A stretch of DNA of 63,621 nucleotides, counting the filler, from Neoconidiobolus thromboides FSU 785 (lineage: Eukaryota; Fungi; Entomophthoromycota), in NCBI GenBank assembly GCA_025603075.1. It is 7 parts of 7 records of this genome, joined end to end, with 100 filler letters (N's around TTAATTAATTAA, not from the genome) between each part and the next. Parts side by side here need not be neighbours in the genome. Positions count along the whole stretch, not along the records: positions 28,525 to 59,012 come from MU626484.1; 6 more parts are not named here. One strand, written 5' to 3'. This document shows, in pieces, positions 1-63,621 of the stretch (position 1 is the first letter of the stretch; every line of letters starts with the position of its first letter). A model generated the notes under the pieces. It ran no database searches. It was not told the DNA's origin and saw only the letters and a list, made by a program, of their open reading frames with translations. A program made the translations under genes and the position numbers.

Positions 1-62
1 ATATATAGTTAGGAAAATTAGCTATTTAAGAAAAGGAAACAATTAAAATAAGTTTTAAATAG

Positions 63-177
63 AGACATTTAATTTTAGGCTTTTTAGATTTAACCATTAT
101 ATTGGACACAAACTTAAAATTTTAAATTTGGATTAATTTCTAAGTAAATTCTGAAACCAATTAGGACAGCCCCATAT
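63..177 (-). mobile_element. End of a second MITE-like repeat family sharing the ATATGGGG terminus (other copy at 62386-62501)
   Basis: About 115 bp, roughly 90% identical to 62386-62501. Both end in ...AGGACAGCCCCATAT. Confidence 0.7.
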
Positions 178-1018
178 TATGTACTATCCATTCCACGGTA
201 TTATCATATATCTTTGCTCCTTCTCCCAAGTCTAATTGAAATAGTTTCCCATTATCTTACTTTATTATATCAATGTTTGGTATATGAACCAATTCACATA
301 AATAATATAGATCATCCTTTGTTATCATACATTCGCCATGTTATACCCTTGGTATTACCGCATTAATTTTATAAAATAAAATACTTAAAAATAATAGAAA
401 CAGTATAGTTGTTAAAGATATTTAGGTAACACTTTTTTTAATTTTTATGTAATCTTTACTCTTTAGTTTGAATTTATTAAAACTTCCTCATGTTTTTACA
501 GTATATTATAATTTCCTAAAGCATTGATTTGATTTATTTAATTTGTTAAAACATCATACACCATTTATAGCTTGATTTTCTATACCCTTATCTCCTTCAT
601 ATCCGACATTTTTTTCTTACATTTCAATATTATCAATTTTGTGCAAGAGTTAAAGATTTGATATGTAAAACTGTTATTTTCTATGATAAAATATCATAGA
701 AAATTCGAATAAGAATCCTTATTTTATAAAAATATAAAGTGTTACATTAAAATACTAGACAACAACTATCCTTTTCATAGGCTATATATAGGTTAGTATA
801 TTTTAGCATTCAATTTCAGACGCTAATTTATAGATAGTCAAACACTTGGTCTAAATAATCATTACACTATGGTTAAAAATTCAACTATTTTAAAGGAGAA
901 ACTGTACCATATAAAAATTACAAAATTTGATTCAGTTCTCAGGATAATAAGACCAAAGTTGCATTTAAACGAATAATAAAAAATAAATAAACAACATAAG
1001 TTTACTCTACAATCCTAT

Positions 1019-1958
1019 TTATTCAAATTGAGTGTTACCACCTTTAGTAACAATTTTATAAACTCTTCCGTTTTCAGACGACTTTTCCCCACAAGCATAA
1101 TCATACAATTCACTTTAACTATTAGTATATATGTATTGAATTATAATATGATTACCTAGCAATATGAGAAAGGGGAGTCCAGCTTGAAAAATCAGAAGAT
1201 GGCATATCTTTACGATTATTAGGTGTATCAAGCATAACTCTGAGATTTATATTTAAAATAAGCAAACATAAATATAAATATATTCTTACGGTGCAATAGC
1301 AATAACCTTAGCTCCTTTTGGTAAACCGGAATTGTCTTGTGCTAAAGAGGCAGTTAATTGATGGACTGCTGCTTTGGCCATACCATAACCAATGGCAAAT
1401 GAGCTACCACCTAATGCTCCAGCAGCACCAGTTAATACCAAAAGACCGTTTCTATCAATTAAATAATCAAAATTAATAAAAATAAAAATAAAAATAAGAA
1501 AGTATACTCTTTAAGATATTTTGATGAAATATGGGAAGCGATCAAAGAAGAGTTGACACTTTGTTTCCACATTAATTCTGAAGTTTCAAAGAGCTCTAAT
1601 ATAATTAGAAAAAAACAAATTAAATTATCAATAAAAATTCACCAGTAGAAGAAGCATTTCCCATAGCAAAACCACCAGCTACATTAATAATAGCATCAAA
1701 CTTTCCAATCGATGAATTTTCAAGTTGTTTTAAAATTTCTTCACTTTGTTCTTTACATTTCTTATTCAAATCTAAAATAATTGATGTTTCAGCTTCAGAA
1801 TTGGTACGAGTATCGATGGAGAGTACTTTCTTTAAAACTAATTAGCATATATGATTTTATTTTATTTTATTTTCTATTACCCATGATTTTTGTTTGAAGT
1901 AGTTAACTAAAGTTGATCCTAAAGCTCCACTTCCTCCATAAATTAATACACTTGACAT
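1019..1958 (-). CDS. QDPR: Dihydropteridine reductase (QDPR/DHPR, SDR family), multi-exon
   Basis: Manual spliced translation gives [14 protein letters not shown] (Rossmann), [39 protein letters not shown] and [22 protein letters not shown], matching QDPR motifs. GT-AG introns. Confidence 0.9.
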
Positions 1959-2485
1959 TTTTGTTATTTGTTAATAAAGATAAATCTATTTTTTTATTTT
2001 TAAATTCTTCAAGTAGATATTCTATTGAAATGAAATTCCACAACATTGGAAGTTGATAGGTTCAAATGAAAGCTGATGTCACTTATCCAAGGTACTAACA
2101 AAATTAAAATAATCATTACAAGGACTTTTCTATTATTTTGAAAAAGGTTTATTTTTTATACAGCTAATAATTTTTTTTATATTTATTTCCTATATGATCG
2201 ATATATAATTTGTTAATTTATATTAAAAATAGGATTTAAATAGAAATTATTAAAGTCAAAAATTTATTATTTAAGTATTTTTTTAAAATTTTTCCTTATT
2301 ATTATTAAGTTATTTAATATCATTTTAAAAATATAATTTGAATTTGTATACTCAGATACTTAGACTTATATTCAATGTTCTATATGTCTATTTAAAAGCT
2401 TAATTCAAATTCAAATTAAATTTACTATTTTGCTTATTTTGTCCATATTCTATGTAGCATAAAGTTTTGAAAATAATTAAATAAA

Positions 2486-2592
2486 ATATGAAGATGTTTT
2501 TTTTGATTTTATTGCTTTTCCATTTTTCAAGCACTATTTGAGTGGAAAGAGTATTAGTGAAATTCTTAAACAAAAAAACAGATCCCCCATAT
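2486..2592 (-). mobile_element. ~105-bp MITE copy
   Basis: Matches the consensus with ATATG.../...CCCCATAT termini. Confidence 0.8.
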
Positions 2593-2656
2593 TAAAAAAT
2601 TATTCTAATTTTGTTTTATTTTATTTTATTTCAATATTAAAAAAAAGATATTGTAT

Positions 2657-2831
2657 TCAATTAACATAATTATTTAGGTACATAAAAAAGGACCGTTAAT
2701 AAAAATAAAGCATTAGTAATAACAAAGCCTAAAAATGCTAACCAACCTGCATATGAAAGTAGTAATGGGAAAATCAATGTTACTAAAAAACTTATACTAT
2801 ATATAAAAAATAAATAATTAATATCTTATTA

Positions 2832-2865
<34 letters not shown>

Positions 2866-4163
2866 TTACATCCAATTCAAACATAATGCAATACCCGAGA
2901 TAAAATCTAAATAAACCTTAGGCACTAATTCGGGTAACATAATATAAGATAAAGATAATAATCCAAAATTATAAAAAACAATAAAAATTAATACTAAAAA
3001 TAAAGTTATTATTAATATTGTTAATAAATTAAAAATATAAAAAAGCACTTACTAGCCACAATCTGGACGATTCCATTTTTAAAATAAGCAGCAATTAATA
3101 CAATTAACCAAGCTAATGTTTGAATAATGGCACCTAACAATAGTAAAGTTTTACGATGAAATTTATCAACTATAAAAGTGGTCACTAAAGAAGCTAATAA
3201 TGTAATTGCAGCTACTCCAATGATAGCCGAATAAGCATCAGTTGGACTTAAGTTTTGTTGCAATATTGATAAAGAATAAAACAATAATGCAGAAATACCA
3301 CAGATTTCTTGAAAACAAATTAAACTAATGGCTAACAAACAATTATGAAATATTGTTTTATCTTTAAATATATTCTTATAACTTATAGTTGGATTTTTTT
3401 CTTCATTTAATTCGAGTAATATGTTCTTCATTTCATTTTCAATATTATATCCTTTTCTTAATAATTTTAAATTTGTTTCAGCTAAACTTAATTCCTTCTT
3501 TAATACTAATGTTTTTGGCGACTCAATAATTTGAACTGTTAGTATCAATTGAACAAATCCAATAACTGCAATAAACGCTAAATAAATACGCCAATTAATG
3601 CCTTTTTCGACCATAATACCTAAGATCATGGAAATAAAATAACCTAAAGAAATAGCTACACAAGTCAATGAGGAAATAGCACCATGGAGTTGGATAGTAG
3701 CAATATCCCCTAAATAAGTAGGTAATATAACCGTAGAAAAGCCAATAGCAATTCCAATCAAGATTCGTCCAATCAGCAATTGAAGAAATCCATAGGCTGA
3801 GGCTAATAAGATACCGCCAATAATATAAATAATTGGAGGTATAAAGAAGGATTTTTTATAACCCAAGCGATGAATTGAATACCCACTTAATAAAGATCCT
3901 ATTAAAGCACCAATAGCTATGATTCCTATTATTAAACTCCATTCAAATTCATTTAATTCAATACACGTAACGGAAGATTGTGTATTACAATCACTTATAT
4001 AAGTAGCCATTAAGTTAGAGACAGCTAAATTATAACCCATATTAAAACAGGTTAAACTAGCTATTAAAGAGATTATCGTTAATTGCTTCGTTAATTTACA
4101 TGTTAATGAATCAGGTTCTTGTGGGTCTATATGGATTATGGAATCAGTTTTTGTATGATACAT
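2657..4163 (-). CDS. MFS sugar (GLUT-like hexose) transporter, 3 exons
   Basis: ORF 3021-4163 has GYNLAVSN, GRILIGIAIG, YLGDIA...GAISS, ESPK, QEICGISALLFY and VDKFHRK. It splices to exons near 2866-2975 (MLPELVP) and 2657-2797. Confidence 0.88.
2835..2864. repeat. (AAT)n microsatellite in an intron
   Basis: About 10 tandem AAT units. Confidence 0.9.
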
Positions 4164-5112
4164 AATAGTTTATAATATTGAAGATACTTTAATATTTCAA
4201 TAGACTTTGTTATTAAATATAAAAAAGGAGTTGAATTTTATTCAATTAAAATATTTCAATGTTTCAAATAAAGTTGATAGTATTTATATCGAATTGAATG
4301 AATTGTTGTAATATTATTAATAATAAGTTAATAAATTAATAAAGATAAAATTATTAATAAACTTTAAATAAAATTAATTAAGAGGAGGAGATGAAATTTA
4401 TTTTTCATTTTTTATTTTTTTATAACTTTTCTTTTATTTAGTAACTAAAACGATCATTTGGCATAAAGTGAACTAGAAAATTTGACCAATCTAGAAAGCA
4501 GCATGAATTTCTAAATTTGAAATCAACTTTGCTTTTATTTGATTTTTATTTCCCACTCTAATGTTCTGAATATTTAAGATTTATTTAATGTATTATCAAA
4601 TGATATTAAAAAAACAAGTTATTAACCATAATATTTCAGCTGTCAAGTATAAATATTAAACATTAAATATTAAATTGACTATATTAATTTATTTTTTAAT
4701 TGTTTTATCTTTTTAAACTTAGTATAGTATTTTTACTTATTAATTTATCATAATATATTTCTATTACGATCACTGGTTTAGATCTTAAGATACAAAATAT
4801 TTGTTTTTATAACTATTGAATATTTATAAATAAATGCAATAGGATATAGCATCTCATTGAAGTCTTCTTGTTCATTAGAATATTATTTATTCTTTTATCT
4901 ATATCTGTTATTTTTTTACTTAATATATAAAATATCACTAATCAAACCTATTTTTATCTATCCCTTGTTATTGAATATACTTAATATCTCAGATTTATAT
5001 TGACATGTCTCATTTTGAAAACATTAATATTCATAATCAAATATTGTAAGTTTCAATGTTAGGATAACAAATGACTGTTTTTATTAAATTCAATAATATA
5101 TCATTTAATACT

Positions 5113-5250
5113 ATTTTAATTTTATTTTAATTTTATTTTAATTTTATTTTAATTTTATTTTAATTTTATTTTAATAAAAATTGAATTAAGAACTATCCCA
5201 ATTGAAATTATGATAATAAGTTAAATTAAATTAAATTAAATTAAATTAAA
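5113..5250. repeat. (TTTTA/TTTTAA)n and (TTAAA)n microsatellites
   Basis: Tandem ATTTTAATTTT units at ~5113-5172 and TTAAA x6 at ~5221-5250. Confidence 0.8.
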
Positions 5251-5374
5251 ATATTGTTTATATACAATCATTATAATTATTTAGTTATAAAAACATTTTA
5301 TTATTATTAATATAATAAAAACTGATTATTGATCTATTCTCTATTTTATTTACAATGATGATATTAATTAATAA

Positions 5375-5478
5375 TAATGGGGATGTATTTTTTTGCTTAG
5401 GAATTTTGCTAACAATTATTCCACTCAAATAGCACTTGAAAAATGGAAAGAGTAATGAAATCAAAAAATACCCCTTGA
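5375..5478 (+). mobile_element. ~105-bp MITE copy
   Basis: Matches the consensus TAATGGGGATGTATTTTT...AAAAAATACCCC. Confidence 0.8.
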
Positions 5479-5811
5479 TGGTGGCTATTTATCAAGTAAC
5501 TTAATTAATTAATAAATTCTTAAAAGTTACTACCAAGGTCTCTTATATTAAATTTATATAATCATTCTATAATTGAAATATTATACTATTACTTAGTAAC
5601 TTAATTGATAAGTCCTTTAAAATTACTGATAAAGCCTTTAAATTAATATACTAAATTTTATTATTACTATTTATATTCTAAAGTTCATTGTATAAGTGGA
5701 ATACAATTAATAATTTAATAATTAATATTTTATTATGAAATAAAACAACAACTAAAATGAATACACCTATCTTGTAAACTCTATCACTACTCATGATCTT
5801 TCCCTCTTCCT

Positions 5812-6909
5812 TTACACACAAGCCTTTTCGGCTCTCAAAGATAATTGATGATGTCTAATTCTATCTTTTGAAAACAAACCAAAATGTTTTTCTACTCCAT
5901 TAAACAATTTAAATTCTTTCCATCCTGAATCATAAGCTTCAAAGAGATAATAATGAATTTTATAATAATCACATAAACAAATCAATTTTTTAAAGAAACT
6001 TTCTTGTTCTTTAAAACCTGGAATACCTGTATTATCTACCTGTTGTCCCCCATTAGGCCATCCAGTTTCTCCTATAATAATCGGTTTGTTATGTATCGAA
6101 TATATAGATTGAAATCGTAAATATTGATCTAATACTCGTAAAGCAGCTTCTTTACTTGGATTTAATTTCTGATCGAAATATGGATGAATATTTAATAAAA
6201 TAGCATCTGATTCCTCCGCTAATTCATGATCCCATAAAATAGGTATTTCTGTTGTATATACTGGTATATTTAAATCAAATTCTTTAACTATTGATTTAAC
6301 TTTTCTTAACATATCAATTAATTCCATTTTACTTAATGATTTAGTAAATAATTCTTCATTACCAACACAAATACCAATAATATTATCCTCCCTTCCTCTT
6401 CCTTTACTTCTTAAATATTCTACTTCATCTAATACTTTCTTTAATTCTTTACTCTCAATCTCAAATCTTCCTTCCCCTCTTACCCACATACCAATCATTA
6501 ATTTCATGTTAGGTGCTAATCTATTAATACTTGATAATACCATTGATGTTTGGTTACAGTCCATACCGTATAAATGTAATCTTGAGGTAATCGGACTTAT
6601 TAATTTAATATCTTGATCAATTTCTCTTTGAGTTGGACATCTTCCTTCTCGATATGGAGAATAAATCATACCATGAATATTGAGGTTGGAGGAATCAGTT
6701 AAAGTATCAATATTATTTGCAAATTGATTATTAATACTAGTTAATTGAGTTTGTTCTCGATTTGAAATAGGTTGATTTAAGTCTTGATTAGTACTTGATG
6801 ATGCTATTGATAATTGAGATTTATCAAGTTGAATTTTTAAACATTGATTTAAGTTTATAAAAAGCAATGCTGATGATAATAAAGATAATAAAGATAATAA
6901 AGATTTCAT
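5812..6909 (-). CDS. Secreted GH17 beta-1,3-glucanase/glucanosyltransferase (BGL2/SCW4-like)
   Basis: Signal peptide; IYSPY, RLHLYGMDC, ICVGNE and IGETGWP catalytic motifs; YYLFEAYD and EKHFGLF. Confidence 0.9.
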   Translation of the reverse strand: MKSLLSLLSLLSSALLFINLNQCLKIQLDKSQLSIASSSTNQDLNQPISNREQTQLTSINNQFANNIDTLTDSSNLNIHGMIYSPYREGRCPTQREIDQDIKLISPITSRLHLYGMDCNQTSMVLSSINRLAPNMKLMIGMWVRGEGRFEIESKELKKVLDEVEYLRSKGRGREDNIIGICVGNEELFTKSLSKMELIDMLRKVKSIVKEFDLNIPVYTTEIPILWDHELAEESDAILLNIHPYFDQKLNPSKEAALRVLDQYLRFQSIYSIHNKPIIIGETGWPNGGQQVDNTGIPGFKEQESFFKKLICLCDYYKIHYYLFEAYDSGWKEFKLFNGVEKHFGLFSKDRIRHHQLSLRAEKACV

Positions 6910-7292
6910 GAGATTATTATGCTATTAATTAATGTTGTATAGTAATAAAAATAACAAAGTATATTCATTAATATTTATTGATATTTATTTATTTTTATTT
7001 GCATTTGTATTTTTGTATTAAAATTCTTTTTTTTTTCATATTAAAGTTTCATAATTAAATTTCCAAGTTTCAAATTACTTCTCATTCAATTAGTTGATTT
7101 AATAAATCCTTTCCAATTTAAGAAATTGATTGGAATTTTAATAACGATTTTATTTTATGTTGGCGTTTTATTAAATTAGATTTAAAAGCTTTTAAATTGA
7201 TAGCTATTTGATATTTTTGAAGCTAACTTATTTTTATAATAAAATTATAGCTATTTATATTTTTTTTCCTTGAAAGTAATCTAGTTCATTAA

Positions 7293-7493
7293 CCCTTTGA
7301 GTACCAAACATTTCAAAAAATATTTCATTCAATTAAATTGAGATTTTGTTTAATCAGGATTAATAATTTGATGAATAATGTTTATTCTAGCTTAATTTCG
7401 ATTTAATATCATATGTAAAAGCAATGTTTGTCCTAACTTAATTTTGCTCTACAAAAATTTGACAAGTATAATTCGTCTAGAGTACTCAAGTAG
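7293..7493. mobile_element. Degenerate piggyBac-like MITE relic
   Basis: TTAA|CCCTTTGAGTAC ... GTACTCAAGTAG|TTAA. The TIRs match at 9/12 positions and TTAA flanks both sides. Confidence 0.35.
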
Positions 7494-7820
7494 TTAAGTT
7501 ATTATTTCAGATTAGCTTAGTCTTTCTCTCTTTAAAAATTGAGTTAATTTCCTTTAGAAGCAACTTTTTTATAGTAATACTTATGTCACTGAAAAGTTTT
7601 TAGAATTCTCTTAATTGTTGTTAAAAGAGAATAATTTTGAAATTATTTTGTACCTTTCTAATAAATAAATTATTAACAAAATATTATTATAGAATAGAAA
7701 GATAATTTCAATTTCATGTTTAATTGGATCCATTTTTAACTTTATTATATTGAGATCAATGAGTTGATCTTTTATTAATATACAAATTATTAGAATAAAA
7801 ATGATTCAAACCTAATTCAA

Positions 7821-7847
7821 AGAAAGTTCTAGAAATTGATTCTAGAA
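7821..7847. promoter_or_regulatory. Heat shock element upstream of SGT1
   Basis: aGAAagTTCtaGAAa is three perfect alternating nGAAn units, followed by a second TTCtaGAA, 70-95 bp before the SGT1 ATG. Confidence 0.6.
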
Positions 7848-7915
7848 GTTAAATCGAAACCTAAAAAATATTGATTTTTTATTTTTCAATACAACAAAAG
7901 TAACAAATTAAATAA

Positions 7916-9438
7916 ATGATATTTAACCTTGATCAACATACCAACACTACCCCAGATCCACGTCTTGTTCAAGCGGAAGATTATTTTAAATCCTCGGATT
8001 ATGAGAATGCATTAAATCTATATAATGATATTTTGAGAAATAAAGGACTTATTGAAGAAATTGATTTATTATATAAAAAAGGGTTATGTTTATATCATTT
8101 AAAACGCCGAGAGGAAGCATTAGTAGATATAACAAAAGTAATATTAACATTGGAAAAGAAAAAACCCATAGATAAAAAACTGTTAGCGGAAGTATATTAT
8201 AGGAAAGGGTAAGTTTAATAAATTGAAATTTAGTTTAAAATATGAAATTATTTAAAATAATTACTTTACTTTTAGATTATTATTATTTGAGTTAACTCGT
8301 TATCCACAAGCACTTAAAGCCTATAAAAAAGCGGAACAATTGGGCTATAAAAACGATATTAAAGAATTAATTCAACAAGTGGAACCCATGGTACCTAAAG
8401 GTAAAATAAGACAAAAAAAGAAACACATACATAGTTTTTTTTAAAAATGTTTTATAATTAATAAACTCTATTATTTATTAGATGAATCTAATAAAGATAG
8501 TATCGAAACTATCAAACCAAAAGATATTAAAACTCAGCCAAAACCTGCTCCAGTAGAACAGAAGAGGGAAGTAATTCAACCTAAACCAGTTGGGTTTTCT
8601 ATTCCAGATAAAATTCGGTAACAAATTTTTGATTTTTAATTATTTTAATGGAAGTTTAATTTTGTACAAGTCATGAATGGTATCAAACGGATTCCTCTGT
8701 AATTGTTAGTATATTTATAAAGAAAGCCGATGCTAAAAAAACAAACGTTGAGTTTAAAGAAAAAGAAGTAAGTCTTATTTGAAATACTAACAATAAATAT
8801 TAAAAATTGATATTTTTATTGATTAGTTTACTTTAATAATTCAACAAGATAATAGCTCTGACTTTCAATTTACAATTGATCCCTTATTAAATGAAATTGA
8901 TCCCAAAGAATGTAAATTTGAAGTGTTATCTACTAAAATTGAAATTACATTAAAAAAAGTCAATTTTGGATTAAAATGGAGTGCACTAGAAGCAAGTGAA
9001 GAAACTTTGGTTAAAAAAGCGACTACAGGTAAAAAAGAAAAGAAAAGATGTTATTGATTATATTCAAAAGGAATAGAAATTAAATTATCTTAATAGATGC
9101 GCCAAGATATCCATCAAGTAGTAAAAATGCTAAAAACTGGGATCAATTAGCAACTAAAATAGAAAAAGAACTTGCAGAAGAAGAAAAAGATCATGAAAAT
9201 GTAAATGCAGCATTTCAACAAATTTATGCTAACGCGGATGATGATACAAGAAAGGCGATGATGAAATCGTATATTGAATCAAATGGTACTTCGTTGTCTA
9301 CTAATTGGGAAGAAGTATCTAAAAAGAAAATGGAAATTAATCCCCCAGATGGACTTGTGGCTAAAAAGGTAAATGATTTGATTTTAAAATTGATCTTTAT
9401 CAATATTGATTTTTTGTTTTTGTTTTTAGTGGGAATGA
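7916..9438 (+). CDS. SGT1: SGT1 Hsp90 co-chaperone (TPR-CS-SGS), multi-exon
   Basis: TPR N-terminus; CS domain (HEWYQTDSSVIVSIFIK, LSTKIEITLKK); SGS domain (FQQIYANADDDTRKAMMKSYIESNGTSLSTNWEEV...PPDG); last exon TGG GAA TGA. Confidence 0.92.
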
Positions 9439-9978
9439 ACATAATATTTTTTTAACGGATTATAAAATTGATCAAATAAAATAAGCTTGATAATATACTT
9501 CAATCAACATTTTAAGAATTAGCTTTAAATCAATTAAATTCCTGAAAATTTCAATAGTTTATAATTGTTATCATTGTTGTTTAAGTTGAAGTAACGTTAT
9601 AATGTTATTGATTTAACAATTTAAGTTTATAAGAACTTGTAAGGTAATTAATAGATTATAAAGTGAATATAAATGAAATCAATTATTCATTTTCAATTTA
9701 CTTGTCAACTATAAATCTAAAAAATGGGAGATCTAGCCTCAATATAATGACTTAATAAAACTCAAAGATTTAAAAAATAATTAGTTTAAAAAGTTTTAAA
9801 AAGTATTTTAAGTTGATTGAACTGAATAACTAAGAACTAAGGATTTTAAAATTTTATTTAGAAATAAATTAATTATGCTAAAGGTAATAAAACTTTTATT
9901 TTTGTTATTAAATAAAGTTCAAACAGATACTAAATTACTCACAAATTAATAAGTATAATAATAGTTTAGAGTGGAAAT

Positions 9979-10071
9979 ATATGGGGATGTATTTTTTTAA
10001 GAATTTTACTAATAATTATTCTACTCAAATAGCGCTTGAAAAATAGAAAATGTAATGAAATTTAAAAAAAC
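9979..10071 (+). mobile_element. MITE copy, 3'-truncated
   Basis: Consensus match lacking the terminal CCCCATAT. Confidence 0.75.
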
Positions 10072-10192
10072 TGACAGAAGCTAAAAATATTTAAAATATG
10101 TGATGTTAAAATAATATTTACAACATTTAGGATAGAACTAATCATTAAGTTATTTTATTATTATTATTATTACTATCGTTAAAAAACTTAAT

Positions 10193-10298
10193 ATATGGGG
10201 ATGTATTTTCGTGTTTAAGAATTTTACTAACAATTTTTCCGCTTAAATAGTGCTTAAAAAATGGAAAAAATAATGAAGTTAAAAAAACACTCCTATAT
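10193..10298 (+). mobile_element. ~105-bp MITE copy
   Basis: Near-consensus copy. Confidence 0.85.
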
Positions 10299-10351
10299 AT
10301 CTTTATAAATAACATAACATTGAAATTAATTTTTCATAACTAAATAGTTTA

Positions 10352-10456
10352 ATATGATGATGTTTTTTTTGGTTTCATTACTTTTATTTTTTAAGTGCTA
10401 TTTGAGGGGAAAGGTTGTTGCTTAGGTCCTTAAACAAAAAAATACATCCCCAATAT
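10352..10456 (-). mobile_element. ~105-bp MITE copy
   Basis: Consensus match, inverted relative to the 10193 copy. Confidence 0.8.
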
Positions 10457-11849
10457 AAAATTATAAACTAAAAGTAATAATAATAATATAATTTGATTTT
10501 TATATTTTTGGTTGTTTTCTAACTTTATATCAATACTCATTTCATACATAATATTATTCAAACTAACATACAAAATATATTCGGATTTTGCTTTTACTAT
10601 TATTTTATGTTCAAAATAGACAAAAATTATAAATGCAGACCCAATTACATTAACTTTTTTCTAATTCAAATTTATTACAAAAAGCAAATTAAGCCAAAAC
10701 TTTAAAAGAGAGCCCGTTTTTAGAAATTTATTAAATAGTCAACAAGAATTAAGTGAAATTTCAACTCAATTTAGTTTGAATTTCTTTTGAACTATTGACA
10801 TTGGACAAAATACTGCTTTTTCTATATAAGATAATTTTCTAATAAAGTAGAGTTATATAAAATATATAAACAATATTATCATAATATATAATTTCAGTAA
10901 TAAAATTTTAAAAATAACTCAATTGCTTTTCAAAACGATTATAAATAACCTTAAAGTTCTAATACTTTATGGAACAAGTGTCACTCTTATTAAATGAAAT
11001 GATTTCATTAAGAAAAATGAAGTTAAAAGAATTCAGTTATATTACTTTGTACAATAATACTATAAAGCACAGTGATAAAGTTATTAGTTTTATTATAAAT
11101 GTTAATGATATTAATACTGTTATTGTTATTCTATTATTCAACCTATTCTCTAATTATTAGAAGTATCTTTATTTAAATTGAATTAATATACTGATAATTT
11201 TAAAATTATATTTATATAAAAATTAAATTTGAGGAATATACTTTGATGTTTTTTTAAAATTAGAGTGAGCTAAAAATAGAAAAAGGGCTTTAAAAATAAT
11301 TCATTTTTTTAAAATCGAAACTTACTTTATATAAAAAGAAATTATATATTAATTATATATTATTATATCGAGTTTAATACATGCTATTTAAGTTGATTAA
11401 ACTATTCGTAAATACGAGCATTTCATTAAGTAGATGAAGATAGTGGTGAAAGATAAAAGTTCAATAGAAAGCGGAAGCTTTCAAAAAACCAAGAAGAATG
11501 ATTTCATTTAGTATTAAGTCTAGAAAGTTGTAACTAAAATCCAACAAATGATATTCGATTTTTTTTAAGAAAGTGAAGTTTAAATTCCAAAAATAGACAA
11601 GATATGCTTAAAAATTGGAAACTAAAATAAAAAGTTTCAAACCAATTTAAGGCATAAAGACTCAGGGCTTTTTTTAAAATTCCTAAATCAAAACACTTTG
11701 TTAAGCTACCGCACCATCAAAAAAATGTGATAATTTGAAACGGAAATTTGGCAAAAAAGTATATAAATAAAATGGCATATTCTTTTTTTAAATTATAATT
11801 TTATTAAATATAAAAAACAGTTCTACTCCTTTAAAATATATTATAAACA

Positions 11850-12179
11850 ATGATTAGTATCAGAGAAACTAACAATCAACTTTCCCGAGGTATCTTACCT
11901 TCTTCTTTGGATTATGGTTATATACCTAACGCAGATAAATTAGAAGAATGTTTAAGAAGACAACAACAAGCTAGTAATTATGATCAAGCAGATCTATTAA
12001 TTGAAGAAATTAAATCAGTTCAACCATATGAAAGTAGTCCAAGTAGTATCTACTATACTGATGATTATGATGAATTTGAATATGTGGAATCGTATACTTA
12101 TGAAAAGAAAGCAAAAACTGGCAATAAATTTAAGAAAAGTATATCCAAAATGAAGAGCTCTATTATGGGTTTCTTTTAA
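11850..12179 (+). CDS. Small unknown protein (109 aa, Tyr/acid-rich centre, basic amphipathic C-terminus)
   Basis: Clean ATG ORF with AAACAATG context and an upstream TATAAAAA; higher GC than flanks; no family recognised. Confidence 0.6.
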   Translation: MISIRETNNQLSRGILPSSLDYGYIPNADKLEECLRRQQQASNYDQADLLIEEIKSVQPYESSPSSIYYTDDYDEFEYVESYTYEKKAKTGNKFKKSISKMKSSIMGFF

Positions 12180-13960
12180 TAATCTGTATGTTATCAATAT
12201 TTTGATTATCTACTGTATGTGTATCTATTTGTAGCTCTCTTTGATTTAATTCTCGAGCAAGTATTGTGAATTTTTTACCTCTCTCTCATTTCATTTATCT
12301 TTTTGTTTTTTAATTTATCATTCTCTTTATTCAATAAATAAAGTTTAGCCAATATACTATTCTAAGTTTCTAGTTTTGCTTAACCTTTTTTATAATATTA
12401 GCTATATTAAATAGAAATAGAAATAGAAATCAATATTATGTAAATTTTATTATATAATCAAGTTTAAACATAACTTTAAAAGGACTTAGGGCTTAATATA
12501 GACCTGCTTCATAAAGTAGGCTTAGTTTATTGACTTATCAAAGAAAATTATATCCTTAGTAAATATTTTATTTTGTAAAAGAATCCAAATAGAATTTCAT
12601 TCAACTTTAAGATTCTAAATTATTGTTACTTTAATTGTATCAAAATTGAGATGCTTAATCTTAGCATAACTCAGAGATTTTTAATAGGAGATCTACCACT
12701 TGTTAGTTTTGATAGTGGATACAGTTATTATTTAGTCGACTATAGTGCCAATAACTTATTTTAATATTTACGATAAATATAGTATACTTATCTTATCACT
12801 TTGACATTTTAATTGTCATTAAAGTTTGTAATTTGAAGTGATATAATCGCCACTTATTCGATAGTTTATCAACGGTGCTTATATTGTTATAGCACTAAAT
12901 ATTTTTATTGCTACTCTTGGCATACCACTTCTTGGCACTTTAATGTCTTATCTTAGTGGTATTTGGAAATATCTATAAATTGAAAACTCGGATACGTCAA
13001 TTAATTATGTTAATACCCTTGTTCTAATATTCACAAAACATTAAAAAAATAGCCATTTTGATGGAATTAAACTACTGATTATATCATAGATTTTAAGCTA
13101 TTATTTAAAATTATTTAAAATAATAAATATGTGCATGTTTTCTTCTATCTAAGAATTAAATTACGAATTTTAAATTTAACGCTTAAGTGAAAATGGTCAC
13201 TGAAGTAACCCATTTTTATACAACTAATTACACCCCTAAAATAACATGTAAATCTAGACAAAGAACAATCAATGAATTCTATTTTAATACCACCCCTTCT
13301 TTGTTATCATACATTTTTAATTGAACTTTACAGCTTATTTATTTATTGGTGACAGCTCTAATTGTCTCCCATATTTTTTGAATTTGGTTAATAAATCCAC
13401 TTTATATTTCAATTACATTATTGATTGGTTAAGTTTTAATTGATCCTTAATAATCACCAGACACTTATTCTTTGTAATCTAAGAAGTCAATTTTAGTTTG
13501 AAAATTGTATTTAAAATCATTTGAAAATTTAAAAAATTAACCTTTTATAGCCAAGTTGGGGTATGTCAATAAAACTTGGACTAAATTTTAGAATTTCAAA
13601 GTAGCATGTTATTGTTGATACTCAGCTAAAAGGTTGATATTATCTTTACAAAGTTTTATATATAAACGTGAAGTGTCATGCAAATTATTATCAAGTTTTT
13701 ATCTCAAAATATTATATAAAATCTCCGCTTTTAGCATCATGTGGATCTTTTTTCATTAGATTATTGATCATTTTTAAAAAAATTTAAAGGATGAAAAATC
13801 AAATAGTTATACCGTTTATTTTTCTTTTTAATATTAAGAACATTCCTTAACATATCTCTCCTTTGCAATTTTTTGGATATCTGGAAGCACATGATTCAGA
13901 CCATCTTATTTGGGATTATAAAATTAAGGGAGAGGTAAAAAAGCTATTAAAATAAAAGAA

Positions 13961-14043
13961 TCTCACCTCCCGGGATCGAACCAGGGACCGATGGATTGCT
14001 ACTAATTTACAGTCCATCGCTCTTCCAACTGAGCTAAGGTGAG
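13961..14043 (-). tRNA. tRNA-Tyr(GUA) with short intron
   Basis: CTCACCT/AGGTGAG acceptor stem, TAGCTCAGTTGG A box, GATGGA-CT-GTA-A, ~10-nt intron, ATCCATC, GGTTCGATCC B box. Confidence 0.95.
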
Positions 14044-14402
14044 GTTTTATTACTCTGATAAATTAATAAATATATTTAATACTATTAAAAGCAGTTTTAA
14101 TTTTTTACTTTTATTGGTTATATTCAATTATGAAAGTTGATACTTGAAACCTGGTTGCTTTATGTTATAAAAACCTGAAAGTCTGAAAAAGAGTTTGCAA
14201 TAACTTGCTAAAAAGTGTATGAAATATAAAAGAGATTTATTTAATAAAACATACAAAAACACCGATATCATAATACTACTTAATTTAATATAGCTAAAAA
14301 AATAAAAGCTGAGAATGCATTCGATATTTAAGATTTAATTATACAAAACATTATATTTTAAACAAAGCTGATAATTAAAAAGTTTTAAACTCTATAATTA
14401 TA

Positions 14403-14505
14403 ATATGGGGATGTACTTTTGTGTTTAAGAATTTTGCTAACAATTTTTCTACTAAAATAGCGCTTAAAAATGGAAAACAATGAAGCCAAAAAAACACCCC
14501 CATAT
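14403..14505 (+). mobile_element. ~105-bp MITE copy
   Basis: Consensus match with intact termini. Confidence 0.85.
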
Positions 14506-14834
14506 AGTAATTTAAAAGTAGTTGTATTTATAAAATTTTATTTATTTTAAAAATTATTTATACTATTTCTATTATCTCTATTATTCTTATTTTAGGTTTA
14601 TTAAATTATTTAAATAATAAAGCTAAAATCAAATAAAAGTTGAAATTAAAATAAATAAACTATAATTAAGATGAAATAAAAATATAAAAAATATAAAATA
14701 AACTACAAAATTCAAAACCTAGTAAAAAAGCTATAAAAGTTGTGTTTTGTATTAAAGTACAGTATATAAGAATATATTATCAGTTATAAAAAATTATAAC
14801 AAGTTTAAATAAAAAAAACTTTGAAATTAATTAT

Positions 14835-14928
14835 ATATGGGAATGTTTTTTTTAACTTCATTATTTTTTCCGTTTTTAAGCGCTATTTACGTGGAAAATC
14901 ATTAGTAAAATTCTTAAACACAAAAATA
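14835..14928 (-). mobile_element. MITE copy truncated by assembly gap
   Basis: Consensus match running into Ns. Confidence 0.8.
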
Positions 14929-15028
14929 NNNNNNNNNNNNNNNNNNNNNNNNNNNNNNNNNNNNNNNNNNNNTTAATTAATTAANNNNNNNNNNNNNNNN
15001 NNNNNNNNNNNNNNNNNNNNNNNNNNNN
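14929..15028. other. Assembly linker gap (44N-TTAATTAATTAA-44N)
   Basis: Identical 100-bp construct recurs six times; the core gives stop codons in all frames. Confidence 0.97.
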
Positions 15029-15127
15029 AGGATGTTAAATTTATTTAGGCTGCGCCATTAGCTCATACTCATCTTATTGGCACTAATAAAATTTATTTAT
15101 TTGCTGGGATACATTTATTTTTTAATT
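15029..15127. repeat. ~100-bp repeat, reverse complement of 20889-20989
   Basis: Identical on opposite strands except for the length of a poly-T run; both copies run into gaps. Confidence 0.9.
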
Positions 15128-15537
15128 AATACTATTAGATATATTATATTTTAAAAATATATTCACATTTATAAATACTGATTGCTATCTTTTTAATTAT
15201 TAACACTAGAGTTTTAATTTGCAATTTTTAATTTAGAAATGTATACTATTTTTCTTAAATATTACAATAATGATAGTACAACAGTATAAACTTCTAAAAT
15301 ATGACAAGTTAATACGCTAATAGTCATTGAAACTATATTTAATTTTACTTAGATGAGTAAAATTAATAAAATGCTAAAAATACTGAGTGTATCAACATTT
15401 TTTATATGTAATCTTTGTATGCTATAACCTATATTAAAATTAATTCAGTTAATTTGGGTGGTAGTTTTACCATCTGACTTTGGTGATGTAAGCAAAAGTA
15501 TAAAAACAATCAAATTAGGAGCTAATCTTTTAAAATT

Positions 15538-16440
15538 ATGAATTTACAACAAAGATTAGAAACTATAAAACAGTACGGTACAAGCGATGTAAACAGTTGA
15601 TAATTGGTGCTATATATTATAACAGATTGTTAGGTATCTGATGTATTGATGGAATTGGGGTATAAAGATTATTTTGTGCCAGATTTAAAAGCGTACGGTA
15701 GACATAGTATTGATTTCAAACTTATTGGAAAAGTGTACACTGTCGAAGTAGGTTAAATAACAAAATCAAGTAACAAGCAGTATTAAAAGCCGTTTTAGTT
15801 AGTACATGTGAGTAATCAAGATAAAAGCAAAATTCCAGAAGGGCAACATTGGGTATTATATTTGACATTTTAAAAGTGTGGCTTACTTTCTATTAGATTG
15901 ATAATATTGAGAAAGATAGTATCGTATTAGTGAAGCAACCAGAAGGTAGATGAAAAAGCCATTAAAGTTAGTGCTAATCATTTTAGGCTTAAAAAATGCA
16001 GTCCTTGGTGGTTTATTAGGTTATCGTGCTTTAAAACAAGAAGCGACCGGAGTTGTAGTATTGGGATATATAAGAGATTCTGAGGAGTTAGAAGAAATGG
16101 GATTAAAGGTAAATTTTAAAATTAGCTCAGTGCTAATATGATTCAAATTTTAAAATTTTAGGTATTAGCTTATGGAACATCAGTATTAAGCTCTAAAGGG
16201 TTTACAAAAGCTTATAAATTAAATGGAAGTATTCAAACTAAAATCAATCAATATCATTCGTTTGAAACATCATCTAATAACTATCTTTACTCTGATAAAG
16301 ATGGAACTGTTGTTTTTCCAATAGATAAATTGGACGAGATCGTTACTAAATTACAAAATAATAGCGAAGTTGAAAAAAGTTGTTTTGCAGCTTTAAAATT
16401 AAATGAAACCTTATCAGACGCTTTTAAAAAATATCGCTAA
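15538..16440 (+). CDS. RraA-like / HMG aldolase family protein (yeast YER010C-like), multi-exon
   Basis: Spliced translation gives GTSDVSDVL, IGKVYTVE, AVLGGLLGYRA...GVVVLGYIRD, LAYGTS and YSDKDGTVVFP. Confidence 0.85.
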
Positions 16441-16476
16441 ATAAAATTAAATCTTTATTTTTATTTCTATTCTTCA

Positions 16477-17251
16477 CTAATTCTTAGTTACATAAAACTC
16501 ATAAGCCAAGGCGTGGACATTTGGAGGATATGGGGAGGGGATCTCAGTTTTGCCAGGTCTTGAAATTGGGGTTCTTAAAAAGACTGTAGAACAGGTAAGA
16601 TAATCAACTTCTAAATAAGGAGGTAAAAACAAATGAGGTTGAGAATAAGGTTTGGGTACAAATTGAAGATTTTCTCCTTTGCTTCCTTTCAAAAACGTGA
16701 TAGCTTCTGGCTCAACCTGTACAATATCTCCTTCATTTAATTTGGTACTACTTACTCTAATCTATTTATTTATTTAATATTAAATTGCTTATATTGTTTT
16801 ATAAATTCCTTACTTTTTCACCATTGAGTTTAACTTTTCCGTGTAAAATAAGCTGTTTAGCCTCTAAAATTGAAGAAGCAAATAAAGAACGGAAAACTAC
16901 AAAGTCTAATCTCCTTTCTAATTCAGCATAAGTCAAAGCAGCAACATGAGGGTGAGGCTTATTTTCTAACTGAACTTTTCTTTCATCGTTACTGCTAATT
17001 AAGTTTGATATCATTGTATTGGAGGTAGGTAATTTTCTTCCATTTTTAAATATTTTTTTCCATTGCTTTTCAGTAATCTCCGCATCATGATAGCCTCTAG
17101 TTTCTTTCTTTGCTTGCCACATTTGCTGGAATAAAGTTTTATCATTGGTGTTAGTGGGTCTTACTTTGTTGGCCAAATTGTAAGTGTTAACTTTGTTCCA
17201 ACTCATACGAATCAGTCCCCTACTACTGCTAATCCAATCTTTTTTTCCCAT
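16477..17251 (-). CDS. NAM9: Mitochondrial ribosomal protein uS4m (NAM9-like), 2 exons
   Basis: RMSWNKVNTYNL, TLFQQMWQAKKETRGYH, LERRLDFVVFRSLFASSILEAKQLILHGKVKLNG (S4 domain); C-terminal RPGKTEIPSPY. Confidence 0.9.
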
Positions 17252-17378
17252 TTTTTTGATAAAACTTAAATTTTTCAATTACTAATTTTTAGTTTTGTTA
17301 AGATTAAATTTGGGATTAAATTCTATTTTGGGATTCTTAAATTCATAAGCTTTACCAAGTTTTAATTATAAAATATTA

Positions 17379-19016
17379 ATGTTTTGTTTATCTGCTCTAA
17401 AGCATTATCAAAATATCAAGTGTATCCAACAGTCTAAGTCTATATTGACGAGTGGTATAAGAAGAGTTAGCATTCATAGAAGAGCTAGTATTTATGATGG
17501 TAATATTGATAATAAAGACGCCAATGAACTGATTGAAATTTACAACAACTCTCTTAATTTTAAAGAAATGAAGTTTAGTTTGAAACTATTTCATACAATT
17601 AATCAAAATCATGGAGATTTATTGGAAAGGTACCATTTCTCGGAAATAATAGGAAAAATCAGTAATTCTCTTAGGCTCAGAAGAATAGAGCACAGTGATG
17701 GTATCTATGAGAAGACGACTGATTCATATATTGAGATGAGGCCTGGTGTAAATTCATACTATTGTAATGGATTAAAAAAAATACTAAAGGAAATGATTGA
17801 AGTAAGAAAATTTAAGTTGACTATAGATGAATGGAACAATGTATTTAAGGCATTTGCAATTGACTTTGACTTCAAATATTTAGAGAGCTTATGGTATACT
17901 ATTTTATTGAACAGTGATATTAAACTAAAGAAAATGAACAAATTCAATCCCTTTTTCGATAGAAATCTACCAGCGTTTAATAACATAGAGATTTCATTGA
18001 ACATGCTCAATTCAATGTTGAGCTTATATTCAAAATATCCACATCCAACTAAGAAGTATGGTCTTGAACCTTTAGAGAACGTTGATCAAGTTATTGATAT
18101 TATGAACCAATTACAAGTTAAGAAGGATCTACAAAGTTACATAAACATTTTAAATGCTTATCATTTTTTTCTGAAAAGAGATAATGATTTTGTACAATAT
18201 AGTGGCCAATTAGTTCAACATGTAAAGTTCACTCAAACTAACGTGCGGTTTTTTAACAAACTGATGTTGTGTTATTTAAACAGGAATTTATTTAAAGAAA
18301 TAGATATAATTTATAATAGAATTCAACCTTCGATACAGTCATTGAATATTTACATTCAGTTTAAATACAAACAAGGTGAGCTAGGTAATAAAGTTTTGGA
18401 ATATTTTCAATCTGAGGTTAATAAGCGTTATTTGATACCAAACTATGTTTCCTTGAATTTGATGCTTGAAGGAATAATAGAGCAAGGTGATATGGAACTT
18501 GCTGAAAAAGTGGTTCACCTTTTTGAAAAGGAATATTCAGTAAAAAGCAATTCAATTACATTTACTTATTTAGTACAAGGCTATTGTGCACAATTTGACC
18601 ATCAAAGTGCCGAAAAAGTGTTGATCAAATATATGGAACGTCCAGACCTTCATTTGATTTCTCAGCCTTTTCATCATTTGTTAAAGTTATATAATTTATT
18701 GAAGTTCAAAGAAAAATATGATGACTTATTAAAACTGTTTTTAGTATCGAAATTAAAACTTAGCTTTGGAATCTTCCATACTATTTTGATAAACTGTTTA
18801 GATAATTTAGATTTAAATAAAGCAATCGAATTCTTTTTAAAGAGTACCCAACATCTTGAAGAGTTCAATAATGATCTGTTAAAGCTACTGATTAAAATCA
18901 ATTATAAATTAAATAATCAACCAGAGAATTTAGTTAATCTATTAAAATTAAAGAATAGTGAACGTATAAATTACATTAATAAATATCACATTTTTCTGAC
19001 AAATAAAGCTGATTAG
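17379..19016 (+). CDS. Pentatricopeptide-repeat protein, probably mitochondrial
   Basis: 545-aa ORF with a basic N-terminal presequence-like region and PPR-like units (SYINILNAY, SLNLMLEGIIEQGDMELAEKV, TFTYLVQGYCAQFDHQSAEKV). Confidence 0.8.
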   Translation: MFCLSALKHYQNIKCIQQSKSILTSGIRRVSIHRRASIYDGNIDNKDANELIEIYNNSLNFKEMKFSLKLFHTINQNHGDLLERYHFSEIIGKISNSLRLRRIEHSDGIYEKTTDSYIEMRPGVNSYYCNGLKKILKEMIEVRKFKLTIDEWNNVFKAFAIDFDFKYLESLWYTILLNSDIKLKKMNKFNPFFDRNLPAFNNIEISLNMLNSMLSLYSKYPHPTKKYGLEPLENVDQVIDIMNQLQVKKDLQSYINILNAYHFFLKRDNDFVQYSGQLVQHVKFTQTNVRFFNKLMLCYLNRNLFKEIDIIYNRIQPSIQSLNIYIQFKYKQGELGNKVLEYFQSEVNKRYLIPNYVSLNLMLEGIIEQGDMELAEKVVHLFEKEYSVKSNSITFTYLVQGYCAQFDHQSAEKVLIKYMERPDLHLISQPFHHLLKLYNLLKFKEKYDDLLKLFLVSKLKLSFGIFHTILINCLDNLDLNKAIEFFLKSTQHLEEFNNDLLKLLIKINYKLNNQPENLVNLLKLKNSERINYINKYHIFLTNKAD

Positions 19017-19134
19017 TAAATAAAATTAGTTGGATTAATTAATTCTGTTTTTTTATAAATTTTTTATTGCAAATTTTAAGCATATTAAATAATACTTAAT
19101 AGCTTCCATTGTATAAAGTTATATTATTAAAGAA

Positions 19135-20398
19135 TTAAACATCGTTAGATTTACTTGACATTGAGTTAGTAGGATTTGAAAGCCTTAATCTTTCATCTAA
19201 AGCTTTTAATGCTAATGCCCTAATTAAATTAGTATAAATTATTTAAATAAAATTGATTAAATTACTTTCTACGCTCAGAATCTAATGATAAATGAACTGG
19301 TGTTGGATTACTTCTGACTGAGGCAGTAGCAGTTCCTGATTCTAAATCATAGCTAGATATTGTATGAATTGGGCGACATATCCTTAATTGAACTAATATA
19401 TTGAAACAAAAGTTGGATACTATCTTTAATGGAGGCCTATATTTAAACGTAAAATTAGCATTGGGATTGGCATGACTTGACTTAACTATATTATTTTGAA
19501 AATTACCTAAATAAAGTTGGGAAAAAAGAAACAAAAGAAAATGTTTCACTACGATCTCCACAAATACCATCAGTAATTTTAAAGAAGCGTAAATAAATCC
19601 AAGAAATAAATACACCGTTCCAACTCAAAATCATATTGGGTAAAAATGAGGTGATAATTACAGACAAAATAGTGATCATTAATAAGAAAATACTTGGTAA
19701 TTGCTAAAAAATGTTAGATTTAAATCTGTTATTAAAAATTGTCACCTACCTTAAGTTTGAAACCAAATGCTTTAAATAATTTTACCTTATACTCAGGATA
19801 ACTCTGTTTTAATGCAACAGTAAAAGAAGCTATCAAGCAAGTTAAACCCATTGTTTTGATTTCGCTATACGAATTAATAATGGAGCAAATTAGAGTAAAT
19901 TAAACTTACAGTATATCTTGATTAGCAGTAAAAGCAAAGATAGTGAGTAAGAATAAGCAATAGAAAATAGAAGATAAAAGATTGGATATAAACACGAACT
20001 TCATAAACTCCATTGTTCCCCAAAGATTTTCCAGTAAATTTCCAAACCCTATAAGAGCAATAACATTAACAATCAACTAAAAAGATATTAAGCCTTTGTT
20101 TTTGTACTATCAATATTATCCCTTACAGCAAATAAATTTTTTTCAATTAAAAAAAAGGTTACAATAGTCCAAGGCTGGAACAAAAAACTAATTTAAAAGT
20201 TAATATTTACAACATACAGATAACAAACAAGAGATACTTTTTAGCAGATAAGGCCAGGTTAAAATTCGTATTATTTAGAGCCCATTGAATCAAAGTTAAA
20301 ACCAAAATAATTGAGGTTAATATTTTGGTTCCCAAAGTGACATTGAACAAATATCTCATCCCATTTTTGATTCCGTTGCTTAATTGAATACGTACCAT
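19135..20398 (-). CDS. TMEM115: TMEM115/DUF1751 rhomboid-like Golgi membrane protein, multi-exon
   Basis: GNLLENLWGTMEFMKF, SWIYLRFF...GDRSETFSFVSFFP and SERRK-ALALKALDERL match family motifs. Confidence 0.8.
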
Positions 20399-20888
20399 TT
20401 TTTTAGAAAAATCTATTTATCTGAAAGTTTTAATTCCTTTTTATTAGAACTATTCCTTTTTTTATTGGTTCTTATTCTGAGTGGCTATTAATCAATTTTT
20501 GGCTAGATTATTCTATAGCTGTATTGTAACTTAGTTATAAGTTTAATGGCTTCTTGTCAAATACTTTATAACAATATTATATCATATAATAATGGGTTAT
20601 TATATTAAGATTAAACATTTATTTTCAGAATTAGGGTTGGCTTTTATTTGAAATATATAATTTATCAAAGGGCCCTTATAATCAAATCGCGAACAATATT
20701 TCTCTTTAATTTATCATTATAATTATTCTTATATCAATAAGGAAGTAGCTGTGAATTTGTAATAGCATATATCTAACTGTCTCTTTACTTTTGAAAAATA
20801 GATAAAACTCCAATTAATATTAGGTATAAAAAACATAATATATAAAGTTGATACTTTGAGATACAGCAATATTAAAACAAAACGATAA

Positions 20889-20989
20889 AATTAAAAAAAA
20901 TAAATGTATCCCAGCAAATAAATAAATTTTATTAGTGCCAATAAGATGAGTATGAGCTAATGGCGCAGCCTAAATAAATTTAACATCCT
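20889..20989. repeat. ~100-bp repeat, reverse complement of 15029-15127
   Basis: Direct comparison with 15029-15127. Confidence 0.9.
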
Positions 20990-21089
20990 NNNNNNNNNNN
21001 NNNNNNNNNNNNNNNNNNNNNNNNNNNNNNNNNTTAATTAATTAANNNNNNNNNNNNNNNNNNNNNNNNNNNNNNNNNNNNNNNNNNNN
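20990..21089. other. Assembly linker gap
   Basis: 44N-TTAATTAATTAA-44N. Confidence 0.97.
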
Positions 21090-21860
21090 AATGTATTTAT
21101 TGACCATAAACATCCAGCTTATGACACTAAGTTTCCATTGCCTGGTGTTTTAATTTTCAAACCTCAAGAGTCTTTAATCTTTCCTAATATTGATTACTTT
21201 AAAACTTGTATTTTAGATTTAGTCCTAGAAGCTACTAAAAGTGGTGCTCCACCTACAAAATCCGAAAATAAATTATGGTGTGAAGATTTGGAACAAAGAG
21301 GGCATAAGCTTCGTAAATTACGTGAAGAAAAGACTGGAATTGCTGCTCCAAGTGTTGATTCTTTGCCTTTACTTAAAGCAATCATTTTGGACTTTGGCTC
21401 TGTTAATCTCATCGATTCTTCTGGACTAGAAGGTTTATTCGATATCAGAGATACCTTGTCCAAATACGCCGGGGTAGAAGCACTCAACAAATCATCTCTA
21501 GAAAATAATAAAGAGCCCGAAAAACTGGACTCTATAGAAGAAATCAATGAAGAGTTTATAGAAAGCCCAAACAATCAATTAAATGATGCTTTTTTTGAAA
21601 TTCACTTTGTATCCACTCATCCTCAAGTACTTAAAGTGTTAGAATTATCTGGAATTACTACTCCAGTTGCCCCAATCATCCTTCCTTCTGTAGTAAAGCA
21701 TTTAACCGCAAATACTATGTCGGTTCAAGACAGTGTAATGACTACATCTAGTCTTGCAGCAGGTATTGAACCGATTGTAAGTAACGCTTCTTTATTTGTA
21801 CATCTTACAGTAGGCGATGCCGTTAAAAGAGTGCGTAAAAGGATGGTAAAAATCAAATAA
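21090..21860 (+). CDS. SLC26/SulP sulfate transporter C-terminal STAS region (5' part lost in gap)
   Basis: PGVLIFKPQESLIFPNIDY and LKAIILDFGSVNLIDSSGLEGL; C-terminal FVHLTVGDAV. Confidence 0.85.
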   Translation, partial: NVFIDHKHPAYDTKFPLPGVLIFKPQESLIFPNIDYFKTCILDLVLEATKSGAPPTKSENKLWCEDLEQRGHKLRKLREEKTGIAAPSVDSLPLLKAIILDFGSVNLIDSSGLEGLFDIRDTLSKYAGVEALNKSSLENNKEPEKLDSIEEINEEFIESPNNQLNDAFFEIHFVSTHPQVLKVLELSGITTPVAPIILPSVVKHLTANTMSVQDSVMTTSSLAAGIEPIVSNASLFVHLTVGDAVKRVRKRMVKIK

Positions 21861-22176
21861 ATTAACTTAATATTAGACGACTATGTCAAATAGATCATTC
21901 ATTTAGTTAGAATTTTAAAATAAAGTTAGGTCTTGCACTTAGCATGTTGAAAATTGAAACCAATTTCAATATAATATACAATGCTAAAAGGCATGTTATT
22001 AGTACGTTATAAAATAAAAAAGTAATCAAGTTATTTGTTTTTTCGAATTTAGATTCATCCTATTTTTGTCTACACCATTAAATCTCATTATTTTTGTCAT
22101 ATTTTATTCTAGACATTAAATCTTAAATTTCGTTTTCAAATTCAAATCATCACTTTTTAAAATTCAATTTCAAAAA

Positions 22177-23847
22177 ATGAATCGAACGATGATATTAAAT
22201 ATAAGAAATCTAAAGTATAGAACTTTAGGCAGCTCAAAATATATAACAAATTTATTGTATAAAGGTAATTCAATTGAATATGCTTCAGTGAACGAAAAGA
22301 AGGGATTATCGAATACCAACTATTTAAAAAGAACATATACAAGTAAAGTGGTAATTGACAACGAGATTATGAATAATGATGAGAAGGATGTAGTAATTGT
22401 TGGAGGTGGTGCCGCAGGGTTGGCATTAGCATGCGGTTTAGGTAATCAAGTTATCAAGCAACTATCTTTTTATTAATTTTTAGCCCATGACCTATTAACC
22501 AAAGGGCCACTTTCATATACCCCAAAGCTCGCTTTAGTTGAAAAGTTTAAGTTACCAAAGGTAAGAGATCCAAGTGCAGAACCCTTACCATTTTCAAATC
22601 GAGTTGTTTCATTGACACCATCTAGTAAGCAATTTCTAGAGTCCATTGATGTTTGGGAAAAGATAGATCTTTCTAGAGTAAGACCTTATAAGAATATTAA
22701 AGTTTGGGATGCTATTGGTAAAGGAGAGTTAGAGTTTGAAACAGATCAAGACTCAACAATGGCCTATATGATTGAATTAAACAATCTTACTTCTGCTTTA
22801 ATGTCAAAGATTAATGAGGCTATTGAATCTGGAATAAACATTGAGTTACTCGAAGGTTGTAACTTGGATGAAATACAAAAGGCTGATTTAAATGAGAACT
22901 TAGATTGGCCTAAACTAAGTTTACAAAATGGAACTAGAAATATTAGAAGTAGATTATTAGTCGGGGCTGATGGAGCTAACTCTAAAGTAAGATTATTTGC
23001 TGATATTGAGTCTTTTGGTTGGGATTATTCGCAAAGAGGAGTGGTTGCCACTGTTGTATTTGATCCACCGTTAAAAGAAGAAGATCCTTTCGTTGGATAC
23101 CAAAGATTTTTACCAACCGGACCAATAGCCTTATTACCCTTAGATAAACAGCACTCTAATTTGGTTTGGTCCATGACCCCAAAGATGGCAGAAAATATAA
23201 AATTATTAAGTTCAAATATGGTATCCAAGTTAATAAAAGCCGCTTTTTCTGCAGAAGAAGGTGATCTTCAATATATTATAAACCAATTAGAAAATGGAAC
23301 AATAGAAGTCTGTGATTTAGAATTAGATTGGAGACCAAAGTTTACTTCACCAGCTTCATCAAACTCTTTCCCATCAATTAGCAACATTGTAGATAACACA
23401 GTGGCTTCTTTCCCATTGAAGTTACGCCACGTATCTAGATATGTTATTCCCCGTATTACACTCATTGGGTAACTTTAGCTTTTTATTTAATAAAAATAAC
23501 TAATTTGTTCTTTTTTAAGGGATGCTGCTCACTCGATGCATCCACTTGCTGGACAAGGCTTAAACCTTGGTTTAGGAGACGTTGAAAGTCTTACCAAACA
23601 ACTAACTAGAGGTTGGAGAGGAGGTGTTGATCTTGGTGATGCTAATTTACTTCAAGGTTATCCTTCAGAACGCTATTTCCATAACTCAGCCATGTTAGGG
23701 GCAACTGATAAATTGTATCGTTTATTCAGGGCTACAGATCCCGTAACTACTACTATTAGATCATTTGGCTTTAATTTGATAAATTATGGACTTCCTAACT
23801 TTGTCAAACAGGCTATCGTTAAAGCTGCTTCTGGAACTGGAGTTTAA
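22177..23847 (+). CDS. COQ6: Ubiquinone biosynthesis FAD monooxygenase COQ6, 3 exons
   Basis: DVVIVGGGAAG, NRVVSLTP, LLVGADGANSKVR, QRFLPTGPIALLPL, FPLKLRH and GDAAHSMHPLAGQGLNLGLGD. Confidence 0.93.
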
Positions 23848-24170
23848 CTTTGTTTATAAAAGTTTTAAATTTTAGATTATGATTTAAAAATTTTAATATT
23901 TAATTTAAAATTGATTTTTCTATTGGCTCATGTATCTAAATAGTTCAAAAAACATAACCTATAAAGTATTATTACATAAAAACCAATTAAAAATATAAAA
24001 GAAACATCAATAGTTAGAGTGAATTAAATGATTGCTATTACTAAATAACTTTAATCTTAGTAATTTTATAAAATATCATTTTTAAACGAAAATTTAATTT
24101 TCAGCTTCACAATTAAAATATTATTGCAAATTAATCTCTTAAAAAAGCAATTATTTCAAATTTTAGCAGC

Positions 24171-25204
24171 TTAAGAAGAACCATCACCACTAGGTACTTT
24201 GTTTACTTTAGGACTGGTAAGATTATATTCGTAAGCGAAATAAGTAAACTTAATAAAGATAGAAAATCCAATATGTATCAAAATAGCTAACATAAGTAAT
24301 CCAGAGCGCATACCAGCTGATTCCGATCTTTTAAACACAGGGTAGATATTTACTGCTAAAAAATACCCAGAATATACAGAAAAGGCAATCACAGTAAGCC
24401 ATCTTACCCAAGGATAATTGATACCGCAAAGGATCTAAAATGAGGTTATTAAATCTTAATAAATTGTTCATGTTAAAACAACTTACAGCAGCCGGGACCC
24501 AAATTATCATAGAATAACCATACACTGTAATGAGGTCCAAAAGTACAGGTCTAGCATTGAAATAATTGGCGGTAAAATAGAACAAAGTAGGTATTAAAAA
24601 GGTATAAAAATAAACTGAAAATAGAGAAGTCCAAATCATATTAAAGTCATACACAAAATCAATTTCTAAAAAAAAGGCACCAATACTTGTCATCAAAGAA
24701 GACACTGCAAACATTGTACAAGCTACTAAGGTTGAGATCCAAAAAGGTCCATATAAATCCGGTTTTATGGATATGTTTTCTAAAAATCTATCTCCCCCTG
24801 TCTTTATTAAAAACACTTGTTTAATCCTTTGTATTACTTCTTCAGTATCCACATCAAAATATTGGGCATAAGAATCAATTGAAAGCCATTTATTAGTAGC
24901 AGAAGTTCCACTTTGTGGTACGGAGTCCGGATTAAAGCCAGAGTTGAAATCTAAGTCTTAATAAAGTCATTTTAATTAAAGATTATAAGGCTTACTTCGA
25001 TTATATTGTTGATCAGTAACTGTTGAATTTCCTGGAATCGCATTTTCTTGTGATAAAGCTGAAAAGTCTTGAAACTCTAATTCTGGGGCATCCATAAGGT
25101 CCTTAATTGTGTAAAGTTATGTTTAAAATATACTTTTCATAGTCCAAATAACTACTTACATCGTCTACCTCAACTACTGCTGAATATTCTCCCTTTGAAC
25201 CCAT
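24171..25204 (-). CDS. YIPF1/2-like Yip1-domain protein, multi-exon
   Basis: KPDLYGPFWISTL and LITVYGYSMIIWVP; N-terminal WLSIDSYAQYFDVDTEEV. Confidence 0.88.
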
Positions 25205-25364
25205 AATTTTTTTCCTTATTTCTTTGATATAAAATCTAAAAATTATCTTTTTGATAATAATCAAGTTTTGATTTTACCAATAAACTTCAAATACCAAGAA
25301 ATTGATGACACATAAGCTTTTAGGTTTATAAATTTATATAAATTTTTTAGATTAAACTCGTTAT

Positions 25365-25448
25365 GGCAACCTGGCCGAGTGGTCCAAGGCGTTGCGTTCA
25401 GGTCGCAATCTACATTCGTAGGCGCAGGTTCGAACCCTGCGGTTGTCA
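25365..25448 (+). tRNA. tRNA-Leu(CAG)
   Basis: GGCAACC/GGTTGTC acceptor, TGGCCGAGTGG A box, TTGCG-TT-CAG-GT-CGCAA anticodon arm, long variable arm, GGTTCGAACC. Confidence 0.95.
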
Positions 25449-25871
25449 ATTTTTTATCTTTGAGAATTGGTTTTGGAACATCTATTTATAATACTATTCC
25501 TGAATGATTCTTATAATATTGCTTTTAATAAATAGATCCTTTTATGTATAAATAGCTCTTATTTTAAAATAATTTTACAAAGTACACACATTATTAATAT
25601 TATTATAGTCCCACTAGATAAAAAGAAAATGGTTAAAAATCAAAAATTATTTTATTTGATATTAATTATTTAGGTAATATCTGATAAAAAATAAATCAAA
25701 CTTGATAAAATTAAACAGGATTATTTACTGATTTAAAAAGACGACATATAGCTAAGGAAGCAATAAAATAAGCAAGGTGAATCAATTGAGGTAATTAGTT
25801 AGATATTAAGGTAGTAATCATTGGTAATTTTTTTTTTGAAATATTCTTTTAAAACAGCTTACGCTGTGAAC

Positions 25872-26589
25872 TTAAAGAATAGTACATTTCTTTTTACTTT
25901 TCATCTTCTTTTTGTTTTTATCATTTCCACTGCTATCCCTTTTCTTTTGACAAATTAATCGAAGAATTTGATCATATACTTCATCTACATTAACTCGAGT
26001 TTTACTACTGGTTTCAAAGTATTCACATCCCCAATCTGAAGCTTTGGCCTCTGCTTCTTCTCTTGTTACTGTACGTGAGTCAACTAAATCACTTTTATTA
26101 CCAACCAAGATGATCGGGACCTGTTCTATTTAATCATTTATTAAAATGAATAAAACTACTTATTTACCTTTGGATCTTCTGATACTCTCAATATTTGATC
26201 TCTAAATTCATCTGTATGTTGGAACGACTCATACTCAACTAATGAAAATAAGCATAAAAACCCTTCTCCACTGCGATAATAATTATCTCTTATCTATTAA
26301 TAAAGATAAAAGTATAAAATAGAATAAAACCTAAAATGCAAATAAAATATAAAATAAAACTTACTGCTGCGTACTCTTCTTGGCCTGCGGTATCAAGGAT
26401 ATCAATTTGACAATCTTTACCATCAAGGGTAATTTTCTTACGATAAGAGTCTGCTTTCGTTGGGTCATACTCTTCAACAAAATCAGAATACATATACTGT
26501 AATGTTAGTGCTGACTTTCCTACACCCCCTGAGCCCACCATAATCACCTTATGTATTGGTACGTTTTGTTTTCCCTTTTTTGAAGACAT
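25872..26589 (-). CDS. RAL: Ral-type small GTPase, 3 exons
   Basis: [71 protein letters not shown], polybasic tail and CTIL CAAX. Confidence 0.92.
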
Positions 26590-27987
26590 AAGGCTAAATT
26601 TGATTTAAATAAAACTTGATATTATTTATAATCAAAAATTACCTTATAAATAATAATTGAGATATAAATAATTATAATTAAAGAGGGGGAATTATTTAAA
26701 AATATTTCAGTTTTAAAAAAGTTGTTTTAAATAAAACGCTTGGGATTTTTCAAGATTTAAAAATAGTAGTCGCCTTTTTAGAAAATGATCCTGTATGATT
26801 GTATTGAATCTGTAAATTGAATCTAAATAGCCAAATCTGCGCTAATTAATTGGTAAATTATCTAAGATAGCTAATCAAAACACTTTAATCTCAATTTTTA
26901 AGAGGTGATACTAATTCCAGTGCAATCTTTTTGATTGGCTATTTAAATACAACATGTGATAGTTATTATGATTTCGGCTATCAATATTTAAATTTTAGTT
27001 ACATCATGTTTAAACTTAACCAAACAGTTCCTATTGATAGAGGGCTATCCAAGAATCTTCCTAATTTAAGATAAATCAATTAAAAATGATCAATGTGAAG
27101 GAAGTCCTTTATTTAAAATTTAATCGTAGAACGAAAGGTATAAAAGGGCCACCTGTTTATGTTTTAAAATAACTGTACATTAATAAAAGTTCTCACACTT
27201 AGCACTATTTCTATTAGCAAGTAAAAACTTCACGGGCTTCAAAAAAGTTCTATTTAATGGCTTTAGGGTCATTGTTGCGATCAGAATTTTATCAGGCAAG
27301 CATGATGAGTATATTACATTATATGTTATGCGTCTACCTTGATAACCTTTCGTGTTCACTTCAAGCTTTTATATTTGCATACCTAAATAATAATATTGGT
27401 TTTTTTAAGTATATTTATTAGTATTAAACTTGTATTAGCTTGTAAAATATACTAATAGAACAAACTATTACATATCAAACTTAAATAGTCAGGTATAGAT
27501 GTAGTTATATCCCATTACAAATACAAAAAAATACATAAGTTTAAGCTATACTGTCATTTCATTAATTTTAAAATTTTATTAAATACATTAAATAAATACT
27601 TCAGAATATTATAGATAACCATACATCTTGTTCCATTATTTCTACATTAAAGAGCATAAACTCTTAAGCGTATTTATGAAATATTTATAGGAAAGAGTCC
27701 ATCAGTATGGAAAGATGAATAGGAAGAGTTAGTCATGCTTTTTTCAATCTTTTATATTACATCCAATCTAATCTTAAAAATCTAATTTAGTAAAATTATA
27801 CAATACTGAGGCTTTTATAAAAAACAAACTCATCAATTAAATTGAACTCTTATTCACCTTACTAAAAAGTGATCAATGTTTAAGTGACAAGCTAAAATAT
27901 ACTGAAGCATTTGGAAGTTTCTAAAAGAAAATTAAGATTTCTCAATAAAGTAGATTTTAAAAATCGATTATTTGAACAATAACAATA

Positions 27988-28095
27988 ATATGGGGGTGTC
28001 TTTTTTTGACTTCATTATTTTTTCCATTTTTTAAGCACTATTTAAGCGGAAAAATTGTTAGTAAAATTCTTGAACACAAAAATACATCCCCATCA
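27988..28095 (-). mobile_element. ~105-bp MITE copy
   Basis: Near-consensus copy. Confidence 0.85.
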
Positions 28096-28184
28096 TTAGT
28101 CAATTCAACTTAAAAAATTAAATAAAACATCACATTGGTATTTACTTTTATATAGTATAAAAAATAGTCAAAATATTAATGAGA

Positions 28185-28291
28185 ATATGGGAGTGTTTTT
28201 TTTGGCTTCGTTGCTTTTTTCATTTTTTAAGCGCTATTTAAGTGGAAAATTTATTACCAAATTTCTTAAACACAAAAATACATCCCCATAT
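28185..28291 (-). mobile_element. ~105-bp MITE copy
   Basis: Consensus match with intact termini. Confidence 0.85.
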
Positions 28292-28322
28292 GTATTTTTT
28301 CATATTTTTTTATCATTACTTT

Positions 28323-28424
28323 TGTGAAATCTGGTACTCAGGGTTTGGAGTCAAGAACAGCTATTGCTGGGTTGACTACACTATAAGTCGAAAGGTCTTA
28401 GTTTATGTGACTAAGATAGACTTG
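28323..28424 (+). mobile_element. 5' part of LTR-like element, truncated by gap
   Basis: 102 bp identical to 36478-36579, starting TGTGAAAT. Confidence 0.8.
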
Positions 28425-28524
28425 NNNNNNNNNNNNNNNNNNNNNNNNNNNNNNNNNNNNNNNNNNNNTTAATTAATTAANNNNNNNNNNNNNNNNNNNN
28501 NNNNNNNNNNNNNNNNNNNNNNNN
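28425..28524. other. Assembly linker gap
   Basis: 44N-TTAATTAATTAA-44N. Confidence 0.97.
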
Positions 28525-29208
28525 AAAAAATGGAATCTAATAGAGTGAAGATTAAAAACAAAATAAACTTGACTATTAAAATAGCTTACAATATCTTTTT
28601 CTTGTTTAGTAGGAGCTAATAAAATAGGATGCTTTAAATTTTTGAAGTTTTGTTCTGTTAATATAGGAGGATGAGCAGCAATACCAGCTACAAATTGATT
28701 ACTATTCAATGCATCAAATAGCATTAATCCACCCCAACAGAATCCGATCAAAGCATATTGATTATTAGGAGTAGATTTGTTAAAGTGATTGATTAATAAA
28801 GTTAAGTCTTTTGATACTCTATTCTCATAGCCATCCTCTACAGTTGCCCAATCAATCATTTCTTGCATACTAAAATCAATGTTAGTATAAACATATTAGA
28901 TAAATCAATAAGTAATAATATAATTACTATGTAACTGGCAATTCGTGTGGAGGCCATGGCTTTCCACGAAAGAAATCTGGAACAATGATTTGATATCCAG
29001 TTAATTTACATAAAATATCAGAGAACTGAAAGTTGTTGGTATGATAACCTAGGATATCATAAAGCAATATAACCTTTTTATCACTATTTCCAATAGTATA
29101 ATAATCTAAATCATCTACTTTAGAAAAGGAACCCTGAATCTGATAATCTCCTGGGTTGACTATAACAGCTGGAGTGGAGCAACACTCTTTGGTAATTGTT
29201 GGCCTTGT
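28525..29208 (-). CDS. Dienelactone hydrolase family (AIM2-like) gene; no in-frame ATG found and 3' end lost in gap, possible pseudogene
   Basis: KECCSTP...ILLYDILG...IIVPDFFRGKPW, then GFCWGG nucleophile motif and GIAAHP. Paralogous to 44401-45231. Confidence 0.75.
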
Positions 29209-29256
29209 TTTTTATGTTCGTCTTTTTTGAAATCTATGTTTTGATGATAGGTGTTT

Positions 29257-29363
29257 ATATGAGGATGTATTTTTATATTTAAGAATTTTACCAACAATTT
29301 TCTCACTCAAACAGCGCTCAAAAGACAGAAAAAGTAATGAAGCCAAAAAAAACATCCCCATAT
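29257..29363 (+). mobile_element. ~105-bp MITE copy
   Basis: Consensus match, ~50 bp upstream of the hydrolase coding sequence. Confidence 0.85.
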
Positions 29364-30560
29364 ACTGTTTTTTTATTGGACTTGTATTTTAAATGACACA
29401 TACAAAAGACAAAAATTAAAGCTAAGTCTTGAAAATTTAAGTAGGGGCGTGTATATTGTAAATCAATTACACTATCCGCAAGGATTGTTCCGACCGAAAC
29501 TAATTTTTTTATATTCCACTATAACCTTTTAAATGATAGATAATAACACCAAAACTTTTGTTTGTTAAAGTTCGAAATGATATGCTAAAAATTTCGTATT
29601 TACTATGAAAATTGTTAACTATTATTCAAGATTAGGTTGATAACTCAAATGAGTTTTTTGTTTTGAAGCCCTTGGCTTTGAAGTCAGAAAACAATCTGGA
29701 AATCATTGCAAAAACTACAATCAGTAACACATTTAATAGCTAATAACTTGTATTTTTATATTGCTATCTTTCAATTTTTATCGTAAGATATTTACATATT
29801 TTGTTCTTATTTTATACTTAGTTAATTTAGTCAACTTAATTTGGTATAAAAAAATCAATGAGTTAACGATTAAAACATGTTTTACTATTTTAACCTTATA
29901 GCTACAATCCAACATCATTAATCCTTTGATTGTTTTATTATGATACTACAGATATTATAAACCCAATTTCTTTCTAAAGACGTTTTTAAGATATCTCAAG
30001 TGTTATTAAATAAAAAAATAAAGCTCTGTTAGATAAATCATGCATTATGCCTTTAGCATTTTAGCTTTTATATTTATCATTAGACATCTTTTCAATATCC
30101 AATAAAACGAGATTTATAAATAGTATATGCTTTTTAATTTTTAGTAAACATACATAACATATAAGATGAAATATGATATTTCAAAGAATAAAAAAACTCT
30201 AAGGAACGTCCATAAGAAAATAGGTTTTGATAACACATAGAGGAAATTTAATGGAGTTGATACAACCTACTTTTTTAGAGGACCTGTTGGTAATAACAAA
30301 GGCATGCTTATATACTCTTTTAATATAATTAACCGTTCTAAGAAAAGAACTGGAATAGGCGGAGGAGCTTGAATTGTTTAAAATTTGAGTAAAATTTCTA
30401 TGTAGGGTTCATATTAACATTTTTTTTTAATATTCTGACTCTTTAATTATTATTCTTGCTACTAATATTATAGTATTTAAACGGATCTGATTTGTTTTTA
30501 ATGAATATAGTCCATCTGATTCCTATCGTAAATTTTTCAAAACAGCAATGAATAATTAAT

Positions 30561-30667
30561 ATATGGGAGTGTTTTTTTTGACTTCATCATTTTTTCCATT
30601 TTTTAAGCACTATTTAAGCGGAAAATTCGTTAGTAAAATTCTTAAACACAAAAATACATCCCCATAT
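30561..30667 (-). mobile_element. ~105-bp MITE copy
   Basis: Near-consensus copy. Confidence 0.85.
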
Positions 30668-31059
30668 GATTTTAGCTAATTTATGGTATTTATCATTGAC
30701 CACCTGATTGTTTTTTAAATCAATTCTCTTTATGCTTATAGAACTATTAGCCCTTTTTTCCTTTATAACTTTTATTAAAATTTATTATGTTTAATATAAT
30801 ATGTTACAGAAAAATTGAACTTTATTAAATAAAACACCTGTTTAATCACATTCCTAGAATTATACTTTTCGTTGTTTATAATAGCCAAAATTAATGTTAG
30901 AAGGTATAAAGCAAGGATATACGACAGATGTTTTTAGTTACTGATTAAATGCCTAATGAATTGGACTTAGCATATAAACATAAATTAGAAGGGTTTAATT
31001 AGGCAAATTAAGTTTTAAGTTTAAATTGAAAATCGACTTAATCATATAAAAAGAACTAA

Positions 31060-31709
31060 TATAGAATATTACAAAGTTTGCTTCTTTGCCTTTAAAATGG
31101 TAGAATCCCATAATTTTTATAGTTCAAAAGGACTGTGAATGTCTTACCCCATTCAGCTTTTTTAGAGTAAATTAGAATCGGATCCCACCCAGGTTATAAA
31201 TTTCAGTAAAAAATCCATAGCTTTAAAGTCTTCGGAGATCGCCGCGATCTTCTTGAAGAAAAGTATCCAGAAAACACGTTGTTTCCAAATGGTCACACTC
31301 TTGAGGATTCTTTACTTAAAAAAGAAAACTGCTTGGATACCTTAATTTATTTGGTCATACATAAGCGTTATGACCCATTATATCTCAAAGATCAAAATCG
31401 TTTCTATGAAGAGAAAGAAGTAAACTTCATAAAAGTTTTATAAAAGCCTGGTATTAAAAAAAATTTCAATGTAAGATTGAAGTGCTCTCCTCAGTGTTTT
31501 ATAAAATTTTAGCTAGTAATAAGCTTATTGAAGGTGATAAATTAAATTATTTGAATTATATTCTTTATGAATATTTGAGATTTGTCCGACTTATTTCGGT
31601 TTCTACCTTTAGTGATGTTGTAACCAACCATGGAGATGCTGTTTTGGAAATTTATTTTTGTTCGACTGATTACCTTTATGACTGCTTTGCCATGCCTTTT
31701 CTACTTTAG
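31060..31709 (+). pseudogene. Decayed glutathione S-transferase paralog
   Basis: LEEKYPENTLFPNG and LIEGDKLNYLNYILYEYL...STFSDVVTNHGDAVLEIYF align to 32951-33735. The 5' start is unclear and the frame is interrupted. Confidence 0.65.
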
Positions 31710-31801
31710 CTATACAAAACAGAGTCAATATTTTTATAAGAGATAAAGTTATTGCAACATTTAATAACCAGTAATTGATGTTTGCATTTAAGGTATTTCA
31801 A

Positions 31802-31911
31802 ATATAGGAGGATATATTTTTTATTTAAGAACTTTACCAACGATCTTTCCGCTTAGACACTCCTTAAAAAAATGGAAAGAATGATGAAATCAAAAAAACA
31901 TTGCCCCATAT
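31802..31911 (+). mobile_element. Diverged MITE copy
   Basis: Consensus match with more mismatches, ends CCCCATAT. Confidence 0.7.
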
Positions 31912-32950
31912 AAAGATCTAAATTTTAAATGCTTACTATAATTTTAAAATATTTATTCAAACTAATTTAATACAAAAACATTGATCAGATGGTCAAAGAT
32001 TATAAGTGTGTTCTATTGTTTTGTAGCTATAATTATAAATCGATTCTTTTTAGTTTTGATTATAAAAGTGTCGTTGATACTATTACTTCGATTACCCCCT
32101 CCTTATCATCTAAGTTCCTTGATAAGTGTTATCAATAGAAGTAAGCTCATGGTTTTTTACGGCACTAAATATATGTTAAACTATTATTTATCTCTTTAAT
32201 GAAATCATTATAATTGATTATCTTTAATGCCTATAGCTATCATCCTTATGAGTAAATTACAGGTTTTAAAAATGATTTCTTTATGAATTTTTATCTACAA
32301 TTTAGCTCTTCTTACTAGCACTTATAAGTTAAGTTGTTACTTTAATAAATTATACTAATATTATAGGATAACTTATACAATTACCAATAATTTATTGAGT
32401 TTGGAACCCATATACTGTTATATAAGAGATTAGATTAACAAAGTTTCTACTGTTCCACCCAAGAACAGTATGAGTCATTATCTTTCCTGCCAATTTTTAC
32501 AAAATATCTCCTTTTATAGTTAAAAGAACCGATCCAAAAAAGCAATCGAGAAGCTTGAAAAGCTTAAAATAATAGCTTGTATATAATAAAAATTTAGGTT
32601 AGAGCTAACATTAGGGAGGTTATTATTAAGGTAGGGTTTTATTTTCAATTAGTCAAAATAGGTTAATAAGCTTATATCTACCTATTACCTATTTATTGCC
32701 CATTTATTACCTATCTATTACCTAAAAACTAATTCTTCACTAAAACAAACAAAATTTTTCAAAATGATCCCTACTGTTTTCAACTAGTACCTTTTCTAAT
32801 TGTACGCTTAGCAAAGGGCAAGGTTTATTACCATATACTGAGTAATTTTATTTAGCAAACCATATGTTAAACAATAAAGTTAGAATTTTATTTAATAGTG
32901 TATAAATAATATAACCAAATATTACAACTTTACTTTTTTATTTAATAAAA

Positions 32951-33735
32951 ATGTATAAGTTTGATGACTTTGTGAAAAAAAGAAGAGGGAGTCTATTCAC
33001 TGCATTTACATGGAGAACGATATTAGCTATGAAGCATAAAGTAGTTATTTATACCCCGGATGTAGTTTATTAATTTACTGATTCATTTATTCTAGGATAT
33101 TGACCTTAGTTCGGAACAATTTGTTCTTCTTGAAGATGCCAACCATAAGTTAAATCGGGAGTATTTTATTCAAGTTATATATTTATATATTTAACTGCTA
33201 AAAAAGCAATTTAGAGTGGGATACTGTACAGGCAATATATTTTGATAGTAAATCTGTAATTTGCAAGTCTTTTAAGGTTGCAGAGTACCTTGAAGAAAAA
33301 TTCCCTCAAAACCCATTATTTCCAAATGGTCGCGAGTATGCTAAAATGTTAGCACAAGACCATTTCTATTTCCATTTGGTTAATTTAGTCACAATAGACC
33401 TTTATAATTCATTGGACATTAAATTTAAAGGCTATGATAGTACAAATACTAAAGAAAACACTCAAAATGAGATTGATAATAGAAAAGATCTTCTCACCAA
33501 GACAGAAGAATCCTTCTCAAAGTTCCGTATGGCATTGTCTAAAACGAGATTTTTAGAGGGTGATAAGCTAAGTTACTCAGACTACATCGTCTTTAGTTAC
33601 CTTAAATATGCCCAAATGGGCTCACTTTCTACTTTTAACTACATAGTAACTGACCATCGGGATCCTATTTTAAAGAGCTGGTTTAACTATATTGACAATC
33701 TTAATGATGGATTTCCTGCTTCTTTTAAACCTTAG
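32951..33735 (+). CDS. Glutathione S-transferase (fungal GST_N_3 / LigE-etherase-like), most intact of three tandem paralogs
   Basis: FTAFTWRTILAMKHK, WDTVQAI...SFKVAEYLEEKFPQNPLFP and RFLEGDKLSYSDYIVFSYL. The second splice junction could not be resolved canonically by eye. Confidence 0.72.
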
Positions 33736-34416
33736 TCTCATGAAATAAAGTTGGTATAGTGGCAAGAATTAGAGGCACTATTAATTTCAATATTTGACAG
33801 CGATAAGTTTTAATTTAGTAAATTGTTACTTTATTTTTGTAATTGTAATTATTGAATTTTTTTAGTTTTGATTATAAAACCATCACCAATATTGCTATTT
33901 AGCTTTAAGCACCATTGTTATCTAAGTTGTTTAAGTAGTTTTATTCAAAAAAAGAAATATTATAGCCTTTTCCTATGTTAATTATCGGCTATGCTTAGCT
34001 CTTTAATTAAAGTCCCTTCGTTCAACTATCTTTAAATTATATAGAGATCAAATGTATTGTACAAACCGTACTTTCACATATTATCTTTTAATTGTTGAGC
34101 TTTGGTCTATAGCTAAAGTTCTACTTAAATTTTGATTATTTATTGATTAGTTTAATCATCTCTATCAGTGTTTATATTGTGCTTTATATACTTCACTAGT
34201 ATATTAAGTAAAGAAATCTACATATTCTTAGATGGGAGTTAAAAAAAACAATTTTCGCCGTGTATACTTGTGTCTCTTAGCAAAGCGTGAAAGTCGTTTT
34301 TATGTAGTTAGTAATTTCATTTGACAAATTATATACACAATAGTTGGATTGGTGAGCTTGCTTGGTATCATATGAATAGCAGACATCAGTTGTAATATTT
34401 CTTTTCTAACTTGATT

Positions 34417-35195
34417 ATGATCGAAATTCGTGAATTTATAACTCAAAAAGACTGTACTTTATTCCATTTACTTAGAGGATTTTATTAGCTATAAAGTATA
34501 AGGTAAGTCGTCAACTATATTCTAACTACTGGTTAGTTATTTTTTGGGGGCATAAATTGATCAGAATTTTGTATTTATTGAGGATCATAAAAATCCCTAA
34601 AGCATAAAGTAACTTTAGTTAACTTTTATTAATTTGTCTTTAACTATTATTAACTCTCTTTTTTAAGGATAACATGTAAATTATCAAATTTAATGGAGAG
34701 GCTATAGTTAAAGAATCTATAGAGTTTCATGACTATCTTGGCGGGAGATATCCTCGGAACTCATTATTTCTAAATGGTTAAAGTTTAATAAATTATTTAT
34801 TGGAAAATGCTCCCACCTTTTCTCGATCAACTAGTTTAGGAGCTAATGAGCTTATAAACAATCACGATAAGGATTGAGTTAGAGATCAATGAACCAGTAT
34901 CAGATCAAATTTTGTTAGACGTTTAGAACAGTTGGTCCTTCTTAGAAGCCATATTTTAAGCAATATTGAAACATTTTTCCTATCATTTCGTGAAACATTA
35001 GTTCAAATTAAGTTTTTAGGGAGCGACAATGTAACGTATGTGGATCACGTACTTTTAGACACCTTAAAGCTTTTCAAGAATTTTCAGTTACTACTTTTGA
35101 TACTATCGTTATAAACTATCAAAATCCTTTTTTTAAAACCAGTTTAATACAATTGATAATCTCTATGATCAGTTTGCTACTTCTTTAGACCTTAG
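34417..35195 (+). pseudogene. Decayed glutathione S-transferase paralog
   Basis: MIEIREF...FIPFT*RILLAIKYK (Trp TGG to TAG), DYLGGRYPRNSLFLNG*, FLGSDNVTYVDHV and NTIDNLYDQFATS, with frameshifts. Confidence 0.75.
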
Positions 35196-35669
35196 CTTTA
35201 TAAATTGAAATTAGAATTGTTATAAGAGTTAGATTTACTATTAATTAACTTCTTATTAAGTTTAATACTGTATGCACACTAAAACTAAAAACTTTAAAAT
35301 TTTAAGATCACTGATCAAAATAAAAAGTAAATAAAGAAATAGCTGAATACAAAATATTAACAGTTTTCAATTTTTGAATAGTGAATTACTTAGTTTATAA
35401 AAAACCGTACTGATTGTTTCAACTACATCTATACTTATCGAAATATTGAGACAATTGGGTTATTTAAATTGAATGAGCCATTAGATAAAACAAATAACAT
35501 TAGACAAACCTTTGACCCCAGTTAAGTAAATGTTAGAAAGTATAATAAGATAGTATAACCTTTTAAGTAGATCTAGATCAAACATTGTATTTATCAACTT
35601 GTAAAATACTGCCATTGAATTAACCATATACATAAGTTAACAAGTTTGAAGAATAAACTATTGATTAGC

Positions 35670-35776
35670 ATATGGGGATGTTTTTTTTGGTTTCATTACT
35701 TTTTCCATTTTTTAAGCGCTATTTGAGCAGAAAGATTGTTAGTAAAGTTCTTAGACAAAAAAATACATCCCCATAT
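35670..35776 (-). mobile_element. ~105-bp MITE copy
   Basis: Consensus match with intact termini. Confidence 0.85.
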
Positions 35777-36333
35777 ACTGATGATGATATTAGTTATACT
35801 CCAACCCAACAAAGTTAACTTTATGAACAAAGCATTTATCGAACTTAAAGTAATTTAAGAGAATTTTGATATTGAACTCAAGGTTGCTTTGACAAGCCAC
35901 TTTAGTTCAACAGCATGATGTTCAAGGTTAGTTTCCAACTCATAGTTAACAATAAAATTTATTTAAACATGACTAAATGTTTGATCGTAACATTAAGTTT
36001 GTAATTAAAGTATTAGATGATAGATATTATAAACTATTCGAAATACAAATTAAAAGATAATTGAATAAAAAAGAGTTTGTTTAAAAAGAGTTTATTTAAA
36101 AAGGAGATAGAAGAAGAAGAAAACCTCCTAAATATACTTAATCAGTTAAGTATATTTAAATAGAGGAGTATGACTTAACTTAGCAATTAAACACATTAGC
36201 CAAAGGTATAATAGGTAAATGAGATTACTGGAGAGACGTTCCCTGAAGCTTAATACCATCACAAATAGATATCAAATTAGGTTTTATTGTATAGACCATA
36301 CCTAAAAATTTGTGAGCCTAAATAGGAATCAAC

Positions 36334-36439
36334 GTATGGGGATGTTTTTTTAGTTTAACTACTTTTTCCACTTTTTAAGCACTAATTAAATGGAAAGGCT
36401 ATTGATAAAATTATTAAACACAAAAACTCATCTCCATAT
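36334..36439 (-). mobile_element. Diverged MITE copy
   Basis: Consensus match. Confidence 0.75.
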
Positions 36440-36477
36440 TTATTCTGAAAGATTGAGAAGCTACTAGATGATTTAGT

Positions 36478-36941
36478 TGTGAAATCTGGTACTCAGGGTT
36501 TGGAGTCAAGAACAGCTATTGCTGGGTTGACTACACTATAAGTCGAAAGGTCTTAGTTTATGTGACTAAGATAGACTTGGGCTATGAGGAATAGCACGTA
36601 ATAGGTTACAAGCTATATAAGACAAATATAATAGACAATATTAATGTAAAACCCATGTAAAATACTATTAAGAAAACTTAGTGGCTTTATCAAATGTTCG
36701 AGATATCAGGGAATAATTCAGTTAAAAAGCCTCGAACTACTATACTCTGTAAACTCTTTTGTACTCTGAAAAGTATAAATATCAAAATGAGAGGATAATA
36801 TTCTTTTGGATTGAGCTAGAAATTCTCATAACAAATCAAAATAAGAACATGGGATTGATTTCCTCTGAGCTCGAGAACACAACAGCTTAGGCGATTTTTA
36901 TGTTATAATTAACCATGGGACTGACAAAGCGATATTTCACA
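36478..36941 (+). mobile_element. 464-bp solo-LTR-like element
   Basis: TGTGAAAT...ATTTCACA (TG..CA, 8-bp terminal inverted repeat); colinear with 38297-38760; no ORF. Confidence 0.75.
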
Positions 36942-38074
36942 TAATCAAATTTTGCAACCAACCTTGTCAATTAAAGAAACATATTCTTATACACAAAAAT
37001 AATGAAAGAGGTTTTAAGAAAAATTATTGTTTATATACTTTTCCTCCTAAAGTTTATTTTTTGATAATGATGAAAACGCTTCCTATATGATTTAATTGCT
37101 TCTCCCTACCTCAAGTTTTATCTCAATAGAATGGAATATGAAATAGAAATCGAAAAATGGCCAATGTTATATTATTTTATTTTTATTGTAGTCTAATCCT
37201 GAACTGATTTAAGCATACTGTTTTATTTTGGTTTCAAATCAATTCAAATTTAGAAAATCTATTTGTTGGACTACCTAATAAAAAATAGGAAACTTTTAAA
37301 AAGCAAAGGGTTACTTATTTTAAAATTAATGTATTTTTGAACTTTAATCAATAAAGAGTTAAACTATAAAAAACAAAAACTATATTTTAAATATCTTAAA
37401 TAGAATAATGCTATTTGTGTAAATTAGCTTAAATAAAAAAGCCTTGAAGCTAATTTAAAATTTTAATAATTTTTTTACAGATTGTATAATAATTACATAT
37501 TATTTTTATGAATTAAAGTTTACTTTAGCTATATAGCTTAAAATATGTATCTGTCAGCTTTATTTAAGATTGTAATACTATATAAACAGTTGCTTTTACT
37601 TAAAGTATAATGTTTTGCTATACAATTTGAAGTTAAACTTTTTTTATATCCTTAACTTTTTTATTTTTTTAACTGTACCAAATAATACTTTAGCATAAAT
37701 ATTTACTTTTCTTACTTTGATACTATTATTAATGTAATTTTATACTTTATTAAATAACTTTTTTTATATTTTGCATATTTTAATAAGTTATCATAAATTT
37801 TTTTAATTTCCAACTTGCTAGAACTAATATAGATAACTAAAACCCAAGGACTAAATTTTGTTTTTTGGCTTTACTTTTATTATTAAGTATTTCTTTTACT
37901 AATTATTTAATTTTTGTTTAATTTAGTTTAAAATGTTTAAAATATAGTTTTTATTTTTTATAATTAATTAGAAGCCCAAGAAAATACTAGCTATCAAAAA
38001 TAAATTTAAAGATAAACAGTATTTAAATTTGTATAAAAAATCAAAAAGTTTGAAACAATTAGTAAAAAAACTAC

Positions 38075-38181
38075 ATATGGGGATGTATTTTTGTATTTAA
38101 GAATCTTACTGGCAAATTTTCCACTTAAATAGCACTTAAAAATTGGAAAAAATAATGAAGTCAAAAAAGACACTCTAATAT
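38075..38181 (+). mobile_element. MITE copy, abutting an inverted partner through a shared ATAT
   Basis: Consensus match. Confidence 0.85.
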
Positions 38182-38284
38182 GGAGATGATTTTTTTGATT
38201 TCATTACTTTTTCCACCTTTTAAGCGCTATTTAGGCGGAAAATTTGTTAGTAAAATTCTTAAACACAAAAATACATCCCCATAT
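38178..38284 (-). mobile_element. MITE copy
   Basis: Consensus match. Confidence 0.85.
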
Positions 38285-38296
38285 TTTAACTATAGC

Positions 38297-38760
38297 TGTG
38301 AGAACTGGTACTCACTGATTGGAGTCAAAAACAGCTATTGTCTGATTGACTACACTGTAAGTTGAAAAGTCTTAGTTTGTGTGACTAAGATAGACTTGAA
38401 TTATGAAGAATATTACGTAATAGGCTATATACTATGTAAGACAAATAGAATAGACAATGCTACTGTAAAATATACGTAAAGTACTATTAAGAAAATTTAG
38501 TGGCTTTATTAAACATATAAGATATCATGGAACAATTCAGTTAAAAAGCCTCGAGTTACTATATTCTAAAATCTCTTTCATACTCTAAGAAGTACGGATA
38601 ACAAAACAAGAGGATAACATTCTTTGGGATGAAGCTAGAAATTCCCATAGCAAATTAAACTAAGAGCATGGGATCAATTGTCTCTGAACTTAGGAACACA
38701 ACAACTTAAGTGGTTATTATGCTATAAGCAATCATGGAGCTGATAAAGCGATATTTCACA
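38297..38760 (+). mobile_element. 464-bp solo-LTR-like element, diverged copy
   Basis: TGTGAGAA...ATTTCACA; same length as and colinear with 36478-36941, roughly 75-80% identical by eye. Confidence 0.75.
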
Positions 38761-39101
38761 TAGTCAAGTATAACTATATTATATGTTTTTTATTTTTTAA
38801 TTAATTTATATTTCAAAGTTTGGTTTTAAAATATATTTAGAATACCTAAAGCCTAATTTTTTTTTCGAATTTTTATTTAATATAACCTAACTCTTTTTAT
38901 AAATATCTTTATCTATTATAAAAAAACCTAATAAGTTATTTAAGAAGTCAGGCTTTTAATTAAAAACTTTTCATTTTGATTAAAAGTATTATTTTTTGAA
39001 GGAAATTTGGCAAAATATTCAACTTTTAAAAATTTGTTAACTCTTCTTACCTTTATAATAATATCTCAAAAACAACTGGTCCAATCATTTTGAAACTTTG
39101 T

Positions 39102-39207
39102 AAATGGAGATGTATTTTTGCGTTCAAGAATTTTACTGATAATTTTTCCACTCAAATAGCGCTTAAAAAGTGGAAAAAGTAATGAAGCCAAAAAAACATC
39201 CCCAAAT
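39102..39207 (+). mobile_element. MITE copy
   Basis: Consensus match. Confidence 0.85.
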
Positions 39208-39274
39208 AATCTTTTTTATATCAATATATCAAATTTGTGCAAATTAAATCTTTTAATAATTAAAACTACTTATT

Positions 39275-39380
39275 ATATGGGGCTGTTTTTTTTAGTTTCA
39301 TTATTTTTCCATTTTTTAAGCGCTATTTATGTGGAAAAATTGTCAGTAAAATTCTTAAATACAAAAGTACATCCCCATAT
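39275..39380 (-). mobile_element. MITE copy
   Basis: Consensus match with intact termini. Confidence 0.85.
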
Positions 39381-40999
39381 AAACTTTTTTGATTTCCTTT
39401 GTAATAAGAATTGTAGAAAGTTCTCTAGAAATTCAAAATGTTAAAAATCAAATAAAATTAGAAAAAATATAGGTATATCGTTATTTTATTTTTCTGTTCA
39501 TATAAAATTTGTTTTTAGAAAACTAATGCTGTTTCTTTCTATATTATCATACAATATATACAATACAATAATAAAATTAAACCAACTTTTCACTAAATGA
39601 ACAATTTTACATATTATCAATCTATTTTGAAGATCGTGAAACTTATGATCATGTACTGGAGAGTTGACAACTAGAAGAGAAGTATAGCTAATGATATTGT
39701 AAGATTTACCTATTGATCGTTTATAATACATTGTATTTTCCTTTTCTGTTTATAACAAACAATTTTCTGATAAATTTTTATATCAACATAGTTCAAATTA
39801 GTAGATTTTGCAATCGAACAGTTTATTTGGCATGTATTGTAAATAAACTAAGGTTATAATAATAGTTTGTATTTTATTTTAAAATAAATTAAATTGGAAT
39901 ACTATTAGGGACTGTATTTTTATAAAAGAGCCCTTCATACTTTCATAACCAGAATAGCAGCATTAAATTTACGGCCAAAGGAATTTAATACATAGCTCAG
40001 ATCAAATAATAAAAAGCAAAAGTATCATACAATTACTTTTATTATCCCAAAAAAGAGGTGATAGTGAGACAAATGAGTCTCCCATTTTTCGACCCAAAGG
40101 AATATATATAGTACCAATAAATCTATAAGCGGCCTCCTTGTTGTTCATTTCATAAATTTCACATGTTACGAGTTTGTTTCTAGAGATACAAAAGCACAGG
40201 CTATATTGCCTTGAAGTTACAATAATATAATAACCAGATAATGAATATTATCTAAATCTTTTAAAAATAGTTTAAACTAATACGCTATCATCTTCTTATC
40301 TAATACCGTAAACTTGAAACAAATATTCTTTTGGATCAAAGTAACGTATTGGATTTTACTTGCTTTTAAAAGAAAATTGTTAAAATTCAATCATAGTTAA
40401 TGAGATGATTAATAAGTAAATTACTCTGTATACAAAGTAATAGAAAATAAGGCTAGATCAATCAGGTTAAACTTAATGTTGGGATGCTCTATGTGGATAA
40501 GTATAAAGTTACTTTTAAATAGATATCCAGGATTTATATGCTCGCTGTTTGTGCCTTTTATTATATACTTAATCTTAAGTATTTTTGGCTCTTGTGAACC
40601 ATTTAGTAATATTGCATTTTATAATGGATTTTAATATTTGAAGTGAAGTTTTATTTATATATCTGTTTTATATCAGCTTTAGAGTTTTATTTAGCAATTA
40701 ATATTTTATCAAACAAAAAAAAACTACTGGTGTAATAAAGCTTCCATGCTATTCTAATTAATGAAAAATATAAAGCGATATACCACTAGACCACAGTATT
40801 AGTAACATCTTGATTATTGAGCTATTTCAGTATTTTGAAAAGCACTTATAAATTAATGGTAAATAAATTATAAGCTAGCCTTATGAAATAATTTGATAAA
40901 TAAAAAAGCTGTAAATAACAATGAACAATAATATAGCCTTTATTTTTTAGATAAATAATAAATTGTTTTTAACATGATGCTTTATTTTCTAACTTCTTA

Positions 41000-41480
41000 T
41001 GAAAGAGGAATGTCGTTGAATAATTAGCTTGATACTCTCTATATCATTTTACTTCATATACTCCAGTACTTTGTTTATAGACCTGGATATCTAAAAGTCT
41101 CCTAATTTTCTAGTTTTTCACATCACCGACAACTTTCTTAAAATACGTAATTTCTTTTATATTAGATCTCTCTTTAACCTAATGTGTTAATCTTAGGAAA
41201 GGTCTTTAGATAATCCAACAAAATTTCACAATTCTAAAAATTGACTGTACTTCCGGCCCTTTCTTTATTGATCTTCTTTGTCTTCAAAATCTGTATAGAT
41301 TACTGTGGGCTTTAGAAACTGAATTCATAAGGTTTTGTCAACCTATACCTCCTAAAGAAAGAGATTTCTTAGGTGTTATTCCTATCTTATTGGATATGCC
41401 TTATTGAAGCATTAGTTCTTTAAGCTGAGTGACTTAGCTCTTGATTCTTTCTTAGCTAATCAAACAATCGAGTTTATCTC
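41000..41480 (-). pseudogene. Possible retrotransposon gag relic
   Basis: Stop-riddled reading frame containing SCR*CEKLEN*ETF, which resembles a decayed CCHC knuckle; coding-like GC. Weak. Confidence 0.25.
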
Positions 41481-41699
41481 TATGGAAAGTAGAAAAACCT
41501 TCATTTATTGTAATTTTTTAATTTGTCCATACCATTGTATAGATCAATACAATTTATAAAGTCAATTAATCCACTATCAATAAATTTGAAAAATTTAGAA
41601 AAGGCCTAATTGTATTATAAATTAAGGATTATTCTTCAATTTAGATATAAAACAAATTAAAAGACAAAAACAATTCTACTAAATAAACCTTTATTAGCT

Positions 41700-42059
41700 C
41701 TAAACCATTTTCTGTAAATCAGGACATTCCCCTTTACAATAATTAGCACCTTTTGAAGCACAGCATTTTTGCATATTGCTATTACCCCAAGAGCAGTTAT
41801 GCATAAGCTCATTGAAATGAACCATACTAGCACCCTTGAAAGTTTCCCAACAGCAATCCTTAGTTGTTTGATACCAAATCATATTATCGTGTCCATAACA
41901 GAAGGTACGATCATTCATAAACTTCCAAAATAAAGCTTCGCCACCGGAATAAATTAAGTTCCCTGCTGCATCGTAAGCATCTCGTTTCTCTAACTTACTG
42001 TCTTGTGGTAATGCTGAGGCTAAGGTAATGATAGAGAGGAATCCCAATGTGAATTTCAT
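41700..42059 (-). CDS. Small secreted cysteine-rich protein (119 aa, 8 Cys, Kex2 site)
   Basis: MKFTLGFLSIITLASA signal peptide, LEKR Kex2 site, C-CC-C-CC-C-C pattern; TATA-like TATAAATA ~120 bp upstream. Confidence 0.85.
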   Translation of the reverse strand: MKFTLGFLSIITLASALPQDSKLEKRDAYDAAGNLIYSGGEALFWKFMNDRTFCYGHDNMIWYQTTKDCCWETFKGASMVHFNELMHNCSWGNSNMQKCCASKGANYCKGECPDLQKMV

Positions 42060-42799
42060 GATGATTATAGTATATTAAAGTGATTTAGCAAATTTCTAGT
42101 CAATAGAAATGGGTTGGATTGGCTATGAATAGATTTCAAATCTAAATTATTTGAATTGTTTTCGCATGAATCGCTTGTATTTATACTTTCATATTGTCAG
42201 CTTAGATAAACTATGTTATGTTACCATGTGAAATAATGGTGTCTCGCAAATTGATATATAGCTTTTAATATAATATTCCTCTATGATTTTTATAGAACCT
42301 TTTGGAGTCCTATAATTAGTAATTTCATACTCAAATTTTGTTAGACTTTAATACGTTTTAATTAATTGGTAAACTAATAACATTAATTCTAGTATTGAAT
42401 TTTTTTAAATCTCGATGAGAGAATCCTTTGGAATTTATTTGAAAAGTCATATTAGAAAAGCGTAGAATAGCTGAAGGCTGTTGTTATTAGTTAAAACATA
42501 CTTTTCCATTTTTGAAGGATGTACAACCTCCATTCTACTATAAGTATCCTTTTAGGACTAAAGAAACTCTTTGTATTATTGTTCTTGTATAAATAACTAG
42601 GTATTAATCGACAAATGTTATTCGCGAAGATTGACCTAAATAGCTCGATACTAAAACCAATGAAATATGTTAAAAAGTCATTAATTTAATCCAGTATTTA
42701 TATATAGTAATGTTTGAGTCTCCTATCATTACCCGAGATCTAAGTTTTAATAATAATAATACTAATAAATATTTCATAAATTAATTCGCGAACTTGAGT

Positions 42800-43965
42800 A
42801 ATATTTACAAAAATCCAATTGACCCAAAAGGGTCAATTAAAACTGCCTTATATTATCAAAATAGTATAATATATATTCTCTAATTAACAAATATATAGCT
42901 TAAGGCCTAAAGATTACTTTAGAAACATTCAATTACATTTTTATATATTAAAAGCAAAAATTGTTTTATAGCCTTAACTATTTCAAACGTTTTTAAAAAT
43001 TATTTTAGTTGTAATATAATGAATAAATTATTAAATAATATAAAAAGGTGACTAAGTACTTGAAAGTTTACTTCATACTTGTTTTACTAACAAATAGTAT
43101 ATTAAAAACCTGATTATTAATTTAAAGCCACCAATGATATTTTAGCAGAAATTGTATTGACGTTTTTGAATCAATAGCTAGATTATTTGTGTACTATATT
43201 AAAATAAAATAGCCATCTTTCAAAAAAATTAGTTTCATTTTAACTTAATAAACATCTCATAAAAGAATATAAAACAAGAGCTATTAAATATTTAAGATTT
43301 TACTTTATGTTTTATTAATACTTTACAATACATTAAAGAGTTGGTTCTTGTTTTAAAAGCATTATTGGGTTTTGTAAAAGTAATGATAGGTTTTTTAGTA
43401 AAACCTAGCTTCTTAACATCATAAACAATATAAGACATTGGGGGTATTTTTTAGTTATTATCCTTCTTTGCTATTTTTTAAAGTTTAGAAATCAACTGAC
43501 TAATGTGACTATTTAAACTTGGATGTTGTGCTAACTATTCATTTTAATAGATATTAAATTAACAGGCCTCAATTAGCATATAGAACAATAGTTATAAAAT
43601 TCATCGTTCACCAGTGCGTATTCAAGTCTAAACAGCTACATTAGTCAGTTGATTTCTAAACTTTAAAAAATAGCAAAGAAGGATAATAACTAAAAAACAT
43701 TCACATAAAAAACAGTACTTAAGGTATTTAACGATCTTTGTTCTATATTAGTTGATAAAATACTGATTAAGCTATAATAAAATTAGCTGCTTCTTAAAAG
43801 TAACTTTGATTTTTTTTCAACACAGTGTTAATTATTTTAAGATAAAAATATAATTAAATGTCATTAGAACACTTTTTAGATCTTAATATGTATATTATTT
43901 CATTTTAAATAAAATAAAGCAGATTCAATTGACCCTTTTGGGTTGATTTTAAAAACATATATTAA
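42800..43965. mobile_element. Degenerate ~1.15-kb non-autonomous TIR element
   Basis: Arms of ~60-70 bp at ~42817-42885 and ~43880-43948 are inverted homologs; each contains the palindrome AATTGACCC-AAAA-GGGTCAATT or a variant. Confidence 0.5.
43436..43707. mobile_element. Foldback element with perfect 60-bp inverted arms
   Basis: 43447-43506 is the exact reverse complement of 43638-43697; outer ends resemble the GGGG-type MITE terminus. Confidence 0.75.
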
Positions 43966-44400
43966 TTAAAATAATTTAACTAACACTACAATAAATTTGA
44001 TAAATTCAAAAACTTGCCAAAAGCAGGTTTTTCTAGCCTTAATTATAGTCAAGATTAAAATTGAGAAAAATAAAATAACAATCGATTTTGATTCCTATAT
44101 TTAAAGCTTGAAAAAATCAATAGTAGAATGAGATATAGTTTAAAATAAATTTATCTTGATGTTTAGAAAGCGAAACGTAAAAATTTTTTAAGCACTTGGT
44201 TACATTTTGAGCTTCCCATATTTAAATTTATTTAATTATTGGGATGGACTCACATTGTTTATAGAAAATTGTAATTACAATTAAATTTTGTAAGCCTCAA
44301 TTTATAAAATACTAAGTGATTTAAATTAGGAAAAAAAGAATTTAGTAAAAATTGTATTTAATAAAAGATATAAAACAACCCTAATAGCCGTTTCCCCTCT

Positions 44401-45231
44401 TTACTTTGATAAATGCTTTGAGAAGAAGTCAGCAGTTAATTTTATAACATCATTAACTCTTTTACAATTATGTTCATCAGTAAAATCCCCACGAGTAGCA
44501 GCAAAACCATGCACATTATCAGTAAAATCATGCATTTCAGATTCCTTTAATAATTCTGGTTTGATCAAGTTAAAGTAATGCATCTAAAATAAATTAAACA
44601 ATATTGAAAAAATTATATGACGAGTATTACGATTTCACGTTCTTCTTTGGTAGGAGCAAATAATATTGGTTGGTTGATTGCCTCAAAGGACTCTTTGACA
44701 ATAAAGGAAGGATGAATGGCAACACCTGCTTTGAAAATAGGAACTTGAAGTTTAAGAGCATCAAACACTATTTTGCCTCCCCAACAAAAACCAACAACAC
44801 CTACGTTTGGCGCTTTTCTATCGATGTTTAAATGATCATAGATAAGTAAAATATCCTCATGAATTTTATTATCAAATGAGTATTCAACAGTAGCCATATG
44901 AATTAGTTTGTCCATGCTGATATTGATTATTAGTTAGTAAACAAATCAGTACAAAAATAAACTACTTTTTAGTCGGCCAATCCTCCAAGGGCCAGGGCTT
45001 ATTTCTAAAAAAATCAGGAATAATGACATGATAACCAGCGGATGCCAAGATATCCCCAAATTGATAGGCATTGTTATGTTTACCAGCTAAATCATAAACA
45101 AGAAGAATCAATGGATCCTTTTCGTCTCCAATAGAATAATATTCTAAATCTTTGACAGTAAAAAAGCTCCCTTGAGGCTTATAGTTAGATTCAACTGGTT
45201 TTAGAGTACAGCAAGATTTGGAAAGATACAT
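44401..45231 (-). CDS. Dienelactone hydrolase family protein (AIM2-like), 3 exons
   Basis: SKSCCTL, LVYDLAG, VIIPDFFR, VGVVGFCWGGK, AIHPS and DNVHGFAATRGD. Confidence 0.9.
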
Positions 45232-46011
45232 TGTTTTTTAAACATTTTAACACTTCTTTTGGATATTTATATATTTTTCATTGGTGCTTGAATAATGCTT
45301 ACGTTTGCAGTGTGATCCAAACTCATATTATGTCATTGCTTAATTATAAACCATTACACACAGAGAATCACTTATTTTGATTAATAACATCTGTTTATAA
45401 TAACTGTATGTACATTAAGAGCATACTATTATCATTGCCTCTATTGATATATACAATTTTACAATTACTTATTAAGTGCATATATAGCTTCCATAACTCA
45501 ATGTCTTTTTGATTAGTAATTAAATTATAAAGTCAACGTAATCTAACTTTCATCATTTTTTATTCTAAACCAATTTCAAAATATCCTTATATTTGATATT
45601 AGCGCAGTTTTAGTTTATTTGTTAATTCAACAACCAGGATTTACTTAGAATGGTCTAGTTACAGTTGTTGCTACTCCTTTCTGACTGTTTAGTGGTATTT
45701 TTGTGAAAAATATTTATTTAGCTAATTCTTTAAGACCCAATTTTCATATTTTATTTAAAATTAAACATAATTTTTTTCTTTAAATGAACAGTTGATTATA
45801 TCGCAAAAAAGTTGCAACAACTGGGATGCTATTTTTTGCAATTGTAGCTCTATAACTTTTTTCATTTAGCAATAATATTAAATTGCATTTAAATAACTCT
45901 CAAAACAATAAATGAGACGAATATTCATCTTCGGTCTTATGATTGGTCTCAGAGCTATTTATAAAATTGATATCTGTCTTTAAATATATAGTAATAATTT
46001 TTTAAATGAAG

Positions 46012-46112
46012 CATAGGGGTGTACTTTTTTATTAAGAATTTTACTAACAATTTTTCCCCTCAAACAGTGCTTAAAAAATAGAAAAAGTAGAAATCAAAAA
46101 ACACTCTCATAT
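46012..46112 (+). mobile_element. MITE copy
   Basis: Consensus match. Confidence 0.8.
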
Positions 46113-46164
46113 GTTAAACTGTTAATACTAAATTTTATAATAAAATTATTTTATTTTGTTTTCA

Positions 46165-46230
46165 AAAAAAATCATAGTTAAAAAAATCATAAACAAAAAA
46201 ATCATAAACAAAAAAATCATAGATAAAAAA
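46165..46230. repeat. 15-bp tandem repeat x4
   Basis: AAAAAAATCATAGTT / AAAC / AAAC / AGAT units. Confidence 0.85.
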
Positions 46231-47132
46231 TAGTATTTAAATTAAAAATAATAATTTGCTTTATTTTTGCTTTTATTTTTATTTTTACTGCTGTAGACTT
46301 GCTCATAGAAAAAAGGAATTTATGCAATATCTAATAATAATTAATTTTGAATTTTTAAAACTAAAACAATAGTTGTAATTTTATATTTCATTAAAATATC
46401 GCTAAAACAGTTATTATATTTTCAAAAAAGAATTCTTGAAAGTTCAAAAGCCCAGTTGTTCTATTTAATATAGCAAGGAAGCATCATTAAAAAAAGTACT
46501 ACATTTCATTTACATCAAAAAAAACTTCAAATTCAATCCCTCTTGCCAACTATGATATAATCTTACCCGTCACTTTATAAAACCCAAAGCTGTCTGACCA
46601 AAATCTTTTAAAAAATTATCTAAATATGCTACTTTGGTTCACAATGGCCAGGTCATCAGACCTATTGTAACTTTTAGTTTGATCAAATGATTTGATTAAA
46701 TAAGAATGACTATTTTTTCGAAAACTTTCGAAAATGGTTAATTTAGTTGGATTGAATTTCGTGGGAAAATTAGCATCCTTGCATTAAGGTTCTTATCAGG
46801 GATAACGAATTGTTCAAAGTTTAAAATGAGACGAATACGATTTATATCCTATGATCAGCTAAACTAGATTAAGTCAGATATAAAAGAGACAGTATAGTGA
46901 TTTTAGAATCATCCAAATATAAATTAAATAATATAAAAATCAAATGATTATAATTATAATTAACTTGCATCTTACTATGCCCTTAGCATTCACATGGCTT
47001 ACTTTTCGATTTAATGCTTTTCTGTTCTGTTTTCGAAAATGATATAAATAGAAGCAGAAACATGCTTTAATTCTTAAGCTTTTATTAAAGTACAACATTT
47101 TTACAACTAATTATTTTTATATTTTAATCACT

Positions 47133-49358
47133 ATGCAAAAGAGTGCCATTCTAGTATCTTTTATCTTTGGCCTCCTCGGGGCTGTAGCAGGGGACAGTGT
47201 AAAGTTTAACAATATGAAAGACTATAAAAAAATAAATGAGAATGAAATTGTTTTCATTAGTAGAAATGAAAACAAGCTTAAGGTTACTTGGTTAGAAGAC
47301 TCTATTATTCGTGTACAAGCAGTTAAGAAAGGAAAAGATTTTGAAGAGTTACCACTACCAATTACTGTTGCTAAAGATTTCAAGACGCCCAAAATTCATT
47401 CTTATAACAATGGTAACTGGCATGAGATTCAAAACCAGGACTCTAAGCATACTTTAAGAGTGAACTATTATCCATTGAGATTACAACTTATTAAAGGAAA
47501 AGATACTATCTTTGAAGAGGCAGCACCACTTGAGTTAAACGATTTAGGTACTGTACAGCTATTAAAACAACGTGAAGATGAACAATTCTTTGGTGGTGGT
47601 ATGCAAAATGGAAGATTTACTCACCGTAATACCAAATTAAATATTACAGTAGACTACAATTGGGATGATGGAGGTAACCCAAATCCATCACCATTCTATA
47701 TGTCCTCTAAAGGTTATGGCGTATTTAGAAATACATTCACTCCAGGGTATTATGATTTTAATTCACCTCTAAATTTAACTCACGTTGAAGATCGATTTGA
47801 TGCTTATTATTTTATTGGTGATTATAAGCAAGTTTTGAATAGATATACTTATCTAACTGGTAGACCCTTTATGCCACCAATTTATGGTTTGGAATTAGGA
47901 GACTCGGATTGCTATTCTAAGACTGCTAATGGTAGACCACCAAAAGATACATTAATCGATTCTACTAAAGTAGCTGATGGTTATGTACAAAATGACTTAC
48001 CTATTGGATGGATGCTAGTCAATGATGGTTATGGTTGTGGTTATACTCAACTAGATGAAACTAACCAAGCATTAGCTAAGAGAAATATTTCCTTAGGTTT
48101 ATGGACAGAATCTAACTTAACTAATCAACCAACAGAAGTAGGTAAATGGGGAGTAAGAGTAAGGAAATTAGATGTTGCTTGGGTGGGTGATGGTTATGAA
48201 TTTGGATTTAAAGCATGTAATGAAGCTTATAATGGTATCCAAGATTACTCTTCAGCACGTGGTTTTGTATGGCAAGTTGAAGGTTGGGCTGGAGTACAAA
48301 AATGTGCAGTACAATGGACAGGCGATCAAAGTGGAAGTTGGGAAAATATAAGATTCCATATCCCTACTATCCATGGATCAGGTTTATCAGCCCAAGTATA
48401 CACTGCTGGTGATGTAGATGGTATTTTCCGTGGTAGTGCAAACACCTATATTCGTGATTTACAATATAAAGTATTTACTCCAGTTTTTATGACTATGTCA
48501 GGATGGGCTAAATTTGATAAACAACCTTGGAGATATGGGGAACCTGGAACTTCTATAAATAGAAAATATTTAAAGTTACGTGAACAGTTATTGCCATACA
48601 TTTATACCTTAGCCCATGAAGCCCATGAAACTGGATTCCCTATTGTAAGATCTATGGTGTTAGAATATCCTAAAGATAAAAATACTTGGGATAAGGAAAC
48701 TACTAAATATCAATATATGTTTGGTTCCTCTTTCTTAGTAGCCCCTGTCTATAAAGATGAATTAAAGAGAGATGGCATTTATTTACCTGAAGGAAAATGG
48801 ATTGATTATTGGAATGGGAAAGTATATACTGGTCCTACTACCTTAAATGGATATAATGCCCCATTAGACACTTTACCCTTATTTGTTAAAGAAAATTCTA
48901 TCATTCCTATGTGGAATAAAGTTAATTCATACAGAGAGCGTAAACCAGATCATCCAATTATTTTAGATATTTATCCATCCGCCGGTAAATCGACCAAATA
49001 TACTTTATACGAAGATGATCTTGTTACTCGTCAGTTCCAAGACAAAAAATATAGCAAACAAGAGTTCTCACTTGAAGGTAAATACAATGGGTTTAAACTC
49101 AAGATTGGTGAAATCAAGGGTAGTTATGACGGAATTGCTACGGAAAGACCATATATTTTAGTTATACATACTACATCTGCTCCAAAGTCGGTTGAATTTA
49201 AGGGCGCTTCTAAATTGGAATCTAAACCCGTTACTGATAAGGCTGCTGATAACAAAGAGGGTTGGTATTATGATGCTAACGATCGCAGCGGAGCACTTTA
49301 TGTCTCAGTTGGTAAACTCAAGGCTAACCAAGAACTTGATGTCCAAATATCTTTATAA
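47133..49358 (+). CDS. Secreted GH31 glycoside hydrolase, alpha-N-acetylgalactosaminidase (Nag31)-like
   Basis: Signal peptide; FGGGMQNGRF, NWDDGG, LTGRPFMPP, GWMLVNDGYGCGY, KLDVAWVG, WTGDQ, GDVDGIF, YIRDLQYKVFTP, LLPYIYT, LVAPV, YLPEGKWIDYW and LPLFVK; intronless, 741 aa. Confidence 0.9.
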   Translation: MQKSAILVSFIFGLLGAVAGDSVKFNNMKDYKKINENEIVFISRNENKLKVTWLEDSIIRVQAVKKGKDFEELPLPITVAKDFKTPKIHSYNNGNWHEIQNQDSKHTLRVNYYPLRLQLIKGKDTIFEEAAPLELNDLGTVQLLKQREDEQFFGGGMQNGRFTHRNTKLNITVDYNWDDGGNPNPSPFYMSSKGYGVFRNTFTPGYYDFNSPLNLTHVEDRFDAYYFIGDYKQVLNRYTYLTGRPFMPPIYGLELGDSDCYSKTANGRPPKDTLIDSTKVADGYVQNDLPIGWMLVNDGYGCGYTQLDETNQALAKRNISLGLWTESNLTNQPTEVGKWGVRVRKLDVAWVGDGYEFGFKACNEAYNGIQDYSSARGFVWQVEGWAGVQKCAVQWTGDQSGSWENIRFHIPTIHGSGLSAQVYTAGDVDGIFRGSANTYIRDLQYKVFTPVFMTMSGWAKFDKQPWRYGEPGTSINRKYLKLREQLLPYIYTLAHEAHETGFPIVRSMVLEYPKDKNTWDKETTKYQYMFGSSFLVAPVYKDELKRDGIYLPEGKWIDYWNGKVYTGPTTLNGYNAPLDTLPLFVKENSIIPMWNKVNSYRERKPDHPIILDIYPSAGKSTKYTLYEDDLVTRQFQDKKYSKQEFSLEGKYNGFKLKIGEIKGSYDGIATERPYILVIHTTSAPKSVEFKGASKLESKPVTDKAADNKEGWYYDANDRSGALYVSVGKLKANQELDVQISL

Positions 49359-49712
49359 TAGTTTTGGTATTATTTTATTAAATAAAATTAATGTTTATGA
49401 CTTTTATTAAGTTTACTTAATATAAAATACAAAAAAGTATTTAAATATAAAGTTAAAAAAGCATTGGACTATGAGAAGCAGCTTATTTTAAAAAATTTTA
49501 GATATTCAAACTATAATAATGAGGTATTTTTATAAACATTAAAATTAAAGCACTAATTGTCATGAAATTCTATAGAAAAACAAGAAAATACAACATACGT
49601 TCGGATAACATCATTTCAATAAGTTTTAACATTATTTATTTCAATAATTAAGTTTTAGTAATTTACAAAAACCACCAAAATATTAAAGCCGCTATTAATT
49701 AACTTTTAACTC

Positions 49713-50444
49713 TTAATATCTGCTACAATCAATCACATAATCATCATCACACTTCTCCCCTGCTGCAAAATTCTGAGTCCAGTATAGGTCCTTCTCACCC
49801 CATCCAAAGCACTCAAACTCACCAATGATATTCTTATAATGTCCCTCTGATTTCTTCCATGCTTGTACTACCTTTTCAACGTTTTTTTGATTCCAAGCTA
49901 CGTTTTCTGCTCCAGTGTAAGCTCTGAAGCCTTCATTTTTAATACGATCAAAAAAGAATTTTACTTTGGTGCCATCATGAGACATCTTCTTATGCTCAGC
50001 TTGATCTTCACTGTGCTTTTGAGATGATTTCATTAAACGTGAGTCCAACTTCAATGGCTTTTTGCTTACTTCTGAACGTATCTTGTTTACTAAGCATAAC
50101 ATTTCAGCGCTCCTTTCATCAGGCTGATCACTTGGATTGTTTCCAGTTGGCTGGGATTGGGATGAGGTTTCAGTTGGCTTAGGTTGAGAGGAACTCATAG
50201 TAGATTTCTTAGCTGGTTCGGAATGAGTAGTTACCGACTTGGATTTATCGGTACATTTATAAATGGTGGTTTCAGCAATGTTTGTAACTGTTTTAGTAGC
50301 TAAATATTTGGTGATATAAACGGATTTGGTTACAGTAACTGCATCAGTGACACCTGATTTAGCAGAACCAGTAATAGCTTCACCAGTAACTAAGCTGATG
50401 ACTTGGAGAGTAAATAAAGATAATAAAGGATTATAAAATTTCAT
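49713..50444 (-). CDS. Secreted CAP (SCP/PR-1) domain protein with Thr/Ser-rich linker
   Basis: Signal peptide, LVNKIR, SQKHSEDQ, MSHDG, AENVA, WKKSEGHYKNI and YWTQNF. Confidence 0.9.
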   Translation of the reverse strand: MKFYNPLLSLFTLQVISLVTGEAITGSAKSGVTDAVTVTKSVYITKYLATKTVTNIAETTIYKCTDKSKSVTTHSEPAKKSTMSSSQPKPTETSSQSQPTGNNPSDQPDERSAEMLCLVNKIRSEVSKKPLKLDSRLMKSSQKHSEDQAEHKKMSHDGTKVKFFFDRIKNEGFRAYTGAENVAWNQKNVEKVVQAWKKSEGHYKNIIGEFECFGWGEKDLYWTQNFAAGEKCDDDYVIDCSRY

Positions 50445-52370
50445 AATTAATATTAGATAAGTTAATGTTATTAAAATTGGATATCATTTGTATTCTATTT
50501 ATACTTTGATTTTCCAGTAGATTCTTATGTTTTTTGTAAAGTAGAATGCTAGTCACACATATATTATAACTTAATTAGTTTATTAAACTGTTAGATAATA
50601 ACTAATGATTTTAATAGCTGATTATGCAGCTATAAATCATTCTACTTCGCACGATTAGAACATAATAAATAAAACTATAACTACAACTATATCCTATTTC
50701 AATACGAAGTATAATATACATTCTACTATATACCCAACTTTTAAAGCATTAGTTCTCTCTATAACCTCATTTCTAACACAATAGAAATAAAAAGTTTTAA
50801 CGCTAAAGCATATAAATAATATCTTTACTTTATCCTTCATTAATATGAAATATGTATTTATTCTAAAAAGCCTGACCCTAATACACTAGTTCGCTTTACT
50901 GAGATCATAAGCCGTTTTCGATAAAAATTCCAAACTCTAATCTAAATAAAAGTTAATGAACAAGTACCCAGTAATGTCAATTATCTCACAAAACATTATC
51001 TTAAAATCGTACCAAATTAATTTCTAGGTTTTAAGCCTAGTTTATCCTATTTCCATTAAATTAATAAAATGGCTGAAGCTAGTTAAATGCCAACCTAAAA
51101 GCTTTAATGAAACTTGTAATATTTTACAATACACTTGAAGTCACGATAATTTACACATACCCTTTATATCATATATTATGGTACCATAACACACAATTTG
51201 TAAACACACCTTTATATTTTAGGTTGGACTATTCGCAATGTAAAATGATATAGTTTTTGCTAGATTTAAATTAAAAAATAAGAATTACCCTCATCATAAT
51301 ATCACATTATTATAAAATCCAAACAATTTTGATATTGAATTTTGACAATACTAATCTTTAAGCTGAGAATGTGTTATTTTGATAGACATTGGTTGTTTGA
51401 TTTAAAACTTTGGATAGTAGTTTATGTAATTTTTATTAGCGTTTATCGTTTTGTTAGCGATAAAGAATATGTATAAAATTTTAATATTTGTTACTGTTTT
51501 GTGAGTTGCTTTAAAAGTTGGATGTTTTTTAATCTTACAGGTTGCCTTGAAACCCCCTTGTGGAAATAATGTTTATATTTACTTTAATAAGATGTATTGT
51601 TGTAACTAATAAATCACTTAAGGACCTATGGTCTTCCAAGAATTTAGTAAGTATCACTACGAAAAATGGCTTTCGGACATAATACATACTTAATCTTCCG
51701 TTTTCAAATTTTGGGCTTTAATTATAGCTGTAAAATTTTCTTTAGTAGATATTAGTAAATTCTGCTGGTTAATATGGAATATTCTTTTTATGAATATATT
51801 AATATTTTTATTGAATTATATTGCTTATACCAAGGCTAAAATATTGACTTTAAGAAAATGAGTTCAAATATTTGACCCTGTACCCTGAAATACTTTATTT
51901 TCATAACATTTCTAGTAGTGTATCAATTGACAATAAACACAGGAATTACACATGTTGCAGAATACCTAATAATAGCAGAAAAATAGCTTTATTCAAGTTA
52001 ATAAGCTTATTAAATTTAAATTTTTCACAAACCATTATTAAATTAACAGCACTGAATTTTGCAAAAGTCTGTAGATTACTAAAAAAAAGGGTAATTCATG
52101 CAATTTTCGATAAGACAGAAGCACAAATTACCTCAACAAATTAATTAAATTCATAAGGATATGGGGCAATAAAGTAGCTTTTATTTGCTCATAAGTATGG
52201 TATATTAAGAAAAGAGTCCTAGCTTACTAGTTAAAAACTATGTGATTGAACAAAAGCAGTCACAAAGAGTCCTAGGCTCAATTCGGAGCTATACCAGATA
52301 GCATAAATACCACCTTTACAGCCCTTTACATTTCAGAACTAAAACAATCTAAAGTTTAATTTACTTTATC

Positions 52371-53171
52371 ATGAAATTCCTCACATATCTCCTTCCATTA
52401 GTCGCCCTCTATGTTGCAGCTGAAAGTAATACTATTACTAACCAAATGGAGATAAAAGTAAAAGGCCGTTATAATAGACCAAATAATGGAAATCCAGATT
52501 ATAATAATCCTCAAACAGTAACAGCAATTAAGTATCAACCTGCAGGTTATGTTACTATAACAAAATTGGAAATCAAAACCCTTACAAAAACAGTAATGGT
52601 GGATCAGTGTACTAAAACTATTAGTGGTAGCAAACCTAGACCAACATAAGAGAAGCCTAAACTAACAGAAACGAAACTTAAGCCTGTCCCTACAGACTCT
52701 TATCCAAATAACATTTCTGAAAGAACTGTTGAGATGCTTTGCAGGGTAAACACTTTACGCAAAAAAGTTGGGAAGAAACCTGTAAAAGTGGACTTACGCC
52801 TAATGCAATCATCTCAAAAACACAGTGAAGATCAAGCCAGAAATAGACAAATGTCACATGATGGAATTAAGACCAAATTTTTCGGGGACCAAATTAGAGC
52901 AGAGGGATACAGAGCTTTAGCCGCTTCAGAAAATGTAGCATTTAATCAGCGATCCATTGTGTATGTTATGAATTCATGGAGAAAGTCATTAGGTCATTAT
53001 ATAAATATTATTGAGGATTTTGAGTGCCTTGGATGGGGTGAGAAGGACTTTTATTGGACCCAGAATTTTGCCTCAGGATCTGAGTGTACAGAGGCCACTC
53101 TCCCAAATTGTAAAGTTTACTCTTCATTTGATAGTCGCACTATGAGAACAGGGTATAGCTATGTACTTTAG
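52371..53171 (+). pseudogene. CAP domain paralog with one in-frame TAA (pseudogene or sequence error)
   Basis: ORFs 52371-52649 and 52734-53171 are in the same frame, linked by 28 sense codons after TAA at 52647-52649; the CAP domain closely matches 49713-50444. Confidence 0.75.
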
Positions 53172-54003
53172 TTTTAAATTTTAACATTATACTACAAATA
53201 AATAAAACAATTATAAAAAGTTGATATGATATTTTAATTTGTCTTTTCAATTTATTTTTTTAAACGAAGTACCATAAATGCATGGAATGTATTAACTGTT
53301 TCTCAACCATTATGTTAGTTAGACGCAGTAAACTAATAGATATTACACTAAATTAATATAGAAACTTTGAAAAATTAATTTAGTGGTGTTTAAAAAGTGA
53401 AAATCTAATACAGATTACAATCGTAAGATAAACATTTTAGTTTCTAACCATTTTAAAAATATAATGTATTTCTGCTTAAAATATGTTAGCTACATCTTAC
53501 TTTTTATACAAACTAACTATCCTCTTTCTTTGAGAACAATATCTTAATATACCCCCCTCTGTAATGTTCTTTTAATAGACTTATATTAATAATGATTGGC
53601 TAAAAGTGTGAAATGGGTTTTGTAATTAATTATTATAATTGATCAGAATATAGTTGTTAAATTTAAGGAGAATTTGATAACTAATTGAAGGATGATGCTG
53701 TTATTTACAATAAACATAGATTAAGTTTAATCCTATACTTCTCAGCATCAAATAGCAATAAAAACATATTATATTACAAAATAATATCAGTGCTTTTACT
53801 TTCAATATCACAATAAATGCTAATAATGTTCATACTTTGAATTTGTTCCATTAAAGAGAATTCTTTAATTTATTTTGAACCTGGAATTAGAAACAAAAAA
53901 TAGATTTGATTGGCAGAGTATTACGGAAGATATTGTATGGATGGGCGGTAACAAAAAGTAAGTTTATTTCACTTTGACTCTACAAAATTAATTTTATTTT
54001 AAA

Positions 54004-55081
54004 ATGGGAAAAAAGAACAATAACACATATAATCATTTTGAGTTAACTGCATTAAAATACAAGGGTACTGTTATCCCTCACGTACTTCCAAAGGTGATCT
54101 TTTTTGGTCTTTACACTGCCTTTCTTGTTTGTATTAATGAGTTAATCACTTCTGTTAATATTAGTATCCCTTTAACTTTAAGTTCAATTTTAAATTCTTC
54201 AATCTCTTTATTACTAGTATTTCGTACTAACACCGCCTATGATCGTTATTGGGAGGGAAGAAAGTTATGGAGTACAATGACCACAGCGATCCGTAACTTA
54301 GTAAGAATTCTTTTGGTAAATGTACCAACGAATAATGACCAAGAGTATTTGGAAAAAATGAGTGTAATGGATTTGTTGATTGCGTATCCAATTTCAGTCA
54401 AACATTATCTTAGAGAAGAACATGGTTCTGACTATTCGGATATGAGGGAGCGCCTTAAGTATATTCCTGAATATTCTATTCCATCTGCATTAAACTCAAG
54501 CGGTAATCAAGCTCGTCGTTCAATTAATTTGGACAAAGGAACTAATCTTCCTTTGGATATCAAAATGTATTTATCTTCATTTATTAAGCATCAGCAAGAC
54601 CTTGGAAATTTATCCGTTCCAGTAGCTACCCAGTTGCTAAATAATCTAACTATTTTAGTAGACTGTTTAAATGGATTTGAACGTATTTTAAGAACCCCTA
54701 TTCCACTTGCTTATTCTATCCACCTTTCACAAATTGTTTGGGCCTATTGCTTATTTTTACCCTTCCAGTTGATGGGTACCCCAGCACGCGTAGTTGGTAG
54801 TGCAGTGATAAAAGGGTATTCCTGGGGTACTATCCCAGTTATGTGTATGTTAACTTTTACTTTTTTTGGTGTTATTAATATTGGTGAAGAGATTGGTAAG
54901 TTTTATTTTATTACAATTTTTTAAATAACTCTATATTGTAATTTTATTTTTAATAGAAAATCCATTTGGTTATGATCGTAATGACTTACCTTTAGATGAT
55001 TTCTGTAACATTTTGGAAGAAGAGATCTTGTCTTTAGCCAAATACAAACCACCAAAAGTTTCTTCATGGTTAGTTAAATAA
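54004..55081 (+). CDS. Bestrophin/UPF0187 anion channel, 2 exons
   Basis: SLLLVFRTNTAYDRYWEGRKLW, ERILRTPIPLAY and IGEEI|ENPFGYDRNDLPLD. Confidence 0.93.
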
Positions 55082-55148
55082 AAGTTAATATTCGTATTCT
55101 GAAATCATTAACATATTTTGATTTATGAATTCAATAATATTTTATTTT

Positions 55149-56990
55149 TTAAAATAAGTTATGAACTAACTGAGAAAGGGAATCCTTATTATATAAGATA
55201 TACTTTGAAGGGTTCTTTGAAAAATCAGTTGAGATAAAGCGTTCTTGGTTTCTAGAATAAATTGGTAACAAAATCTTCAAAATTTGATCAATTAATTTTT
55301 GCTTTAATTCAGGATCACTGATAGTATAAGCCTTATGTTGTTTGACAATTTCTTCTATATTCTGATTGAAATTTTTGAATTTGTCTTTGATATTACTACG
55401 CTCGCTACTACTTAGACTCGAGTTAGAATTCAAATTAATTCGTGTTAAATTGGTATCAGTTAAGCATTCTAAACAAGATTTCCAAGATTCATGATACTGA
55501 TCCATTGAGCGTTTCAATGTCTTTTCCATAAATTGTAATTTATTTTCATGGATATATTTATTCAAATTATTCACATTCAATGACTTTTGAAGATAAAAAA
55601 TATTATTCATCAGAAAAATTGCCCTTAAAGTAGAGTTCTTATAGCCCTTAGATTTTGCTTCAACGTATTGCAAAAGAGAATCCATAACATTGGTGAAATA
55701 CTTCATGCTCAGAGTTTCATATTCATAATTGTCTTCCGTCTTTACGCAAGAATGAGCTCTCCCCAACGTCTTGAGATTACTTTCTACAGTATTTGGATAT
55801 TCTAAAATTCTCTTTATGAAATTCAATGCACTGGAAGCCATCTCATGAACAGTACCATCTTGAGATAGAGTAGTTTGGTTTTTAATTCCTCCACGAATAT
55901 CCTCCAAAAACGCGGGTAAAGATTTCATTAATGTCTTTGTTATATTTTGAATCAAATCTTGGAAATTGTTTTCATTTAACCCAGCTTTAGAATAAATACC
56001 TAAAATATCATTCTGATAAAACAGTAAATTTTCTAATATATCATATAATAAAAAGATTTCATTATGTAAATCTTTTTTGGCATAAGCAAAAAGTTGTTCT
56101 CCAGTTTCAACGTATTTACTTAAGCTAGTATTAATGCTTTCACCATACTCATTGCTAAACTCGCCAGATTTAAGTAATCTTTTCAAATTCATCTCTTCTT
56201 GTTGTAATAAATTAATCAGATCTCGTGTATATGGAATATAAGGGCATGTTCCTTTTTGATAAGTAGATCCTTGACTAACTTGCTCTTTTGAACTAGGATT
56301 ACACTTTCTGATATGTGACTGCATACAATCCAACAGCAATTTATTACGCGACTCAGATAAAACTCTCAACAAGTTCCCACTTTGTTTTAAATTTAAGTCG
56401 ATTTCTACCTTGTTTGTATACTCAATAATTTCCAACAACTGACTTAAACTATCCTCTTTAATGTCTAATATTTGCTCAAAGGACTCGCCTTCAACCATCT
56501 GGCTTTGATCCTGTAATATATTTTTGAAACTTTGTAACAAATGTTGTAAAACTGCTTTGAGCACTTGGTTGACTTGTCCCTGTGCCTTTATGGAATGTTT
56601 CAGTTTGCTTTTCTCTAAATAGGACCTAGCTTCTCGCATACTATCGACTGCTTTCAAATAAGATTTCAAATCTTGTTTTGGACCTGCTAATAAAATTGGT
56701 TCTTGTTGTTGAGCTATATCCATTTGCTGTATAGTACTCGTTAAACTATGAACTGTTACTTCTACATTTTCATTAAATCTTTTCAACTTTTGAGTAAGCT
56801 CATGTATTGGCAATATACTTGTCTCTAGCTTGGTCAATCTATCGTCAAAGTTTCCCAACATTTGGTAAGCCTTTATACTCTTTTCATTGTTCAATTTTAA
56901 GTGGCTTTTCAATGTCTCTAATTGATTGGTCTCTTGTTCGATTTTATATGCTAGCTCTCGGTTAGTTTGAAATAAATTGCTGTTCTCCAT
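55149..56990 (-). CDS. EXO70: Exocyst subunit Exo70
   Basis: N-terminal coiled coil (DDRLTKLETSILPIH), DGTVHEM, IFLMNNI, IKDKFKNFN and YTISDPELK...YSR. Confidence 0.93.
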   Translation of the reverse strand: MENSNLFQTNRELAYKIEQETNQLETLKSHLKLNNEKSIKAYQMLGNFDDRLTKLETSILPIHELTQKLKRFNENVEVTVHSLTSTIQQMDIAQQQEPILLAGPKQDLKSYLKAVDSMREARSYLEKSKLKHSIKAQGQVNQVLKAVLQHLLQSFKNILQDQSQMVEGESFEQILDIKEDSLSQLLEIIEYTNKVEIDLNLKQSGNLLRVLSESRNKLLLDCMQSHIRKCNPSSKEQVSQGSTYQKGTCPYIPYTRDLINLLQQEEMNLKRLLKSGEFSNEYGESINTSLSKYVETGEQLFAYAKKDLHNEIFLLYDILENLLFYQNDILGIYSKAGLNENNFQDLIQNITKTLMKSLPAFLEDIRGGIKNQTTLSQDGTVHEMASSALNFIKRILEYPNTVESNLKTLGRAHSCVKTEDNYEYETLSMKYFTNVMDSLLQYVEAKSKGYKNSTLRAIFLMNNIFYLQKSLNVNNLNKYIHENKLQFMEKTLKRSMDQYHESWKSCLECLTDTNLTRINLNSNSSLSSSERSNIKDKFKNFNQNIEEIVKQHKAYTISDPELKQKLIDQILKILLPIYSRNQERFISTDFSKNPSKYILYNKDSLSQLVHNLF

Positions 56991-57116
56991 TAAAACAAAA
57001 TGATGAATTCAAAAAAGTGCCATTTTGTATATTTTTTTGATTTGTTGAAAAACGATCCAATAAGTTGTTGTTTTCGAAATGATTATTGCCTACTGAAAAT
57101 TTTTCATCAGACTAGG

Positions 57117-57222
57117 ATATGGGAGTGTTTTTTTTGACTTCATTATTTTTTCCATTTTTAAGCGCTATTTAAGCGGAAAAATTGCTAGTAAAATTCTTAA
57201 ATACAAAAATACATCCCCATAT
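57117..57222 (-). mobile_element. MITE copy
   Basis: Near-consensus copy, ~130 bp upstream of the EXO70 ATG. Confidence 0.85.
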
Positions 57223-57252
57223 GAAGTTTACAAAAATTGCTCAGATAAACCT

Positions 57253-57350
57253 ATTTGGAGATGTTTTTTGATTTCATTGCTTTTTCCATCTTTTAAGCGC
57301 TATTTGAATGAAAAGATTGTTGAAGTTAAACAAAAGAATACATCCCATTT
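57253..57350 (-). mobile_element. Diverged MITE copy
   Basis: Consensus match with a small deletion. Confidence 0.75.
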
Positions 57351-57393
57351 ATTAGAATTGAGGATAAACCCATTTTAACCTACTTTAGATGTT

Positions 57394-57527
57394 AATGTAT
57401 CTCTGAATAAAACGGAACTTATGATAAAAAGGCACTAACTAATCAAACTATCAATACTTTTCTATAGGCTGATTTAATTAGTTGGTGTCTTTTTATCGTA
57501 AGCTCCGTTTTATTGAGAGATACATTA
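57394..57527. repeat. ~50-bp-arm inverted repeat (hairpin/foldback)
   Basis: AATGTATCTCTGAATAAAACGG...CTAAT pairs with ATTAG...CCGTTTTATTGAGAGATACATT; 5 mismatches in 50. Confidence 0.8.
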
Positions 57528-58195
57528 GTTGAAATGCTATATAGAGGCTTTATATTCAATGCTTTATAAGCAAACTCGTTTCAATGGAATGATTAAAAAA
57601 GTAGAAAGGAAATGAATTTTAATGTTGGCAGCTTTGTTAATCGTTTTTCGCTCTATTCCTTATGAAGTTTTATTAAGACGTTCGTTTAAGTTTAATCAAG
57701 TTCAAAAGTTGTTACTTTCGAAATTCAACTAAGGCTAATAAATTATTAAAATTCACCTTTTTAAAATATATAATAAAATGTAAAGTACTTTAGAATATAC
57801 TGGTATCTTTATAAATACGATAATATTCTACAGTTCTTCCAGTCATAATTATATTGTTTCTACTTTAGGCAACCATATTACTATACTAGAAGAGGTATTG
57901 ATTAATCACTCCTCAAAAACTGATTTTTTTAGTAAAATACAAAGAAGTAATTAATTTAATAAAATCTTGATATGCTTTACTAAATAAATCATTTTTTGGG
58001 AGTAGTTATCTGAAATCTTTCCTAGTGTATTATATCCTTCACTCAAAGTACCTATGATTGGCTAAATTCAGATTTTTTTTTCATACTTTAATCCAATCAT
58101 TTCATATTTTTTGACGTTTTCATATAAAAATCTGAGTATGATATTTTTTTGTCAGAGTACAAAAAATAATTTCATCATTAAAGTTGTCAAGTAAG

Positions 58196-59012
58196 ATGAG
58201 TGAGTCTAAAGTTCGGAACATGCCAACTGGTGGTACTAAAGCTATTCCAACATCTAAGGTAAGCATGAAAGAAATGGGAGGCTATAAACTTGGCGATTTA
58301 GTTTATGTCTTGGGCATGAGGTGTACTATTCGTTGGCTAGGTGAAACTGAGTTTAAAGAAGGAGAATGGGTTGGTGTTGAACTGTTTTTACCCAAAGGTA
58401 GGAACGATGGTACGGTTCAGGGAAAGAGATACTTCGACTGTAAGCCAAACTGTGGTATGTTCACCCGTATTGAAATCGTGAGCAAGACCCCTAAATCAAT
58501 ACGTGAGCTCAAAAAGTTAGCTAAAAAAAGCCCAACAACTGATGAAAAGCCGATTGTTGATGTCGATGCTAATGCCGATGCTGATGCCGATGTCAAATCT
58601 CCAAAGGAAGATGAAATAAAAGACTTTGCTCCAATAAATATGGACTTTAAGGAGGGTGAGCCTGTACCATATTCAGAAGTCCAAGAATTGTGTGCCAGGA
58701 TCAAACATTTGGAAGCTGCAAGGGCCAAAGATCGTGAAAATAGTTCCATAACTGAGAAGGATATTGAAAATGCAAAAAAATTCAATGCAATTTATCCAAG
58801 ATTAAACGCCCAGTTTAAGCAAAGGCTTGAAGAAAATACAAAACTTAAAAGTGACAAGGAAGCTCTTGAGTCCGAATTAAAATACATTAAAGAGGAAAGA
58901 GAGATGGATCTTGGACTTATTAAACAGCTTGAGGATGCATTGGATGAATCACAAGAAGTAATTAAAAATTATGAACAGAAGCTCATGTCCATGAATGATG
59001 ATAATGAGTTCA
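58196..59012 (+). CDS. CAP-Gly plus coiled-coil protein, dynactin p150/NIP100-like (3' truncated by gap)
   Basis: IRWLGETEFKEGEWVGVELFLPKGRNDGTVQGKRYFDCKPNCGMF CAP-Gly domain; ELCARIKHLEAARAKDRE resembles the start of the p150 coiled coil. Confidence 0.8.
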
Positions 59013-59112
59013 NNNNNNNNNNNNNNNNNNNNNNNNNNNNNNNNNNNNNNNNNNNNTTAATTAATTAANNNNNNNNNNNNNNNNNNNNNNNNNNNNNNNN
59101 NNNNNNNNNNNN
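59013..59112. other. Assembly linker gap
   Basis: 44N-TTAATTAATTAA-44N. Confidence 0.97.
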
Positions 59113-59414
59113 AACACAACGCTGGAATCAATCTTTTGTAAATTGAGCTCCAAGTTACGTAAATAAACCCGATGCCATGGTAAAAACGCTGGTACTCCAT
59201 GAGCGTACTCAGCATTATCTAGATGAATAGCTGAACTTTGTGCATACAAATCTCGGCCCCTGTAATTCCTCAAAGTAGTTAATGCACGTATGAATCTATT
59301 CAGTTGAGATTTATTTAATTCTCGTATTTCGGGTCGACGTACCAATCGTTGGCATCGTTGGGATTCAACTATATTAATCAATAATATAGAAAATAAGAAG
59401 ATTAGCTTTAACAT
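59113..59414 (-). CDS. Secreted tyrosinase / di-copper protein, N-terminal part (truncated by gap)
   Basis: Signal peptide, RPEIRELNKSQLNRFIRAL, H...AHGVPAFLPWHRVYL CuA motif. Confidence 0.9.
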
Positions 59415-60171
59415 TATGTGAATAGTAAATTAAGTAAGAATTAAAGTGAATTGTAAGTAGGAAAATGTTTTTTATTTATATAGTTATCTTTTAAACTAAA
59501 AACATAGAAAACCTATTTTTAGATAACAGTTATCCTCTCTTTTGTAGAACCAAAATCATACCCTTAACATATATTCTTTAGTTAATAGTGCTATTAATAT
59601 TTATCTCTTTGAAATTGATTGATAAATTAAGAACATAAATTATTTTACTAGTTTATGAACACCTAATTCAATTAGCAATTTAATTGTTTAAGAATGGTTC
59701 ACATTTATTCTCAAAGCTAGAATCAAAATTTATCTTATAATAGTAGTTTCAATTATCTTCTTTCCTATTGAAATATATTAATTAATTGTAATTTTATTTA
59801 TATCTATATCCCAAATTATTTTAGTTCTATTTTTAAAATGATCCATTATTGCTATCTTTTTATTATGTGTAATAGATTGAGTACAGATGACTATAGTAAA
59901 CAAAGCCAAAATTTTATTATAAATCAACACACTTCTACTCCTACTGTTTAACGTATTAATTGGAGATTATAATAACCATAATCACAGTCACATAATCGTA
60001 ACAATCCCAATTTGATATTTTATTCAAAAACCCAATATCTGGTTTAAATTTAATTGTGAGGTAAAGACAAATTATTCGATTTATAAAATATATAAGAATA
60101 GATACTAATGCCTAACACTATACAATATAAAAACTTTACACTGTATGCTTTTATGGTATATTTATTTTAAT

Positions 60172-60277
60172 ATATGAGAGTGTTTTTTTTGACTTCATTA
60201 TCTTTTCCATTTTTAAGTGTTATTTGAGTGGAAAATTTATTAGTAAAACTCTTAAACATAAAAATACATCCCCATAT
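60172..60277 (-). mobile_element. MITE copy
   Basis: Consensus match; shares ATAT with the next copy. Confidence 0.85.
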
Positions 60278-60378
60278 GGAGATGTATTTTTATGTTTAAG
60301 AGTTTTACTAATAAATTTTCTGCTCAAATAGCGCTTGGGAAAGGAAAAGTAATGAAATCAAAAAAAACACCCCCATAT
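60274..60378 (+). mobile_element. MITE copy
   Basis: Consensus match. Confidence 0.85.
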
Positions 60379-60476
60379 AGAATTAAAATCTCTTTAAATC
60401 AAAAGGCACATATGTCTTATCTTTATAAATAAATAAAATCAAAGTCATTAATTTTTTAATAGTAACTTTTTGTAAT

Positions 60477-60576
60477 NNNNNNNNNNNNNNNNNNNNNNNN
60501 NNNNNNNNNNNNNNNNNNNNTTAATTAATTAANNNNNNNNNNNNNNNNNNNNNNNNNNNNNNNNNNNNNNNNNNNN
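60477..60576. other. Assembly linker gap
   Basis: 44N-TTAATTAATTAA-44N. Confidence 0.97.
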
Positions 60577-60896
60577 TGACTTCGTTCTAATTCATTCATT
60601 CTATTATTATGTTTGTTGTTATCTATTTGATTATATAATATAGAGCAATATATATAAAATAATATTTCTATTACATTATAAATGCTTAATATTAATTTAA
60701 AATTACTTGTTATACCACCAGTAAACATTATATAAATTAAACTCAATACACATAATGGTACGTAAAGCTTTAAGAAAATAGTTATTGATAATTTAATAGT
60801 ATATAATAGTAGAACATCAAAAGGGAAAGGTTTACTAATGGAAATGTTATTAGGAAATAGAACATTGTTAATTCTCTTTGATAAAAATTGTGACAT
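60577..60896 (-). CDS. N-terminal fragment of an unknown membrane protein (truncated by gap)
   Basis: Open frame with two hydrophobic segments ending IEILFYIY and running into the gap; may be the N-terminus of a membrane-anchored alpha/beta hydrolase (weak). Confidence 0.5.
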
Positions 60897-62006
60897 TATA
60901 ATGATTATAGAAAAATTATAATTATTAAGCTTATTTATATTCAATTAGTTATTTTATTTAATTTTTGAAACTTAATTTGTACTTTTTAGTTTTCTCTTTT
61001 GTTTATCTTTTTTACATATAAAAAATGACTTTCTTAAACCAATAATTTTTTTCAACTATTTTTTTAAGGTCATATTTGATTCTTGTTTATGTAAATGATA
61101 AATTCATATCAAATTTAATTAATTTGAGTTTTATTTTGAATATTTAGAATTTTATACTATAAAATTCTAACAAAGGAGTGTATTGTATATTCATAAAATT
61201 TTAACATATAAGTTATTAAAATAATTCATTTTATTTAATTTTGAATTTTCCCAGCATATTTTAGAAATTCACTATGAAATTAAATTTATAAACTTCATAA
61301 AAAGTGCTAATATTAAAAAGTTTGAATATTACTTAATAACGTTAATATCAACTTAATTTATACTACTTGAAAACTAATTAGTATAATGTATGCATTCGTT
61401 ATAATGGAATTTAAACCTCTTTAGTAAATTAAATTTTTATATTATAAAGAAAAATCAAGATAATATTATAATAAAACTACTTAATAATATCACAAAAAAA
61501 CACTAAACCAAACCAACTGGTAGGTAAGAAAGGTGAACTTTACATTCAATTTTTTTATGTACATGTTTTGATAAAGAACAATCTTGCTTCTTAAAGTAGT
61601 TTCTCAATTTAAAAACTTTCTTTATCAAAAAAATTATGTTTTTTGCGTTAATTTTTGCTTTCATAATATTAAAACATTCAACCTAACTTTTATAAATTTC
61701 ATACTAACATGAGTGGCCTTTTGGTAAGGGCAAACTTTAAGAGCTTAATACTATTTTTAATAACATTTCCAAACAACATACTGAATATATAAAATACAAA
61801 GAATTAATGATACGATAATGATAATGATATTTCAATAGACATTTTCTATTACGTAGAAATTTGCTAATAGTTTGTTTGGAAATGAATTGGTAAAAGTGAT
61901 ATCATTTTTAAAAATAAAAACAAACATAGTATAAAAGCCAGTAATACTATAACAAACAAATCATAAAATAAAAACAAATTATTAAATATCAAATTAAATA
62001 TTAAAA

Positions 62007-62285
62007 ATGTCTGGAGGCCCATCAAAAATGTCTGGTAATGCTAACTCTACCATTGGATCCATTAAAGAAAATGTAGGTTCTGCTCTTGGTAATCATTCTC
62101 TTGAATCTAAAGGTGCTGCTCAAAAAGCCGAAGGTAATGCTGAACATAAAGCTGCTCAAGCTAAAGGCTATGCTGAAGGTTCTAAAGACGGTGTAAAAGG
62201 AAGTGTTAAAGATACTGTTGGATCAGCTATTGGTAATGAGCAAATGCAAGCTGAAGGTAAAGCTTCTAAATTACAAGGTGATGCT
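62007..62285 (+). CDS. CsbD-like / Hmp1-like stress protein (truncated by gap)
   Basis: Repeated G..KE.VG.A.GN...EA.G..Q...G.A units. Confidence 0.85.
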
Positions 62286-62385
62286 NNNNNNNNNNNNNNN
62301 NNNNNNNNNNNNNNNNNNNNNNNNNNNNNTTAATTAATTAANNNNNNNNNNNNNNNNNNNNNNNNNNNNNNNNNNNNNNNNNNNN
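62286..62385. other. Assembly linker gap
   Basis: 44N-TTAATTAATTAA-44N. Confidence 0.97.
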
Positions 62386-62501
62386 AGACATTTAATTTTA
62401 GGCTTTTTAGATTTAACCATCATATCAGACACAAATTTAAAAATTTAAAATTTGGATTAATTTCTAAATAAATTCTGAAATCAATTAGGACAGCCCCATA
62501 T
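62386..62501 (-). mobile_element. Second copy of the 63-177 repeat family end
   Basis: Direct alignment to 63-177. Confidence 0.7.
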
Positions 62502-62658
62502 GTAAATAGCTTTTAATATTATAATTGGTTAAAAATAAAATGACCATAGCTCATAGCTTTAATAGCAATAATAATTTGATTATATTTTAACTTGGTTTCA
62601 AAATGGCTATACATATAGATACCTATTTCAAATTTATAACTGATAGATTTGAAAGATT

Positions 62659-62755
62659 GTATGGGGATGTTTATATTTGAGGATTTTATTAACAAGTTTT
62701 TCATTCAAATAAAATAGCGTTTAAAAGATGATAAAGTGATGAAGCCAAAAAAAAT
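62659..62755 (+). mobile_element. Diverged MITE copy lacking its 3' terminus
   Basis: Consensus match, in direct tandem with the next copy. Confidence 0.7.
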
Positions 62756-62857
62756 ACGGGGATGTATTTTTTCGTTCAAAATTTTACTAGCAATCTTTCC
62801 GCTCAAATGGCGCTTGAAAAATGGAAAAAGTGATGAAACTAAAAAAACATCCCTAAA
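62754..62857 (+). mobile_element. MITE copy
   Basis: Consensus match. Confidence 0.8.
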
Positions 62858-63166
62858 CCAATACTATTTAACTACAAACGATAAGAAACTTTGTTGTGAT
62901 AATATACATGATACTTTAACTTCAGATAAAGCCGAAGGATCAGTTTTGATGGTAATGAAAGAGATTTTTACACAATAAGGTATAAAGAAGAATATTTAAA
63001 TTATGGCTTGTAATATCACAGATTTATCTAATTCTTTGATAAAATTCAAGTAACAGCCTCTTTAAGAACATATTAGTCTTAAGCGCACATTTTATCTTGG
63101 AACCAAAATCCACCATGGATATCAGCAGATGGTATTAGTTTATATAATGAAGAAGCACCTTTTTGG

Positions 63167-63454
63167 TTGCATATGTTAAATAACAATAGCTCAGCTGATG
63201 AGTTTAAAAGAAAACTAATACTCAAATCTGAAGGTTATAGTGAAGGTTTAACTTTTTATTATAAATGGACAAATAACAATTTACATTTATTTAATGAAAC
63301 TTTTGGATATTTGGGAATTCAAAATAGTAAAATAAAATATTTCGAAATAATATCTTATAATAGGCTAGAAATAATACATATCGAGAAAAAGATAATTTAT
63401 TTGTGTTTGTTCTTAAACATATTTGTCATTCTGTATATTTTCCTGAATCATTAG
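63167..63454 (+). CDS. Possible 3' fragment of a gene or pseudogene with a C-terminal transmembrane anchor
   Basis: Open frame ending in a hydrophobic tail (IIYLCLFLNIFVILYIFL); coding-like but interrupted sequence upstream to ~62860. Confidence 0.3.
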   Translation: MHMLNNNSSADEFKRKLILKSEGYSEGLTFYYKWTNNNLHLFNETFGYLGIQNSKIKYFEIISYNRLEIIHIEKKIIYLCLFLNIFVILYIFLNH

Positions 63455-63526
63455 CTAGTATAACTTATACAGTATTTGAGAAAAAAAAAAGTAAAAATAT
63501 TTCAAATGGTATCATTTTAAATGAAC

Positions 63527-63621
63527 TGTAAAATCTGGTACTCAGGGTTTGGAGTCAAGAACAGCTATTGCTGGGTTGACTACACTATAAGTCGAAAGGT
63601 CTTAGTTTATGTGACTAAGAT
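63527..63621 (+). mobile_element. 5' part of LTR-like element, cut by window end
   Basis: 95 bp matching the 36478 copy with one mismatch (TGTAAAAT start). Confidence 0.8.

Follow-up and report, generated by a model that had tools for sequence, protein, structure and literature searches.

A Nag31-type GH31 glycosidase gene of the early-diverging fungus Neoconidiobolus thromboides, predicted to be secreted and probably of ancient bacterial origin

A contig of Neoconidiobolus thromboides FSU 785 (MU626484.1) encodes a glycoside hydrolase family 31 (GH31) protein of bacterial type, which raises the question of how a fungus came to hold such an enzyme and on which substrate it may act. The contig lies in a window of 63,621 nucleotides, filler included, which is the whole stretch of DNA analyzed here and along which all positions are counted. 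A sequence-only reading of this window took the gene for a secreted α-N-acetylgalactosaminidase (α-GalNAcase) that this fungus had acquired for use on host mucins. The account favored here, at a probability of roughly 0.68, is a secreted Nag31-type α-GalNAcase of GH31 subfamily 18 (GH31_18) that stems from a single old bacterial transfer and was then inherited vertically, with losses. The features on which this account draws are collected in Table 1.

Table 1. Features of the GH31 locus and its neighbors in the window.
Feature	Position	Strand	Basis
Dienelactone-hydrolase (DLH) gene	44401-45231	-	Split over three frames
Candidate TATA box TATAAATA	47043-47050	+	Direct reading; putative function
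Minimum 5' UTR	47097-47132	+	Contig of a same-organism RNA run begins at 47097, zero differences
CDS of Nag31-type, GH31 subfamily-18-like glycosidase	47133-49358	+	Intronless, 741 aa, ATG start
Predicted signal peptide, aa 1-20	47133-47192	+	Composition, model, homolog alignment
N-terminal β-sandwich domain, about aa 21-230	47193-47822	+	Pfam Gal_mutarotas_2, aa 49-208; model all-β to aa 228
Catalytic (β/α)8 barrel, about aa 231-500	47823-48632	+	Pfam Glyco_hydro_31_2nd, model secondary structure, conserved columns
Asp347 codon, predicted catalytic nucleophile (KLD347VAWVG)	48171-48173	+	Aligns with EfNag31A D455
Val382 codon, putative position of the canonical GH31 substrate-binding Arg	48276-48278	+	Equivalence suggested by spacing
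Asp398 codon, predicted general acid/base (WTGD398Q)	48324-48326	+	Motif and spacing from nucleophile
Proximal C-terminal β-sandwich, aa 501-591	48633-48905	+	Pfam Glyco_hydro_31_3rd, E 1e-25
Distal C-terminal β-sandwich, DUF5110, aa 608-741	48954-49355	+	Pfam; terminal EGWYYDANDRSG motif
Candidate polyadenylation signal AATAAA	49381-49386	+	23 nt past stop codon; putative function
CAP gene	49713-50444	-	Confirmed
CAP gene	52734-53171	+	Confirmed

The structure of the gene is directly visible in transcripts. RNA contigs from the same organism span 47097-49329 with zero differences and zero joints, and their 3' ends fall at 49329-49365. No RNA contigs were found in the intergenic flanks, and 46300-47084 is free of RNA coverage, whereas a DNA run covers that interval evenly. 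Since the RNA contigs run unbroken and stay within the gene body, the gene is intronless and transcribed, with Met1 inside the transcript, which bears out the intronless 741-residue open reading frame (ORF) described from sequence. The candidate TATA box stands 47 nt 5' of the first RNA-covered base (47097). Among the well-supported differences from the transcripts of relatives, 38 of 40 are synonymous; the gene is under purifying selection. The database gene model (P0001, 714 aa) begins at Met28 and thus leaves out the predicted signal peptide. That peptide, claimed earlier, is suggested by the N-terminus MQKSAILVSFIFGLLGAVAG|DS, which has a basic beginning and a hydrophobic core (mean Kyte-Doolittle of 2.3), with positions -3 and -1 occupied by small residues. 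Residues 3-15 form a hydrophobic helix of low pLDDT in the AlphaFold model, and in alignments the stretch falls on the signal peptides of homologs from bacteria and fungi.

The protein belongs with good support to the GH31 α-GalNAcase group (GH31_18, Nag31-type), as judged from sequence comparison and the structural model. Pfam assigns four GH31 modules to its 741 residues, and Pfam and the model together give a complete GH31 architecture, with an N-terminal β-sandwich, a (β/α)8 barrel, and proximal and distal C-terminal β-sandwiches. The best PDB sequence matches are entries of EfNag31A from Enterococcus faecalis (PDB 6M76, 6M77, 7F7Q, 7F7R) at E 2e-119, against 1e-66 for the next subfamily (FjDex31A). 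The model has a pLDDT of 92.8, and its top four Foldseek matches are all EfNag31A, with which it shares the four-domain core (TM 0.90; E 3e-75 versus 1.5e-61 for the next match). Identity to EfNag31A in the Foldseek structural alignment is about 32%, and the two appear to fall in different halves of the family, as read off an overview tree that holds no EfNag31A row. EfNag31A is longer, carries extra modules and is anchored to the cell wall by LPXTG, whereas the window protein is a bare 741-residue core with a predicted eukaryotic signal peptide. Within the Nag31 subfamily, BmNag31 of the silkworm Bombyx mori, reported to have α-GalNAcase activity as well, provides a eukaryotic precedent.

Every motif listed from sequence recurs in the ORF, namely GWMLVNDGYGCGY at residue 292, KLDVAWVG at 345, WTGDQ at 395, GDVDGIF at 426 and GWYYDANDRSG at 710, and no WIDMNE motif was found in its 741 residues. 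EfNag31A has in common with it K-x-D-V-A-W-V-G, W-T-G-D-Q, an N-D-G-Y-G-x-G-Y loop (NDGYGCGY at residues 297-304 here, inside the barrel) and a G-W-A-G-x-Q segment. The predicted nucleophile D347 corresponds to the EfNag31A residue that is mutated in PDB 7F7R (D455N) and 7F7Q (D455A), and it is invariant in 12/12 fungal rows and in 129 of 131 other Nag31-like rows, the remaining two being gaps. The predicted acid/base D398 is invariant in 130/131 Nag31-like rows. Its counterpart in EfNag31A, which we take to be D508, lies 53 residues from D455 in chain numbering, against a spacing of 51 here, and alignment gaps at that point account for the difference of two. With both catalytic Asp residues kept and EfNag31A the best match by sequence and fold, the initial Nag31-type identification gains support. 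Val382 stands 16 residues ahead of the acid/base and was matched to the Arg position by spacing rather than by ligand-complex superposition; its column is L or V in 113/131 Nag31-like rows and R in 2/5 distant GH31 rows. EfNag31A requires a hydrophobic pocket at this Arg position for the methyl group of GalNAc (PMC9491548). Across 136 non-fungal relatives, 66 of the 67 columns conserved at 93% or more are retained in the window protein, including N297-D298-G299-Y300, K345, D347, R376, W385, W395, D398 and D427. C260 and C302 recur in 90% or more of an alignment that mixes fungal and bacterial sequences, which rules them out as a fungal novelty.

In the mechanism proposed here, the signal peptide would export the protein from the cell. 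It would then act as a retaining exo-glycosidase, in which Asp347 attacks the anomeric carbon within the (β/α)8 barrel and Asp398 serves as the acid/base, while the 2-acetamido group may fit into a hydrophobic pocket in which Val382 replaces the arginine usual in GH31. This chemistry and pocket lead us to propose that terminal α-GalNAc is released, most likely from Ser/Thr-linked Tn-type O-glycans of glycoproteins. All characterized GH31_18 members are α-GalNAcases (PMC13096917), and the activity class reported for B. caccae BACCAC_01242 and B. thetaiotaomicron BT3169, both GH31 α-GalNAcases, is the one predicted for the window protein (PMC11992087). GH31 genes of early-diverging fungi are routinely labeled as α-glucosidases for starch; from its sequence, the fungal Nag31 clade is very probably a secreted α-GalNAcase instead. 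The fungal orthologs are annotated merely as 'GH31' or 'hypothetical', and the literature searched yielded no study of a fungal member of this group. Should the activity be true, the CAZyme annotation of the carrier fungi would have to be corrected, and the clade would offer a naturally secreted, module-free eukaryotic enzyme for removal of the Tn antigen. The clade would likewise document the retention of an ancient bacterial gene in parallel with an association with arthropods, and it would be a candidate factor in how Conidiobolus-type fungi handle insect, and possibly mammalian mucosal, glycoproteins.

The natural substrate is the part of this account most exposed to an alternative. Fold and catalytic machinery might be kept while the enzyme acts on something other than mucin-type O-glycoproteins, such as α-GalNAc microbial polymers (galactosaminogalactan- or Pel-like polysaccharides, teichoic acids) or glycolipids, or with a shifted specificity. 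In bacteria, the closest relatives come from soil and halophilic saprobes rather than from degraders of gut mucin, and the Scopulibacillus homolog adjoins a GH123 gene (β-GalNAc, glycolipid-type). The fungal proteins lack Gal/GalNAc-binding modules, and at least one GH31_18 enzyme cleaved pNP-α-GalNAc without cleaving the native mucin and Tn substrates tried (PMC13096917). BT3169 is inactive on free Tn but active on mucin (PMC11992087), and those members that were tried on proteins act on O-glycoproteins (PMC13096917, PMC11992087). Given in addition the conserved active-site columns and the ecology of the carriers, we consider a different substrate unlikely, if still worth weighing. Further hints in favor of the main account come from the gene neighborhoods of bacterial homologs, which include GH123 and GH84+CBM32 genes. 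All chytrid carriers are chitinophilic colonists of arthropod exuviae, which makes arthropod O-glycoproteins a plausible substrate; for Calcarisporiella an arthropod link is not stated. The taxon pattern points to glycoproteins of exuviae and cuticle as a nutritional substrate rather than to a host-targeted weapon. A wider proposal is that the transfer preceded the split between chytrids and zygomycete-grade fungi and that the gene was kept almost only in lineages feeding on the bodies and moults of arthropods (Chytriomycetaceae and Polychytrium on exuviae, and Conidiobolus-type Entomophthorales), as an unrecognized component of an arthropod-degrading toolkit that would strip Tn-type O-GalNAc from mucin-like or cuticle-associated glycoproteins while chitinases act beside it. 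This proposal is tentative, and we would put the odds at about one chance in a handful, or slightly better.

Evidence on the origin of the gene begins with its distribution. Orthologs occur in N. thromboides, Conidiobolus coronatus (two copies), Calcarisporiella thermophila, Rhizoclosmatium, Obelidium, Siphonaria, Podochytrium, Chytriomyces hyalinus (two copies) and Polychytrium. They match the window protein in clade, length, domain set and catalytic residues, at 44-64% identity. About a dozen fungal sequences score at least 901 bits among the matches listed in a profile search, where the fungal matches come only from Entomophthorales, Calcarisporiella, Chytridiales and Polychytrium; among these matches the gene is patchily distributed in fungi. 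The N. thromboides and C. coronatus 'b' orthologs have N at D429, and the C-terminal GWYYD motif is gone from C. coronatus 'b' and from the chytrid copies. Beyond the gene itself, the loci of Neoconidiobolus and Conidiobolus showed no synteny with the window.

In the tree, the 12 fungal sequences are monophyletic (support 100/99). This clade comprises Conidiobolus, Neoconidiobolus, Calcarisporiella, six Chytridiales sequences and Polychytrium, and thus spans three phyla. Within it, the chytrids (97/88) stand apart from Entomophthorales plus Calcarisporiella, and the branching is congruent with the species tree. Fungi, Bacillaceae and Actinomycetota together form one clade (100/100), which supports the 'bacterial-type' label given to the gene at the outset. 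The closest non-fungal relatives are GH31 proteins of these two groups (Virgibacillus, Lentibacillus, Scopulibacillus, Kribbella, Streptomyces), at 47-55% identity over the whole core, and no characterized enzyme was found among them in the literature searched. Most of them extend by 250-480 additional C-terminal residues with NPCBM or F5/8-type-C modules, which the fungal proteins lack; the window protein stops at the point where such carbohydrate-binding modules would start, and a few Streptomyces and Nocardia forms are as short as the fungal proteins.

By maximum likelihood, the fungi are nested inside the bacteria (91/83 and 94/75), among the Firmicutes and Actinobacteria, a placement that the sequence-only reading had named as support for transfer. 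This support is moderate, however, and a tree in which the fungi branch as sister group of the 38 close bacterial rows taken together is not rejected by an AU test (p 0.23). The exact donor and a strict nesting inside bacteria are only moderately supported. These results are best read as a single ancient transfer from a bacterium to a fungus, after which the gene was inherited vertically and lost in some lineages. The three-phylum clade, its congruent topology, the introns of some orthologs and the host codon usage together argue that the transfer is ancient and that inheritance was vertical thereafter. The donor may have been a soil bacterium with an enzyme akin to those of present Bacillaceae or Actinomycetota, and the recipient an early fungal ancestor. 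After transfer, the bacterial carbohydrate-binding modules would have been lost, eukaryotic expression signals and host codon usage acquired, and introns gained in some fungal lineages. Vertical descent then needs many losses, all Dikarya included, with survival presumably confined mainly to fungi living on arthropods or their remains. Grouping with a broad, vertically inherited fungal clade had been named at the outset as an outcome that would refute the sequence-only reading, and the tree agrees in part with that outcome.

The sister position kept by the AU test would also suit a reversed direction, in which a few lineages retained an old Nag31 gene of opisthokont or eukaryotic ancestry and soil bacteria received it from eukaryotes. 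Homologs from a choanoflagellate, a dinoflagellate and an ichthyosporean sit in neighboring clades, and the outgroup of the tree contains many rows without a taxon name and several named rows that are eukaryotes. However, joining the fungi with the other eukaryotic Nag31-like genes (the Salpingoeca/Durusdinium group) in a single clade is rejected (p 5e-5), and bacterial rows such as Pendulispora and Catenulispora separate the eukaryote groups. The family is also far richer in bacteria, with 205 confirmed stretches in species-representative bacterial and archaeal genomes and protein matches that number thousands, those with names being nearly all bacterial, against about a dozen fungal sequences. 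Hence, a reversed direction appears decidedly improbable.

That this fungus or its genus recently took up the gene from a bacterium, as a weapon against host mucins, is disfavored and would be very surprising. The gene is intronless here, as in the Neoconidiobolus and Conidiobolus orthologs, Bacillaceae enzymes are as much as 52-55% identical, and Bacillus plasmids carry homologs. The C-terminal motif is indeed of bacterial style, as first noted, since EGWYYD..DR.G recurs in the aligned Bacillaceae and Actinomycetota homologs. Against this, the nearest relatives are fungal (62-64% identity) rather than bacterial, and the orthologs of Calcarisporiella and Rhizoclosmatium carry introns, on fungal scaffolds of 0.9-1.2 Mb. 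No compositional or codon-usage anomaly was found in the gene relative to its neighbors: relative synonymous codon usage (RSCU) correlates at r 0.90, and GC3 is 0.23 versus 0.28-0.34. Such host-like usage is consistent with an old, ameliorated gene, an anomaly being expected only after recent transfer. Together with the three-phylum clade, these observations overturn the earlier statement that this fungus itself acquired the gene.

Bacterial contamination of the assembly, which the short contig (30.5 kb), the intronless gene and its close bacterial homologs might suggest, has a negligible chance of being correct, as the same contig carries Exo70, a CAP-Gly protein, CAP-family genes and an intron-split DLH gene, the gene (GC 35%) sits in surroundings of 22-33% GC with matching codon usage, and it recurs in transcripts and in several separately filed DNA runs. 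The GH31 gene resides in a genuine fungal contig. It is found in DNA runs labeled as three organisms from five separate studies, and in one DNA run (X3) overlapping contigs bridge the gene and its two flanks with even depth. The DLH gene, distributed over three frames, implies two short introns and agrees with the intron-bearing neighbor reported before, as do the CAP genes with those described nearby. Bestrophin is encoded on the contig as well. The description of an accessory stretch with many repeats did not hold, as Exo70 and the CAP-Gly protein are housekeeping genes and just eight short tandem arrays were found.

Two minor observations concern other GH31 genes. The relatives of P0267 in a protein search belong to a different GH31 group (DUF4968, Flavobacterium-type), so a 'second chytrid lineage' (Entophlyctis P0221, Podochytrium P0250) is probably another subfamily and irrelevant to the Nag31 gene. 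An expressed paralog of the GH31 gene is visible as loose ends in the reads.

The Nag31-type gene of Neoconidiobolus thromboides FSU 785 is a real, working fungal gene. It shares its AT-rich 30.5-kb contig (window piece 28525-59012, GC 22-35%) with Exo70, CAP-Gly protein and bestrophin genes, two CAP-family genes, and a dienelactone-hydrolase (DLH) gene whose spread over three frames implies two short introns. Codon usage is host-like: GC3 is 0.23 and relative codon usage follows that of the neighbours (r 0.90), whereas actinobacterial homologs have a GC3 near 0.98. Fungal residence therefore holds, as the sequence-only reading had supposed. The gene sequence is present in DNA runs labelled as three organisms from five separate studies, and in RNA runs. 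Over the mapped region 46300-51000, a same-organism RNA run yielded contigs 47097-47942 and 47927-49329 with zero differences and zero joints relative to the genome; the intergenic flanks within this region had no coverage in that run and even coverage in a DNA run. Because the RNA contigs are restricted to the gene and show no joints, the gene is transcribed and co-linear with the genome, Met1 included. Moreover, 38 of the 40 best-supported differences to related organisms' transcripts are synonymous, which indicates strong purifying selection.

All motifs previously quoted for the 741-aa ORF were found, at aa 292, 345, 395, 426, and 710, whereas a search of the ORF for WIDMNE found none. Pfam assigns four GH31 modules. 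The N-terminus (MQKSAILVSFIFGLLGAVAG/DS) is signal-peptide-shaped and in the alignment falls on the homologs' signal regions, in keeping with predicted secretion. At the 5' end (47133-47214), Met1 is a better start than Met28, judging from RNA that covers the sequence from 47097 on and from the alignment of homolog N-termini. Gene model P0001 of the public collection (714 aa) begins at Met28 and so omits the signal peptide.

Features on the contig carrying the Nag31-type gene
Feature	Position	Strand	Remarks
GST C-terminal domain fragment	33346-33735		in gene-poor upstream 18 kb
Weak DUF5948 match	41700-42059		in gene-poor upstream 18 kb
DLH gene	44401-45231	-	split over three frames
TATAAATA box	47043-47050		upstream of the 741-aa ORF; read from sequence
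Nag31-type gene	47133-49358	+	single long ORF, 741 aa; ORF scan of 28525-59012
AATAAA	49381-49386		downstream of the 741-aa ORF; read from sequence
CAP-family (cysteine-rich secretory protein) gene 1	49713-50444	-	signal-like N-terminus, Ser/Thr-rich linker, RNA contig coverage
CAP-family gene 2	52734-53171	+	paralog of gene 1
Exo70	55149-56990	-	shares contig with the Nag31-type gene

Assignment to the Nag31 type (GH31_18) is borne out by both sequence and fold. The best solved relatives are four entries of the Enterococcus faecalis GH31 alpha-N-acetylgalactosaminidase, EfNag31A (E 2e-119), ahead of dextranase as the next-best subfamily (E 1e-66). An AlphaFold model built from a 51-sequence alignment (pLDDT 92.8, pTM 0.93) recovered the E. 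faecalis enzyme as its four top Foldseek matches (TM 0.90). Active-site residues are kept: Asp347 (KLDVAWVG) aligns with the residue altered in the D455N and D455A structures of EfNag31A, and Asp398 (WTGDQ) is the predicted acid/base position by the same alignment. The protein retains 66 of the 67 columns that are conserved at ≥93% in a set of 136 diverse non-fungal relatives; the sole exception, G588N, lies in a C-terminal sandwich. Position 382 lies 16 residues ahead of the acid/base; it carries Val in this protein, and 113 of 131 relatives have Leu or Val there. Judged by spacing, this position would correspond to the site of an arginine in most GH31 enzymes, and its character fits the hydrophobic N-acetyl pocket of EfNag31A (PMC9491548). 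Taken from sequence and model, alpha-GalNAcase activity appears likely, at roughly three chances in four. The natural substrate is less certain, since one GH31_18 enzyme cleaves a pNP substrate only (PMC13096917) and BT3169 of Bacteroides thetaiotaomicron is active on mucin and inactive on free Tn (PMC11992087).

The nearest proteins are fungal, from N. thromboides (62% identity) and Conidiobolus coronatus, where two copies lie on one contig (64% and 56%). Bacillaceae (52-55%) rank next, interleaved with the chytrids Podochytrium, Rhizoclosmatium, Siphonaria, Chytriomyces, and Obelidium and with Calcarisporiella, followed by Actinomycetota (45-50%). A profile built from the fungal sequences added only Polychytrium among the matches listed, and a second copy from Chytriomyces came from a cluster look-up. 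Bacterial homologs carry NPCBM, CBM32-type and associated modules, whereas the fungal proteins stop exactly where such modules start; the C-terminal EGWYYD..DR.G motif of the bacterial homologs is still present in the window protein.

In an IQ-TREE analysis (69 rows, 691 columns, LG+C20), the full set of 12 fungal sequences is monophyletic (100/99) and lies within a 100/100 clade shared with Bacillaceae and Actinomycetota. The proposed bacterial affinity thus stands; strict nesting is less firm. The maximum-likelihood tree places Bacillaceae basally and fungi as sister to an Actinomycetota set (91/83 and 94/75), but fungi as sister to 38 close bacterial rows held together were not rejected (AU test, p 0.23), so that donor lineage and strict nesting have moderate support. 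A tree joining the fungi to the Salpingoeca and Durusdinium group, their closest homologs among other eukaryotes, was rejected (AU test, p 5e-5). Within the fungal clade, Chytridiomycota (97/88) split from Entomophthorales (100/99) plus Calcarisporiella (90/50), as expected under vertical descent, with the window gene and the N. thromboides gene paired as sisters (100/100). Orthologs in Rhizoclosmatium and Calcarisporiella have ordinary eukaryotic genes around them on scaffolds of 0.9-1.2 Mb, and their gene spans exceed coding length; the latter matches in four pieces separated by three gaps of ~63-65 nt. Fungal monophyly, vertical-like branching and intron-bearing orthologs on large scaffolds argue for an old transfer over acquisition by this fungus. 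The evidence favours a single transfer long ago from a bacterium to a fungus, after which the gene was inherited vertically and repeatedly lost. Of the earlier interpretation, the enzyme type, the fungal residence, the affinity to bacteria and the predicted secretion stand, but not the idea that this fungus alone gained the gene recently for use on host mucins.

Other eukaryotic Nag31-like genes occur in the choanoflagellate Salpingoeca helianthica (P0133), the dinoflagellate Durusdinium trenchii (P0144/P0158) and the ichthyosporean Amoebidium parasiticum (P0153). They fall in clades apart from the fungal one, and Nag31-like genes may have entered eukaryotes several times independently. A second, long-branched chytrid GH31 lineage (P0221, Entophlyctis; P0250, Podochytrium) groups with P0264/P0267, whose relatives are DUF4968, Flavobacterium-type GH31 proteins, and it probably represents a different subfamily. 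In Bacillota, homologs on two large plasmids, NZ_CP155624.1 (Bacillus paramobilis) and NZ_CP036045.1 (Bacillus mycoides), one annotated as discoidin domain-containing, show that the gene moves on mobile DNA.

Conidiobolus-type fungi are arthropod-associated, and insect O-glycans are mainly Tn and T antigens. The chytrid carriers are Rhizoclosmatium globosum, Obelidium mucronatum, Chytriomyces hyalinus, Polychytrium aggregatum, Podochytrium sp., and Siphonaria sp., with absence from other fungi judged by ranked match lists. Exactly these six have been singled out as chitinophilic colonists of arthropod exuviae, Polychytrium being the only such species outside Chytridiales (PMC12115818, bioRxiv 10.1101/2024.02.10.579206). 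Together, these carriers, Conidiobolus ecology and insect glycans make arthropod O-glycoproteins an attractive candidate substrate. The link is a correlation drawn from a small number of independent lineages, and Calcarisporiella, also a carrier, does not obviously fit it. The insect-mucin idea is thereby partly rescued, as an ancestral feeding trait. The fungal branch of this known kind of enzyme is new and apparently undescribed. Its value lies mainly in CAZyme annotation, as a source of a predicted secreted eukaryotic alpha-GalNAcase, and in the tie to arthropod-associated lifestyles. Among bacteria, a GH123 gene (L007, 900-2795) lies immediately upstream of the Scopulibacillus homolog, and a gene for a GH84-type NAGidase that has an F5/8-type-C (CBM32-type) module (L006, 235-2733) immediately upstream of the Haloactinopolyspora homolog, which suggests loci for HexNAc-glycoconjugate degradation.

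The two C. coronatus genes (L002, KQ964531.1; 2737-4586, -, and 10001-12178, +) are 5.4 kb apart on opposite strands and mutually closest (100/99), and so are a lineage-specific duplication; in the gene model of copy 'a' the distal C-terminal domain is missing. At 48192-48235, loose read ends in sequencing runs X2 and X3 reveal a second contig that matches this 44-nt stretch only and reads on as ...YKLDGTWVGP. It is a paralogous Nag31-type gene of the same organism, seen in DNA and RNA runs, at a higher RNA word depth (69 vs 13-17); KLDGTWVGP also occurs in related proteins of N. thromboides (P0002) and C. coronatus (P0004).

The 18 kb upstream of the gene (28525-47000) are gene-poor and very AT-rich (GC 22-30%), holding gene fragments only, the intron-split DLH gene being the third. 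Downstream, the two CAP-family paralogs share 59% identity over 129 aa, and the second ORF probably represents a single exon within a longer gene. In DNA run X3 (organism B), the stretch 49765-50047 within the first CAP gene includes 157 diverged nt (49841-49999), and a contig of this run has an opposite-strand joint at 50047, which suggests a rearrangement or inverted duplicate in the CAP gene of that strain.
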